DNA of 62,066 nucleotides, the filler included, from Hausera hauseri (Eukaryota): the NCBI GenBank assembly GCA_046269625.1. It is 11 parts of 11 records of this genome, joined end to end, with 100 filler letters (N's around TTAATTAATTAA, not from the genome) between each part and the next. Parts side by side here need not be neighbours in the genome. Positions count along the whole stretch, not along the records: positions 43,461 to 48,328 come from JBJURY010409699.1; 10 more parts are not named here. One strand, given 5' to 3'. The stretch's first letter is position 1. The number at the start of each line of letters is the position of its first letter. Under the pieces are notes generated by a model that was given only the letters and a program-made list of their open reading frames with translations, had not been told where the DNA came from and did no database searches. Below, one piece after another: positions 1-62,066 of this stretch. The position numbers were made by a program, and so were the translations under genes.

Positions 1-3000
1 ATTATATTTGTGAAGTAAATAAATAAAATTTTTGATTCTCAGGCTCTATCCTTGTGATATTAACTGAAGACGGTTTGTTAAGTCGATTCTTAACTACTCA
101 CAAAAATCTTTTACCCCAAATAATTTTACGAATAGAAATATACACTTAATTCGTGTTTTGAACTCGCATCGCCCTCCCGATACCAATTGTACAGAAATAA
201 ATCGCTTCTCGATAATAAAATCCCCGATTATTACTCGTCTAGTCCTAGTTTTAAACTTGAACTCGCTATAAGGCTAAGACTAGCCTGACCTTCAATTGTT
301 AAAGCAAATTTAAAACTAAATACTAAATTTAACAATATGCGATTAGAATTGATCTTTATGTAATGTGGTAGATTCAGAAACAGTTAGAAGGCCACAGAAA
401 AATTTTAAATGCGTGATTAATATCAAAGTACTTGACTCACGTTACTAATGATTTCAAAACTTAAAATAGGTTTTAGCGTGTATGGTTTTGTTTTTAAAAA
501 ATATCGGGTAATTCAAAATTCAATAAGGCAATCAGTATTTTTCAGCTCGTTTTTAATCATAACTTAACGGTAAGTAATTAAGACATGAAAATAATTTTAC
601 TAACAATATTTGTCAAACTCGTTCCTAATGCGACCGGAAATTTGCTTAATATGTAAATGAGTTTTCATACTAACAAGGTGAGAGACCTCTCTGAAAATGG
701 GATTTTAATTTGCACAAAAAGATAAAATTTTATGCTGAATCTGAATATATAATTATATTTGGTTGGTATCGTGTGGTATTATTATTTCGAGACTTAAAAC
801 TTTCCAAAAATATACTTTGTGTAAATAATTAATTTTTAATAAATTTGAAAAAACGTTTCAAATGTAATATCAGAAAAACTCAACCAGCATTCTCGATGTA
901 ATTTAACCAATTTGCTATACGTAAATACTTAATCGACTTTCTTTGCAAATATTGAAAATTTGATAAACTAACATTTCATATATTGTATAAATTAATTAGA
1001 CCATCTTGCTTTTTGGAGTTCAACTGATTCGCTTATATGTGTGTAAATGGTGTATTTATAAATTTGAAATGTTTGCTCAAATTTTTTAAGACTCAGAATA
1101 ATAATACCACACGATGCCAGCAAAATCCAATTACATGTTCATATTCAGTATAAAATTTTGTCTCAGTATGCAAATTTGAATACATACCTTGAACACAAAA
1201 TATTTAATGCAATACAATTACAGAAGAAATAAATTGTTAAGCGTTACAACACTGAAGGTATTACTTATGGCTTTTGCATGTGTGGATGTTCTTTAATGTA
1301 TTAACAGTGTATACAAAAGAAAGCGTGTGCTAAATACTTAAAATCTGGACAAAAATGTTTTGAGAACTACAAAATTGATAACTCTTGTAGAGTCTTACGT
1401 TTCATCATTTATTTTTAAATCAAACACAGCTTTGAAAAATGTGTTATTCATCGTGGATTTTCAATTTAATTATTGGATTTGAATTCAAATAAATGGCGAT
1501 CAATCAAACCATTGACTGACAAAAGCATCTATTAGATAACCGCCAACTGACGAAAAATAAACTATACGAACACAGATTCGGGCTACGAACTCAATAATTA
1601 GGATGAAAATCGTTTGTCAGACGAGGAGGAAGAGATAAGTTGGAAGAAAGCAAGCAGCTTGACATAGAATGGAACTCAAACATCGCAAAAGTTAACAGAG
1701 AAGCTGATATTTTCAACGGTAATGCTCTACGATTCACTTCAGAGTTATTTTAAAGAAAGTACAACAAAAGACACAGGAGAGTGTTTCCCAATGATCATTC
1801 TTAAAGATAACATATGAATGAACGTCGTACGATACTGTGAATAAATTTTTTCAGTTTTTTTCAGTTTGGTTTTTATTTTGACTGATTTCGGAGGGTCTAT
1901 GGAAAGGATTAATTAATTGCCCATCATTCGATTGTAAAGTCCGCCGTATACTTATAATTTCTAATATTGAAATTATGAAAAAATATAAAATCTGATTATT
2001 CAAACAAATTCTAAACAAAAATAAATACACAATCTCAAACCAAAATACGGTGATATTGTACTATCTATCGAGTATTCTTAATTAACAGATAAATATACTA
2101 TTAAAAAGCTATGAAAAACAACATTTTTTAATATTTCAAACTACCGCCATTGCTTTGTATGTTTATTGATAGTTATTATAATTGGCGGCTATATTAAGGG
2201 CTCTGTTGGCAATTTCGGTTTTGACGTGAAGCCTAAATAAAAGTTTACCTACTGTTAAATAAATTTCTTATAAAATCAATGATAATGCAGAATGGTATTA
2301 GTTGCAAATTCAGACAGTTACCGACCGCGTCACATTTGTTTAACAGTAATAACTAATAATGAGTACGTAATTAAACCAGTCAAGTCTAAAGTTGTGTGCA
2401 TAACACTTAGCTAAATCATCTAAATTATCGTCATCATTGTCATCATCAATAGATGAGTTAAACAGCTTTTATTTCAGCGATTCAAACAGACTTTACAAAG
2501 AAATGTCATGATCAACTACGAATCATTGTTCGAGTTAAACGAGTTTGTTAATATTTAATATGTGAAATAACGTGTTTTTGGACGATGATTTTTCAATTGA
2601 TTTCAAACGCAATAGTGCTTTTGTAAGCTCCATTTTTATCAAAGTATAACAAATGAATAAATAAATGATAATTCGTTAATTTTGCTGAGCTAATGTTCCT
2701 TTAATATTCGGAAGATTTGTCTATCTAAATGGTATCCGTATAATTAACACTCGAATATTCTCTCATGTATAAATTTAATCTATGCACATGAATACCACGC
2801 AGACTATAGCTCGCATATTCGATGGACAGGATATTAAAAGGGGGTGGAATTTGGTCAAGCGCGAAATGCTGTCACATTCAACAAAGCTCCAATGACGTTT
2901 TTTCGTTTCGTAGTCGACATTTTTTCATATTATTAATGAACATTATATTTTACACGTCCCTCTGACTATTTGTTGATCATGTGCAAAATACTTTTTGATA

Positions 3001-3607
3001 GGACACTTATAAAATACCAACATTTCGTTTCTTCCATTGGTGACTAGAAATGTTAGTTTGAAATACCATTGATGTACCAAATACCGTAAAACGGTCTTTT
3101 TTGAGGACAAAATACAACGGCGTCATTATCAGCACCTATCGAGAATCTGAATCGTACCTTTGTCATGAAATACTTTTAAAGAAATTGGGGTTACGAGAAT
3201 TTCAAAATTGATGTAGTATGAACAGATAATTTCGCGGAGCGATATGTGAATCTGATGGCTGAATTTGACACTTATATATAATGAAAACGAGTTGCTATAC
3301 ATTAAATCAGATCCTTTATGATGTAAGTAAATAACATTAATACAAACACATTACCCCAATATCCCAACACCACATTAGACATGGATTCGTACTTATATAG
3401 TATCGCCATCGAAAAATCATTGCCGTACTTATTCACAATATTCCCGGTCCAGTCATAAATTTAAGGAAGAAATCGTTGTTAAATGTCAGTGATAGTACAT
3501 ATATTTACACTATATGAATCTATTTGGCAACAATAACCTACAAAAACAAAGAAAAACATTCATTTGTATAAAAATAAAATATGGTAATGAAATTCAAAAT
3601 TTTCTAC

Positions 3608-4000
3608 CTTTCATTGAACTAATTCCATTTTTATTTTCTGAATCCTTTTCAGAGAGTTTATTTCTGTCGACGAATTCATTGAAGCACTCAACACAAACCG
3701 AATATCCGCACTTTCGACAAACCCAATGAGTATTGAAAATACTCGTATCACAGACATCGCACATTTCACGTACTCCTTGAACCGGTCTCTTCCAAACCAA
3801 TTCGTCAAGTTCGGATTTGGATGCTTTAATTCCATTAGAAAGGAAACTTTTTTTCCGAATACACGCTTTCGAATCGGGATCATTGTGACTACCATACGAT
3901 TCTTTAACAAATTGACTTTCGGCATCAATTATTTCGCAGAAAATTTCACTAAGCATTTCGATGTAATATGATGCTGATGATACAGATAAGTCCGTAGGCA
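3608..4000 (-). CDS. Exon of a KDM3/JMJD1-family histone demethylase (C6 zinc-finger region)
   Basis: [38 protein letters not shown] matches the KDM3A/B/JMJD1C zinc-finger signature. It is flanked by a ttttctAG acceptor and a GTagaa donor. Other exons were not identified. Confidence 0.85.
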
Positions 4001-4284
4001 CTAGAAAATAACAGAATGCATTGTAATGCTAAATAAACTAAATTTACGATGCAAAAGTTATATCAACATCTAAAACTTTGATAGTTAAATGGAAAAAACG
4101 AAACAAATTAATTGACAAGAGTTCCAACACACTGGATAAAGAGATAGATAAAGTGGCCATTGCTGTTTTTGATCAAGTGAATAATTACAAAATATTCAAG
4201 AAAATTTTGGTCATAAGTTCATTGTGAGGATAGGTAGATGTTGTTCCTGACAAACAAGGAATACTTACAAGGAAACGAATTGTC

Positions 4285-4384
4285 AATCTGGATTTTTTAT
4301 AACAAATAGACAGAGAGATGTGCAAAATATAATGATGATTACTAATGTGAAAAAATTTGGAAAGAAATTCAAAAAACGCATTTG
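4285..4384. repeat. Dispersed AT-rich repeat (MITE-like family); further copies at ~2845-2880, ~45245-45385 and, inverted, ~45645-45752
   Basis: Shared blocks cagagagat(g/a)tgcaaaatataat, tatttgttataaaaaatccagat and aattt..caag.gc.aaatgctgt.acatt occur at these positions. Confidence 0.7.
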
Positions 4385-4484
4385 NNNNNNNNNNNNNNNN
4401 NNNNNNNNNNNNNNNNNNNNNNNNNNNNTTAATTAATTAANNNNNNNNNNNNNNNNNNNNNNNNNNNNNNNNNNNNNNNNNNNN
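4385..4484. other. Artificial contig spacer N44-TTAATTAATTAA-N44; repeated at 9022, 13409, 17833, 22974, 29403, 43361, 48329, 52661 and 57017
   Basis: The same 100-nt linker, with stops in all six frames, occurs ten times. No synteny can be inferred across it. Confidence 0.98.
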
Positions 4485-4984
4485 AACGAATTTTTCCTTT
4501 TCTAACCGAGATATTGGATCGTGACTATTAGAAAACTATCAAAATGGAAACAATGACGGATCACATTGTCAAAAAGATGAACAAAATCAAGAACTGCTTT
4601 GGAACCAAGGGGATGCTCTTTTCTTTGGTGCCCAGAAGCGCCACGATATAATTTTAAATCAAACCAATATACACTTAATCCACATAAATGTCAATTTTTG
4701 AATCCAAAAGTTTGGGCTTGTTACAGATGAATTGTTTCAATGAATTATTTCCAAAATATGTAACTATATGTTCGTCAATGCTGCAATGTTCTTCAAAAGA
4801 ATCCAAATTCTTTGAAGGAAATATTCAAACTATTCACTTAAATTAGAGAGGAGTTCATGGTAACATTTTCCAGAGTTTATGTGCCGTTACAGATAGGATG
4901 GAATTTGGTAATCTATATAATTCCTATATCACATACATACTCCCCGTGTATTACATGCATATTACTCATATTACCTAAATAACA

Positions 4985-5205
4985 CTTGCATTTTACACAC
5001 ACAGATATATATCTGAGCTATACCTTTCCTCTGCTTAGTTGCATTTTACATGCAGAAACATGCACATGCATACCATATATCTTAATCATCCATTTATCAA
5101 GTTACTCGCATATTACACACACACAAACATGCACACACGACATTTATTTGAGCCATTCCTTTCTCAAGTTACTTCATTTTACCCACTCAAACACACACAC
5201 TCTAT
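4985..5205. repeat. Degenerate tandem repeat, ~60-65 bp unit, 3-4 copies
   Basis: Recurring block (t/g)cat(t/a)ttacac...ata(t)..tgagc...cc(t/a)tt..tcaagttac just downstream of the pPolB 3' end. Confidence 0.5.
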
Positions 5206-5398
5206 AAAAGCATTTAGAGTTGTGAGAAAGTTATATTGTTATAAAATACATGTGTTATTAAATTAGTTGGCCTAATCCTACATAGTAGATACTTATTTTT
5301 ACTTGGCCTTATCCTATATCCCACATTACTAGATCATGAAGACAACACGAAATTTTTATACAAGATTTATTAAACAAAGAATAACAATGTGTACATAT

Positions 5399-8300
5399 TT
5401 ACAGTGCCACATGTCCGTGAGGTAGTGTATGGATTCCATCACCCCGGATCTACCTCTTGTCATCCATCCAGTCTAGGCTTTTCTTCGGTAATATTACTGT
5501 TTCAATGTTATTAGCCCTATACTGGATCCTTAGCATCTCTCATATAATATGAGTCTGGTCATCAAGAACTCTAACATAATCATTGAAGCCAATATTCTTG
5601 GCTAAGGTCGCCCATTGAACTCCTTTAGTCTGCTTCTTTACTTGGCCATATATATCAATGGCATACATTTTAGATCTAAGAGCTACAAATCTTAAGATGA
5701 TTGCTCCATTTACCTCGTATTTGAATTTCCCAAGGAATTTTTATTGGCTATTGAATAGTTGAGATGTTCCTTCGAATAATCCGAGGTATCCATGTGATGT
5801 TTCAATTGGGCAAAGTCCTTATAAATATCATCTGTATGGATCTGATAGATGAAAAAATCAGTATCAATATACATCGGCTGCGTAGACTCGAATCTGGGGA
5901 CAATGATGTCATAGTACAATTTGTACATCAGGGTCTTTGACAGGTCCAGTATTGCCATATCCACATATATTGGCTTGTTGAATTGCAAGGATGTTTTCAG
6001 CATATGGATGCTGACTACGTTCTCCGCATATATGTTGCTGCTGTGGAAGTTAGGCTTGGCAATGAGCTTCTTTCTCCGCTTCTACTCAGAGACCATTTCT
6101 GTGTTGATCCTGTTGCGGATACCTTCCATGGTCTTGCCAAAAAGGCGGTTGTTGTATAGCGTAAATTGATCCTTCGCAAAGTCGTTCTTGGCATTGGTCC
6201 GCAGCTTGATACTGAGATCTATGTACGGCTGCAGCCACATGCACTAGAAGAACCGCATGGCTCGATGGATCTTAATAACGCAGGGCCCATTTCTGACCGC
6301 TTGCTGGAGATTTATGTAGTGGACTACATATTTATCCCGATTTCCATGATGGCATAGTAACTTTTTTAATCCCCCATTCGGGGGTTTTTTGCTCTCAGGA
6401 AGGAAAGGCAGCTGCTCATACATAATGTGGATAGAAGCTAAATATTCCTTATCTACCTCCAGTATGTAGCCCGTATCTCCAGCGGGATCCAGGTCCAGTA
6501 TAGGGATGTCTTCGGGATGCTCAACCCACTTGAAGTAATCATATGGCAGTGGGGTGCACATTGCCCATCCATACAAGTTGTTGGCATCCAGATATAATAT
6601 ATATGAGGATTTCTTTGTTGGGTCACATTCGGCAATATGTTTGTTATTTGCAATACTATTCCGACGAATGGCCTGGAATATTCCACCTCTAATGCATCTC
6701 TCGATCATAAGGATCATATTACAATTCTTAATGATCTGCAGCCTAATACCCGTATAGCGCAACATTGCTGCCAAGCTCATTCCTGGAGCTGTAATAAAAT
6801 GAGCCGGATCCAATGCATGACTCTTCATTGTAACATCCCTGAAACTCTCAAAGATATCTGTCGGCAGCAGCAGCACGTCCCTCTTTAGGTATATGTTACT
6901 GTATTCTCCTAATGTTCGGCATTGGAATGCATGCCACACATTTTGAGCATTCTGGTAATCCATATCACTTATATCGCAATCAGAGAGGATATTGTAAAAA
7001 TCCGTCTTGGCAAGCAATGAGGTCTCATCCATTGTTTCCCATGAGGTTATGTAGTCATAAGGAAACACGCCTTTACCCTTGACGAGGCCAAATGCAGTGG
7101 GGAACAACTACTTCGTCTCCTTGAGTTCTTCTGCAGGGAGATTCTTCACTAAACTATCCAGTGACGAGCTCATGAAGCGGAAACTGTCTATGAAGCGAAG
7201 CCTGATTTTCTCAACATGCTTGGTAAAGGTGATGTATTTTTCCTCACTGTTGGGGATCACATCAATGTTTCCTTCAATGCTGCCCAGTTCCCGAACAATG
7301 AAGTGGGAATCATAGCCACTGAGGTTGTGAAACACTACAAGCACATATGTACATGTTTTGCAACGTTGATTGCAGTTGTTGCATGCTCCCCTTCGATATG
7401 CATCTGTAAAATGGCAGTGATCCCTGACTTTATAATTATCCTTAGTGAATGATTTTGAGCTCAAGTAACATGTTGCCTTGCGCCATTCATCTTCTTGTTT
7501 CCACGACATGCTCGTATTATCCTTATGCTCCTGAAGCATGTTTTCGAGCTTATGAGCCATGTCCTCACGTCTCTTCATGAAATGTGCTGCTGCGTCTGGA
7601 CCTCTGAATAGAAATGGTTCACTGTCCAGCCCTTTGCCATACATGCAATATGATGAGAGCTCATGATATTGGTATGCCGTTGTGATGCTTTGTTGGGAAT
7701 TTGGACTGCAACTCTGAATTGGACGCAGAATAGCCTCAAAGTCGCAAAAGATAACTATTGGGACCTTGATCTTCTTCTTGAACTCCTTGAATTCAATGTA
7801 ATCCTCGTTTAGAAATCCTGGCCTGATACAATAATTGTTGTTGCAGTACATCTTGTGCTCCTTCAGCTTCTCCGCAGCTAACTTTCCGCTGAAATGGGAC
7901 AAGCATCGTTTGCATATTTCGATTTTTTCCTTATATTTCGTAATTTTGGATCTGACTAAACGTTTAAAGTTCTTTATCCAGATTAAATGCCTCTTTTCAC
8001 CATCGTTTAGTAGAAGCAGATCCCTACGGTCTTCCAATTCAGCATCACATCTGCGGGGGATAGAATTTGTCCTCCTCATCTAATCCCAAGATATTGATTG
8101 ATATATTGTTGAGTCATCCGAATTTTTTGACTTCATCTATGGATGGTGGGAACTTGATACATTGGAAGTCATAGTTGTGCTGCACATCCTTATATAGCCA
8201 AACTCGTGAAGCATGATTTTGATCCGTTACGAGTTTTGATAGAATAGCATACATGAAACACATGTTGTCGTTATTATTGACATAGACACATGCTTTTTTA

Positions 8301-9021
8301 TTAGCGATCCAATCAGGGAGCCGAATATATGAACTGCCCCGCATGGGAGAGTACTTGTGCACATACACAGGCAATCTCTTGATGGTTGCCAGAGTCCATC
8401 CGCTCTTCTTATGCTGGCTCTCCTCGGCTTCACTTATCAGCTTCTCATGCGCCTCTTATATCCATTCTGCTATGTTGGTGTTTTCCAATATGTGTCTATT
8501 TTTGGCCTTGAAGGCCCTATTGAATTCTTCGCCATTAACATTGATGTATGTGGCCTCCACTTTCATATTCACCTTAAGGGCTTTGAGCTCAGCCATGTTG
8601 TCATGAAGAATCCCCTTTGTCTCGTCCTTTCTGTATAACAGGAAATCTTGGAGGGTTGTTTAAGCAGTTGCTTCAATAACATATCTGTGGCATTTTCTAT
8701 TTAATGCTGTCCCATAAACTGGCATCCATCTTTGGCTTTATGATGGAGCCGCTGCGTATCATGTGGTTGCGCCTGATGTTGCGCATGATGCTGCGCATGA
8801 TGCGGTTGCGCGTTTTAATTCTCTAATATGCTTCGCTACTGCTGCACCAGATTCAGCAGCATAATGTGATGTATCATACTACGAAGCAGATGCATCAAGA
8901 TTATGTTGCTCATTAATGATGGCCTTCTTTGATTTGATGCGAAGTGACTCAAATGATGTTTGTGATCATAATAGAACTGAATGTAATCTGTGCCGCATAC
9001 AGTCTCACATCCTGGGCAAAT
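5399..9021 (-). pseudogene. Polinton/Maverick (adintovirus-like) protein-primed family B DNA polymerase, decayed
   Basis: Ordered motifs across stop- and frameshift-broken ORFs: GSSYIRLP...NNNDNMCFMYAILS and HLIWIKN (OTU-like), FCDFEA (Exo I), VRDHCHF..YRRGACNNCN (EndoVII-like), FHNLSGYD (Exo II), KGVFPYDY, YLDANNLYGWAM (Pol A), YIDTD (Pol C), DDKR. Confidence 0.93.
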
Positions 9022-10194
9022 NNNNNNNNNNNNNNNNNNNNNNNNNNNNNNNNNNNNNNNNNNNNTTAATTAATTAANNNNNNNNNNNNNNNNNNNNNNN
9101 NNNNNNNNNNNNNNNNNNNNNTTATCAATACTTATATATCGATATATATATATATATATGAGTTTGCACTTCAGAAGTTTTCTCACGGGTGCAAATTTTA
9201 AAAGTTTTTGTAAAAATGAAAAATGTGTATTTTCGAATTCAGTATATGATGGTATTATTAAAAAAAATTTTTCGAAAAAAGTTTTTCGAACTCGAATATC
9301 TTTTGATCGAGTTTTCGAATAATTTTGGTTGGAAGGACAGAAACGTTCAGTTTTGCGAGCTCTATCGGATGTTATAGGTCGCAAGTCCGTGCGACTTAAG
9401 GAACTGAATATATATATCGATTCGAATATTTCGAAAAAAAATTTCAAAAGACTATATCTCAGCCCAATACGTCGTATTGACATGAGATCAAGTTTGTCGG
9501 AATCAGGAAAGTGTTCTTTATCGATTAAAATCTAAATTATCGATTTCCAATTTTTTCGAAAAAACTTGATATTTCAAATATTTTTTCATTTTACAGTATA
9601 CCCCTAGTCAATAGCTGCGATTTAAGCCAAAAATCACCTCAAAATGGTGTATGGATGCAGAGATATTCGTGGTTTTATGCAATAACGTAAAATCAATATA
9701 TCTCTGGACCGAATAAAGATAATTTAATGCTATTAAGTGCATATGAACAAGAATTAATTACTCTATCGATTAATATAGGTCTCATATCGATCGGAGGCTT
9801 AATATAGATTTTATCAATTTTTATAGCAAATCGATCTACACCCATTTTAGCGGATTAAGCACTTCAAGGTGCATAAAATGAGGTATTGGCCATTTCTGTA
9901 AGTTGAATTGGTGTAAAGATATAATCGTTTGAACAAGATTTTCTTTATTCAAAAAGGTATAAAAATCGATAAAATTGTATTTAAATGTTGAAAATCGAAC
10001 AACCCTTAAGCGTAGACAGATAGGAAACAATATATGAGGAAACGGAATCTGATGTCAGATAATCGAATACATTATTCAAAATCGAATCGAAGTCGTAAAC
10101 AAAATAAATTTTTTGTGTTGGTTTTTTTAAGCAGTAAAAAACTCAGAGGCCAGATGATTAGGAATCGCGGATCCCATGATTTTTTAGTAAGATG

Positions 10195-10335
10195 CCATTT
10201 TTCAAAAGTTGTCAGAAATTTCTTCAATCAAACTTTTTCGGGAAGATGGATCGGTCGTGGTTCATAATATTCTTGGCCACCTCGATACCCAGATTAAACA
10301 CCCATGGATTTTTTCTACGAGGTCGTGTAAAATCA
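10195..10335 (+). mobile_element. Tc1/mariner transposase remnant
   Basis: FSGRWIGRGS*YSWPPRYPD*TPMDFFLRGRVKS resembles the WIGR...WPPRSPDLTPLDFFLWG C-terminal motif. Confidence 0.75.
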
Positions 10336-10880
10336 ATTCGAATATCAAATTACAGTGGATCAGCTTTAAAATGTCTACGAAAATATGCAAGGCAGAATGG
10401 TAATTTGCCTTGGAAAATGATGGAAGTCTAGTTGAAGCATGATGTCATATAAATAAAATTTTATACCATTTATTATTAATGACTTAATTTATTTATTCGA
10501 CTTGTGCTATTAAAACTATTTAAATTGTTCATCAACAACAGTTATTTATGCACTCTGAATTGCGTATATGTGAACTAGATTAATTTTAATCACATTTTTC
10601 CATACTATTTGTGCATTCCGAAAGTATTTGGTGATGACAATGTTTAACTATTTTGCAAATTCATTAAAAATATTTCAACTTAGAATTATTGATTTAATGG
10701 ACATAAATTTACAAAATGAATTACATTTTAGGCAAATCTATCAGACTCCTTTATCCAATCAGGTAAGAACTATAAATATTAGTGACCAATATTCACTACG
10801 CAATTTGTTAATTCTAATCAGTACTCATAAGAAAAGCCCATCCGTACAAACAATTAGCAATAACGTCCAGAGAGAATTGC

Positions 10881-11292
10881 ATGACATTATGCCTCAAATT
10901 GAATGGACGGATTTATCCCTGCTTCATGGAAAATGCCGTTGAAAACGATTTACAATTCTGTGATGGTAACGGCAATTCTCTACTGCATTTGACTGCCTTG
11001 TTGATGGATACTGCTAATTGTGAGAAATTGCTGCAGAAAGGAGCAAAAATTGGAGTAATTAACAAATATAGACATACGGCATTGGTGGAACTCCTTGTTT
11101 ATCTCTATCAGTCAAAAAAGACAATTGTAAAAACTTATTTGAATGTTATTGTTCAATTTGTTTAGGATAATCATGTATTGTTAACAGTAAAGTCATTAGT
11201 AAAAGGTGGGGCTAACATAGAAGATGTAACCAATAAAGGTGAAACTGCATTGCAGATAGCAATTGGAATTGGCAATGAACCGTTAGAATAAT
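10881..11292 (+). CDS. Ankyrin-repeat protein segment (39-nt intron 11127-11165); possibly the 5' part of the downstream ANK-RING gene, or a pseudogene
   Basis: GNSLLHLTA, KGAKIGVINKYRHTALV and GGANIEDVTNKGETALQIAI ankyrin motifs. An in-frame TAA follows. Confidence 0.65.
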
Positions 11293-11897
11293 TTTTTAGT
11301 AAATGGGGAAATGGTATTAGTTCATAAGTAGTGTGAGATTACGTTGCTAGGCTGCATTGCTAGGTAGAACTGTCATGACACAGCGTTACTTGCACCCGGT
11401 TGCTGTCAGGCATTACTTTCAGACTTTTCCCGTGTCCTTTTAGATGTTTCACACGGTTCATTTTGACCGTTGCTATGGACTAACCTACGGACCTAAACTA
11501 ACCCCCAATCCTACATACAAACCCCCTTGTAATCATATACTAAATCCTAATTCTGTAATCATGATACAACCCACCTCCTCTCGTTATAATCCTGGAACTT
11601 ATCATGTACACCAATACTTTTCACACGGATTTGTTGCCCTTCTTAAACCGTTGCTCTGGAATATTTACACATTCGTAGACTTAGAAATTTGTAGACCGTT
11701 TCAATGAAACCGATACATCCAACAACCCTCGATGTAGGACTACCACCAATTTTACTTATACAACATAATCATGTCTATGAAAACAGTTCCGTAACCATCA
11801 CGTAGAGAACTGTTGCCATGGCAACATTTACTATAACAATGTAACTATATGACCAAATACCATTGTCACCAATTAATCCTCATATTTTATTTAATCA

Positions 11898-12917
11898 TTG
11901 AAATTCAGTTTACTGTTGGAAATGGTTCGATTTAGCCCACCATTGACAAAATTGACACGAACTGACTTTGCAAATTGTGTTAATGGGTTAATGCATCAAT
12001 TTCTGGAAAAAATCATTGCAAAATTACCAAATCAATTAGCATCTGATTACATCACCGGTGATGTCATACGACACAGCATTAAAATGTTTCCATCAACTAC
12101 AACAAAAATACTTTTCAGTCATGCCAATAGCAACGTGAAAGATGAAATTATTCCTGAGTTACTTTATGCAGCTGTTCAACGAAATGATGTTGCAGAATTC
12201 GATGAGTATTTACAAATATTCAGTGATAATTGGAAATGTATGACAAATGGCGAATCAATTTTGACGAGTTTAATCAAGGAGAAAAATGAAAGATTTTGTA
12301 AAAAACTTTGTCAATCAGACAAAGCAACGTCATTGATCCAACTTACTAACATGGATAACAGTACCCCATTGATTGTTGCCATAGAGACCGAATTTGACAT
12401 TATTGTTGATGACCTCATTACTGAAACAGTTTCAGTTGATCATGAAAATAAGTCAGGGGATACAGCGTTGTCAGTTTTGTTTAAAAAGGCATCTTCAGCT
12501 TCCCCAGTATGCACTTTTTTTGATTTTGAATTATTTTTCATTCGTAAGGAGAGGAGACAACGATTGATAATGTGGATGAAAAATCTTATCAGAAGTTCGG
12601 CCGACATCAACTATGTCAATAAGTTTAACAAACAAGCAATTGAATTTTGTACAGACAGAGATGTCAGATCAGAAATTGAAAGATTTTCCAGAATGCATCG
12701 CGGAGATCACAGAAATCCCCAAACATCGAATGTGATGAATGTGACGTTGTTACCTACTAATTTGGTATTTTAGATGTGCCCTGTTTGTTTCGATAAAGAT
12801 ATCAATCGTGTGTTACAATGCGGCCATACAGGATGCGATGTATGTTTAACTCAGTTGACAACATGTCCATTATGCAGGGAGGTCATAACAGATATTCGAC
12901 GAATGGTCTTGCCATGA
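11898..12917 (+). CDS. Ankyrin-repeat protein with C-terminal RING-HC finger (putative E3 ligase); 33-nt intron 12741-12773
   Basis: NSTPLIVAI and NKSGDTALSV ankyrin motifs. A phase-0 GT..AG intron joins the last exon MCPVCFDKDINRVLQCGHTGCDVCLTQLTTCPLCREVI (C3HC4). Confidence 0.8.
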
Positions 12918-13114
12918 CTTACTCATAAATTTTAACATGAATTATATTGTTTACTACTAAAAATATATAAAACAATCATTATTTGTGTTAAATAAGCGTC
13001 AAATAGAAACATATTAAAACATACCAGATTCGCCCGGTGACCTGTGGATTCTAAAAAGGTTGTTTGTATGGAAAACGTAAATACGCTTGAGTAGTGAGAA
13101 AATGTGCTTTCGGT

Positions 13115-13375
13115 CCCACCCCGGGGGGGCTTGATCGATAAATCGATTTTCCACATGTGCCGATCGATAGTGCACACTGTGCACTATCGATCCATAAAGT
13201 GCTTAGCAACGGTGTTGCTAGGCACCGTTGCTAAGGGCACTTTTCACTTATTGATCGCTGCACAGTGCAGTATTGATCGAATCGATCGGGAAGAGTGCTA
13301 ATCGATAGAGCACATCAAGGCGCATCGATTAGTGCACAGTGCAAGTGTGCAGCACATGTGCAAGTGTGCAAAAAT
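13115..13375. repeat. Cluster of palindromes/hairpins at a contig end
   Basis: Perfect 15-bp arms 13162-13176/13178-13192, a 13-bp stem 13202-13214/13223-13235, and many ATCGAT and TGCACA words. Confidence 0.75.
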
Positions 13376-13813
13376 CAATAATATTGGATTTTCGAGTTTT
13401 CAAAAATCNNNNNNNNNNNNNNNNNNNNNNNNNNNNNNNNNNNNNNNNNNNNTTAATTAATTAANNNNNNNNNNNNNNNNNNNNNNNNNNNNNNNNNNNN
13501 NNNNNNNNTTGATTTGACGTGATTTTGTGATTTGTGATTAATGCTTAATAAACTTATTTGCATTTGTAGTGTTAAATTGACTTTTTAATACTTTATTAAA
13601 ATTTAATTATAACTAACGTTTTCTTAGTCATCATTTAATATGAAGGAAATTAAATATCTATATAAAACAGAAAGAAAAGGTCTGTGAACAAAAATACAAT
13701 ACTGTGACATAACAACAATAAAAATCACAAGATTTCAGTAATTGTTACAATGTACAAATGACTGTAACTGTCTGTCTAGAATCGTTGGAGCACATAAGGA
13801 ATCACGTGTGCGT

Positions 13814-16800
13814 TATTTCAAAAGCCAACGCCCATACGCCCAACTCTTACTTCACCCCACCCACTTTCGCTTATCATCATTACATAAAAAAGCGATTTTT
13901 GTGTTCGTTATAGTATATAGCTGGTGCTCAATCGATCGTATGTTTGTTTGACAAACAGCCATTGATTGTCCTCCTCCTCCTTTGTCGTCCTCTGTCTTCT
14001 GCTGCCGCTACTTCATAGATACGGCGATAATTACGTGGCTTATTTCCGTCTAGGACAGTTGAACGCCCTCTGCGCGCATTTTCGGTCCACAGTCCGTCAG
14101 GAGACTATAGCACTTTGGGCGCAGGCATATCCATTCTCGATACTGAACACGGCCTTCGCTTTCATCCTTGAAGCAACTGATTTTGTTTGTGATGTCGTTG
14201 CTATACAGTGGATGATTCTGCGGTTAATTTGATGTTTACAGTAGTCCAAATGCCATCATTAGCCGGAGCAGGTGGTCGCGATTGTCGACTTTTAGTTTAA
14301 GGAAAAAGTTGTTTGTGCTACCGGCAACGATACTGATCTCACAGCCATCGAATATTTGCCGGTAACGTGCCAAGTCGCGATACTGGAGTTCGTACATTCG
14401 CAACTTGCTCAGGTCCAATACCACTTATCCGATATAGCTTGGTTGGTCCAGTACGACTTCTTCGATGTTTAACAGCACGGCGATCAGTCCATCGGCAATG
14501 TGCATTAACCGCCTAAACTGAGCCTTGCTCGTGTACGTAACCATACGCTTTTCGTTGATACATAGGCGCACATTGAGTCGCTTTTTGAGGTTCTCTACCG
14601 TTTTGCCGTAGAGAAAATTATTTTTCAACTTGTAATAATCCTTTTCAAATTTTGTACAAGCTGAGGCTCGTTTTTCTGAATTTCCGTCAATGTATGCCTT
14701 GAATATCGGTGCCTGATTGAATTTTATTGCGCGATGCAGCTGTGTGACACATACACCGAGATGCATGTAGAACTGTAGCAAACGCCAATGGACCACGTAA
14801 TTCAGCTTCGGCTCATACGTCGGGAAGAGTTTTTCACATTTGAGCCACCGGGCGGACATTGGCTGATTGGTGCGGCAGGCAATTGGTCCAAAGCGTCATG
14901 CAACTCATCCGGTACCACAAGATCAACTTCCATCAAGTAGCCGAATGAGCTGTTTTCTGCCTTGTCTGCTCTAGGTAAATTTTCCAATATTTCGAGATCT
15001 TGCTTGTCCGTTAACTATTCAAATGAACCGTACTTTAACGGTTGCTAAAGCGCCCAGCCGTACAGGTTATTAATGTCAGTGATGTGATGTTATCATTACA
15101 TGTTACGTGGTGCTTGTTGACAAATGTCATGCCGCCACGAATACCAATATCAAACAGTCTGTACATTTCTGGGTCTTGCAACAACTCAATGTCCTGGTTT
15201 GGTGATATCAGAACCAAAGCTCAACTCATTCCCGATATGGAGTAAAAGGTGAGAGGCTCCAGCCTATTTTCGGCCAACGCCTTAGTCCGAAATATCTGAA
15301 ACACATCGGCCAGCAAGTATACGTCCAGTTTCAGATACTGGAGCATGTAATCGAATAGGCTTCTTCAGCCGAGCTCTGACCAAGATTCCTGTGCTCTGCG
15401 ATATTTATCTTCTGTTATACTGGACCACTGCGGCAGCAATTCCTCTGTTGTCTGAAGCCGCTGGTACAATACAGCAAAGTCATACGGGAATATGTCTTTG
15501 TTACGTGCAATATGCATCGGGAACTGCGTTGATGTTAACGGAAAATCCGGCAAGGCATTTACCAACTTTGCTAGAGACTCATTGAGGAACTGTACTGAGT
15601 CAAAGAATCGCACCTGGAACCGGTTTATGCGTGCCGACAGAGACAGGTATTTCTCCATCGTTGTTGGAATTATGGACAGTTTCCAGTGTAAAAATCCATT
15701 AAAGACCCATTTCGGAATATGGTGACAATCATAACCCTGAAGTTATGAAATATCACCGGCAGAAATGGCCGCACACGCCGTGCTAAATTGCATGAATTGC
15801 ATGCTGCTCCCAGGTATCGTCGGGGAAAGTGGTCGTGATCAGGCATGAACCGTTCCTGTTTATCGAATGGTACTATTTTATAGCAGAGGTAGCATTTATC
15901 TGTGACTGCAAACGTAAGGCGTTCGTCTTCCTCTGTCCAGATCAAAGACTTAGTCCTGTTGTTACTGTATCACGGTGCGATTTCCGCTTCCACTATTGCC
16001 TCCAACTGGTGCAGAAAATCACGTACACAGTTCCATCCGTAGAAAACGTAAAACTGCGGTTGTCCCGCGGCTTTTATTGGTACTAGCAACATACCGACGG
16101 CGATTTCAATGCGCTTTTGATCGTATACGTTGTGCCGTGGTAAATTGCTTCAATATCGGCATAGACCACATATGCCGGACTGTCCGTTTTCGACCAGTCA
16201 CTGAATCTGAGTTTCTTTTTGACAGGCATGACGTACATTGTTGTTTCCGATACGCTTCTTCTGCATAGCGTCACGTGTTTTCTCATGTCGCTTCTGATCT
16301 GAAGCCATGCAAACATATAGAGCACCATTTTCAGCGTATTTGATTTTGGATGAACTGGTCATGGTCCATATTCAGCGGTCCATTAAACGTCCTTTCGGGT
16401 TCGGACTTCGACAGATTATGTCCACGTGAGGATTCTTGTAAATTTCCTCATCTGTCAGTATCTCTATTACTGAGTTGTACCGGAAAACCTTGATTGACAG
16501 CATCGGATTACGCCGTTCAAAAGCCGGAATGGTTTTGAATTTCATCGACATCCAGCTTTCATCAAAGTCCAATTTGGAAAAATACTGACGATGTTGTTTT
16601 GAACGATTTTCACGATTTTTGGGCACTTCGTCATATTTTAATATGGCTAAAATACGGTAAAGAAGACAGTATTCGTCGCTATTATTTTTTACATTGACTA
16701 CAGTTTTAGAGTGCTTTATGGCTGCAGGTGTCGGTATAAATGATCTTTCCGACAAGTAAATCATGTCACTTGACTTTGTAATGATAAAGCTGCGAGTAAC

Positions 16801-17670
16801 AGTCTTTACAATTCGCCATCCACTACCCTTTTTTGTGTAGTTGGCGATTTTCTCCTCGAGCTTTTCGCCAATCGCAGCGATAAAATCCTCGATATATGGT
16901 ACAGCTCAATGTGAAAAGTACCACTGTTTCCTGTCGCCTTGCACGTTTTCGAATTCTGAAAGTGCGCAATACTAAACTTTGCAGCTGTGGTGGTGTTGGA
17001 ATTTGTCCACTTCAGATTCCAACCGATTTCGCACAATGGATAGAACATGTATCAATTGCGTTGTTGTTGTTGTTGTCGCTGACATGTTTACTTTTATATC
17101 CATGTACGGTGTTTTCAGATCGTACATGACAGTAATGCGTGGTTCCTTCCCCTGTTGCTTCTGTTCCTGCTGATCCTCCTGCTGTTTTTGGTTTCTGTTG
17201 TTTTGCAAGTATTTGTCAAAGCCTGTTGATGCCCGACGTTTCCTACTTGTTGAAGGAATACTGCTGCTGCTGCTGCTTTATGATGCGTCCATTAATATTT
17301 GTTTTTTCGACCGCTTAAACTGGTTTAAGTGATCATGGTGCCGATTATAAAATTGTTCATAGTCAATTTGATCATCAGCTATAAAACAACCGGGGCACAC
17401 ATAGGCCCGTTTACTGTGCACCGTTGTAGTGCCATAGTATTGCTGCATTGCACTATGGCAAGCACAAACGACATGCACTTTATTGGTACAGTAACGTCGG
17501 TATGTGGAGCAATGCACAACCGTCATCTTCTTGGACCGCGTGAACGGACCGAGATGATGCTTGTGCGTCTCATAAAAGTCGGCGTACGGGCATATGTTTT
17601 GAATAAAACACACGGGACACAGGTATGGATCCTTGGCCGCTGAATAATATTTGGCCATTTTTTGTGGCAT
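13814..17670 (-). pseudogene. Second, divergent Polinton-type pPolB, decayed, with a probable N-terminal Zn-binding repeat region
   Basis: NVKNNSDEYCLLYRILA, YADIEA, DHDHF..YLGAACNSCNL, FPYDF, GIRGG, KLKNNFLYGKT, DDKR. ORF 17278-17670 is in frame with 16972-17208 across a single TAA. Confidence 0.92.
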
Positions 17671-18479
17671 TGTCCACCCTCATGTATGCGGGAGACGCAA
17701 TACATGGGATATTGCAAACATTTCTGAATAATAAACAAATTAAACTGAAAACCAATAAAAGTGTATTAATTATAAATAAAGAAATTTAACTACAATACAC
17801 CATAACTTATTCTCCTTACTGCCGTCACCGACNNNNNNNNNNNNNNNNNNNNNNNNNNNNNNNNNNNNNNNNNNNNTTAATTAATTAANNNNNNNNNNNN
17901 NNNNNNNNNNNNNNNNNNNNNNNNNNNNNNNNACTTTGTCATCCTGACATGTTAAGTCGCTAATTAAAATAATTTTTCATGATTAAAAGTGAACAACCCG
18001 GGACAATTTTATTATACTGCAGAATTTTCATTTTACACAAAAGTACAATTCCTACTATTTTGTTTACATGTCTCACAAATGTTTGGTTTCCATACTGCTT
18101 TGTTCTAACTTGTATATTTTCACACTGTAACATTAAACGAGTAATAACTGCAATTAACTTTTCAATTTACCTATAAATAATAAAATGGAGACCTAAATAA
18201 ACACACAGACACAATGATAATTATTATATTTTCAATCCGCACCGTAATTGCATTGCAATCATCATAATATTTCAATTATAATATTTATATATTTTTTAAT
18301 TTACTGAGTAACTCATTTTGGATATTAGTGTATATAATTGATCATAGCTGTGTACGCAATGTTTTTATATCAAATGGAATCCGTTCTTAGAAATGCGCTA
18401 TTTTTGGCGTTTGCGCTATTCGGGGTGTTTCATTGTAATATCAAGAAATTCCCTTCAAATTCACAGGACGAGTGTTGAT

Positions 18480-18669
18480 GTTTGAATGCAAAAGCTGTTT
18501 TTTTCTCTGCAAACGCTAAACTAGCTTCATGTAGGGTGCGCGTAACCATTTTGACACTGAAAGAAACCCCAGAATTTTTTAAGCTTTTTGCGAACTCAGC
18601 GACAGTTCCAAAATTTCCAGATGTGATCAGACGGGTACAGAAATGTACAAAATTTTGATGGTCGACCAC
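18480..18669 (-). mobile_element. Tc1-like transposase HTH remnant
   Basis: SVKMVTRTLHEASLAFAEKK resembles the Tc1 S..TVRR.LHEAGL..R.K.KKP region. Confidence 0.5.
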
Positions 18670-20385
18670 CTTTATTATTTACTCGTGGACAACAACGTTT
18701 GTTGGAACCCGACTGACTAGTTGGGTAATCCGGGAGACATGAGAAATAGAGAAGAAGAAAGGTATATATAGTGTATATAGAGGTATGTGTGTGAGCATGT
18801 GTGCATATGTACTGAATGGAATGAGTGAATGGTACCGTTGTATATAGGTATATTGTACATATATTTTTATGTTTATCATGTGAATTTTGTGTGGCATGGA
18901 GATTGTTTGTAGAAAACCTGCGTGCTTGAAGATGTAAAATAGGTATGGGAATGCAATAGAATGTAGTGTGATTGTTATAAATAAGTAGCCCAAGTTGACA
19001 TTCGGGGGACCGGAGGGTGAGGACGATCGTAGTCGGTTATTCCGTGCTAATCTTTGTCTCATTAATCTAATTAACAGACGTCATACAGGAAAATTAGATT
19101 TGTGAGTTGGAGAGAAATGAAAGATTAATGAAAAGGAGAGTCACTAGAAGTTAGTGCAGTAATAAGAAATGTAGACGAGGTGACGTCGTGTTTAAAGATG
19201 GAAAATAGATATGCGTTTTACAAAATTATAAACACATGATTGTTCTCGTCAACGGTTGAGTTTTGTTGTCGGTAATGGGTTTAAATCGATGAATTTGTTT
19301 TAAGCCAAATTAACTAAGATGTTATTGTCAAATCACCTCCATTTGACGAATCAGTAAGTGAAGTGGACGTGCGATGGCCGAAAGATGTTGGTGACTCTGT
19401 TGAGACCTTTTAAGTCATTGAAGAAACCGAAAACAGATAAAACTGCAATGGTAATTTATGCACCTTCTCGGGGAAAATAGTCGAACATCTGGATGAAGAT
19501 GGTAGCCAGTAGTTGCAAAACAGGATTTGGGAATAATAGCCGCTGGTGCAGCTTCAGCGCCAAAAACATGAACAAGGGTTGATAAAAAACCAGGCGAAGT
19601 TAAAGATACCGTACATAAAGAAGTTAAAATCGAAAAGAGAATAAAATCCAGATGAATCGAGTAAAGTTAAAACAGAGAAGATTATAAAGGGAGTCGTTCC
19701 ACCGGTAGTAATGCAAATAGCTCCTGTATCTGATAAAGTCGGAATTCAGCTTATTGAAGGATCGCGCGGAGAACAGAGGATTGAAATGAACAGACTTTGA
19801 TAGAGAGCTGCTCAACGATTGAAAGATGCTCAAAATACTTGCGCAATGTTGACAAAGTTCAACGAGTGCGATATGAGTATTATACAGTGTGTTCCTCTAA
19901 TAATTGGTCGCGTCGTAAATATTTCCTCGCTTCCGTGTAGATTTTGTTTTTACAAATGAAAATCTACAGATTATGAACCGAATAGTAGATGGATATGAAC
20001 TTATATCAACCAGTGGCGTACCTAAGAGAACTGCTGAGGAGTTAAACCTTCCTATGGTATTTGACTTAAACATGTTTTCATAGGTTCTATCGGCAATTTA
20101 TTTTACTTTCAGTGACGTTAATTCCTTTGGACTTCGAGTAAACAATTAAACTTGAATAAATTTGAAATTTAGAAAAATTTCATATTGTGAACCTCTTATG
20201 CTAGAAGTTCCATTCAACAGTAAATACATATAATACAACTATTGTTTGCAATTCAGACTGCCAAACATAATATATGCAGATCAATAAATATAACTGCTAT
20301 GGATGGATCAAAATGTATTACTGCTATGGCAGAAAAAAAAATAAAATATTGATAAAAAATTGAATTCATAAATTGAAAATTTGTA

Positions 20386-21462
20386 ATGTCTGATCAAGAA
20401 GTCCTGTTATGGACAAAATCAGACACGTTAAATTTTGTGCGAAATATTAATAAATTTGATGAAAATGAGATATCAATCGATGCGGACAAACTCGAGGGCC
20501 AGGCCTTTGGCTTCTTATCAAAATCATGAAGAATTCAGGTTAAAAAAGGCTTCGGAAACAGACGATTTAAAATGTCCCAATCGTCTTATTTACAAAAACA
20601 ATTATAGCGTTATTTTCAATTAGAAGAATTCATTCAAGAAAGTCATGAATTATTAAATGTTCCAAACTACTTACTGATTGCCAAACTGAAAGACGAATAT
20701 ACACAACTTATCAACGTTATGTCTAGCCATCCAAGTGTTGTTATACCAATATGGATTAATTGTCAACATTTATATTGGCTTGAGTTTGGTGAAAAGGCTT
20801 ATGTAAAGATTTCAGAACACTTCGAAAAAGCATGGCTAACTCTAGAAATTTTGGAGTTAGAGTGCAATGACATTGAAAACATAGTAAGTGACGATAGATT
20901 GTATTGCACGATTGAAAAGAATGTTTTTGTTTCAATTGTCGAACGGACTAGGAACAATTTATCAATTAGACAATCGTTTGTTTCGAATATAATGTACTGC
21001 GAACGACTACATTTATCAACGGAAAAGGAAGTACAAATAATTAAATCTTGCGAATTACCGAAAGCAACCACTGAGTTTTATCAAAGGTCAGAGAGTTGGC
21101 TACAAATTCTAGATGAATTGTCGAAGAAAATTGATGACGGAACTGTGCCACCGTTTACAGAGAAAGATAATACGTACGCCGAAGAACATTTGATCATTCC
21201 AGGGACGTTGAAGGTATTTGAATGTTGTGCAAATAATATCGTTATTGGTTATTGTTGTTTTTCTTGTTTGATGGACCCTGCCAGGGTTTGTGTTGTGTGT
21301 ATGTATGGATGTATGCCTGATAAAATCAGTATGTATGTATGGAGCCACAAAATTAATGGTGGAGAGAATCCCCCGGAGAGGAGCACTCCGTTAAAAATGG
21401 CTAGGAATGATGAAAAAATTAATCTAAATGTTTTTTTATATCTTTATATATTTGATAAGTAG
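20386..21462 (+). pseudogene. Uncharacterised protein with SAM-like N-terminus and Cys-rich C-terminal region; two in-frame stops or short introns before 20719
   Basis: ATG at 20386 is in frame with the 247-aa ORF. VLLWTKSDTLNFV...KLEGQAFGFLS is SAM-like. The C-terminal part contains CCFSC..CVVC. Confidence 0.4.
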
Positions 21463-23073
21463 TTTTGGGGATTTAGGGGGACAAATAAATCGAACCTTAT
21501 GGAATTTCGGCTATATTTAAAGATGTTTAGAACAAAGGAGTCTAGCGGGGCAGTGATGAATATGAAAGAAGGTAAATGAGGAGATAGGTTTTCTCTCCAA
21601 ATGATGATTTATGTTCGACAAAGAAAATCGGTGCTGGGATTAGGGAATTTAAAAGGAAAAATACAAATAATAAAGGGTGATATGACTCATGGAATAAAGT
21701 TTGCTAGTAATGGGCCTGGCAAACCACTGATTGAAAAATGGGTGATTGAAGATGAAATATTATTTATTTTTCATACAAATTCTCCATTTTATGGTGGAAA
21801 TATACACTATAAGATCATTATAAAACTTCCATGATGTGTGCGGTGTTTGCGCCGGATTGTTTTCAACGGCAAAGTTTATCGAAATGCCGAACCAGTATGT
21901 ACGGTTCTGTGCGAAAGGGACGTGTGTGCGGTATTCACTGCCACCATTTTAGGGGTCATCTCTTTATTTGAGTCCCTGACTCTATTTAACAACATCGCAA
22001 CCAAAAAATAGCAAGAAAAATCGAACGTGAAAAAACCACAGAAAACAACTGCATAGGAGTCATAACGTTCATTCGCATTACAATCGTCATCTGCTGACGA
22101 TTGAGACTCTTCCGTGGAGAAGAAAGACGGTGCCGGCCTGAGAAGTCGGAGATGGGGGATTGGTTGGTCATCCGTGCCGGAGCTGTACGTCGTGACCTGC
22201 CGTAAGCCGGAAATTCTGTGGTCCGGAATCAACTGGCTCTCAAAGGGAACCACTGATTGGAAAACATCCGGTCTGCAGTCGCCATCAGCCTTATAAAGAC
22301 TAGTAGAAAAGCAGAGGAGTCAAATAACCGTCAGCTGTCTCCTTCGGCATAGAACCTTCGAAGATGCTCAGTTGGGAGGAGGTACTGTTTGTTTTTAGGA
22401 AGTTTGCTGAGGTGCCGCACGAAACAGCTCTGCAGCAGCAACTTGCGCACCGTCTGGTAGTCAAAGTAGGAGCGGTATGGAGCTCGACCGTCACGCATGT
22501 GGCGTCGTTTCCTTGGAGCGTCCATAACCTACAGTCTCGATCTTGGGTCTCTTCGTTCAGCGTGGTGTGTATCGTCGCGCACCAGCGGTTCCTTGTACGG
22601 TCTCTCGCGGGATGGCGGAACGTCGGCTCGAGTGCTGACTGTGCGAGGTATCTTCGGAATTCGATAAGCCTGAATTGTGGCTTTAGATGCTCCGGCGCCA
22701 GGATCATCTCCTAGGGGATTGTCGATGGCCTTGCCCATTTCCGTAGGACTCGTTAAGTTATTCACATGTGCGGGTTGCGCCATTTTCGGATCTGTGCGCC
22801 CCGATGCCATTTCTGTAGCTTCCTCTAAATTGACGAGAATGTGGGATTTTCTGGTTTTTGTGACATGGCTTGGCGCGATCTCCCTTCGGATTATCCGTTG
22901 ACCCGGTTTCGTTGCCTGCGAATTGATTCTTTGATTCCTGGTGGCCGTAGTTTGGCCCATCGTTTTCGTGGCTNNNNNNNNNNNNNNNNNNNNNNNNNNN
23001 NNNNNNNNNNNNNNNNNTTAATTAATTAANNNNNNNNNNNNNNNNNNNNNNNNNNNNNNNNNNNNNNNNNNNN

Positions 23074-23160
23074 CTGTGTATTACTGTGTCTACTGAGTCT
23101 AACTGTGTATTACTGTGTCTAACTGTGTATTACTGTGTCTACTGAGTCTAACTGTGTATT
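23074..23160. repeat. Minisatellite (ctgtgtattactgtgtctactgagtctaa-type units)
   Basis: Tandem units are directly visible. Confidence 0.85.
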
Positions 23161-23262
23161 ATTCAGCTCAGTCTTATAAACAGCACCTTCTCATAGTGGA
23201 TCAACCAGTTTGCTGCTGACAGCCAAAACCAGCTGCTCACATGATTAAGGAGGACCATCGGC

Positions 23263-24880
23263 CTAACAGTCTGATTGGTTCGTTAAGGAAGGGAGGTGAA
23301 GCGGAGGTGGGACTAGTGTGACCGAGGGGAGAGTGTTCCTGCGAAGCTGGGAGTGCGAAGACGGGCAGTCTGAAAGCTCTTCATCAGAAGCAGACCCTCC
23401 AGGTGTTGAACACCTCAGCATCTCCATCAGTGAGAGGACTGGCTGTGCGTTCTCTCTCCTTTGAACCACACGTCCATCTCTCTGCTCAACCAGATGATGC
23501 AGCTCACCTTTATTTCCTCGCCTGCTCAAACCCTGACCACCTCCGACCTCCTTCAGTCTCGTCTCCCTCACGCCCTCCTCGTATACTCTGTTCAGAGAAG
23601 CCAGGTTCTGAATGGCCAGCCAAGGTTCTCATGAAATCCTGGCTCTGGAAGCTGGAGAGCCACGTGGGCTCAATGAGCTCAGCTCACAGGACGAACGTCT
23701 GCTGCTGCTGCCACGTTTAGGTTTGTCTGCAGAAGTGGACAAGAGTCAAAATCACATAAACACTTCACCTCTGTGTGTTCATTTGTGGTGTTAGCAAAAT
23801 ATCTCATGAAACAGAGAATTTAATGAAAGCCTAGTGGAGGTACATAAAACTGATTACTTAGTAATCACCCCACAGCATGGTTTTTCCTCTCTTCTCAGGT
23901 ATTACCCTAAATCAGCTGATGCTTGCTGTCATTTGTTAAACATTACTCTTCCACACACAGATAAGAGTCAAAGCCCACCTGTGGGAGTAGCTCAAACTCA
24001 CATCATATCTGAAGTGATTAAACGTGATGTTGATAGACTCACTTGTTCCTCGGAAGTTGAAGATGTTTTCTCCCTCGGTCGAGTTAGGTGAGCCCGTCTT
24101 CAGGATGATCTCAGATGGCGACATGCAAGGCACTGGCGAGGAGTCCGGGGACAGGGGGACGTTCAGGTAACGCCTGGTCACTGGGCTTACATTTGTACCC
24201 ATCTCTGTGGCGATGATGATGATGTCACAACTCCTGGCAGGCATCCAGTAACACCTGCGGTGGAGGAGTGAAGGTGGAGCGCTAATCACATTTAACCAGG
24301 CTTGGAAAGGCTCTGAAGGTGCCTCCATATGGGTTGTAATTATATCAGTTTTCAGCTTGACCATTAGGGGTCACAGTTTGAAGAGATTAACTGTGTTGTT
24401 CCTCAAGGTTCAGTGTTTGATCCTCAAGTTTTTATTTAATTTTAGACGGATTATGAAGTCAAATAGACTGATATTTAAAGTGGTAGGTAAATAAAATGAT
24501 TGCAAAGCTGGAAATAAAGCCTTGCCTATGTATTTGCAGAAGTTTGTTGTATAAATATCCATTGATAAAGATCATAGAGAAGAGAACTGAACTCTAAAAT
24601 TGTATTCACATTAACTACTACAAAGCAGATCTCTGTGTAAGAAGTAAAATAACAGAATGAGCTGGATGATGATCCTTCCCTTTTCATCATGACTAACCTG
24701 CACCGTGGGTTGGTGCTGTGCATTGATGGCGTAGACCAAAGCCGAAGCTCCAGAGCAGTCTTCCACGCAGGGGTCGGCTCCTGCAGCCACGAGGGTTTGT
24801 GCCACCTGAACTCCAGCTCGCTCCATACAGGCGTACATCAGAGGCGTACGGCCCATGTGGTCCTGTGCATTTGGGTCTGC
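23263..24880 (-). pseudogene. ANKRD34-like gene (teleost-like); exons ~24880-24698, 24254-24043, 23726-23263
   Basis: ADPNAQDHMGRTPLMYACMERAG...SALVYAIN, VLLDAC, IIIIAT...TRRYLNVP..CMSPSEI and EPWL are ANKRD34 motifs, with canonical GT/AG sites. There is a frameshift after VLLDAC and a TGA before EPWL. Confidence 0.85.
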
Positions 24881-26486
24881 CTGATTGGGACAAAACACTG
24901 TAGGTTGATAGAGTCCCTCTGAAACAAATGGCCACTTCAAATGAGCTATTTAGAAAAAGGCAGGGAGAGTTCTCAGATTATTTCAAATCATCTCTCTTAT
25001 AAAACTTTTGATGTAGATACAAAGCATCAGTAATGTAATATGAAAACAAACTGACATTTTTGGATGAATCATGTCACATTAGTCCTCGATCTGCAGCATT
25101 TTTAACTTTACTCTTAACTAACATCGCAAACTAGCTTGTTTCATGCTTACTGCAAGCTAACAAACTAGCTTGTAGCACAAATGCATAACACAACATGGAG
25201 TTTGTACTTGTTCGGTGATGGACGACGGCGCGGTGAGGAACCGGGTGAAGGAGCTACTCCTCTTTTCAAAGTCCTGTGTTTGTCCCGATCAAGAAGAGGT
25301 ACTGGCCGGCAGCCTGTTTCTACGTACTGAAGTCCAAATCTTTCCCCATCTCAAACTGGGCGTCTATGCAATAACCTTAAAAAGAGGAAGAAAAGTGAGA
25401 AACCATGCGGACACTGTGTTTCCTTCAAATACAGTATGCAGAATGTATTAACATCAACACAATTCTCACAACAGCACAGCACCTTTAACATATACAACTT
25501 TGAACTGAACTTCACCTTTAGCCTTTTGGAGACATGTTCATAACATTTGACCTCTTACTCTGAATTACCTGTTCAGTTACAACCAATATTTATTAAACAA
25601 TCTTTCAAAACACAATTGTACTCATTTAACTTATTTACTTTTTTAAACTTTTGATCAGTCAGTGAGTTACGTCACACTTTTAGCTCTTCTATTAACGCAT
25701 AAACTACTTAGTACTGTCTTGGTCTATGACCATGACTGATTTACTGAATTTACTTCATTACTGAAAGGATTGACATCCCAGTTCCTGTGAAATAGGAATT
25801 AATTTTAACAGCTGCAGTAAATAAAAACAATAAGAAAATAATAACAAAACACGCGCACCACAGTTAACATACAAACACAGCTGGTTAACGCCAAACACGT
25901 GACAGAAGTTCAGCTAACATGCGAGCTGCGCACAAGCTTCTGCTGCTAACAAGCTAGCAAATACACCTGCCAGTTCATGTTATCGACACAAATAAAACAA
26001 AGAACGTGATAAACTAATATTATGAATCAGTAAAACTGAGTTAAATATATTTAGCAAGGCAGCACAATATATATTCATATATTTTAATACAACAATTACC
26101 TTCAAAAGTAAGGTGACCAGATTTCTGAAGGCAAATCTGGGGACATTTTCAGCTCGAAGACTAAAAACAATTAAATTTTATCAAGATGAAATTTAAAACG
26201 GGGAACACTTACAGTTTCATTTATTTTTACATATTTATTCATGTTTAAACAACTAAAATCAAATATAACAGCAGGAGTGTGTCTCCACACTTTTAACATT
26301 TCCTAAGAGTAATAAAATGAACAAAGTAATAGTAGTAGTAATAGAGTACTAAAACTGGGGAGGAGAGTCAAGAGTATATACTAGTAAGTGAGCATGCATA
26401 CCTTGTGAGTGAATGAGAACATGTATGTACTTTCAGTGGTGTGTATAAGTACACAGTGTATGGTTACGTAGTTGATGTGTATTTAT

Positions 26487-26488
<2 letters not shown>

Positions 26489-26520
<32 letters not shown>
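26489..26520. repeat. (TG)n microsatellite
   Basis: Directly visible. Confidence 0.95.
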
Positions 26521-26525
<5 letters not shown>

Positions 26526-27134
26526 AGTGAAGGTCAGGTAGTCCACTGACATGAGCTCATCTCTGGTTCTGCGAGGCCTCCTCTGTCTGAAGAGCCATCA
26601 GCCATGGTGGTCATGGAGGTCTGGAATAAAAGAAGAGCAGAAAAGTTTACGCACAAAACTGAAAGAGCACAGATAATAGTAACAAGTAATACTTAAAACA
26701 TAAGAAATAAGACACAATTTAGTAATATAATTATATATCTATTGTTTTCTTTTTATTTGTTCTTCTACTTATTTCATCGTTACTCAAAAAACTGCTGTAT
26801 TCTTTTTATCAGTCTTCCTATTTTCCTCTGCTCTCCTTCACTCTTTTCTAGCAGTCTTTGTATTTTTCTTCTCTCTTTAACTCGTCTTTCTATTAGTCTA
26901 CTTCCCTCCTCTCTCCTCTTCTATAAGTCTTCCAATTCTCTAATAAACAGAGACATGATATAATCACAATCCCCTCCAAAAATATTAGAACATATAACGT
27001 ACTGAAAATTTACCATTTAACAAAGAAAACAATATTTTTGTTCCAGATACTCCCTTTAGAAGTTGATAAGTTTTAGATGAGAAACTGGGGTTATCCTAAT
27101 ATAATATTATAAATATTAACATTATTGAAAATGA

Positions 27135-27282
27135 TTTAGAGCTCATCATAGCACAGAAACAGCACTGGTGAAAGTTACTAATGATATTCTCATGGCCTCT
27201 GACAATGGACAGGTGTCTACACTGGTCCTGTTAGAGCTCAGTGCTGCATTTCATACGGTTGATCATAATATTTTTATTACAC
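27135..27282 (+). mobile_element. L2-type LINE reverse transcriptase fragment
   Basis: [44 protein letters not shown] is the typical fish L2 RT segment. Confidence 0.85.
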
Positions 27283-28977
27283 ACCTAAGCCTGAAAGTCT
27301 GTGTTCACAATTCAATTCAGTTTATTCATATATTTCCAAGTCACAACAGAATCATCTCAGGGCACTGAACAGAAACATTCATATATATAAAAGTAAGTTA
27401 ACACTATTTATGTGAGGAGCCAGCAGACTGATTTGAGTTTTAATATACAGTATTAGCAAAACAACTCATAACTAGCTCTGAAAATATAAACTAAAGGTCA
27501 CCAATCAATGCTTGATTTGGGTCTTCATCTTTAGTAAAACTAAACACATCTCAGCCCTATTTTATTTACCTGGACACAGCTGACAACACTAGAAACATTT
27601 CCTACTGCGAACAGAACTTACATCACGGCAGGACCAGAGCTCCCCATCAGTGTTGACAAACTCGCGCTGCGCTTCTTCTTCTTCTGTTTTAAAGGCGGCG
27701 CGCATGGCTCTTCTTCTTCTCTGTCTGTAACGTCAGCGCTGCAGCGCCGGCGTCATCAGCTGCTACCGTAATAGCGGTTGTTGTGCGCAACTGCATGCGC
27801 GTACCTCAAATCGGGGACATTTTCGGGGACATATTTAGCTGGGGACAGGTTGTCCAAGACAGGGACTGTCCCCGAAAATCGGGGACGTCTGGTCACCCTA
27901 TTAAAAAGGGGAAGAAAAGTGAGAAACGACAAGGACGGACCCTGTGCTTCCTTAACCTACAGTATGTCGAATGGAGAAAAAGGCCGTGTGCGCCCCCTCC
28001 TGGACATACTGGGCATCTACGTATAAATGAATATGTCTGCTGCAGAATGAGCACAAATGTCCACTCTGGAGGTAAAACACTCACCGAGTTTATGCTCACG
28101 CTCCACACACGGCCTCTGTCCCGACGTGGAAACACAGCTTGGGTCACTGTCGTTTGAGCTTTTATAGGGAAGCTTTTTAATCTTTTATACATATCTTATA
28201 TTTTGTCTTAAATAAAGAAACTACAACAACAACAGCTGAAGGCAGAAGAGCGGAAGATGACGTCATGTAGACGTTCGATTTCCCATCATGCATCATGTTG
28301 TTCAACAGCTAAAACGGCTCAAAATGAACAAAAACAAGGAAATAAGCTGTGCAAAACTATTCAGGCTTTCTGTTTTTCTTCCAGGCTGTATTGAATTTGA
28401 AGCCAGAGTTGTTCCACATTGGAACCGTGAGTGTAAACCGTAGTAGTTCAGGGGTACGTATAAGGCGCTCGACTCCAATAGCTTTTCGAGTTGAGATGGC
28501 AGTTCGTAAGCGGGGCGCGAAGTTCTCAGTTGACTGAGCGTTGAAACTTTGACTACCTTTCCCGGGGTGTCCCGTGGGCCATTTGTCCCGCGGGTTCAAC
28601 CCGGGGTGCACCTGCGTTGGTTGCCCATGAGGAGGTAGGAGTGCGTGTCTGTGTACACGCCAGGAATAAAGGTGGGCACCCGTACTCAGATGCATCGGTA
28701 CCAAAGGGACACGGAATGCTGTCTGAACTTATTTTGGACAAAACAATTGTCAATTACTCTGCTGCTTGCCCTTGCTGTTTTCCTTTCATATTTTAACAAC
28801 ACACACACTTTTATATAACCATAAAATTTACAATTATAATTTATAATCACATAAACAGTTACTCTTTTATGATAATACATTTGCACAGCTTCGTTCATAA
28901 ATCAGATTTAACTACTGTATCGACTACTGGTGCTGTTAGCCCAGATTGGCTCAAGTTTTCCCGGCCAAGATTGCTCC

Positions 28978-29049
28978 GCCAAAGTGGAGCAGCGGCAGAG
29001 CAGCCGACTCCAAAGCCGAAGGTTGTGGGATCGATCCCCAGCATTGCCA
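28978..29049 (+). pseudogene. tRNA-Trp(CCA)-like pseudogene or SINE head
   Basis: A-box TGGAGCAGCGG, loop CTCCAAA, B-box-like GGGATCGATCC and a following TTTT. The acceptor and anticodon stems are mispaired. Confidence 0.6.
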
Positions 29050-30899
29050 TTTTATGGGAACATACAGTAATGACAACACACAACATTTAATATTATTATT
29101 ATTTAAAGTGACTAAAATAAGTTAACATTTCATGTAGAAAACGCATTTATATTCATTTACTGATTATTCATTTCCTCTATATTTTAGACATTTCAATAGA
29201 ATATTGTCACACGGACGTCGCCATGGCGCTGGTTTACACTGCAATGCATTCTGAAAAAAACGTTTTTACCATTTCTGCTTTATGATAATCATGAAATTTA
29301 CAGTGATAATTTATAATAATATAATAATAGGTTATCATTGAATACAGCTAAAACAAATTATATGATTTTTAGTAATAAAAAGATAACTTCTGCTGTTCCT
29401 CTNNNNNNNNNNNNNNNNNNNNNNNNNNNNNNNNNNNNNNNNNNNNTTAATTAATTAANNNNNNNNNNNNNNNNNNNNNNNNNNNNNNNNNNNNNNNNNN
29501 NNAAATGATGCCCTCATGCTCAAAGAAGACGCTCTTGCTCTTATCTGTGACCACGCAGTCCGGATACTGTGCACATGCACTGAGGAGCCCGGCAAACATC
29601 CACGTCTACAGCAAAGATGAGGAGGTTTTGGAGTGTTTCCTACACGAGCACAGCTAACACGCAGAACTCCGGGAAAATAAAATGATGATTAACAATAATT
29701 TATTCAATTGCCCCCAAGCTTGGAGAAATAGTTTACCCTGATTACTCGAGAAAGGTGCTTAAAACTGCGGTAATTCGGTGACAGGCAACAAAATTCTGCT
29801 AATGCCCCGCAAGAAGTTGTGTTTTGCTCTGGAAGCTATTTCACAGCTCGGCACGAGGAAGAACAGGTGAGGTTGAATAAAGTTTAAACAGTCACTTTTT
29901 ACATTGGCGGAAATAATTATGCAAGGCACCATGCTGTTTTTACAGTGGATTGAAAATGAAGAATCAATTTTAGGTGTTGCAGGTAGTGCATTAAATCACC
30001 AATTAACCACATAACACCCAACCTCTACCTGACATTTGTATTGTAATCATTGTAGAAACAGGAAATAGGAGCCCATTATTCTGTAATACACAGTCTCTGA
30101 TTGAAAAAAATATATAAATTGTTCGAAATGGGTATGAAGATTCAAATGCGCACTACAAACCTTTTATTATTAAAACAAAATTTTAAAACACCTAAAAGGA
30201 GGTCACAACAAATGTCGTTTAAATAGTTTAAATTAAAATAATTAATTTCAGTAGGACCATCTGAAATGTGCATTTGTACTAATTGAACTTGTGGAAGAAG
30301 AGCCTGGCAACTTTATGGAATTCCTCGGCAGAAAACATTTTTGAATCTTTGTTATAATTCTGAACGGTTATCTGAAGCTGTTTGCATATGAGAAATAATG
30401 GGACTGTATTCTGAGAATGCTCCGAGTAATTTTTTTATCAGCCATTTCTTTACAAAATCTTGCTTGGACGTAAAACCCTGAAAATTCTGATTTGATAGAT
30501 ACAAGTTATCTGATTCTAAACAATGTTCATTATTCGGAGACAACGGTGTATTATGAAATGATATTGAGTGTTGAGTTTTTTGGTAAAATTTAAAGGTTCA
30601 TGACCGTGATGAGTCAAATTTGGATTAGGTGTTACAGGTTCGGTTTTTACAGACGCAATTGGTTTTGGCGGTGGTATCAACGTATCTGTAGTCTGATGTG
30701 GCTGAATCTTGATTGTACTTGTTGGCTAAACATGATTGGTAGTTATCGGAATTTTCTGAAGTGGAACTGGAGGTGGAGGCATCAATGGCATTGTCAATTG
30801 TTTTGACTTTGAGATGTATTACCTGAGATGAAACGTGAATAATTCGATGAATCGGGTATCGACGACATTGTGATGATACTTGGGCCTTGTATAACCCGA

Positions 30900-31455
30900 A
30901 TTCTGATAAGGCTATGAGTTCCCGTTACTCGAGCTTCTAAATTGATCAATGTATACAACGTTGGTAATATTTCCGAAGAACATTCAATCAGTTTGGTACA
31001 GATGATATGATTGATCTCTGATAAACCGTATACAGCTTCTAAGGCAAGGACAACTAAATATAAATTATGCACAATTAAGTTGGAAATCCAGGATGTAAGT
31101 AATGACTTTGGAAGACTGATAGAAAGTGCAATTTATCATCGGACTGTAAGAGCAAACTTTTCTGTTGGGGACATACTTTTCGTGTCATCGTTGTTCGAGT
31201 AAAAATCGCAGATTTTATTTATTTCTGATTTCACAAGATTTGGAACGAGTTTATAAATGGCCTTTTGTAGTACTAAATCTGGTTTCGTACAACTTTTATT
31301 CACTTGGGTTTCTTGAATTAAATACTGATAGAGCGGACAATAACGGTTGCTTTCGATGTACTTACAAATGCAACTTTTACAGAATGTGTGTAAACATTGC
31401 GTAAGCATTGTTGTGTCAATCAAGTAAGCATAATATAATGTAGAGATTTAAATAT
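30900..31455 (-). pseudogene. Polycomb group RING finger (PCGF/BMI1/Psc-like) relic
   Basis: IDTTMLTQCLHTFCKSCICKYIESNRYCP...DLVLQKAIYKLVPNL...DFY matches the BMI1 RING region. The last Cys is lost (CPLY), and the downstream RAWUL-like part is broken by a stop. Confidence 0.85.
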
Positions 31456-33299
31456 TTGGTACAATGGATGTACTTCTAACAGAAAATTGTGGAATTTTCG
31501 ATGCGGAGAATCGGGTTCGACTATGGACCCGACGCGGTGGCAACGGACGCCCGGCCGTGCCCAACCAAATGGGCCAAAGGGCACAGGCCGCCGTGGGCCC
31601 CACAGGGGGTGATGTGGTGCCCACATTCACCCAATCGGTGATTTGCATGTAAAACATTTTTTGTTAAACCTTTTGTTTTAATATTAAATAGATGATGTGG
31701 TATTTTGAAAATTATCGACTTTTCAGTCTAGGACAATATGATTATGTACTTATTTTTGTTAATTGTTAATATTTCTGTGATTAAATGGATTTACAAAAAT
31801 CATTCGAGGAATTAACCGTCGACGGGTTATTATCATTCGGTTCGATAAATTCTGGTCGTACTCCCAAAATTCCCAGGCCAGAAATTCCCAGGTTCTTCAT
31901 TGATAATTTGGAGATACTTAACACACCAACGGTTCTATTGGATTCCGGTTCGTTGGGCATAAAATCTGAGAATAATTTGCCAATATTCTTTGCCGATAAT
32001 GACATAACCTTATCCAACTGTACAGCGTTTTCTACCAGTCATACGAAAAACAATTTACTTCATTTCAATTCGTATAAAATCCAATCCCATCACGTCCGTA
32101 ACGTTTCGTTGAATGAAAGTTTAAATGAGAATTTATTGGTGAAACATTACTTCCGGAATCGTTTAAAGAGTACGACAATAGAAATTGCCAATTTAAATAA
32201 CATTCAATTGTTTCAGGAAAACAAAATGAGAGATTAACAATGGTGTCAGAAGCCCACATCTGAACACAGTCACTGTACAACGGGCAGAAGTCCAACATTT
32301 TTTAATTGTCACGGATCCATTAGGATCAATCGTTTTGCATCAGCCTGTGGAACAAGAAGAGACCAATTCTCTAATAGTCGAAACACATCAAACAGACTTT
32401 TACGTACCATTCCTACGTATCGGGGAAATGCAGAAATTGCTTTATTTTTCTATCGACGATGTACCGGACATGCGTAATGTTACTTCTGTCGATTCGACCA
32501 ATACCAAAAAATCTAAATCGTCACATGACTCAGAAAAAACAAGCAACTCAAACTATTTGTATTATCGCGAATCCCACAAACATTCTCGGGAATCAGATTG
32601 TGATGATAGCAATTCACCGTTCGATCGACCACTTAATAAAATGAAAAAAGTCGACCATTGTTCGAACAACTTCTTAGTGCATTTGCTCACGGCAACAAAT
32701 GGCGATGGATCTATGAAGCCTAAATGTAAGGTATGTTTTTCATCAAATTGCGACCATAAAACTAATTCGAAAAGTTCGCTAGATTCGGACAATGCTTTGA
32801 ATTATCATAATAACAACATGATATCTTTTAGTTTCATAATCATAGCATAAATCCAAGGCAATATTTCTATTTTATTTTAAACTTTCAAAATCAATTATTT
32901 CAATCTTTAATCAACATGTACATCTGTAAGAGTGATAAAAAAAACAATGGTAATGTCAATACAGCAACAAAAGTGATCAAACAAGACCGATTTACCAAAA
33001 TCAGGAGTTATGAAAATAAGGACAAAATTAGAACAACAATTAACGAAAACGCATGGCAAAATTAAAAATCTTTCATTATAAAAATTTCCATATAATAACG
33101 CATTAACAATAATCGTAACAATCACTCAATTGTTAATCACTGATTTTTCATTTTCTTTCAAATTGCAAAGACTGATCGTTTGCGACAGATTTTGACATGC
33201 TATATTCTATATTGGCTATATTTAAAACCTGCCTCCAAACAACTGGTGTCTGAGAACACCAATGTATTTTAGACAATATCCGGCATTGAGGATTTCGGT

Positions 33300-36200
33300 G
33301 TATATTTGACACTTAGAGAATGTGATTGACTTTGGGACTGCTGTGGATGAGAAGGTGAGGTAGAGACTTGGTATCTAATTTAAATCGACACGTCAGGTGG
33401 AGAAGCGAAATGAGTATTCGATCTGTTTGTAGTTGATCTGATCCATGGGTGTTGATAGGACACAATCTGTGCCCTCGACCGCGGCACCACATCACGCCCC
33501 TCGTGGCAGAAGAGAAACTATGTAAAGGTAAAAAGGAATGATAACGATAATAAAGATGAAAACAGTGAATTGCAACAAAGGAACAATGTTTACCGTTTAT
33601 TCGGTTTTAGTATGGGTTAAGCGTTGTGTATCATCACAGAACATTTATTTGCTGTAGGTGGTAAATGTCGCTCTGCGTACTTTACTTGACGGATTTGTGC
33701 TGGGCTGTTGAGTGATATTTTGTGATGGAGATAATAGAGATGAATCAAGCCAAAGGCGATTCAATTGGAAGTGATGAAACAATCGATGTAGGTAAAGGAG
33801 GTGAAGAAAGTAGTGAGCATGATGGCGGAGCGGGAGGTGAGATGGATGGAGGACATGACAATGCTTGAGTGTGACAGAACAGCGATTGCTGCAACGGCGC
33901 AATGTCATTTAGAAAATCGGTAGGAGTACGAGTTGAGTTGGAGTTGGAGATAGAACTGGTATCCAGATTGCCATCAGTGAAGAAAGCGGGCTTCAGATTC
34001 GAAATGTGGACGTTGTAAGGTTTATCTTGGCGTAAGATGGTTGCTGTATGACATGAAAGATTCACCAGTTTGTATGGTCTAACGTATTGAGGTCTGAAAC
34101 CAGAAAGCGATTGATCCTTCAGCCACACAAACTTGACGGAGTATAAATCCTTCGGAATATAGGATTTGTTGTTGTTAAAGAGACGACAGAATGAATCTGA
34201 GCTGACCTCGACGAAGTGCGATTGTGCTGCACGGATGTTTTCGTCTGTGCGGTTGTCGCCTAGATCAGAAAGTTGGAGTCCCAATGAATGCTTCGGCTGG
34301 AGCACAACCGGTAGTGGTAGATGATGTGTTGCGCCAACTTAATAGAACAAATGGTAGAATGGACATCCAATTACGATGAGCGTCAGCCAAGATTTCGAAA
34401 GAAACTTTCATTGTTCGATAAAACCTTTTAAGGAGGCCATTTGCTTGAGGATGGTATGGAGTTGTATGGAAATGGGATATTCCCAAGTGTTTTACAAGCG
34501 ATTTGAAGAGTTCTGATTCAAATTGTGGACGTTGATCCGTTATTATATAACGTGGGAAACTAAAACGACTGATCCAGATTTTTGTAAAGGCGTCAGCTAC
34601 TGAATCAGTGTTCGTTGAATGAAGGAGAACGGCTTCAGGCCAGCGAGAAGCACGATCCAGCATAGTAAGGATATATTGATATCCGTTATCAGAAGGTAAA
34701 GGGCCAACGAGATCAAGATGAACTGTATGAAAGCGTGATGTACAGGGGAAATGGTAAAGCAACGGTTTAAGGTGTTTGTTGATTTTGTATTTTTGACAGG
34801 CTACGCATTCTTTAATCCAGCCCTGTACATCTTTGCGCATTGATGGCCAAACTACATGACGTTGAAGCAGGCGAAAGGTTGCTTTCGAACCTGGATGATG
34901 GAGTGAATGCGTATGAACGAAAGCTGGCTTTTGTAAAGGTGGTGCTAGAATGATCTTTCTGTTACCAGTATTCGACGTATTAAAAGCAATGCCATCAATA
35001 ATCTCGAAGGATTTGAAGGAACTAAGGAAGTCAGCAGACTTCGAGAAAATCGGCTCAACTGTAATGGATCCAACCGACCTCGATAGAAAATCTGCTACCA
35101 AATTATCTGTGCCTGAGATGTATTCCAAAACAAAACTGAACACAGACAGGTATGATATATGTCGCTCTTACCTCGGCGATGGTTGTTTTAACGGCATGAT
35201 GTGTAGGAGCGGCTTTTGGTCAGTTTGAATAACAAATGGACGAGAAGGAAGTAGGTGTTTAAAATGTTTTACTGCCAGAACTATGGCGAGTAATTCACGG
35301 TCAAATGTTGAATAGCGGCTTTCGGGTTGTGTAAGCTTCCTAGAGTAAAATTCTAGTGGTTCATCAACCCCGTTGAAAATCTGGTGTTGTACTGCACAGG
35401 TAGCTGTATTTGAGGCATCAGTCGTAAGTATAAGATTTGCCTTGGGCTTCGGATAGGCTAGTATTTCTACGGTTTTTAGGCCTTCGCGTAAGTTATCAAA
35501 TTTGGCGATTAAGTCATGAGTCCAGTGGATTAGTTGCCTCTTTTTCCCTGAAGATAGATGTGCGAAAGGTGCCGTGAGCTCAGAACAATGAGGCACGTAT
35601 TTTTGGATGAAGTGGAGTGTGCCTAAGAAACTCCTCATATCCGTCGTGGTCGTTGGTAGCGTTATGATTTTTAATTGTTGTAGTCGATCTGGTTGTGGAC
35701 AGTGGCCGTTAGAAGTGATCACGTGGCCTAGGAAATTAGCACGTTTTTGAAAAAAATGACATTTGGAAACATTGACTTGCAAACTACTGTGATGTAATCT
35801 GTGAAAGATAATACGGAGATGTTCTTGATGTTGTTTAACAGATGTGGAGGCGACTAATATGTCATCAATATATAAATGAGCAAAGCCAGGCCTGAAAGGA
35901 CGGTATCAATGTGCCGTTGAAAAGTTTGGAAAGCACTACGTAAACCAAATGGCATGAAAATATATTCGTAGAGGCCAAATGGAGTAATAACAGCAGTTTT
36001 TGGAATATCATCAGGTGCAACCGGAATTTGATGATAGGCTTTATGCACGTCAATTGTGGAGTACGTGTTAGTGTTGGTAAGACTGTGCAGGATGTCCTTT
36101 ATGAGAGGTAAAGGGTAAGCATCCAGGGCTGGTAGATTGTTTAACTGCCGATAGTCACCACATTGTCTATAAGTGCCATCTTTCTTTGTCACTACAGGCA

Positions 36201-37725
36201 CAGGTGAAGCCCATGGGGATTTGGATCTTCGAATAATGCCAGCCTTTTCGAATTTATTGAACTGATTAAACAGCTTTTTGCCTACAAGGTGACAATGATC
36301 TGACTTTTTGTCTGATAAGTCTTTGGTGTTCGGTGACTACGCGGTGATAAGTTGTAGAATGCGGCTTGAAATTGACGTCCTTCTTAAGAGTGCGGAAACA
36401 AGAAGTTTTGATGTATGATTTAAGATCAGATTCTAACGATAAGAATGATGAGGGCATATTATTGAAAGAGTCAGTGGCTGTAATTCATGTAGAATGACTG
36501 AACACTTTTATTAATGACATTCGGTTCAACCGATTGTTTCAAAATTGATTTGTTCCCACTTGACGAAATTGAACATATTGATGAAATGTTAAGGTTGTTG
36601 TTGTCAACCAATGAACAGGATGTCAAATTGACATTTGAATGAACCGAGGAAGACAAAGTGTCCGACTGGTCATTTGGTGAGCATTTGCTAGAATATGCAA
36701 GGAAATTTCTGCGCAGGAGGCATTTATGCTTGCATTCGACTAAAAATCGTATGCAGCCAAGAAATCGGAGCCTATTATGGGCGATTTGATGTTGGCTATA
36801 TGAAATTTCCAGGGAAATTTCCCCGGTAGGTTGAAGAATGTGAAAGTCAGTTTTATGGTTCCTACAATGTTCAAAGGTTGACCACAGGCAGTGAAGAGTG
36901 GAGGAGAGAAAACAGTGTTGGATGTAGGAGTGAAAGACAAAGGAAGAAGTGAAAAGGCAGCTCCTGAATCAATAAGGAAGTCTATGTGTGATGTCTCTTC
37001 AAATAACAAATCAGCTTTCAACAGAAAGACTGCAGAGGAGGTGTTGAAACGGCCAGAAGTTTGAGCTATATTGCTTGTACCAGAATGTGCCGTGGCATCT
37101 GGTGGCATTATTAGATTTTGAGGATTGTTGGGAAAAAGAAGAGGAATTATGAGTGCGAGGAGGCGAAGAAGATGGAAAGAAACTGGAATTCTTTTTATAA
37201 TATTTACATCCTGGCACGCACGACCTAGCCTAAGACTGATACTTTGTGTGATAGATGCAGATTGGATTGTCTACTGCACATTGTTCATCGTAGAATCGAC
37301 AGCCTAAAACACATTTCCTTGCCTTTGTGCGGCATTTGTAGTGATAAAAACACGTCATTTTACCATCTCTAGATTTGGAACGAGACGAGTGCCTGGAAAA
37401 ACCGCGATTGCGTGAAATACGATTTTCGCTTCCTCGAGGCACGGAGAAGTCACTGAGTTGGGCTGTGATCGCAGAAATTGCTTGTTGGAGTGTGTCGAAC
37501 TGCTTTTGCATCATATGCAGTTGTTGTGCAAATAACGTGTTGTCTGGCGGTGTGTGAGCGGTTGCTGCAGCTACTAGCTGTAAATTATTGGATTGCAGAA
37601 TATCAAAACTTTTGTCTGCCAACAAGGCGAGTTTTTCAGGGGCAGTAGAGTCGTCTACTACAGTGAACAACGCTCGGATGGAGGTTAACAAAGACGAAAG
37701 AAAATACCGACGAAGAAGATGGGCC
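33300..37725 (-). mobile_element. Ty3/Gypsy LTR retrotransposon (CsRn1-like), decayed: gag-PR-RT-RH-IN; possible PPT/3' LTR start near 33491
   Basis: CHCC knuckles, FLIDSGA protease, CGDYRQLN and MPFGL RT, TDAS..YSTFDRELLA RNase H, HLDLVGPLP and HPQANG integrase. Confidence 0.93.
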
Positions 37726-37754
37726 TAGATACCGGTCACAATCACCTGCGAGGT

Positions 37755-40700
37755 CGTCTATCTGCTATTATCACAGCAAATTTAATAAAAGTACCGAAAA
37801 ATGCTGCCTAGTGTACAGATTTTACAATAAAAGTTTTTTTCGGACACAGTTGTTTGCATTTACCACTCAAATTTTAAACATCAAGCCCGTAAATGCATTC
37901 CGAGCTGCACTTTCAAAACAGATTCGAACGACGGGTGTGCTACCTTTTCTTTTAATAGTCGTCCTAATTCACCTTTCCACAAAACCTAAGTTTGCCGCAA
38001 GAAGACATGGCAAACTCTGCTAAAGGCACTACTTTACCTTCTGAATGCCGACACGCCTCTTTGGGGACTTTACTCTAAAGACCACAATCACTGCCCGTAC
38101 AACGCAATCCGTTGATTTCCTCATTGATACAGGTGTACCGATCTCTTTATTGCCACAAACTTTTCCTATCCAAAATTCGTCATTTAAAATCAAATCTTTA
38201 TACACCGCTTCGGGTCAACCGCTGAACATTTCTGGCATGGTTAAACTATCTTTTACTATACCAAAATTTCCTTCATCTTTCTACTAAACATTCACAGTTG
38301 ATAATGTCCAGACGGCAATTCTAGGTTCTGATTTTTTATCCCATTATAATTTATTAGTTGACTGCAGTCAACGATGTCTGAGGAGTGGCACCATTGGCAG
38401 CGTTAGCAAGCACATAAACAGCGTTTAGATTACCGCGCAGTCGATTGAGACGCGGAGATCAATTTTAAGGAAATCAAAAACTAATTCGAATTTTCGTAAC
38501 AATTACATTTCATTTCGTAAATTTTTAAATCATAACGTTGATATTCAGTTGAGGTTTGATGTCGATAATTGTGGTGCTGTTTCTAGCGTTAATTCACTCT
38601 ACGAAATCACTTCATCCAATACCACTTTTCAATTCCACCATTTTGCACCAAATACCAATTGACTTTACATCAGCACACAATTCACAAATTGAATCTGCTA
38701 CTACTCAAGTTGTTTCACCATCATCACCGAATCTCTCACAGTTGCCTAGAACTTTGCAGCAATACGTCAACACATCATATCCACGCGTACTTAAAAGATC
38801 ATACGTTTACTTCCGCTAACAGTACTTTACACCCCATAGTTACACAGCATCAACAACCAATACACCAAAAGTACGACCACTATCACCTCGTCGTAGTCAG
38901 GCCGTAGAAGCCAAATTTCTTGAACCAGAACGCTCCGGCATTGTACGCCATTCAAAATCTCTATGGTCGTCACCTTTACATGTCGTACAAAAGGACGGAA
39001 CTTTTAGACCATGTAGCGATTACCGACAGTTGAATAACTTGACCATTATGGATGCGTGCCCTCTGCCACTCATAAAAATATCTGGCATTACCTTAATTTA
39101 ACCGCAATTTATTCGACCATCGATTTGGCCAAAGCATATCACCAAATGCCGGTGGCACCCGATTACATAAAAAAGACTGCTGTCACTACTCCTTTTTGTC
39201 GCTACGAGTATCTGTTTATGCCATTCGGTTTGCGAAATGCCGCACAAAACTTTCAAAGTTACATTGATACAATTCTCTCAAATATCCCGTTTGCGTACCC
39301 TTACATTGATGATATTCTGGTTGTTTCGTCTTCAGCCAAACGGCACGAGGAACACCGCCGTGCAATATTGCAACGTCTTAACCACTATAACCTACAAGTC
39401 AATTTTGACAAATGCCATTTCTTCAAAAAGCGCATCAACTTTTTGAGCCATGTTATTTCACCAGACGGCCACTCTCCCAAACCAGACCGAGTTGAAGCCC
39501 TTAAGAATATCCAGTTACCACGTACGACCACTGAAATGTGCAGCTTCCTTGGTACACTACACTTTGTACATAAATATGTACTATATTGTTCTAAACTGAC
39601 GGCATCTATTGCACACTAAAGCCGAGGCAAAAACATCAGCCAATTCAGTGGACACCTGAGTTGGTTGACAAATTTAATAAGCGACGAGAAGGAATTAAGA
39701 CCGTCGATATTCTCGCTTTCCCCAAGCCTGATGCAGACCTCATCCTTACTACAGACGCGTCAACCACTGCTGTAAGCACCGTACTCCACCAGATCTACAA
39801 GGAAGAAAATGAACCACTAGAATTTTTCTCTCGCAAGCTAACATCCCCTGAAACCAGATATTCAACGTTCGATCGAGAACTATTAGCCATCGTTCTCGCT
39901 TTAAAGTATCGCTGCCACCTACTTGTCGCTTGCCATTTTACCATACCGACCTATCCCAAGCTTTCAACTAACATCATGGCTATAAAACAGCATATAATAG
40001 TGTACATTCGCTACACCATCCTGGTGCTGAAGCCACTTTTTCTGCGGAGCACAAATACCGACACCTTAGCTGACGCTTTTATTCGTACATGGATTAGCAG
40101 GTTTGGATCACCTCGCTTCATCATCACGGAGTAAGGTGCACAGTTTGAATACAACCTGTTCAAATCCGTCGTTAACCGATTTGGGATCTATCACATACCT
40201 ACTACGCCTTATTATCCCCAAACGAATGGCCTTCTAGAACGTTTCCACCCAACATTGAAAACGTCACTAAGAATCCTTGCAGAGTCCAACACTAGCTGGA
40301 CGACCCTTCTTCCGTTTATTTTGCTTGGCTGCCGGAATATTCCGTCTACTTCTACGGGATATTCACCTGCTGAAGCCTTATTCGGAGCTCCTGTATGATC
40401 ATTATTCGAACTAACTGCCCCGGACGACACTCCTACAGATGAAACGATACGGGCAGCGCAAAATCAGAAATTCATTCTGCAGGTTATTACACAAAGACAA
40501 AACATATTTACCCGAAGACTTGTGTTCGGCAAAATTCGTATGACTAAAAATCAAACGCCGTGCGATTTTCAGCCGCGGTATCTGGGGCCCTATAAACCGG
40601 TGGAGCGACATTCGCATAACGCTATTATTTCTAAAGACGGCAAGGAAAGCCCTCCTTTTTCGTCAACGATACGTCACCAATCGACACATTGACTCCTTTT
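37755..40700 (+). mobile_element. Second related Gypsy copy, decayed, with a deletion between RH and IN
   Basis: FLIDTG protease, YIDD RT, TDAS/FDRELLA RNase H, WISRFGSP and PQTNG integrase. Confidence 0.92.
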
Positions 40701-40719
40701 CTCACTCTTGCACCGGCAA

Positions 40720-41327
40720 TTTTAAAGGATTGTAAAACGAGTCTAGGAGAACCTATGTTTGATGTAGCGAAACTGATTTGGTAAGTCTATCAAACGGAGG
40801 TATAAACACTCCACCCATAAAGGAACAAACTTAGTAAAAGAAATAAAGAATGATAAATTTCAAGACACTGCAGCCAAATGTATTTACCGTGCAAAAGAAG
40901 TCGAAGCATTTAGACAATTTCTTGTTTTTCCACGTAAGCATACGCATGAATTAAACCGAGCTATGCATACGATATTAAAAGATACGCGTTATGAAGGGGA
41001 ATGAGAATCACTACTTGGCGTTAACCATTACCAAAGAGTAATAACAGAAATCTTGTCTAAAATTTGGGAAGATTTTTAATCTTCGGACAAGCCTCATCTG
41101 CATTTTTAGCAATTTATTTCTTAATTCAACTAGTTAAGGCAATAATTCAAGCGATCATAAATGGATACGAGATATTCACCCTAATAGGATTCTCGAGTAA
41201 GATTTTAACGGCTATTATAACACCATTCAGTAAATTCCTAAAAGCTTACGAGAAAAGTAGACGGAAAGCGGTTGTAGAACGACATGTTAGTTACCATAAT
41301 CGAAAAAGTAAAAGGATACATATTTAA
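40720..41327 (+). pseudogene. Chuvirus-like (class III) envelope glycoprotein C-terminal fragment
   Basis: AAKCIYRAKEVEAFRQFLVFP...ELN, then after a frameshift WGRFLIFGQASSAFLAIYFLIQLVKAIIQAIINGYEIF..IGFS, resembling the membrane-proximal/TM region of chuvirus-derived glycoproteins. Confidence 0.65.
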
Positions 41328-42159
41328 TTACAAACGCAAATTCATCAATATCAAAAGACGAAGAGATGACTCTGACGAACACGAGCCTAAGGGAGGAGAC
41401 ACTATCTCCAGGAGAAATAGACATAAAAACTATACTGTTATAAAACCACCATTACCTATATTACCGCCAACTGCGCCTTTATATGAATATTGTGCAAAAC
41501 AATCTGAGTTCATATCAAACGGATATCTATAGAAAACCGTTCAGCCTTGAGGATCCTTATAAAGGAACAAAACACTATGGTGTTTTACGCAAAGTACACG
41601 AAACGAAAAGAACATCTGCTCCGCATCGTCGTCCAGCAGTTGACGATTAGAGAATATTTTACTCATCTAGAGTACCCATGACGCACGAAATGCGATTAAC
41701 ATTTTTAAAAGACCGCGAAATGCAGACTTGAAAACCAAGAAATGCAGTCAGCAGTTAGAAGACAGGAAACAGAAATCGTCAATAGCGCGAACATTGAATT
41801 GTATCCAAATGTAGAACTAAGACAGTTAATCAACCATCCAGTTTCACCCACTGAAATTAGAATTAACTGATATAAGGTATCAACGATTCAACATCCAAAA
41901 ATAGCACCGAATTACTATGGTACGGTAATTGAAGGTAGACCTTTCTCGAAAATTCGGTTAGAAGATTGGGAAGTTTACGCACTGAAAGACACAAGATCCG
42001 AAATATCGTTGATAAAGCATGACTCAATAGCGCAGTTTCTAAGGAAACAATTATATCGACCTCAAACAACAAATCCAGGAAGTATTGGAGCTTTTGGACA
42101 GTCATCAAAAGGCAAATATCGATGGAACCCAAAAATTTACATAATGGGATAAATCTGTT

Positions 42160-43360
42160 CACCATGAATTCTCAGTAATGAAACAGTTAACGGATAATGT
42201 GGTATTAGGATGTGATCTTTTACGATAACTACCAAGTGTAGCCATAAACTTTCATGCAGGAAAATTAGTAGAACTCGGTCGGATAAAAGGAGTTAAAGCT
42301 ACTAAAGATAGAAAATGTGGAGAAGTATGGATCCCAGTGGATGAAAACATTCCACCCAGAACTGAAATGTTAATATATGCTCAGATTCGTCAAGATAGCA
42401 ACCAGTCAGTATATTTTTATCCAAAAGAATCATTAAACCTAAGCATTTTTCTCGGTAATGTATCAACAAGAGTGTCAACGGGNNNNNNNNNNTGTGCCAA
42501 TGAGAATAGCTAATAATGCACCGATCCCAATCAAATTGTACGCCAATACCACCTTAGGTCATTCATATAGAGTATCATCGAAAACTATTGAAGTAACTCC
42601 TTACAAATGTGCCGAATTTCCACGTCACGTCGAAACTAAATTCTCACCGAAACCATACTGTCGTTTTTACGAACTACTTTGTCTTTAAAGTTCAGTCATC
42701 GCTAAAGACGAAGAAGATATTGGTAGAGCTAAAGCCTTAAGATTAACAATTTCGATTAAGAAAAAGCCTGGTTCAAATGATGAAATTTATGTAGATCAAA
42801 ATATACCAAAATGGTATCCTCCTCCGCACTCGTTAAGACCCGAGATAAAAAAGGAAGTTGAACGTATGCTTAAGACTGATATAATTTGACCGAGATATAG
42901 ATTTTGGTACTCGCCCATACTTATGGTTAAAAAGAAAGGTACTACAAAACATCGATTTGGTATCGATTATCGAGCGTTAAACACCCTTATGATGAAGGAT
43001 TCCGTCCCATTACAATTAGTAAAAGAAGCCCGGGATAGACTCGCCGGTGCAAAATGGTTTACCACGCTAGACTTGCAATCTGGATATTGACAAGTGGAAA
43101 TAGAGAACGAAAACCGATATAAAATCTCATTTAAAACACACGACGGTGTATATTAATTTAACGTTATGCCATTCGGGATAACTACCGGACCAGCCATTGT
43201 TACTCGAATGATGAGTGAAATGTTGACGGGACTGGAATACGCACTTGTGTACTTGGATGACGTAATGATCGCATCAAAAACGGAAGAAGAACACTTAAAA
43301 TGTATCGTGGAGTAAGCAGGATTGAAATTGAATCCTAAGAAATGTAAATGGGCTCAAAAT
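42160..43360 (+). mobile_element. Different Gypsy family: protease C-terminus, beta-rich spacer and RT, decayed and truncated by the contig end
   Basis: VVLGCDLL, SPILMVKKK..RFGIDYRALN, FTTLDLQSGY, MPFG, YLDD, LNPKKC. Confidence 0.88.
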
Positions 43361-43460
43361 NNNNNNNNNNNNNNNNNNNNNNNNNNNNNNNNNNNNNNNN
43401 NNNNTTAATTAATTAANNNNNNNNNNNNNNNNNNNNNNNNNNNNNNNNNNNNNNNNNNNN

Positions 43461-44137
43461 TTCTTCTTTTCAATTCGCTCCACTACATATGTATTCATCC
43501 CCTGAGAAGTACGGGGTCCTAAGAAAAATTTTCTTTCTTCCTCCTTGGCCTCTTGGAGCATCTTGTATAATTCATTTTCTTCCGAGCAGTTTTCAATCGC
43601 CATATAGATAACAAATTGACGCAGATTACATTCTTTCTCATCTTTGTCATCTTTTCTTACCTCTACCACCTGCACTTCCGGAACGGAATAAAGGTTTGGA
43701 TCAAGCCCCGGCAGGTTATACTGATGGCTGTCCAGTACTGCATGAATCTGCTGTAGTTCCTTAACTTTTACATATGGATATAATTCTGCTATCTTCTCAG
43801 GATATTCCATGACCTCTTTTAAGTCCTTTTCCTGAATGTATGCTCGTTTCTTTTGTTCTTCGTGAAGTGTCTTTAAATCGATCTTATCCGGTGATGAAGT
43901 ATCTACCTCTGTCAAATCCACTTGTGGCATTGGCATATATCCTTGCGGAAGCATATTAGAAATTGCGCAGTATAGCCGGCCTTCCCGGATTTTTCTTACC
44001 AAGGCAGCCGCCTGCTCATCCGAATTTCTTTCTGCATAATGATAGATCATAGAGCCAAATATCTTCTGCGAATCCGGAATTTGGGTCAGCCGCCCTGTCA
44101 GTTTCATACAAATCTCGAAAACATCTACCTTTTTCAT
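43461..44137 (-). CDS. Divergent type III CRISPR Cas5/Csm4-like RAMP; 3' end runs into the gap
   Basis: PDSQKIFGSM (cf. Csm4 SDTLFGAL), ISNMLP..YMPMP, KKRAYI and a C-terminal G-loop LGPRTSQGMN. It lies directly after csm3 and has an AGGAGG RBS. Confidence 0.7.
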
Positions 44138-44145
44138 CTATTCTG

Positions 44146-44151
44146 CCTCCT
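44146..44151 (-). promoter_or_regulatory. Shine-Dalgarno AGGAGG overlapping the csm3 stop codon
   Basis: TAGGAGGCAGAATAGATG on the minus strand. Confidence 0.8.
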
Positions 44152-44836
44152 ATCTGACATCAATCCGAACTCTGCCATAACCTCTGCTGCCAGATCCTCC
44201 AAGTCGATAAATACCTGAATTGAACTCCAGCAAAGATTTTTCTACAAACTCTCTAATGCCCTTTATCCCAAGTCTTTCCATTCGATAGAGCAGAATATCT
44301 CCGGTAAAAACAACTCCTGGACGCACCGTTTTATAGGTTCTTGGCTTTGCATTTATCTGGTCTTCCACAACATCAATTCTATTTTTGGAATCTATTGAAA
44401 ATAATTCTCTTTCTTCCTGGCCTTCTTTTACTATCAAATCATTAAAAATCAGTTTGGGGGCATCATTGAAGCCCTGTACTCCAAACAGGTATTCCGCAGA
44501 AACTTCTCTAATTGTCTTTGCAAACCGTTCGTTAATTCCTTCTTTTCTCTCAGGTTCAATCTTTTCTGCTGCTCTTTTCAAATTCTCTTTATTCTTTTCT
44601 TCTAGATCGCTAAAATATTTTTCATACGCGTGTGCAATCTCTTTTGCCGCGCTGTCAGACTCCATGTCGCTGATAATTCTGCGCAGCACGCCCTTTAAAG
44701 AAGAGGCAGGAATCAATGGCTTATTATGAAAATCGGTCTTCGTGTACTGATCTATGCCTCCAATCTCAAATGAGGATGGAGTATCCCCAATAAACAAGTT
44801 TGATAACGTCGTTAATTCTATCTTAATTCTTTCCAT
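44150..44836 (-). CDS. csm3: Type III CRISPR Cas7-family RAMP (Csm3-like crRNA backbone/RNase)
   Basis: LTTLSNLFIG, IGGID (putative catalytic Asp29), PLIPASSLKGVLR, LFG, LIFNDL, NRID, PR..VRPG..F and the G-rich loop LGGSGSRGYGRV. Confidence 0.92.
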   Translation of the reverse strand: MERIKIELTTLSNLFIGDTPSSFEIGGIDQYTKTDFHNKPLIPASSLKGVLRRIISDMESDSAAKEIAHAYEKYFSDLEEKNKENLKRAAEKIEPERKEGINERFAKTIREVSAEYLFGVQGFNDAPKLIFNDLIVKEGQEERELFSIDSKNRIDVVEDQINAKPRTYKTVRPGVVFTGDILLYRMERLGIKGIREFVEKSLLEFNSGIYRLGGSGSRGYGRVRIDVR

Positions 44837-44842
44837 CTCGTT

Positions 44843-44848
44843 CCTCCC
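44843..44848 (-). promoter_or_regulatory. Shine-Dalgarno GGGAGG for csm3
   Basis: GGGAGGAACGAGATG on the minus strand. Confidence 0.8.
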
Positions 44849-44859
44849 ATTAACAATGA

Positions 44860-45243
44860 TTATTTCGTTGACAGATAATGAATTTTAGCCCTGTTAAATC
44901 GATAAAAGATCATTAAGGCATCTACATATTCTTTCTTCCATAAGCCAGACTTTGCTGCCGTACTCTTGAAATCCTTTTCCCTAAAATACAAGTTCCCTGG
45001 CGGCTGTGTGCATTTTCTCTCTTCCTCTTCTTTGAGATAATCTTCTTCCGTCTTGGGATTCAAGGCTGTTATCATTACAGCCGCAGCATCAATATCCATA
45101 TCGAATCTTTTAAAGCGCATAAACATGGAGTTTGTAATTTGCAGAGTCTGGTAAACCTCTACAGAACTATCCTTATTGGGATTCGGGTTTGTATAAAAAG
45201 CCTTATTTACAAATATATCTGATTTGCAGTGTCCCCCTTTTAA
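44860..45243 (-). CDS. 5'-truncated type III subunit (Cas10 C-terminus or atypical Cas11/Csm2)
   Basis: The frame stays open 39 codons upstream of the tracked ATG, up to the junction with a eukaryotic repeat. It occupies the operon position before csm3 and ends in the helix EYVDALMIFYRF. Confidence 0.55.
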   Translation of the reverse strand, partial: LKGGHCKSDIFVNKAFYTNPNPNKDSSVEVYQTLQITNSMFMRFKRFDMDIDAAAVMITALNPKTEEDYLKEEEERKCTQPPGNLYFREKDFKSTAAKSGLWKKEYVDALMIFYRFNRAKIHYLSTK

Positions 45244-47278
45244 CTAAATATAAATATTGTCAGAGAGATATGCAAAATATAATGTTAATTAATAATATAA
45301 AAAACGTTTGCGAAGAAAGACCAAATAATGCTTTTGGAGCCATCAAATGTGACAGCATTTTGCACTTATTCAAATTTCCCCAATAAGTTCAACTACGTTC
45401 GTTCGACAATATTTTCATTCCTATTCCCAAGCTAATGTTTTTATTAAAATGTTCTGATGTTCTGTCAATCTAAAATGTATTGTAATGTAATTTTGGCTAT
45501 CATTTGACTGACCACAGACTATATTCCATGGATACTTTTCATTTCGTCAGAAAATAAAGGAAATGCTGTAAATCGAATATTAAAAGAATATTAGCTCATG
45601 AAAAGTAATGAAAATTTTGTAAAAATTGAAAATTTCTAAGCATAGTGGGGAAATTTGAACAAGTGCGAAATGCTGTTACATTTACATTCGCTTTCTCAGT
45701 GAATATTATATTTTGCACATTTTTGAATATTTGTTATAAAAAATCCAGATTTACTGTAAAATTTGTTCTCACAAAATACGAATCTTGGAAGCAATCACAA
45801 AATTCCATGAGATTGATTTCTTAACAGCCTCATCGAAACCATTGTGCGGTCTGTTAGAAGGATCTTAATTGGATTTTTTAGAAGTTACGAAAAAATGACA
45901 TGAAAGAGAAAAAGTGTTGAACATTGTCATCTGTATATAGATTATTTCTGCTAACCAGCTTTGTTATTATTTAACATCTTTTGATCTAACCATCCCTTTA
46001 GACTCCACAAATAATTATTTCCGAATACAACAAATTTGTTTCTAATATGGTCTCTCTGATATGCATAGATAACACATTCAAGGAATCCCTTAGCACTTAT
46101 CTAAAATTCCCCAACATATCATGTACCAGTATGAAGAATTGGTCAGTAAATATGGGTACTCTATTTTCCAAACTGGCTTTATCGGAAAGCCAACAGAAAA
46201 TTTATTTTGTTTACATACGCGAAGTGCTTTCTTTTCTCAAAGACGATGATATCGATAACTTATCTCGTTTCCACATTCATTTGATGCCCTGTGTTGATAT
46301 TATTAAATCAGCCATTTTTAACAAAATCCAAGATCTTTGTGAAATTTGTCCAGATTTAACAGTAGAAATTCAGTCAAATGAAATAAGTCATTTGAAGTGC
46401 ACATTAGGTTTTTTGTTTGAGTTAAGTTCCTCTGTTTACTTGTTTTCCAATAGCTGATTACTCGAATGGTCTTTTGAATCTAACAGAATGCGTTAATATG
46501 TGTACGAATCAAAATAGACAAAGTCAATCACAATCAGAACCAACTACACCGGTAAAACTCAGCAAACGGTCTTCGTTATTCGAACAACTGAGCAAAAGGG
46601 TTTCAGAATTCGAAAGTTGTATAAATCAAATCAAAAAAGATGCGCATTAATTACTTTGTTGTTGTTTTTTTTTGTATGAAATAAAATGTATAAATAAAAG
46701 TCAATGCGGTGTATTTCTCTATTTATTCATTTGAGTTATTTATCGTCATTGAAATACTAGTTAGACATCAAGTTTCTTTTGGACCATATTTCGGATTGGA
46801 GCTACATCTCGTTGAATCTAAACCAATGGATATTATTTCATCATACAAAATTTTTGCGTGATTTAATGGAAATATATACTGTAAAAATTAATACAGGTTT
46901 AGCTCATTTAGCACTCAAATTGACGTTCCTGAAGATTGAGCGATAACAGAAACACTTTCCCTTTTTTAAATATTTTATTGCTACCTTGAAGTAAAGAATG
47001 AACAAAACAATGATATTTCATTTTAATTTGCAGACATTCTGGTTCATTGAACAAAATTCTATCATTTTTTTGAAGAAACATAACTTTATTGTAAAACGCT
47101 GATTTTGACGAAATTCATCACAGTTCGGTAATGTTACACACTGATTTCAAAAATGGCACATCTTTGGCACTTATCCAGGATTTTCAGATTTTATATGCTT
47201 TTTTTTAATATCGGTGTATCCCAACATAAAACCGGTATAGTACAATTCGACTTACGCAAACTATTGCCACGTTTCGGG

Positions 47279-47410
47279 TTTGATATTGAAACAATAAAAA
47301 GTGGTAAATTTGTTTATATTTCAAATTAATTTACTTATTGATACGAAACTTTTTTCGTGAATATAAAAAATTTTATACAAAAATACTCTTTTATTGTTTC
47401 AATATCAAAT
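47279..47410. repeat. Short inverted repeat (MITE-like)
   Basis: TTTGATATTGAAACAATAAAA ... TTTTATTGTTTCAATATCAAA. Confidence 0.65.
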
Positions 47411-48457
47411 TCAAAATAATGTGCAATTTTTGCCATTGAAATAAAAAAGTTTTCCATACACAAAAAAGTTTGTGTAAAGTTGAGTCGAAAGAAAATTTTT
47501 GTCTATTTCTTTATTTCATATTAGGAAAATACTTAAGCAAGAAGTACCGATATTGGAAATAATTATTATCCAGAACTCAAAAATTTTCATATGTTGGCAC
47601 AAATATTTAAATTCAGCATATATAAGTATAATTTGTTAGATTTGATATCATCAGCATTCTATCACAGATGAGTCAAAAATAGCATAATCGATTTGATTGA
47701 CTTAGAAACAAATCAATTTACGAGATTTTTTCAAAAATGACTAAGTCAGGCTGAAATATAAAATGTTATTCGGATGAAATGTTAACATTTCTGGGAACAT
47801 TACTGTATTTTAGCATTTTCAAGCTACCTACATTGAAAACGTATATATGTATATATTTATTGATTAACTATTTTTTAAAACCATTATTTCCATCACAATA
47901 TAACTTCCTTCTAACAAGATAATTTTTTACAATTTGGAGTAAGTCTGACAAATCTAGACAACCGTGGGAAAATACAATGTGTATAATTAGACAGAATCAG
48001 ATAAGTTTGTTAAACGTGGAAAAATCAGGATCCACAGCTACGACCAAATTATGCACATGAAACAAAATGGTGCCAAAAACTATTTTAGATTATTTTTCAT
48101 CAAAACGCCAAATCGATGGATGTACTGCCATAAAAAGCAAAAAATTAAAGTTGTTACTAAAATTTTGGAGAAATTATCATGAGAAACTTGACGCGAAAAA
48201 TAAACTTAGAAAATTTGAAAATCTACTGGAGCTGTTGAAGGAGAAATCAGTGCTTTATTGTTATATTTACATCATTGAGGCGTCTTGAGAAGAAAATCAA
48301 CAGCTACGGTAATATGAAGACATTTCATNNNNNNNNNNNNNNNNNNNNNNNNNNNNNNNNNNNNNNNNNNNNTTAATTAATTAANNNNNNNNNNNNNNNN
48401 NNNNNNNNNNNNNNNNNNNNNNNNNNNNTTTCTATTCGCTACTTCAATTTTATTGAA

Positions 48458-48890
48458 ATGGTTACCGGTCCAGGTTGGCACCACTACCTTTTCTCTTTGC
48501 TTTTTATGATTCCGCCCGTTTTTGGTCGTCTCGAATTTTTGACCTGTAACTGTTGTCTAGTGATGGCGTCATTTGGTGACACATATTGCTATTATTCTGG
48601 CATGACTCCTGCCACCCTTGGAATCCTAAATCATTTCAGCAAAACAATTCTTTTCCTTAGTCCTCAGATGATAAATTTCGTTTATTCTATTCAACCGTTG
48701 CTTCACTTTATCCTTTGTCCACGACACTGCTTCTTTAGATATTTTGCTACTTTCGACAAAGATACTCATTCTACATTGATATTTAAATTAGCTTCATTGG
48801 GTAAAATTGATAAACGACACTTTCACGTTCTGAAGTATTTGACACTCGTAGGAATTAGTGAACTCGACGATGACTACATAGAAATTAATA
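48458..48890 (+). pseudogene. DPAGT1: DPAGT1/ALG7 (GlcNAc-1-P transferase) fragment, degenerate, with similarity ending next to a Gypsy element
   Basis: HYLFSLLFMIP...GDTYCYYSGMT...GILNHFSKT...PQMINFVYS...CPRH. Confidence 0.8.
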
Positions 48891-49086
48891 AAATCGTCCA
48901 GTCACCTAGTGGCATTGTTAATTACTCACCACTCATACCTTTTCCTGCCAAACCCACCCAACCCAATATCAAACCATCTATGGAAATTAATGGATCTGTA
49001 ATGAGACAATGTGGAATCGAGGCACATTATCGCAAAGTAACCCTCTTAACTTCGTAGGACCACGTTGACATACCACTCTACCCAGC

Positions 49087-52000
49087 TTGCCCCTATCATC
49101 GCTGTTTTCATTCTCCCTTTATGTCAATAATAACTTAATACAAACCGTATATATTACACAACGTATGCAAACAATACAATTATACGCTCTCGTTTATAAT
49201 ACCACCGCCTATACAGATTTTTACCTGACTCATAACGGTTTCATTTCAACTGACCTCAAACAAATCATGGTCTCACATCACCATCTATGTATACACGTAA
49301 ATCCTAGGGTCCGCGGCGGTATTATTGCTGCACTAACTAGTGACACCACCGATAAAGCTACCACAAAACCCAAATCCATTTTCTACTACCCCAAACCAAA
49401 CCATCCACCTACTTTAACCGATGCAAATTCTTCTCACAAAAAGCCTATAAATACTTCCCTACATTGCACTGAATACTTTATAGATAATGAAAAGTCCAGC
49501 AAAACTTGGCTCCACTTCCATCAACTCTGGTTGCTGTCCAACGGTATTACAGACTTGTTATCCAAAGCCCATAATCTACTTTACCTTCTGCCAAACTCCA
49601 TAAAGACCTCAATCCCTAACTTACTAGACATCTTTCAACACCCCAACCCTTATACACAATTGTTCAATGCTGTGTTAAAACAGATAGAACCATAAATTAA
49701 TTCAATAATGCAGCGTTTCTTTAATGAAAACACAATGGGGACCCAAAAATCTAGCGATTTCCTACGCACCTCGTTGGCTCACTTACGTACTTTAGGCGCC
49801 ACCAAGGAACATAACCCGGATCTACGTCGATGATAATTCCCTAACCCTTTACCAATTCACATTAGGGCTTTGCTTACCGTTGTTGACGATTCTACAGCCT
49901 TAGATAAGCTAGCTGAATTGGCCGAAAAAGTACACGAAGTCTTACAAATCCAAGCACAACTCATTATATCAACCGCTATCACGAATGATGACGATCAACC
50001 ACATGCATCCATCGAACACCAATTAAATCAATTACGTGCCGAAAATGCGACACTCCAACACACAATCAACACCATCAACAATAAACTGAACGAGATTTCA
50101 TTGACTCGACGTAAGGGTTTCATACGTAACCGTAACCTTTCAATATCTCCTGGTCGTTCACCTTCACCTGGACGATCACTGATTTGCTATTACCACGGTA
50201 AGTTTGATAGCAATGCGCAAACATGCCACCTAGGGTGCAAATTTTATAATCAAATGTACCATACGGACAACGTCATTTGCATGTATTATGCAAAATTCAG
50301 ACATAATGCACGCAAATGCATTCTAGGTTGCACGTTTGAAAACAAACCCCACCATGCAAATGACGAACGCACAACTTTCGTTTCTAACAGTCTCTCAGGT
50401 TCTCTGTTTTCAAAAAACTGATTTCGCCGCTAGCATTTTCGGCAGATCCTGGCAAAGGCAATTTATCTAATTCCTTTTGCTGACACACTTCATATGCAGT
50501 CTTCACACTAAAGGCTGCTATCTCTAATCCTAACATTTAATCCACAGATTTTCTTATCGATACTGGTGCAGCGATATCATTACTTCCACTTTCTTTTCCG
50601 GTTCAACATTCTTCATCTAAAATAAAACCTTTATGCACTGCATCTGGTCAATTTCTCCGGATTTTCAGAACTTGTAAATTATCTTTTACTTTACCAAACT
50701 TTTCCTTTTCATTCCATTGGAAGTTTACAGTTGCTAACGTCCATACGGCAATACTTGGCTCAGATTTCCTTTCGCACTATAATTTGCTAGTCGATTGTAA
50801 CCGACGCTGCTTACACCTGTAGACCGTAGCACAGGTTTAGACAGCATTCCAACGACACCAGAGGCAACGTTAAGTAAAAATTCTATTTAAAACAGTCGGT
50901 ACCTCGTTCTAATCCCATTAACTATCACGTTTTGTATTGTAAGTTTCAAAAGGACAATGTCGACAGACAATCACAACTCAATGTGGACACTGACGATCTG
51001 GTATTTTCTGTAAAATCGTTGAACAATAACACTTACTCAAACACGGTTCCGGACCCGACCATCCTACTACAAATTCCACTTGATTCCTCATCTACAACCA
51101 ATTACCATACACCAAGTACTGATAGCAACCTCGGTACATCGTCCAGCAACTACCCACAAGTTTAGGACAATTCGTACATACTTTTTGTCCTCGTATATTC
51201 CATAAAGATAGGAATTTCATCCCAGTAAACAGCATTTATCACCATATAATTACAAGACATCAAAGGTCAATTAGACAAAAGGTCCTTCCATTGCCATCTC
51301 AAAATATTCTCAAATCGATCAAATCTCATCAGATAGTCGACGGCGTAGCCTTAGATACCTCCAAACCAGGACCGTCCAAAATAATTCTTGCTCCATCTTT
51401 ACACAAACATGCATTTCATAATGTACATTCGTTACATCATCTTGGTGCCAAAGTAACTTTTCGCTTACTTCAACGGCAAGTAGTGTGGCCAACCATGCGT
51501 TAAGATATGCAAGCATGGTTTAAAGAGTGCGTGCCTTGTCAAAAATGTAAAACAATAAAACACCTAAAACCTCCTTTATACCATTTTCCATGCACATCAC
51601 GCTTTGAAACTGTACATATTGATATCGTCGGTCCTCTTCCAATAGACAACGGACATCAATTTATTATGACCATGATGGATCGTGCCTTACGATGGCCGGA
51701 AGCCATTCCACTACGGAACACAAACACTGACACAATAGCCGATATTTTCATCTGCACGTGGATTAGTAGATTCGGATCCCCTCGTTACATCATCTCAAAT
51801 CAAGGCTCTCAATTCGAATCAAATCTGTTCACATCTCTAGTCAACCGATTAGGTATAAATCATATTTATACTACACCCTATCATCCTCAATCAAATGGCC
51901 TGCTCGAATGTTTCCACCGAACCTTGAAAACATCACTTCGAATCCTGGCTCAGTCAAACCCCAACTGGACCACACTTCTACCGTTCGTCCTGCTCGGCTG

Positions 52001-52400
52001 GCGAAACACTCCGTCCACTTCCACGGGATGCTCAACTACTGAGGCCTTATTTGGTACACCTGTTCGCTCCTTGTTTGAATTAACTGCCCTAGATAATACA
52101 CCTACAGACGAAAAGATCAGAGCAGCACAGGACAATTTCGTCGCGGTCAGTAAAGTCTCATTCTGTAGAATATATCACAACAGTAAGACGTATTTACGCG
52201 ACGACTTGTATTCCGAAAGTTCGTTTGACTACGAAATCAAACGCCGTTTGGTTTTCAACTGCAGTATCTAGGGCCCTATAAGCTAATTCAACTACATTCC
52301 CAGAACGCTGTAATTCTCAAATACGGAAAGGAACTAGCAGTCCATATAAATAATGTGAAACCTGCCTTTTTTGTAGACGACACATCTCCAACCGAAACTT
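49087..52400 (+). mobile_element. Third CsRn1-like Gypsy copy: gag (with N-terminal Ubl-like segment), PR and IN; RT/RH deleted
   Basis: Gag NPYTQL...MGTQKSSDFLR, two CHCC knuckles, FLIDTGA, then directly the integrase HHCC and DDE region (HIDIVGPLP, YHPQSNG). Confidence 0.9.
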
Positions 52401-52760
52401 TGCCAAACTTTCTCACTCATGCATTTTCTTTTGTTTCCGCTTCTGTCTCTACTCCTGCTTCATTTTCTGCTGTTTCTGTTTCTGTCCACGCATCCACTTA
52501 ACCTCCTATTCCTATCCCTACACTCAATACGACAGAAGGTAACATTTTTCCTCCTAAAGCATTTCAACAAACGGCGACAAAATCAAAGACAAATCACAAA
52601 ACTGTCACTTTCAACAAATACAGTAAGGAGAGAAACATCGAAGGTATACAACATCTGGTTNNNNNNNNNNNNNNNNNNNNNNNNNNNNNNNNNNNNNNNN
52701 NNNNTTAATTAATTAANNNNNNNNNNNNNNNNNNNNNNNNNNNNNNNNNNNNNNNNNNNN

Positions 52761-53540
52761 ATTCGTTCATCTATTACTTTGGTAATGTACCACTCGGTAT
52801 TCTTAGTGGATTCTACAATATGACTTCTACCTGGATTTTCGGATGAAAAATCGGACCATAACGTCACCTTTGTCAGATGCTTTGTTGTTAAAGAGAAGTG
52901 CTGTGAGGTAGCTGGAAACCCATCAAAATAACGAACAAATTGAGGACAATTATCTCGTAGTTTAATACTTGTTTCATCGCTAAAAATAACTTTATTCCAT
53001 TGACCCATAGTCCATTGTTGGTGAGCTAAGGCTCACTGGTATCGTTTGGTAACTTGAGCATCGATCGAAAACGGTTTCTTCTTCGGCTTTTTAAATTTAC
53101 ATCCTGCTTGCTTTAATCCTCTTTCTATTATCTCAATTATCTACATTATCGCCCTCTTGATCTCATTTCGCACTACAAATCACATAAAGTCTCCTTAAAT
53201 CTCACGCATCAAACTTCGTCTTTCTTCTCCCACAATTCTTGTATGACAGATCACACTTCCCTGTTTCGTTATGCTCCTTAATGATCTTTGAGACAAATGA
53301 TTTACTAACACCAACACATTCACTAATTTCTTTTTGAAACTTACTGGTATTCTCCAACAAAGTTATGACTTTAAATCTATTTTCATTCCGCTCCCCCATT
53401 TATAAAACGTAATAATGGATTAAAATATATCGAATTTCATTAATGCGATATATACATTTCATGATACTTATGCCATGTTGATGAAATAATGCCAGTTTGA
53501 ATAAAATGTGCACCAGTTTCCAACTTGCTGTCGTGGACTG
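52761..53540 (-). mobile_element. Tc1-like transposon, 5' part, decayed
   Basis: TA|CAGTCCACGAC terminus at 53540, N-terminal HTH (53202-53399) and the WNKVIFSDET motif. Confidence 0.85.
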
Positions 53541-53734
53541 TACATTACTGACACTCTCATTGATCAATAATACTATTGTTTTATAAGTACATTTACCATT
53601 TTCAATTTTAAATCCTTCTTTCTTTTCTAATTTTTATTTTTCCATGAAATATTCCTAACGGGTCCGACACATTTCTCAAATTTCGTTAGAGTTACTTTTT
53701 AACATTTTTAATTCATTTTATATTTATATTTTAG

Positions 53735-56321
53735 GGCCCTGAAGGGGAATCTGGATTGATTGGTAATATTGGAAAAAATGGTCCAGCAGGTGCTCCGGGA
53801 GCTAATGGACCAAATGGTCCACTTGGCCCTCCTGGAGATGACGGACCTCCTGGACCAGATGGTATCAGAGGTATTATGGGAAAGAAGGGTAAGGTTGGCG
53901 ATAAAGGAACTGAAGGTCCTATTGGTAATCGTGGGGTACGAGGTCCAAGAGGAAAGAGTGGTGTTCCCGGAAAAGATGGAATAAATGGGAAACCGGGAAA
54001 GGATGGAAAACTTGGAGACCCTGGAGTAATTGGGGCTACTGGGAAAATTGGACGACCGGGACCTCAAGGAAAACAGGGAAGTCCTGGTCCATTAGGAGAC
54101 AAAGGAGACATTGGTCCAATTGGTACGTCAGGTCCTTCGGGAGTCTCGGTTAGTTGCGAAATATTCCAAAATATTCTGCATTTAGAATTTAATACGTTTG
54201 ATGTTTTAGTACAGACGATGATTACATTTCATTTTGAAGGTTGTAATAGTTAATAAAAATTGAAAGTCTTGGTAATCCTACTCTCATAAATAACCATTTT
54301 CTGAAACAGTTTCAATTGAGCCGCCAACTTTATCTTTCTGCTCAAGCACAGCAATATCGTACCCTTCTTTAAATAAAAGGTAAGCAGTAGTTAAACCNNN
54401 NNNNNNNATGGTTTTTAATAGAATTTGTTATAAGAGTACAACATTTTACGTTAATCAGTAATATAAATAAGACGTAGATATGTTATGCGAAAGGTTGTTT
54501 GACTACTTTGAAATAATTTCAAAACAATGTTGAAAGTGAAATACATATGCATAATAAAATTCAAATTTTCATTAGGGAATACCTGGAATGCCAGGACCCA
54601 TTGGCCACCAGGGATCTATTGGACCAAAAGGCAATCAAGGAAGAAGTGGATCTCCTGGTGCAATGGGAATTGCTGGAAGATCGGGGGTCAGAGGCCAACC
54701 GGGGCCTCAAGGTCCTCCCGGACCTGTTTCTTTTAGTGGAAGGTCAGGTGGTGAAGCTGGTGCTGTAGGAAAGCCTGGAGCGGCTGGAAAGGCAGGCAGA
54801 CCCGGTGGAGCAGGACCACCGGGAGACTTGGGTAAGAAAATAAATTGTATACAATTTTTAAATAAGCTTGCCTTTGATTCCTAAAGTAAATTATTACTAA
54901 TGATTTACTTATAATATTTGAGAATCTGAAACATTAACTTAATGCTAACAGGTCCACCAGGAGATGTTGGACCAACCGGTCCTTCAGGAAAACCTGGGAA
55001 ACAAGGAAAAACTGGTCCACCTGGAATACTTGGAAAAGATGGTCTTGATGGTAAACCAGGTGCAGATGGGCCACCTGGACCTGCAGGACCCAGGGGCAAA
55101 ATGGGCCCAATAGGCAATAAAGGTAAACCTGGACCAACAGGACCTCCAGGAGGTCCTGGATTTAGAGGCATCACCGGACCTCAGGGAGACGATGGACCGG
55201 ATGGAGCTCCGGGTAAAGAAGGGCCAGCTGGGCTTCTTGGACCTGACGGTCTGCCCGGACTTCAAGGTTTTCCCGGTGACGCCGGAAGAGATGGGGAACG
55301 CGGAGACGTTGGAAAACGTGGCCCAAAAGGAAAAATTGGAGAAATTGGAATTCCAGGATCAACAGGTCGTGATGGTAGACCAGGAATTGCCGTAAAAATT
55401 TTATTTGATGTTATAATACAACATTTGATAAGGGTTTACGAGGCGATACTGGAGCTCCGGGTCCACGAGGCCCTGAAGGTGCACAGGGTCAAGTGGGTAT
55501 TCTTGGTCCTGTTGGTGATTCTGGGGATCCAGGACCTAAAGGGAAGCCTGGAAGTACAGGACCGAGAGGCTCACAAGGATTACAAGGCACTGGTGGTGGA
55601 GTTGGAGAAATGGGTGAACAAGGTGCCATGGGAAAAGAAGGAGCGGCTGGACCTGAAGGACCCCCGGGTCAACCCGGTCCAGTGGGGATAACAGGAACAG
55701 GAGGAGTTGCAGGAAAGTCTGGTGGTCTTGGGTTTAAAGGAAAAGCTGGTGCCAAAGGACTTCCAGGAAAACCTGGAAAAGAAGGGCTTCCTGGAAAAGT
55801 TGGTCCCATGGGTAAACCAGGTGGCAAAGGTAAGTCAGGTAAAGGTGGTACTGATGGACAACCCGGAAAACCTGGGCAGACTGGTCATCCAGGATTCATG
55901 GGTATTAGAGGATTACCTGGACCTCCTGGTCAAATCGGTGATAGAGGTGATGAAGGTGCACCTGGACCACCTGGAATTCAGGGACCGTTAGGAGATGTTG
56001 GTGAACAAGGTTTACCGGGCCTAAAAGGACCAATTGGAAACGACGGTGAAAATGGAACAATGGGTCTGAGTGGTCCATATGGTAAAGACGGACCGCCTGG
56101 TGTTCCAGGTCCACTTGGAAATCCAGGCCCACCTGGTCCTCCAGGACCACCAGCCATGATGTTGCCAATTACGTATAATACTGAAGTACCAATGTACTCT
56201 GATGATCCCCATGTTGCCGATGTTTTGGGATCTGATACAATTGCAGAACCATTAGGAACAAAGTCGTCTCCAGCGCGATCCTGTGCTCATTTAATATCAC
56301 GGAATGCAGATATCCATGACG
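53735..56321 (+). CDS. Fibrillar collagen alpha chain, partial; exons 53735-54148, 54576-54831, 54952-55391, 55433-56321
   Basis: Continuous Gly-X-Y across GT/AG junctions, a terminal GPP run, C-telopeptide and the start of COLFI ([12 protein letters not shown]). Confidence 0.93.
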
Positions 56322-57650
56322 GTTAGATTGACTTATTATCTTAAAATATCAAAATTGAGACATTTGGCTTCATTTCCAAATAATCAATTTATTTTTTAAT
56401 TACCATAAAATTATGTAAGCAATGCATCAAATTCTTCAGATTTAAATTTTGTGCAGAAATATTAGATGTATCAGATGCGGAAATTTACGTAGGTTCAGTA
56501 ATTTAAGACCAAGGGTTTCTACGTACAAATAATAGGGTTGATTCGACATTGATGAATATTTTACGAAAGAAAAATGTCTGGATTTAAAATGTGTTTTAGA
56601 GTTCAAGATTTCGTAATAGAAAATTCAAAATAATTTGCATTGGTTTCGGATACTAATTTATACAATTCAGAAAAGAAATCGATTGACCTTTGCATGGAAA
56701 CGCAAAACAAATAGTACAAAATAAGGATATTAACCAAGAAACCAACCATTCAAGATTCATTCGAAGAATGTATAAGCAGTCATAGTCAGAAATTGATGTT
56801 TTTACTCATCGCTTTAGTTCGAAAGACTAATGTTCAAATTACTCCATTATGTATCACACTATATAAACCGGTGTTCTTCAAAAACAAAGATAATAAATCA
56901 GTATTCCTTATCATACACTGAGTGCTTTGATCACAAAAAGAGGTTGTATTTAAAGTGCGCCTATTTTAATTTTTGGGTGTTAAAAAAATTTTTATTAAAA
57001 AAAATTTACTTTATTANNNNNNNNNNNNNNNNNNNNNNNNNNNNNNNNNNNNNNNNNNNNTTAATTAATTAANNNNNNNNNNNNNNNNNNNNNNNNNNNN
57101 NNNNNNNNNNNNNNNNAGTACGTCATTTTTTGCTTTTTGTTTATTATTTGGATTTTAAATTATTGATTTTTATTTATTACGCTAAATCATATTTCCTTTA
57201 TATAATATTCACATTCCAGACTATGAGTAATCATAAATATGAAAATGATTTCGTAATACAGAACAATAGACGGCATAATGCAGCACAACTCAATACTCTC
57301 GTCATATCCGTACAGGCTTTTATTACGTTTTAATACAATTGAAATAAATTAATTAATTTGTAATAATTATCATTCTAAAACGTGAAAAGTCAAAAGCGTC
57401 TTGCAAATTTTGCAATGTTGTTACCAAATAAATTTATTTCAGTCATAACATGAAAATCGCCCTTCACAAAACTAAATTTCGTAACATATGACATTAATAA
57501 TTATTCAAAATTTTAAATAAATAATTGGTCATAATTTTGTTCAAAATAATTTAGACTACTAAATCAATGTACAAATTATATGGCAAAATTTTTTCTGAAA
57601 ACAAAATCCAAACAAGAATTGCAAATATTTATTGATTTAACCAATTTAAT

Positions 57651-58436
57651 TTATTCAGATACTCGAGCTACATCGCAACTCAGGTTGACCAATAATTTCA
57701 GAACAACTTTCTCCAATGTTTCCACAGCTACACGGATATTCTCAATTCCTACTTTAATTCTCACGGATATGTGAACTTTAATGTTCAAGAGAGCTTCAAG
57801 GATTGCCTTGACGACAATAAGAACCTTGGCAACTGCAGCTTTCAAATTCAGTGATAAGACATCTCTGAGAATTTCCAAAAGACCTCCACGTAATAAATAG
57901 AATACTGGTCTTAACAGTCCATTCAATGGAATAATTCCTTCTGTTAATCCAAGAACATTGCACAACAATCCACTGACTAATCCACCTTCTTTGAGCAATT
58001 CTGCCAACAATCCATGTTTTCCAATAACTGCTTCTAGTAAACCACCGACTAAACCATGTGGACCAAGCAAAGCACCAACAATGCCTTTAGGTCCAAGAAG
58101 ACCATGCAGAAGTCCTCCTAACAGGCCTCCTTTGTCAAGAAGACCACCGAGAATACCTCGTTCACCCAACAAAATATCCAACAGACCTCCTTTACTTCCA
58201 AGTAAGCTATTCAACAAACCACCAAGGAGACCTTTTGGTCCGAGTAATCCACCTAATAGACCTCCTTCTCCACCAAGAAGACCGCCAAGAAGTCCACCTC
58301 CTTTTCCACCTCCAAGAAGACCGCCAAGAAGTCCGCCTTCTTCACCACCTCCACCTCCACCTAGAATACCACCGAGTAGAGCACTTGTGTTGGAAACAAA
58401 CAACACAAAGAAAGCAGCGCAAATTATGAATTTCAT
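57651..58436 (-). CDS. Secreted Gly/Leu-rich (GGLLGGLL repeat) protein, 261 aa
   Basis: Intact single ORF with signal peptide MKFIICAAFFVLFVSNTSA, more than 10 GLLGG-type units and an aliphatic C-terminal region. Confidence 0.85.
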   Translation of the reverse strand: MKFIICAAFFVLFVSNTSALLGGILGGGGGGEEGGLLGGLLGGGKGGGLLGGLLGGEGGLLGGLLGPKGLLGGLLNSLLGSKGGLLDILLGERGILGGLLDKGGLLGGLLHGLLGPKGIVGALLGPHGLVGGLLEAVIGKHGLLAELLKEGGLVSGLLCNVLGLTEGIIPLNGLLRPVFYLLRGGLLEILRDVLSLNLKAAVAKVLIVVKAILEALLNIKVHISVRIKVGIENIRVAVETLEKVVLKLLVNLSCDVARVSE

Positions 58437-59402
58437 GGATAAAATTTTTCTGGAAATATTTCCTTTTTATAGCTTTAGTCAACTTTGTAATAGTCTAGAG
58501 TACCGTCGGAAAACGACTTCTTTTTGACAAGCATGTATACAACGCATGGCATAGTTCCACTTATGACACTTTGCACAATCTCGAACTTCAAGTTTAAACG
58601 ATTGGCTCTTTTTCTCTAGTAGTTTCTGGAGAAAGGTTTTGTGTTAAACGTAGACGTTTAAATTGGATTAAATAAGTATATTTCTACATACAGAAAATTT
58701 CCATTTATTGCATATTAATTTCGTTCTAAAATTATGAAACTGGCTATCAATGACTCGCTGTAAATGTTTTAACGAATTTGTTTCATTTGTGTTGATGTAT
58801 ACGATTAGCATAATTTATTAAAAATAACATCTTGTTTGATGAAACAGTTATTTTTAAGACTACAATTAGTGTTTAGTTTTATTTATTCCATTGCGTTTAT
58901 GAAAAAACAACCGATTACGTAATGTTTTACTTATTGATTTTGATTATAATAAAGTACAAAATTGATACAAATATTGCTTACTGATGAATGAAACAAATAA
59001 TAACATGAAGTTGCAAGAATGAAACAAATTGGCAAAGGTCACACAAGTTTGATACATTCTAAGTACATTAAATACAAATTTAAATAGGGTTACCTAATAT
59101 TTTGTAGGCATGCTCTTTGCAGACAACTGCCTTGATCCTGTGTGACATAGAAGATGAAATTTTGACTGAATTTTGGAGTTTCGTCTGTTTTCCAGGTCAA
59201 TCGGAACTTTGAAATTAAATCACTATATGATGTAGAATGCATTGCATGTACTCATTTCTTGAGAAGAACAAAACAATTTTCCATTGGGTTCAAGTCTGGT
59301 AAATTTTTCGGCCAGGAGTTCAGAATGTTAATACCTTCATTCACAATACAGCATTATTACCTAATTTGTATAAGATGGTTTCTGTAACAAATTATATATA
59401 TA

Positions 59403-60289
59403 TAGGGTCGATGCATAATTATTGAGGCTTATTTTTGCGACTTTTGGCGTGCTGATGAATTTTATTTTTTGTTTAAATAATCCTCTGTTGACAAGTATTG
59501 AAAACGAGTGTCGAAAATCATATCCATGTTTGCTACAGTCTTTTCGCGATCTCAACGAAAGTTTTGGCAAAGGAGCAATCAGAAAAATCAAAATTGAAAG
59601 ATAGTTTAGTTAGTTCACACCACACGCATGATGAAGGAATAGGTCGACCATTAAATTCCGCCTACCGGGTACTTTTGGCAGCCGTGGAAAAGGACGAAAG
59701 CTTGATAACGATAATGTTGCCCAAAGACTTCAGTGTGATCCATTGGACAATACTTTGTAGCCTCAAGAAGCTCGGGAAAGTATGGAAATAGGCTAGATTG
59801 AACCTCACAAACTCTCTGATAACAACAAAGCCGAACGCCTCCGAAATATCATAGATTTTCTGCAGCGAAAAGAACAAACTCCGTTCCTGAAGAATCTCGT
59901 CATTGGGATGAATCGTGGCTTCTCTTCAAAAACGTGGAATTTATCGTCAGTAATAACTAAGAACGGCTTCTTCGTCCGCAATATTCGCCCACATATGTGC
60001 CTACAGATTATCACTTCAATCGATAGCTGAAATATTGTCTCGTGAACAAAGTTTACGGCAACTTGAATGACTTGGTGGCCTCCAACAAACAGTGGATTGC
60101 CTCTAAGAACAGCAACTTCTTCGCCCGTGGAATCGACCGACTGCCAAACAAATGGGCAGCAGTAATTGAACTAGATGGTAAATATTCTTCGAAATAATCA
60201 TTTAAAGATGTTTTTGTTAAATTTTGCTATTGTTTATGCTGAATAAAATTTTGTGAAACAAAAACTGCAATAATTATGCATCAACCCAA
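59403..60289 (+). mobile_element. Mariner element, internally deleted and decayed
   Basis: TIRs T(A/T)GGGT(C/T)GATGCATAATTATTG with TA flanks, plus LKKLGKV, PFLKNLV and PTDYH...FFARGIDRLPNKW remnants. Confidence 0.88.
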
Positions 60290-61042
60290 TAATAAATAAA
60301 TAGTTGCAATAAAAATTGAAATCTAATTACATTTATCAGTTTGGATGTCATGAAGATAATTCCTCATGCATTTGAGAGACTACACGTCATATTTGTACAA
60401 GAATTACTTATTCGGAGTGTTTCTTATTCGAGTTGCTAAATTATCGAAGTGAGACTTATTCAAGAGAGACGGAAACCAAATTTCAAACCGAAGTATTATC
60501 TAAAGATGATTTTTGTTGATTGATTATCGTTATTTATGGAAGTTGATTTAATTGGAATTTTGTTGTTTAATATATTGCCATACATGATGTTCTTTTTACA
60601 ACCCACAAAGAGTGTGTTGTCACATCAAGGTTAAAGTAAAACATGGTAACTTATATAAGTAGTAGATTTTAGAAATTTCTCTTGCAATGACGAACGCGTT
60701 TGCATTCGAACTAAAACAGCTACATTGTAGTTAACTTTGATTACTACCTTACCAATAACTTTAAAGTTTGTTTGCCTTGAGATTTTAGAACACTTTATTA
60801 CAAAAATCATTTGCAGAATATAATTTCAAATTTACATATAAAAACGCCCAATTTTTATAAGACTACCTAATGGATATAGATGGTAGCCAAACGGAATCTT
60901 GAAAATGTTCATTGTTTTGTAACAAAGTGGTAACCCGTGTTTCCCACGGTTCAAAAAGTACCATATCATGGTTCGACAATATTGAAAAATTATCTGTATA
61001 AGCCGTACGTGCTCAAAATTAATATTTCTAGATATTTAGTTA

Positions 61043-61505
61043 ATGTATATGCATACGGATTCATTCATGTATCATATTCAATCTAGTGATATATTCAATG
61101 GTTTTTATAATTTGGTATATTTATTCGATACATCAGATTATCCCAAGCGTCACAAGAAATTTTCCTTGTCAAATGAAAAAGTTTTGGAAAAATTTAAGGA
61201 CGAAGTAATCATCAAAATTATTAGTGCTTATGTTGGACTTCGTCCGAAAATGTACGCTCTTAATGTGGATAGATAAATGAAGAAAAGTGGCAAAGGTGTT
61301 CAGAAAGCTAAACGTGAGAAACATCTCGTTTTAAGATTACATCCGGGTCCTTAGCAATCAGTCAGTAGTATTATCAGACATACGACGAATTGTATCACAT
61401 GACCATGTCGTGACGACAAATGTACTATGAAAGAAAAGTCTCAGCTTATTCGATGACAAACGATGTATTCAAGCAGATGGAATATCAAAATTACTTCAAG
61501 GATAA
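61043..61505 (+). pseudogene. Polinton pPolB C-terminal fragment
   Basis: YMHTDSF, DTSDYP, KFKDE, GLRPKMYA, KGV, DDKR. Confidence 0.85.
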
Positions 61506-62066
61506 TTTTACTTTATGTAATTAAATAAAATTTTGCGTGTGTTGTTTTATTTTTTTAAGTTATTTTTAAATTTAAAAGTTTCATAATGTTGTTACTTTGT
61601 AAAGAAAATACGAAATAGTATTTTATACACTTTTATGCTTCCAATAAAATATGCTTAACACCAAATCCAAGTACAGTTGCAAATAAATTTACAATCACAG
61701 TCTTCCGTCATCTTTCATGTGTTAAGTTTGAATGTTTTGTACAAGTTTAGGCCTCACAATCTCAAACTTAAACTCTTAAGTTCACTTGCAGCAACCTGTA
61801 GGTTGCTAATAATTTAATTATGGTTTAGTTAAACTTATTGTGCGAATCCGTTGCTAGGAGGCACATTAGCTGACTCTCCCCTTAATTAGAATTATTTTAA
61901 ACAATCGTCCTGATGGAACGTAATTCCAAAATGTCAGCCCTAAAATTATATTATTTGTAATTCTTTAATAAACAGGAAATTTAGTAATCGTAATAAGATA
62001 TTCAAAAATTACCAAATAAAAATTACATATTAAAATTAAATACCTAAACGAAATATAAAATTATAA

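Follow-up and report, generated by a model that had tools for sequence, protein, structure and literature searches.

The window analyzed here, a stretch of 62,066 nucleotides from the Hausera hauseri assembly (GCA_046269625.1), carries a bacterial segment at 43461-45220. We take this segment with good confidence to be a fragment of a nucC-cas10-csm3-csm4-csm5-cas6-array locus, likely a type III-A2 locus of the gut bacterium [Clostridium] scindens, that an assembly error likely linked to animal DNA. The intact locus is predicted to respond to phage RNA with NucC-mediated destruction of DNA. No function is expected of the fragment in the animal assembly, since its contig lacks nucC, the cyclase, csm5, cas6, and the array.

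Context and Source of the Bacterial Segment

The window is made up of 11 contigs of 4-14 kb each, with ten identical 100-nt spacers between them. Collagen, LTR-retrotransposon RT, RNase H, integrase, the BACK domain, and type B DNA polymerase were among the matches obtained in a family search with nine frames of the window. The collagen, retrotransposon, BACK, and type B DNA polymerase frames suggest that the window consists of contigs left over from an animal assembly; a bacterial genome is not the context of the cassette described in an earlier note on this DNA. The type B DNA polymerase-like frames, which are decayed, lie at 6244-8079 and 14425-16905 (7111-8079 by the family search, the rest by eye) and probably belong to Polinton/Maverick-type elements. 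A Gly/Leu-rich repetitive frame of 271 codons with GGLLGG repeats was also seen on the minus strand at 57651-58466. The cassette sits at the left end of the contig spanning 43461-48328 (JBJURY010409699.1), and the following features were identified in this region:

43361..43460, no strand: artificial contig spacer, 44N-TTAATTAATTAA-44N, a six-frame stop linker with 10 identical copies in the window
43461..45220, minus strand: bacterial segment, its left edge being the contig end and its right edge an abrupt junction
43461..44137, minus strand: csm4 (Cas5), first 225 of 326 codons, identified with Csm4 profiles and cut by the contig end
44150..44836, minus strand: csm3 (Cas7), complete, 228 aa; Pfam RAMPs 9.6e-14, with Csm3 as the best NCBIfam and PADLOC match
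44860..45219, minus strand: cas10, the 3' end coding for residues 544-662, which fall within a C-terminal extension of about 170 aa beyond domain 4; 86% identity to a 662-aa relative (P0123), and identical to the Cas10 of the metagenomic locus L080 over 119 aa
45220..45221, no strand: junction of bacterial and animal-type DNA, marked by an identity break and a shift in tetranucleotide score
45254..45745, no strand: high-copy, imperfectly palindromic repeat, apparently MITE-like, with nested inverted repeats and partial copies elsewhere in the window

A metagenome scan returned five loci (L080-L084). The segment shows 99.77% identity to L080 and L081, with four mismatches in 1760 nt and no frameshift or stop, and 94-96% identity to L082-L084; in each of the five, the match breaks off at 45216-45220. 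Of the four differences, three are alleles shared with L083/L084, and the one at 43530 (K203), absent from all four loci covering the site, is private among the five sequences compared. The exact Csm3 sequence of the segment is recorded on 125 contigs of up to 369 kb, and [Clostridium] scindens is the name of most of the named protein cluster mates of this Csm3. A single-sequence scan of genome contigs gave no match, the search for Csm3 in plasmids and phages found none, and among viral contigs there were nine pattern matches, none of which was confirmed.

In the 250-nt bin that begins at 45211, the tetranucleotide score ceases to be bacterial-like and turns window-like. To the right of 45220, the DNA is AT-rich and scores like the rest of the window, and the palindromic high-copy repeat begins within about 35 nt; family and homolog searches with a 151-codon open frame in this animal-type part of the contig (46002-46457) found none. 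Four sequencing runs were compared with the contig. Run X2 yielded nothing and X5 one 33-nt piece, while in X13 one contig goes on past 45220 in bacterial sequence. In X15, both halves of the contig are present with the window's own letters and near-zero differences, this run being possibly the source run of the window and not independent evidence, and many overlapping contigs, joints, and loose ends pile up at the repeat. In no run did the share of words spanning the junction reach one half (best 0.42), and 45220 is bridged by none of the 13 pieces listed (3075 more pieces exist, and contigs drop rare forms). One X15 piece ends at 45220, with 418 of 425 letters matching and seven further letters unaligned to the window.

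The bacterial segment is likely a contaminant, chimerically joined at the repeat in the animal assembly. Assemblies are commonly misjoined at high-copy repeats. The presence in X15 of both halves in the window's letters would also be expected from an insertion in the animal, and counts against a chimera. A genuine horizontal transfer into the animal genome, very recent and next to a mobile repeat, which would fit the junction lying inside the contig with no N gap, the transposon-like repeat flanking it, and the private allele at 43530, is nevertheless very improbable in view of the near-identity to bacterial loci without any frameshift or stop, the seven unaligned letters of the X15 piece, and the contig itself, a 4.9-kb leftover with its left end in bacterial DNA. 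The contig, probably a chimera with bacterial DNA within the animal assembly, could be mistaken for a case of gene transfer.

Genes of the Cassette

The three frames are co-oriented on the minus strand with gaps of 23 and 12 nt, and the SD-like motifs GGGAGGA and AGGAGG precede csm3 and csm4, as had been described previously. The catalytic aspartate of the GGID motif, which the earlier note had also recognized in Csm3, is indeed kept: this residue (D29) is invariant in the 43 aligned relatives, where the motif reads GGID (27), GGVD (15), or SGVD (1). A long charged insert (62-76 aa, about 40% charged) separates the SSLKG helix from the LFG motif in 42 of these 43 relatives, the corresponding inserts of two canonical III-A Csm3s being 29 and 34 aa long. 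Since three of the 17 measurable distant Cas7s also have inserts of 56-63 aa, the insert length alone is not special.

After 225 codons, the csm4 frame is cut off at 43461, where the contig ends, and the full-length protein has 326 aa in L080; the "short Csm4" proposed earlier was rejected as a truncation by the contig end. Its loop LGPRTSQGMN (residues 206-215), singled out at the time as atypical, proves to be atypical family-wide, the consensus in an alignment with 19 relatives being LGxRASQGLN. The position of this G-loop is normal, since it lies at about residues 192-205 of 313-323 in two canonical Csm4s. Longer Csm4s were also observed, of 382 aa (L022:10706-11854), 467 aa (L023:10686-12089), and 419 aa (L099:4856-6115), with a long charged insert in L022 and L023. 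All four effector proteins score below the NCBIfam III-A cut-offs, a point against the III-A2 reading, and the best profile matches are still Csm3, Csm4, and Csm5.

The frame upstream of csm3 has the 127 open codons counted previously. The last 119 correspond to residues 544-662 of Cas10, and the first eight lie beyond 45220 and are non-bacterial. A fusion to Cas10, suggested earlier for Csm2, holds good for this frame, and the alternative of a separate unknown subunit was discarded, since the frame is the C-terminus of Cas10.

Organization of the Full Locus

In L080, the order is nucC, cas10 (662 aa), csm3, csm4 (326 aa), csm5 (273 aa), and cas6, followed by an array of 15 repeats ending ATTGAAAG; with six genes and an array, the cassette is not the "compact" one that had been pictured. 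We compared 28 loci, consisting of the best 23 of 79 (L001-L023) and the five metagenomic loci L080-L084, and including the near-copies L080/L081, L083/L084, and L005/L006. In this set of the best 23 of 79 plus L080-L084, cas10 abuts csm3 in 28/28 loci, with a gap of -71 to 42 nt in 27 and of 158 nt, across an N gap, in L012; nucC is located before cas10 in 27/28, L082 being too short; csm5 was labeled in 25/28 and cas6 in 21/28; and a simple scan detected arrays in 15/27. The same order was found in all seven further loci, which were identified independently via the profile of the Cas10 extension and include one NucC-Cas10 fusion and one NucC fragment. A separate csm2 between cas10 and csm3 was found in none of the 35 loci (the best 23 of 79, L080-L084, and these seven), and the named hosts all belong to Bacillota (23/23). 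These results bear out the earlier idea of a non-canonical type III system from Bacillota without a separate csm2. The canonical III-A arrangement that had been set against this idea was found in part: Csm4 is indeed of full length, but the operon is non-canonical and the upstream frame matches no Csm2 profile.

In a quick Csm3 tree (82 rows, none dropped, midpoint root), the 24 clade members all lie on one side of one long branch (SH-aLRT 100). Among 21 host genomes, Pfam Csm2 was found in two, in both cases in separate canonical III-A operons, Cmr5 in one, and Cas1 in 16. Csm5 is short (about 250-310 aa), and a PADLOC profile already fits this family (PDLC01115, 1e-52 to 1e-82 in the five proteins out of five tested).

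NucC was identified by PADLOC (2.6e-77). Its PD-(D/E)xK catalytic motif reads ECKS in 26 of the 33 matched frames and QCKS, with QxK for ExK, in seven (L080:7082-7987, L081, L083, L084, L011, L099, and L101), including all four C. scindens-like copies. We infer that the C. scindens QxK NucC is active, and this nuclease activity is not assured, since QxK replaces ExK. In L098:6521-9421 and in P0141 (966 and 978 aa), Cas10 carries a NucC fused at its N-terminus, similar to the fusion mentioned in PMC11229360. A second partial nucC with a cas10 fragment was seen at L022:4609-6546, upstream of the intact operon, and broken copies occur at L082:15-1656 (cas10 in two frames), L104:7034-8015 (csm4 in two frames), and L100:9359-9592 (a 77-aa nucC fragment).

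Upstream of nucC, the region L080:573-5953 encodes a VaFE-repeat surface protein and also contains a frame resembling serine recombinases. The differing flanks of L080 and L081/L084 hint at a mobile-element border. The 337-aa frame after the array (L080:14995-16008) belongs to no PADLOC or NCBIfam family; it is also present in L081, L083, and L084, and was not found in L001-L023, the best 23 of 79.

The C-Terminal Extension of Cas10

The structure model of Cas10 aligns to solved Csm1 over residues 1 to about 494 only. There is no HD domain, residue 1 of the model aligning to residue 231-264 of Csm1, and an HD dipeptide occurs within the first 60 aa in only three of 61 Cas10s. The cyclase motif in these 61 proteins is AGDD (59), EGDD (1), or VGDD (1), and Cas10 is predicted, at the level of this motif, to synthesize cOA. 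After domain 4, there are 159-237 residues in 61/61 Cas10s; this extension is conserved and always fused, being located inside a frame of 656-968 aa in nine of nine genome matches. In the structure model, it is mostly helical, with a beta-hairpin at residues 547-568. The extension profile matched 6/401 and 3/401 sampled genomes, each count including the centre genome, and the extension frame gave no match to Csm2 profiles. No description of a conserved Cas10 extension of about 170 aa beyond the end of the solved Cas10s was found in the literature searched, which covered few subscription journals.

According to the part of PMC10289348 available, the loss of Csm2 abolishes interference in vivo in two III-A systems, and a substitute is therefore expected here, although one Csm complex stayed active in vitro without Csm2. 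Fusions of large and small subunits are stated to be absent from extant type III systems in the accessible text of a 2020 preprint (bioRxiv 2020.04.18.045682). Csm2 is required for interference in the III-A systems tested, yet all signs of activity are retained in the Bacillota clade, which lacks it. The Cas10 extension may stand in for Cas11. Tentatively, the small subunit of III-A2 would have become a single diverged copy within Cas10, or a new domain would have taken its place; the result would be an RNA sensor of four proteins that signals through cOA and works with no Cas11 filament.

That the extra domain is a diverged and fused Cas11, a homolog of Csm2 present in a single copy, is possible but doubtful. 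The extension occupies the place of csm2 in canonical III-A (L087, L088), is of similar size, mostly helical, and part of the Cas10 frame in every genome match; the host genomes carry Csm2 only in the two separate operons (2/21, with Cmr5 in 1/21), and the substitute expected from the in vivo requirement for Csm2 elsewhere in III-A would be at hand. Csm2 is all-helical, however, which does not agree with the beta-hairpin of the model, and a single copy could not form the filament of two to three Csm2 copies. Moreover, III-A2 is described as being without identifiable Cas11 in the available part of PMC12669027.

It is rather unlikely that no Cas11 is needed, the enlarged Csm3 insert or Csm5 doing the job and the extension serving otherwise, for example in docking NucC. 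The length and charge of the Csm3 insert as compared with the two canonical proteins argue for this, along with the in vitro activity of one Csm complex without Csm2 and the fusions of NucC to the Cas10 N-terminus in P0141 and L098, which suggest physical coupling; but long inserts also occur in distant Cas7s, and the NucC fusions are at the end of Cas10 opposite to the extension. A free small subunit produced from an internal start in cas10, as in type I-D, has a precedent in large subunits of systems without a cas11 gene (bioRxiv 2020.04.18.045682, in the part available) and is highly improbable here: although 25 of 30 cas10 genes have some start codon within residues 485-525, no boundary column has one in more than 16 of the 30 (column 484, inside the last helix of domain 4), and an SD of -6 kcal/mol or better occurs in this region in one gene of 30, whereas the true start has a clear SD in 23 of 23. 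The conserved Cas10 extension offers a specific and deletable candidate substitute for Csm2.

Spacer Targets and Proposed Mechanism

The arrays of L080, L084, and L083 each match one phage among 50,697 records, namely the C. scindens phage phiCs5676-1 (97, 89, and 97%, respectively), and L084 has a second place besides its best match. When the arrays are read in the direction of the cas genes, the best spacer match is antisense to annotated phage genes, including endolysin, in all three cases (a 1-in-8 chance under no bias), which is consistent with RNA targeting and not proof of it. One spacer is tandemly duplicated near the trailer end of the array at L080:14359-14490. C. scindens and phiCs5676-1, a phage already matched by spacers, offer a native pair ready for testing.

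It is established for type III systems that Cas6 processes the array transcript, that Csm3 cleaves the target RNA, that cOA is synthesized in response to the target, and that cA3 activates NucC (PMC11229360, in the part available). In the present locus, Cas6 would cut the array transcript, leaving a ATTGAAAG 5' tag, and the crRNA would be assembled with Cas10, Csm4, several Csm3, and Csm5. Pairing with phage mRNA would lead Csm3 to cut the RNA and would turn on the cyclase (AGDD) of the HD-less Cas10, whose product, likely cA3, would activate NucC, the DNA then being degraded and the infected cell stopped. In place of Csm2, the fused C-terminal domain of Cas10 would likely stabilize the complex on its target side. 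The scheme draws on the gene content and order, motifs, domain layout, and spacer polarity observed, and the choice of cA3 on the neighboring gene only. A smaller cOA-making effector with NucC would suit RNA detection.

Comparison with Known Systems

The csm3, csm4, and csm5 subunits are common to the present locus and to canonical type III-A systems (L. lactis, S. thermophilus, and L087/L088). In contrast to the latter, there is no csm2 and no HD domain here, AGDD replaces GGDD, an extension of about 170 aa follows domain 4, Csm5 is short, the Csm4 loop is LGxRASQGLN, and NucC is found instead of Csm6. The III-B system of Vibrio metoecus (VmeCmr), as described in the accessible part of PMC8682760, likewise couples an HD-less Cas10 to NucC, but it is a Cmr-type module, whereas the subunits here are of the Csm type, with no small-subunit gene. 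Type I-D (Cas10d/Cas11d; bioRxiv 2020.04.18.045682, in the part available) shares the C-terminal addition on the large subunit and the lack of a separate cas11 gene; unlike in type I-D, neither an internal start nor an SD is conserved at the domain boundary of the present genes, and the cyclase motif is kept.

The available part of PMC11229360 gives AGDD as an active variant and assigns a nucC-cas10 fusion locus of Bacillota to type III-D, a label that would count against identity with III-A2 if that locus belongs to the present clade. The accessible text of PMC6546367 holds nothing on the present clade, and no experimental study of the III-A2 variant was found in the literature searched, in which few subscription journals were covered. 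The locus is nonetheless likely the variant already named III-A2, the comparison being made with the text of the published description only. The traits given there (Makarova et al., 2025, PMC12669027, in the part available) are a distinct clade on the Cas10 tree, no identifiable Cas11, predicted cOA synthesis, NucC, and a conserved Cas7 aspartate. The last four are all present here; as to the separate clade, which is defined on the Cas10 tree, the observation here is the long branch of the quick Csm3 tree. The part of the description available makes no mention of the Cas10 extension, the Csm3 insert, or C. scindens, and no difference was found otherwise. Since the variant has apparently already been named, the surprise is limited, and the lasting lead is the Cas10 extension, a candidate substitute for Cas11.

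Follow-up and report, generated by a model that had tools for sequence, protein, structure and literature searches.

A Gly-Gly-ending ubiquitin-like leader on a CsRn1-like Ty3/Gypsy Gag and its predicted removal by a host deubiquitinase

The Gag locus and its element

The window, by which we mean the whole 62,066-nucleotide stretch analysed here, consists of short contigs of mixed origin joined by N44-TTAATTAATTAA-N44 spacers. The Gag copy of interest lies on the contig spanning 48429-52660. Eukaryotic genes, a collagen gene among them, lie on neighbouring contigs, so that the host is probably an AT-rich animal. The following features were recognised on this contig.

48434..48889, plus strand: DPAGT1/Alg7 fragment, truncated at its 3' end, matching human DPAGT1 residues 206-360 (E 1.2e-21)
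49102..49320, plus strand: predicted ubiquitin-like (beta-grasp) domain (Ubl) of about 73 residues ending in a GG tail (AlphaFold2 model, VIA-align matches, homologous segments in relatives P0001 and P0002)
49291..49320, plus strand: tail IHVNPRVRGG, with a putative deubiquitinase (DUB) cut after 49320 (invariant GG columns; model aligned to ISG15, FAT10 and ubiquitin)
49321..49464, plus strand: Pro/Thr/Ser-rich linker of 48 residues, not conserved (no pairwise similarity, pLDDT under 50)
49465..50421, plus strand: CsRn1-like Gag with capsid, coiled coil and nucleocapsid, interrupted by stops at 49693, 49831 and 49834 (identity to relatives)
50185..50331, plus strand: two tandem CHCC knuckles, the first (50185-50238) intact and the second (50278-50331) without its His
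50412..50418, plus strand: A AAA AAC heptamer closing gag, positioned such that a -1 shift would enter the pol frame
50556..50820 (end approximate), plus strand: aspartic protease region, with DTG at 50559
51225..51296, plus strand: junction of an internal deletion that removed about 1.2 kb of reverse transcriptase (RT) and RNase H (RH), its flanks matching 36436-36290 and 35110-34835 of a sister element
51393..52279, plus strand: integrase with zinc finger, rve core and GPY motif (52271) (Pfam Integrase_H2C2 E 1.3e-5, rve E 3.8e-10)

The Ubl, the linker and the start of the capsid share a single stop-to-stop frame (49069-49695). A preliminary description had proposed a ubiquitin-like domain of 78 codons, starting at a TTG at 49087 and fused to a Gypsy Gag within 49087..49695. 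Positions 49087-49320 are indeed 78 codons whose last residues are IHVNPRVRGG, with RVRGG at 49306-49320 and the FYLTHNG motif that it singled out at 49219, and the same frame runs on through the 48-residue linker to CsRn1-like capsid sequence from 49465. The joining of a Ubl tail to Gag within this span holds, but its end is a premature stop inside the capsid, Gag continuing to 50421; the Ubl likewise holds but shrinks to about 73 residues, the modelled fold beginning at about 49102. The TTG is not supported as a start, being only the first TTG after a stop in a frame open from 49069. In-frame ATGs occur at 49009, with a stop at 49066 between it and the domain, and inside the domain at 49165 and 49267; none opens the Ubl in the window copy. 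A pyrimidine-rich stretch on the plus strand (49043-49085) ends in AG just 5' of the TTG, with CTTAAC about 40 nt upstream; that it is a splice acceptor supplying the missing start is speculative. Only 36 of 20,000 shuffles leave the 132 codons before the capsid without a stop.

The copy had also been called decayed, and so it proved: Gag carries stops, RT-RNase H is deleted and neither start codon nor LTR was found. It is a non-autonomous, decayed member of a lineage carrying Ubl and Gag together. Neither LTR-like repeats nor a primer-binding site was found on contig 48429-52660, which ends at 52660.

The DPAGT1 fragment is intron-free, shows a one-residue gap and altered conserved motifs, lies in a frame different from that of the Ubl and ends about 213 nt 5' of it. 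It is probably flank, outside the element, and either the element inserted into a pseudogene or a piece of host mRNA was captured. Relative P0002 carries, in residues 289-548, a Rrp44/Dis3-like cold-shock domain and a CNOT1 CAF1-binding domain ahead of its Ubl-Gag; these host-gene pieces parallel the DPAGT1 fragment and might be a hint that the lineage captures host sequence on its 5' side. An upstream 208-codon ORF, considered as an additional element gene, was rejected as being the DPAGT1 fragment, and so was a tRNA-Trp primer-binding site near 48572, its TGGTGAC look-alike falling within DPAGT1 codons. A conserved leader 5' of the Ubl was discarded as well, there being no same-strand similarity to the upstream sequences of P0001 and P0002; a single opposite-strand score among the 18 upstream comparisons (z 3.6) was taken as chance.

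Two decayed sister Gypsy elements, 33745-37724 (minus strand) and 37733-40712 (plus strand), share 66-72% identity with the focal copy where the matches are longest. They adjoin in back-to-back orientation, about 9 bp apart, and each is truncated within gag, an arrangement that may reflect inversion, nested deletion or an assembly join. The leader cannot be tested on them because they lack the 5' part of Gag, and neither a second Ubl nor a second capsid N-domain was found elsewhere in the window. The order PR-RT-RH-IN is complete in sister 33745-37724; the focal copy keeps PR, IN and the GPY motif without RT-RH, and RT/RH core sequences of the sister elements found no match on its contig. The focal integrase also matches those of PFV and Ty3. 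A stimulator structure for the frameshift was rejected, the 82 nt 3' of the heptamer folding no better than shuffles (z -0.82), and weak Pfam matches to FtsH_ext and Arteri_Gl were dismissed.

The capsid is 33-47% identical to those of the relatives over 76 residues, and its part of the AlphaFold2 model matches the PEG10 CA-like domain (Z 7.1). A strict CX2HX9CX3C match, the signature of the CsRn1 clade (PMC2582038), occurs at 50185-50238 and in all four relatives. DUF7041 of Pfam is matched by three of the four (E 0.00019-0.012, under the 28-bit cut-off) and not by the window ORF. The lineage shares with the clade (CsRn1, PwRn1, AgCR; PMC2582038) this knuckle, a capsid of probable DUF7041 type and a DTG protease, and further the PR-RT-RH-IN order (seen in the sister element), the GPY motif and the -1 gag/pol arrangement; it differs in that its Gag begins with the Ubl-GG leader and has two CHCC knuckles instead of one. 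The word "ubiquitin" is absent from the main text of the PwRn1 paper (PMC2582038). Two strict knuckles occur in P0001, P0003 and P0004, P0002 ending after the first. P0005, a DUF7041 Gag retrieved by the family profile (E 1.3e-32) and serving as the canonical-type contrast, carries a single knuckle, lacks GG and has some 30 residues ahead of its capsid domain. Duplication of the knuckle thus seems to go with the Ubl as a mark of one lineage.

Relatives and predicted fold of the leader

A phmmer search of the window ORF against 1.84 billion representatives (E<=0.001) returned four relatives, P0001-P0004. The alignments of P0001 and P0002 (query residues 14-208 and 12-206) span the Ubl, whereas those of P0003 (93-203) and P0004 (129-203) begin only in the linker or the capsid. 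As the latter two were matched on the capsid only, they are unbiased tests of tail conservation. All four relatives carry an N-terminal segment ending in [RK]xxGG ahead of the capsid, with linkers of 18-37 residues as compared to 48 in the window copy. The preliminary description had made its proposal depend on the tail recurring in other copies: the GG is conserved and in frame with Gag in four of four, and of the RxRGG that it named [RK]xxGG is kept, while Arg directly before GG occurs in the window copy alone (one of five). The GG site is single in each of the five proteins, including the 996-residue P0002 (as GGG in P0003), and in the five-sequence alignment G83 and G84 are the only invariant columns outside the capsid. 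Shuffling the 132 residues that precede the capsid in the window copy yields [RK]xxGG in 0.34% of cases; for P0003 and P0004 the figures are 3.1% and 0.3%. A fuller tail pattern, written after the tails had been seen, was matched by 24 of 50,000 shuffled sequences, and the six-frame translation of the window (124,128 residues) contains it only twice.

The domain itself has diverged far more. The Ubls of the two closest relatives show 27% and 38% identity to that of the window copy; with the tail removed, P0001 and P0002 still score well above shuffles (z 7.4 and 7.7, the score being reached by 1 and 0 of 1,000), and P0003 and P0004 show no detectable similarity to the window Ubl (z -0.2 and 1.3, with 559 and 116 of 1,000 shuffles reaching the score). 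Among the linkers, nine of the ten pairs have no similarity above shuffles, the best z being 2.3. It is to be noted that P0002 is a chimeric gene model and that P0003, as predicted, starts inside the domain without its first two strands. A word-index homolog search with the window ORF found no homolog among 152 candidates, profile searches recovered only P0004, or P0003 together with P0005, and a search of plasmids gave no match; 184 pattern matches in prokaryotic genomes yielded none that was confirmed. The six-row tree has no starred branch and supports no claim.

These comparisons bear on the simplest objection, namely that there is no real fusion and that a 5' UTR left open by chance, or a fragment of some host Ubl, happens to lie beside one dead copy. 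The decay of the copy, its missing start codon, the broken DPAGT1 upstream and the chimeric nature of P0002 would fit such an accident. The same order of domain, tail, linker and capsid is nevertheless found in four of four relatives, two of them homologous in the Ubl and another modelled with a ubiquitin fold, which largely refutes the objection and leaves it very improbable. Judged by these alignments and by predicted structure, the Ubl-GG leader is a real and lineage-conserved feature of a CsRn1-like (CHCC) Ty3/Gypsy Gag, with conservation resting on five sequences.

A beta-grasp fold had been named as a check of the domain, and one is predicted. AlphaFold2, given the six-row alignment A4, placed strands at residues 12-19 and 22-30, a helix at 35-46, a strand at 51-55, a helix at 63-67 and a strand at 73-77, the strand register being uncertain by one residue. 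Confidence was moderate, with pLDDT 62-70 for residues 11-70 and under 50 for 78-144, for which reason the register of the GG rests on weakly modelled tail coordinates; single-sequence prediction was uninformative (mean 36.4). Compared by VIA-align with 48,161 representatives, the model matched seven chains at Z>=8, and nearly all matches listed are beta-grasp folds (PB1, doublecortin, Ubls, ubiquitin, ISG15, SUMO) with Z 7-9 and rmsd of about 2 A over about 70 residues. The Z values are largely tied, PB1 and doublecortin standing level with true Ubls, and a Z under 8 may reflect only a common arrangement. Several of these alignments put G84 opposite ISG15 G157 or FAT10 residue 165, and G83 opposite ubiquitin residue 75. 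Identity to ubiquitin-fold structures is 3-20%. Foldseek listed mainly ubiquitin-like domains, none at E<=0.001.

The Atlas model of P0004 residues 1-100 matched ubiquitin/Rad60-SLD clusters in nine of ten rows (TM 0.67-0.73, feature scores under 0.9); since P0004 is also in the AlphaFold2 alignment, the two results are not fully independent. Searching the Atlas by features of the window Ubl produced nothing usable. Searched against the PDB, the family profile gave 15 weak matches at E<=10, of which two are ubiquitin-eS31 fusions with the GG in register (E 0.61 and 0.79, a score owing part to the basic tail after GG) and the remaining 13 map to the coiled-coil region. Profile A2 gave no ubiquitin match in the PDB, and phmmer of the Ubl against it returned one irrelevant match (E 6.3). 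In Pfam, the window ORF has no ubiquitin, SDE2 or DUF7041 match at E<=1, and the sole ubiquitin-family signal is Rad60-SLD at E 0.9 for P0004; the Ubl and DUF7041-type assignments rest on the relatives and on the fold.

A resemblance to the SDE2 Ubl, suggested earlier, finds no sequence support as an origin, and the GGKGG context of SDE2 is absent. The SDE2 Pfam family is listed for none of the six alignment members, by a search whose HMMER filters drop weak matches, and no SDE2 structure is among the fold-search matches listed.

Predicted cleavage of the leader and its meaning

LTR retroelements are generally assumed to mature Gag with an aspartic protease of their own; that of the focal element is an unlikely cutter of GG-X bonds. 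The tails of the five leaders fall into narrow classes, P8 being V, I, V, V and A, P5 R, R, R, R and K, and P4 V, L, L, L and A, with P1' never Pro. In human SDE2 the GG, L70 and R73 are needed for cleavage by USP5 and L74 contributes, L70A and R73A abolishing cleavage and the change at L74 halving it; these three residues correspond to ubiquitin L69, R72 and L73 (PMC13572447). The dependence of SDE2 cleavage on GG has also been reported elsewhere (PMC5131917). SDE2 further conserves GGKGG (PMC13572447), a cleavage context found in none of the five leaders, while all five combine a conserved GG at the ubiquitin C-terminal position with a basic P5 and an aliphatic P4 and P8. That the positions read by deubiquitinases are kept while the rest drifts is the main reason to expect cleavage, and from the sequences and the analogy with SDE2 we consider it quite likely that a host deubiquitinase cuts the leader.

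The precursor would be a CsRn1-like Gag composed of Ubl-GG, disordered linker, capsid, coiled coil and two CHCC knuckles, as suggested by the Ubl and GG being kept in frame in five Gags whose capsids share only 33-47% identity. Its leader is predicted to fold as a beta-grasp that places the GG where ubiquitin has its C-terminus. A host deubiquitinase, plausibly a USP5-like one, would cut after GG co-translationally or shortly afterwards, by analogy with SDE2, FAU and ubiquitin-ribosomal protein fusions. In the last and weakest step the leader would act as a removable folding and expression tag and as an assembly gate, its removal freeing assembly-ready Gag. The freed GG-ending domain would probably be destroyed, as happens to the DUB products of SDE2 and FAU, whose GG-ending Ubls are cleared by KLHDC2 (PMC8013793). 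We assign a probability of roughly 60% to this reading, in which a host deubiquitinase clips off Gag a ubiquitin-like leader serving as a removable folding and expression tag that gates assembly, as the sequences, the model and the analogies suggest.

The idea that cleavage exposes a defined new N-terminus on Gag, part of the preliminary description, is weakened: the residues after GG are IIA, MGP, SDV, GPK and NDE, so that P1' (I, M, S, G, N) differs in all five. With P1' variable and the linker unconserved, leader removal is probably the aim, not one particular N-terminus. Asn and Ile, which P0004 and the window copy would expose, are N-termini of destabilising classes, and cleavage might accordingly be thought to produce an N-degron, or a specific N-terminal residue, that sets Gag half-life and hence copy number in the manner of SDE2. 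The five P1' residues share no class, however, no linker sequence is conserved behind them, and SDE2, whose cleavage exposes a destabilising Lys, keeps its GGKGG (PMC13572447), all of which makes an N-degron quite improbable.

The divergence of the core also bears on whether the domain is cleaved at all. It could be integral to Gag, of Rad23 or MSFT-1 type, docking it on the proteasome or a partner or tuning its abundance, with the GG as a hinge or relic. The top structural neighbours listed do include integral Ubls and PB1, and Maverick cargo Ubls regulate abundance (10.1101/2022.07.12.499685). An invariant GG is nonetheless hard to square with a domain core at most 38% identical and a linker with no conservation, and the DUB-contact classes at P8, P5 and P4 are kept in all five leaders. 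A basic P5 would be superfluous in a hinge; an integral Ubl is on this evidence unlikely.

E1 enzymes activate a C-terminal GG that is free, and the released domain might itself be the point: a mimic of ubiquitin, either conjugated or luring away E1, E2, DUBs or ubiquitin receptors, that blunts ubiquitin-dependent restriction of the element. The Ubls of the window copy, P0001 and P0002 are lysine-poor (1, 2 and 0 Lys), as would fit a chain terminator, the stoichiometry of Gag would make the product abundant, and host ubiquitin pathways reportedly target retroelement proteins, as in the case of PEG10/UBQLN2. Yet an identity of 3-20% to ubiquitin folds and fast surface divergence fit host E1 recognition poorly, a P3 Arg is present in one leader of five, P0003 and P0004 carry 5 and 7 Lys in their Ubls, and the GG-ending Ubls of SDE2 and FAU are degraded (PMC8013793). 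We consider such a mimic improbable, to the same degree as an integral Ubl. A combined reading, in which a ubiquitin-fold gene captured long ago became a two-product device, the host DUB maturing the capsid and releasing one ubiquitin mimic per Gag to counter ubiquitin-dependent restriction, is rather unlikely; if true, the set of DUBs present in a given cell type, such as the germ line, would gate particle assembly.

Several known systems come close to this architecture. SDE2/Sde2, FAU and ubiquitin-ribosomal protein precursors likewise have an N-terminal ubiquitin fold, a GG tail, aliphatic P8 and P4, a basic P5 and an unrelated passenger (PMC13572447, PMC5131917, PMC8013793). The focal case differs in that a retroelement capsid is the passenger, that conservation ends at the GG, that no SDE2 sequence link was detected and that cleavage is here predicted. 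In cytopathic BVDV, ubiquitin-NS3 is processed by host DUBs, so that a parasite polyprotein uses host ubiquitin hydrolases as processing protease, putatively as here (PMC8310069). The BVDV insertions upstream of NS3 are recent, near-identical host captures in single strains (PMC8310069), whereas the focal leader is old, fixed in a lineage and diverged almost past sequence recognition. The Maverick cargo proteins MSFT-1/WASP and KRMA also carry divergent N-terminal Ubls on mobile-element proteins, but on cargo proteases and kinases rather than a capsid, and the main text of that paper contains neither "cleav" nor "di-glycine" (10.1101/2022.07.12.499685). The 2A-like peptides of non-LTR retrotransposons are a non-standard processing signal too, but act by ribosome skipping (PMC3708506). 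The Ulp1/OTU proteases of Ginger, Mutator and Helitron elements are a further case of mobile elements touching the ubiquitin system, although Ginger and Mutator carry the protease (PMC2836005) and the focal element the putative substrate.

No description of a Ubl-GG leader on a retrotransposon Gag was found in PMC/bioRxiv full text among the matches listed; Repbase, GyDB, subscription journals and supplements may hold annotations. Both parts, a CsRn1-like Gag and a GG-ending Ubl, are of known kinds, and it is their combination that was not found in print. A lineage-wide GG-ending leader would place the first step of Gag processing under a host enzyme, and particle assembly would come under direct influence of the ubiquitin system of the host. 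The ubiquitin-fusion trick would here exist in a natural and long-maintained form, whereas in parasites it has so far been mainly a matter of sporadic pestivirus insertions. As Ubl leaders can escape Pfam, more of them may sit unannotated ahead of transposon genes.

Other contigs of the window

Bacterial CRISPR RAMP-family genes (43461-44884, minus strand; Pfam RAMPs E 1.2e-13) lie on a contig amid eukaryotic ones, probably as contamination or a chimeric contig. At 6244-8455 (minus strand) a protein-primed type B DNA polymerase is present in fragments (DNA_pol_B_2, E 4.4e-7), which we take to be Polinton/Maverick-like, and fragments at 14425-16905 look similar. The window also holds a multi-exon collagen gene (53735-56326, plus strand), a Gly/Leu-rich repeat protein with no Pfam match (57651-58466, minus strand) and a RING-finger fragment (31136-31447, minus strand).
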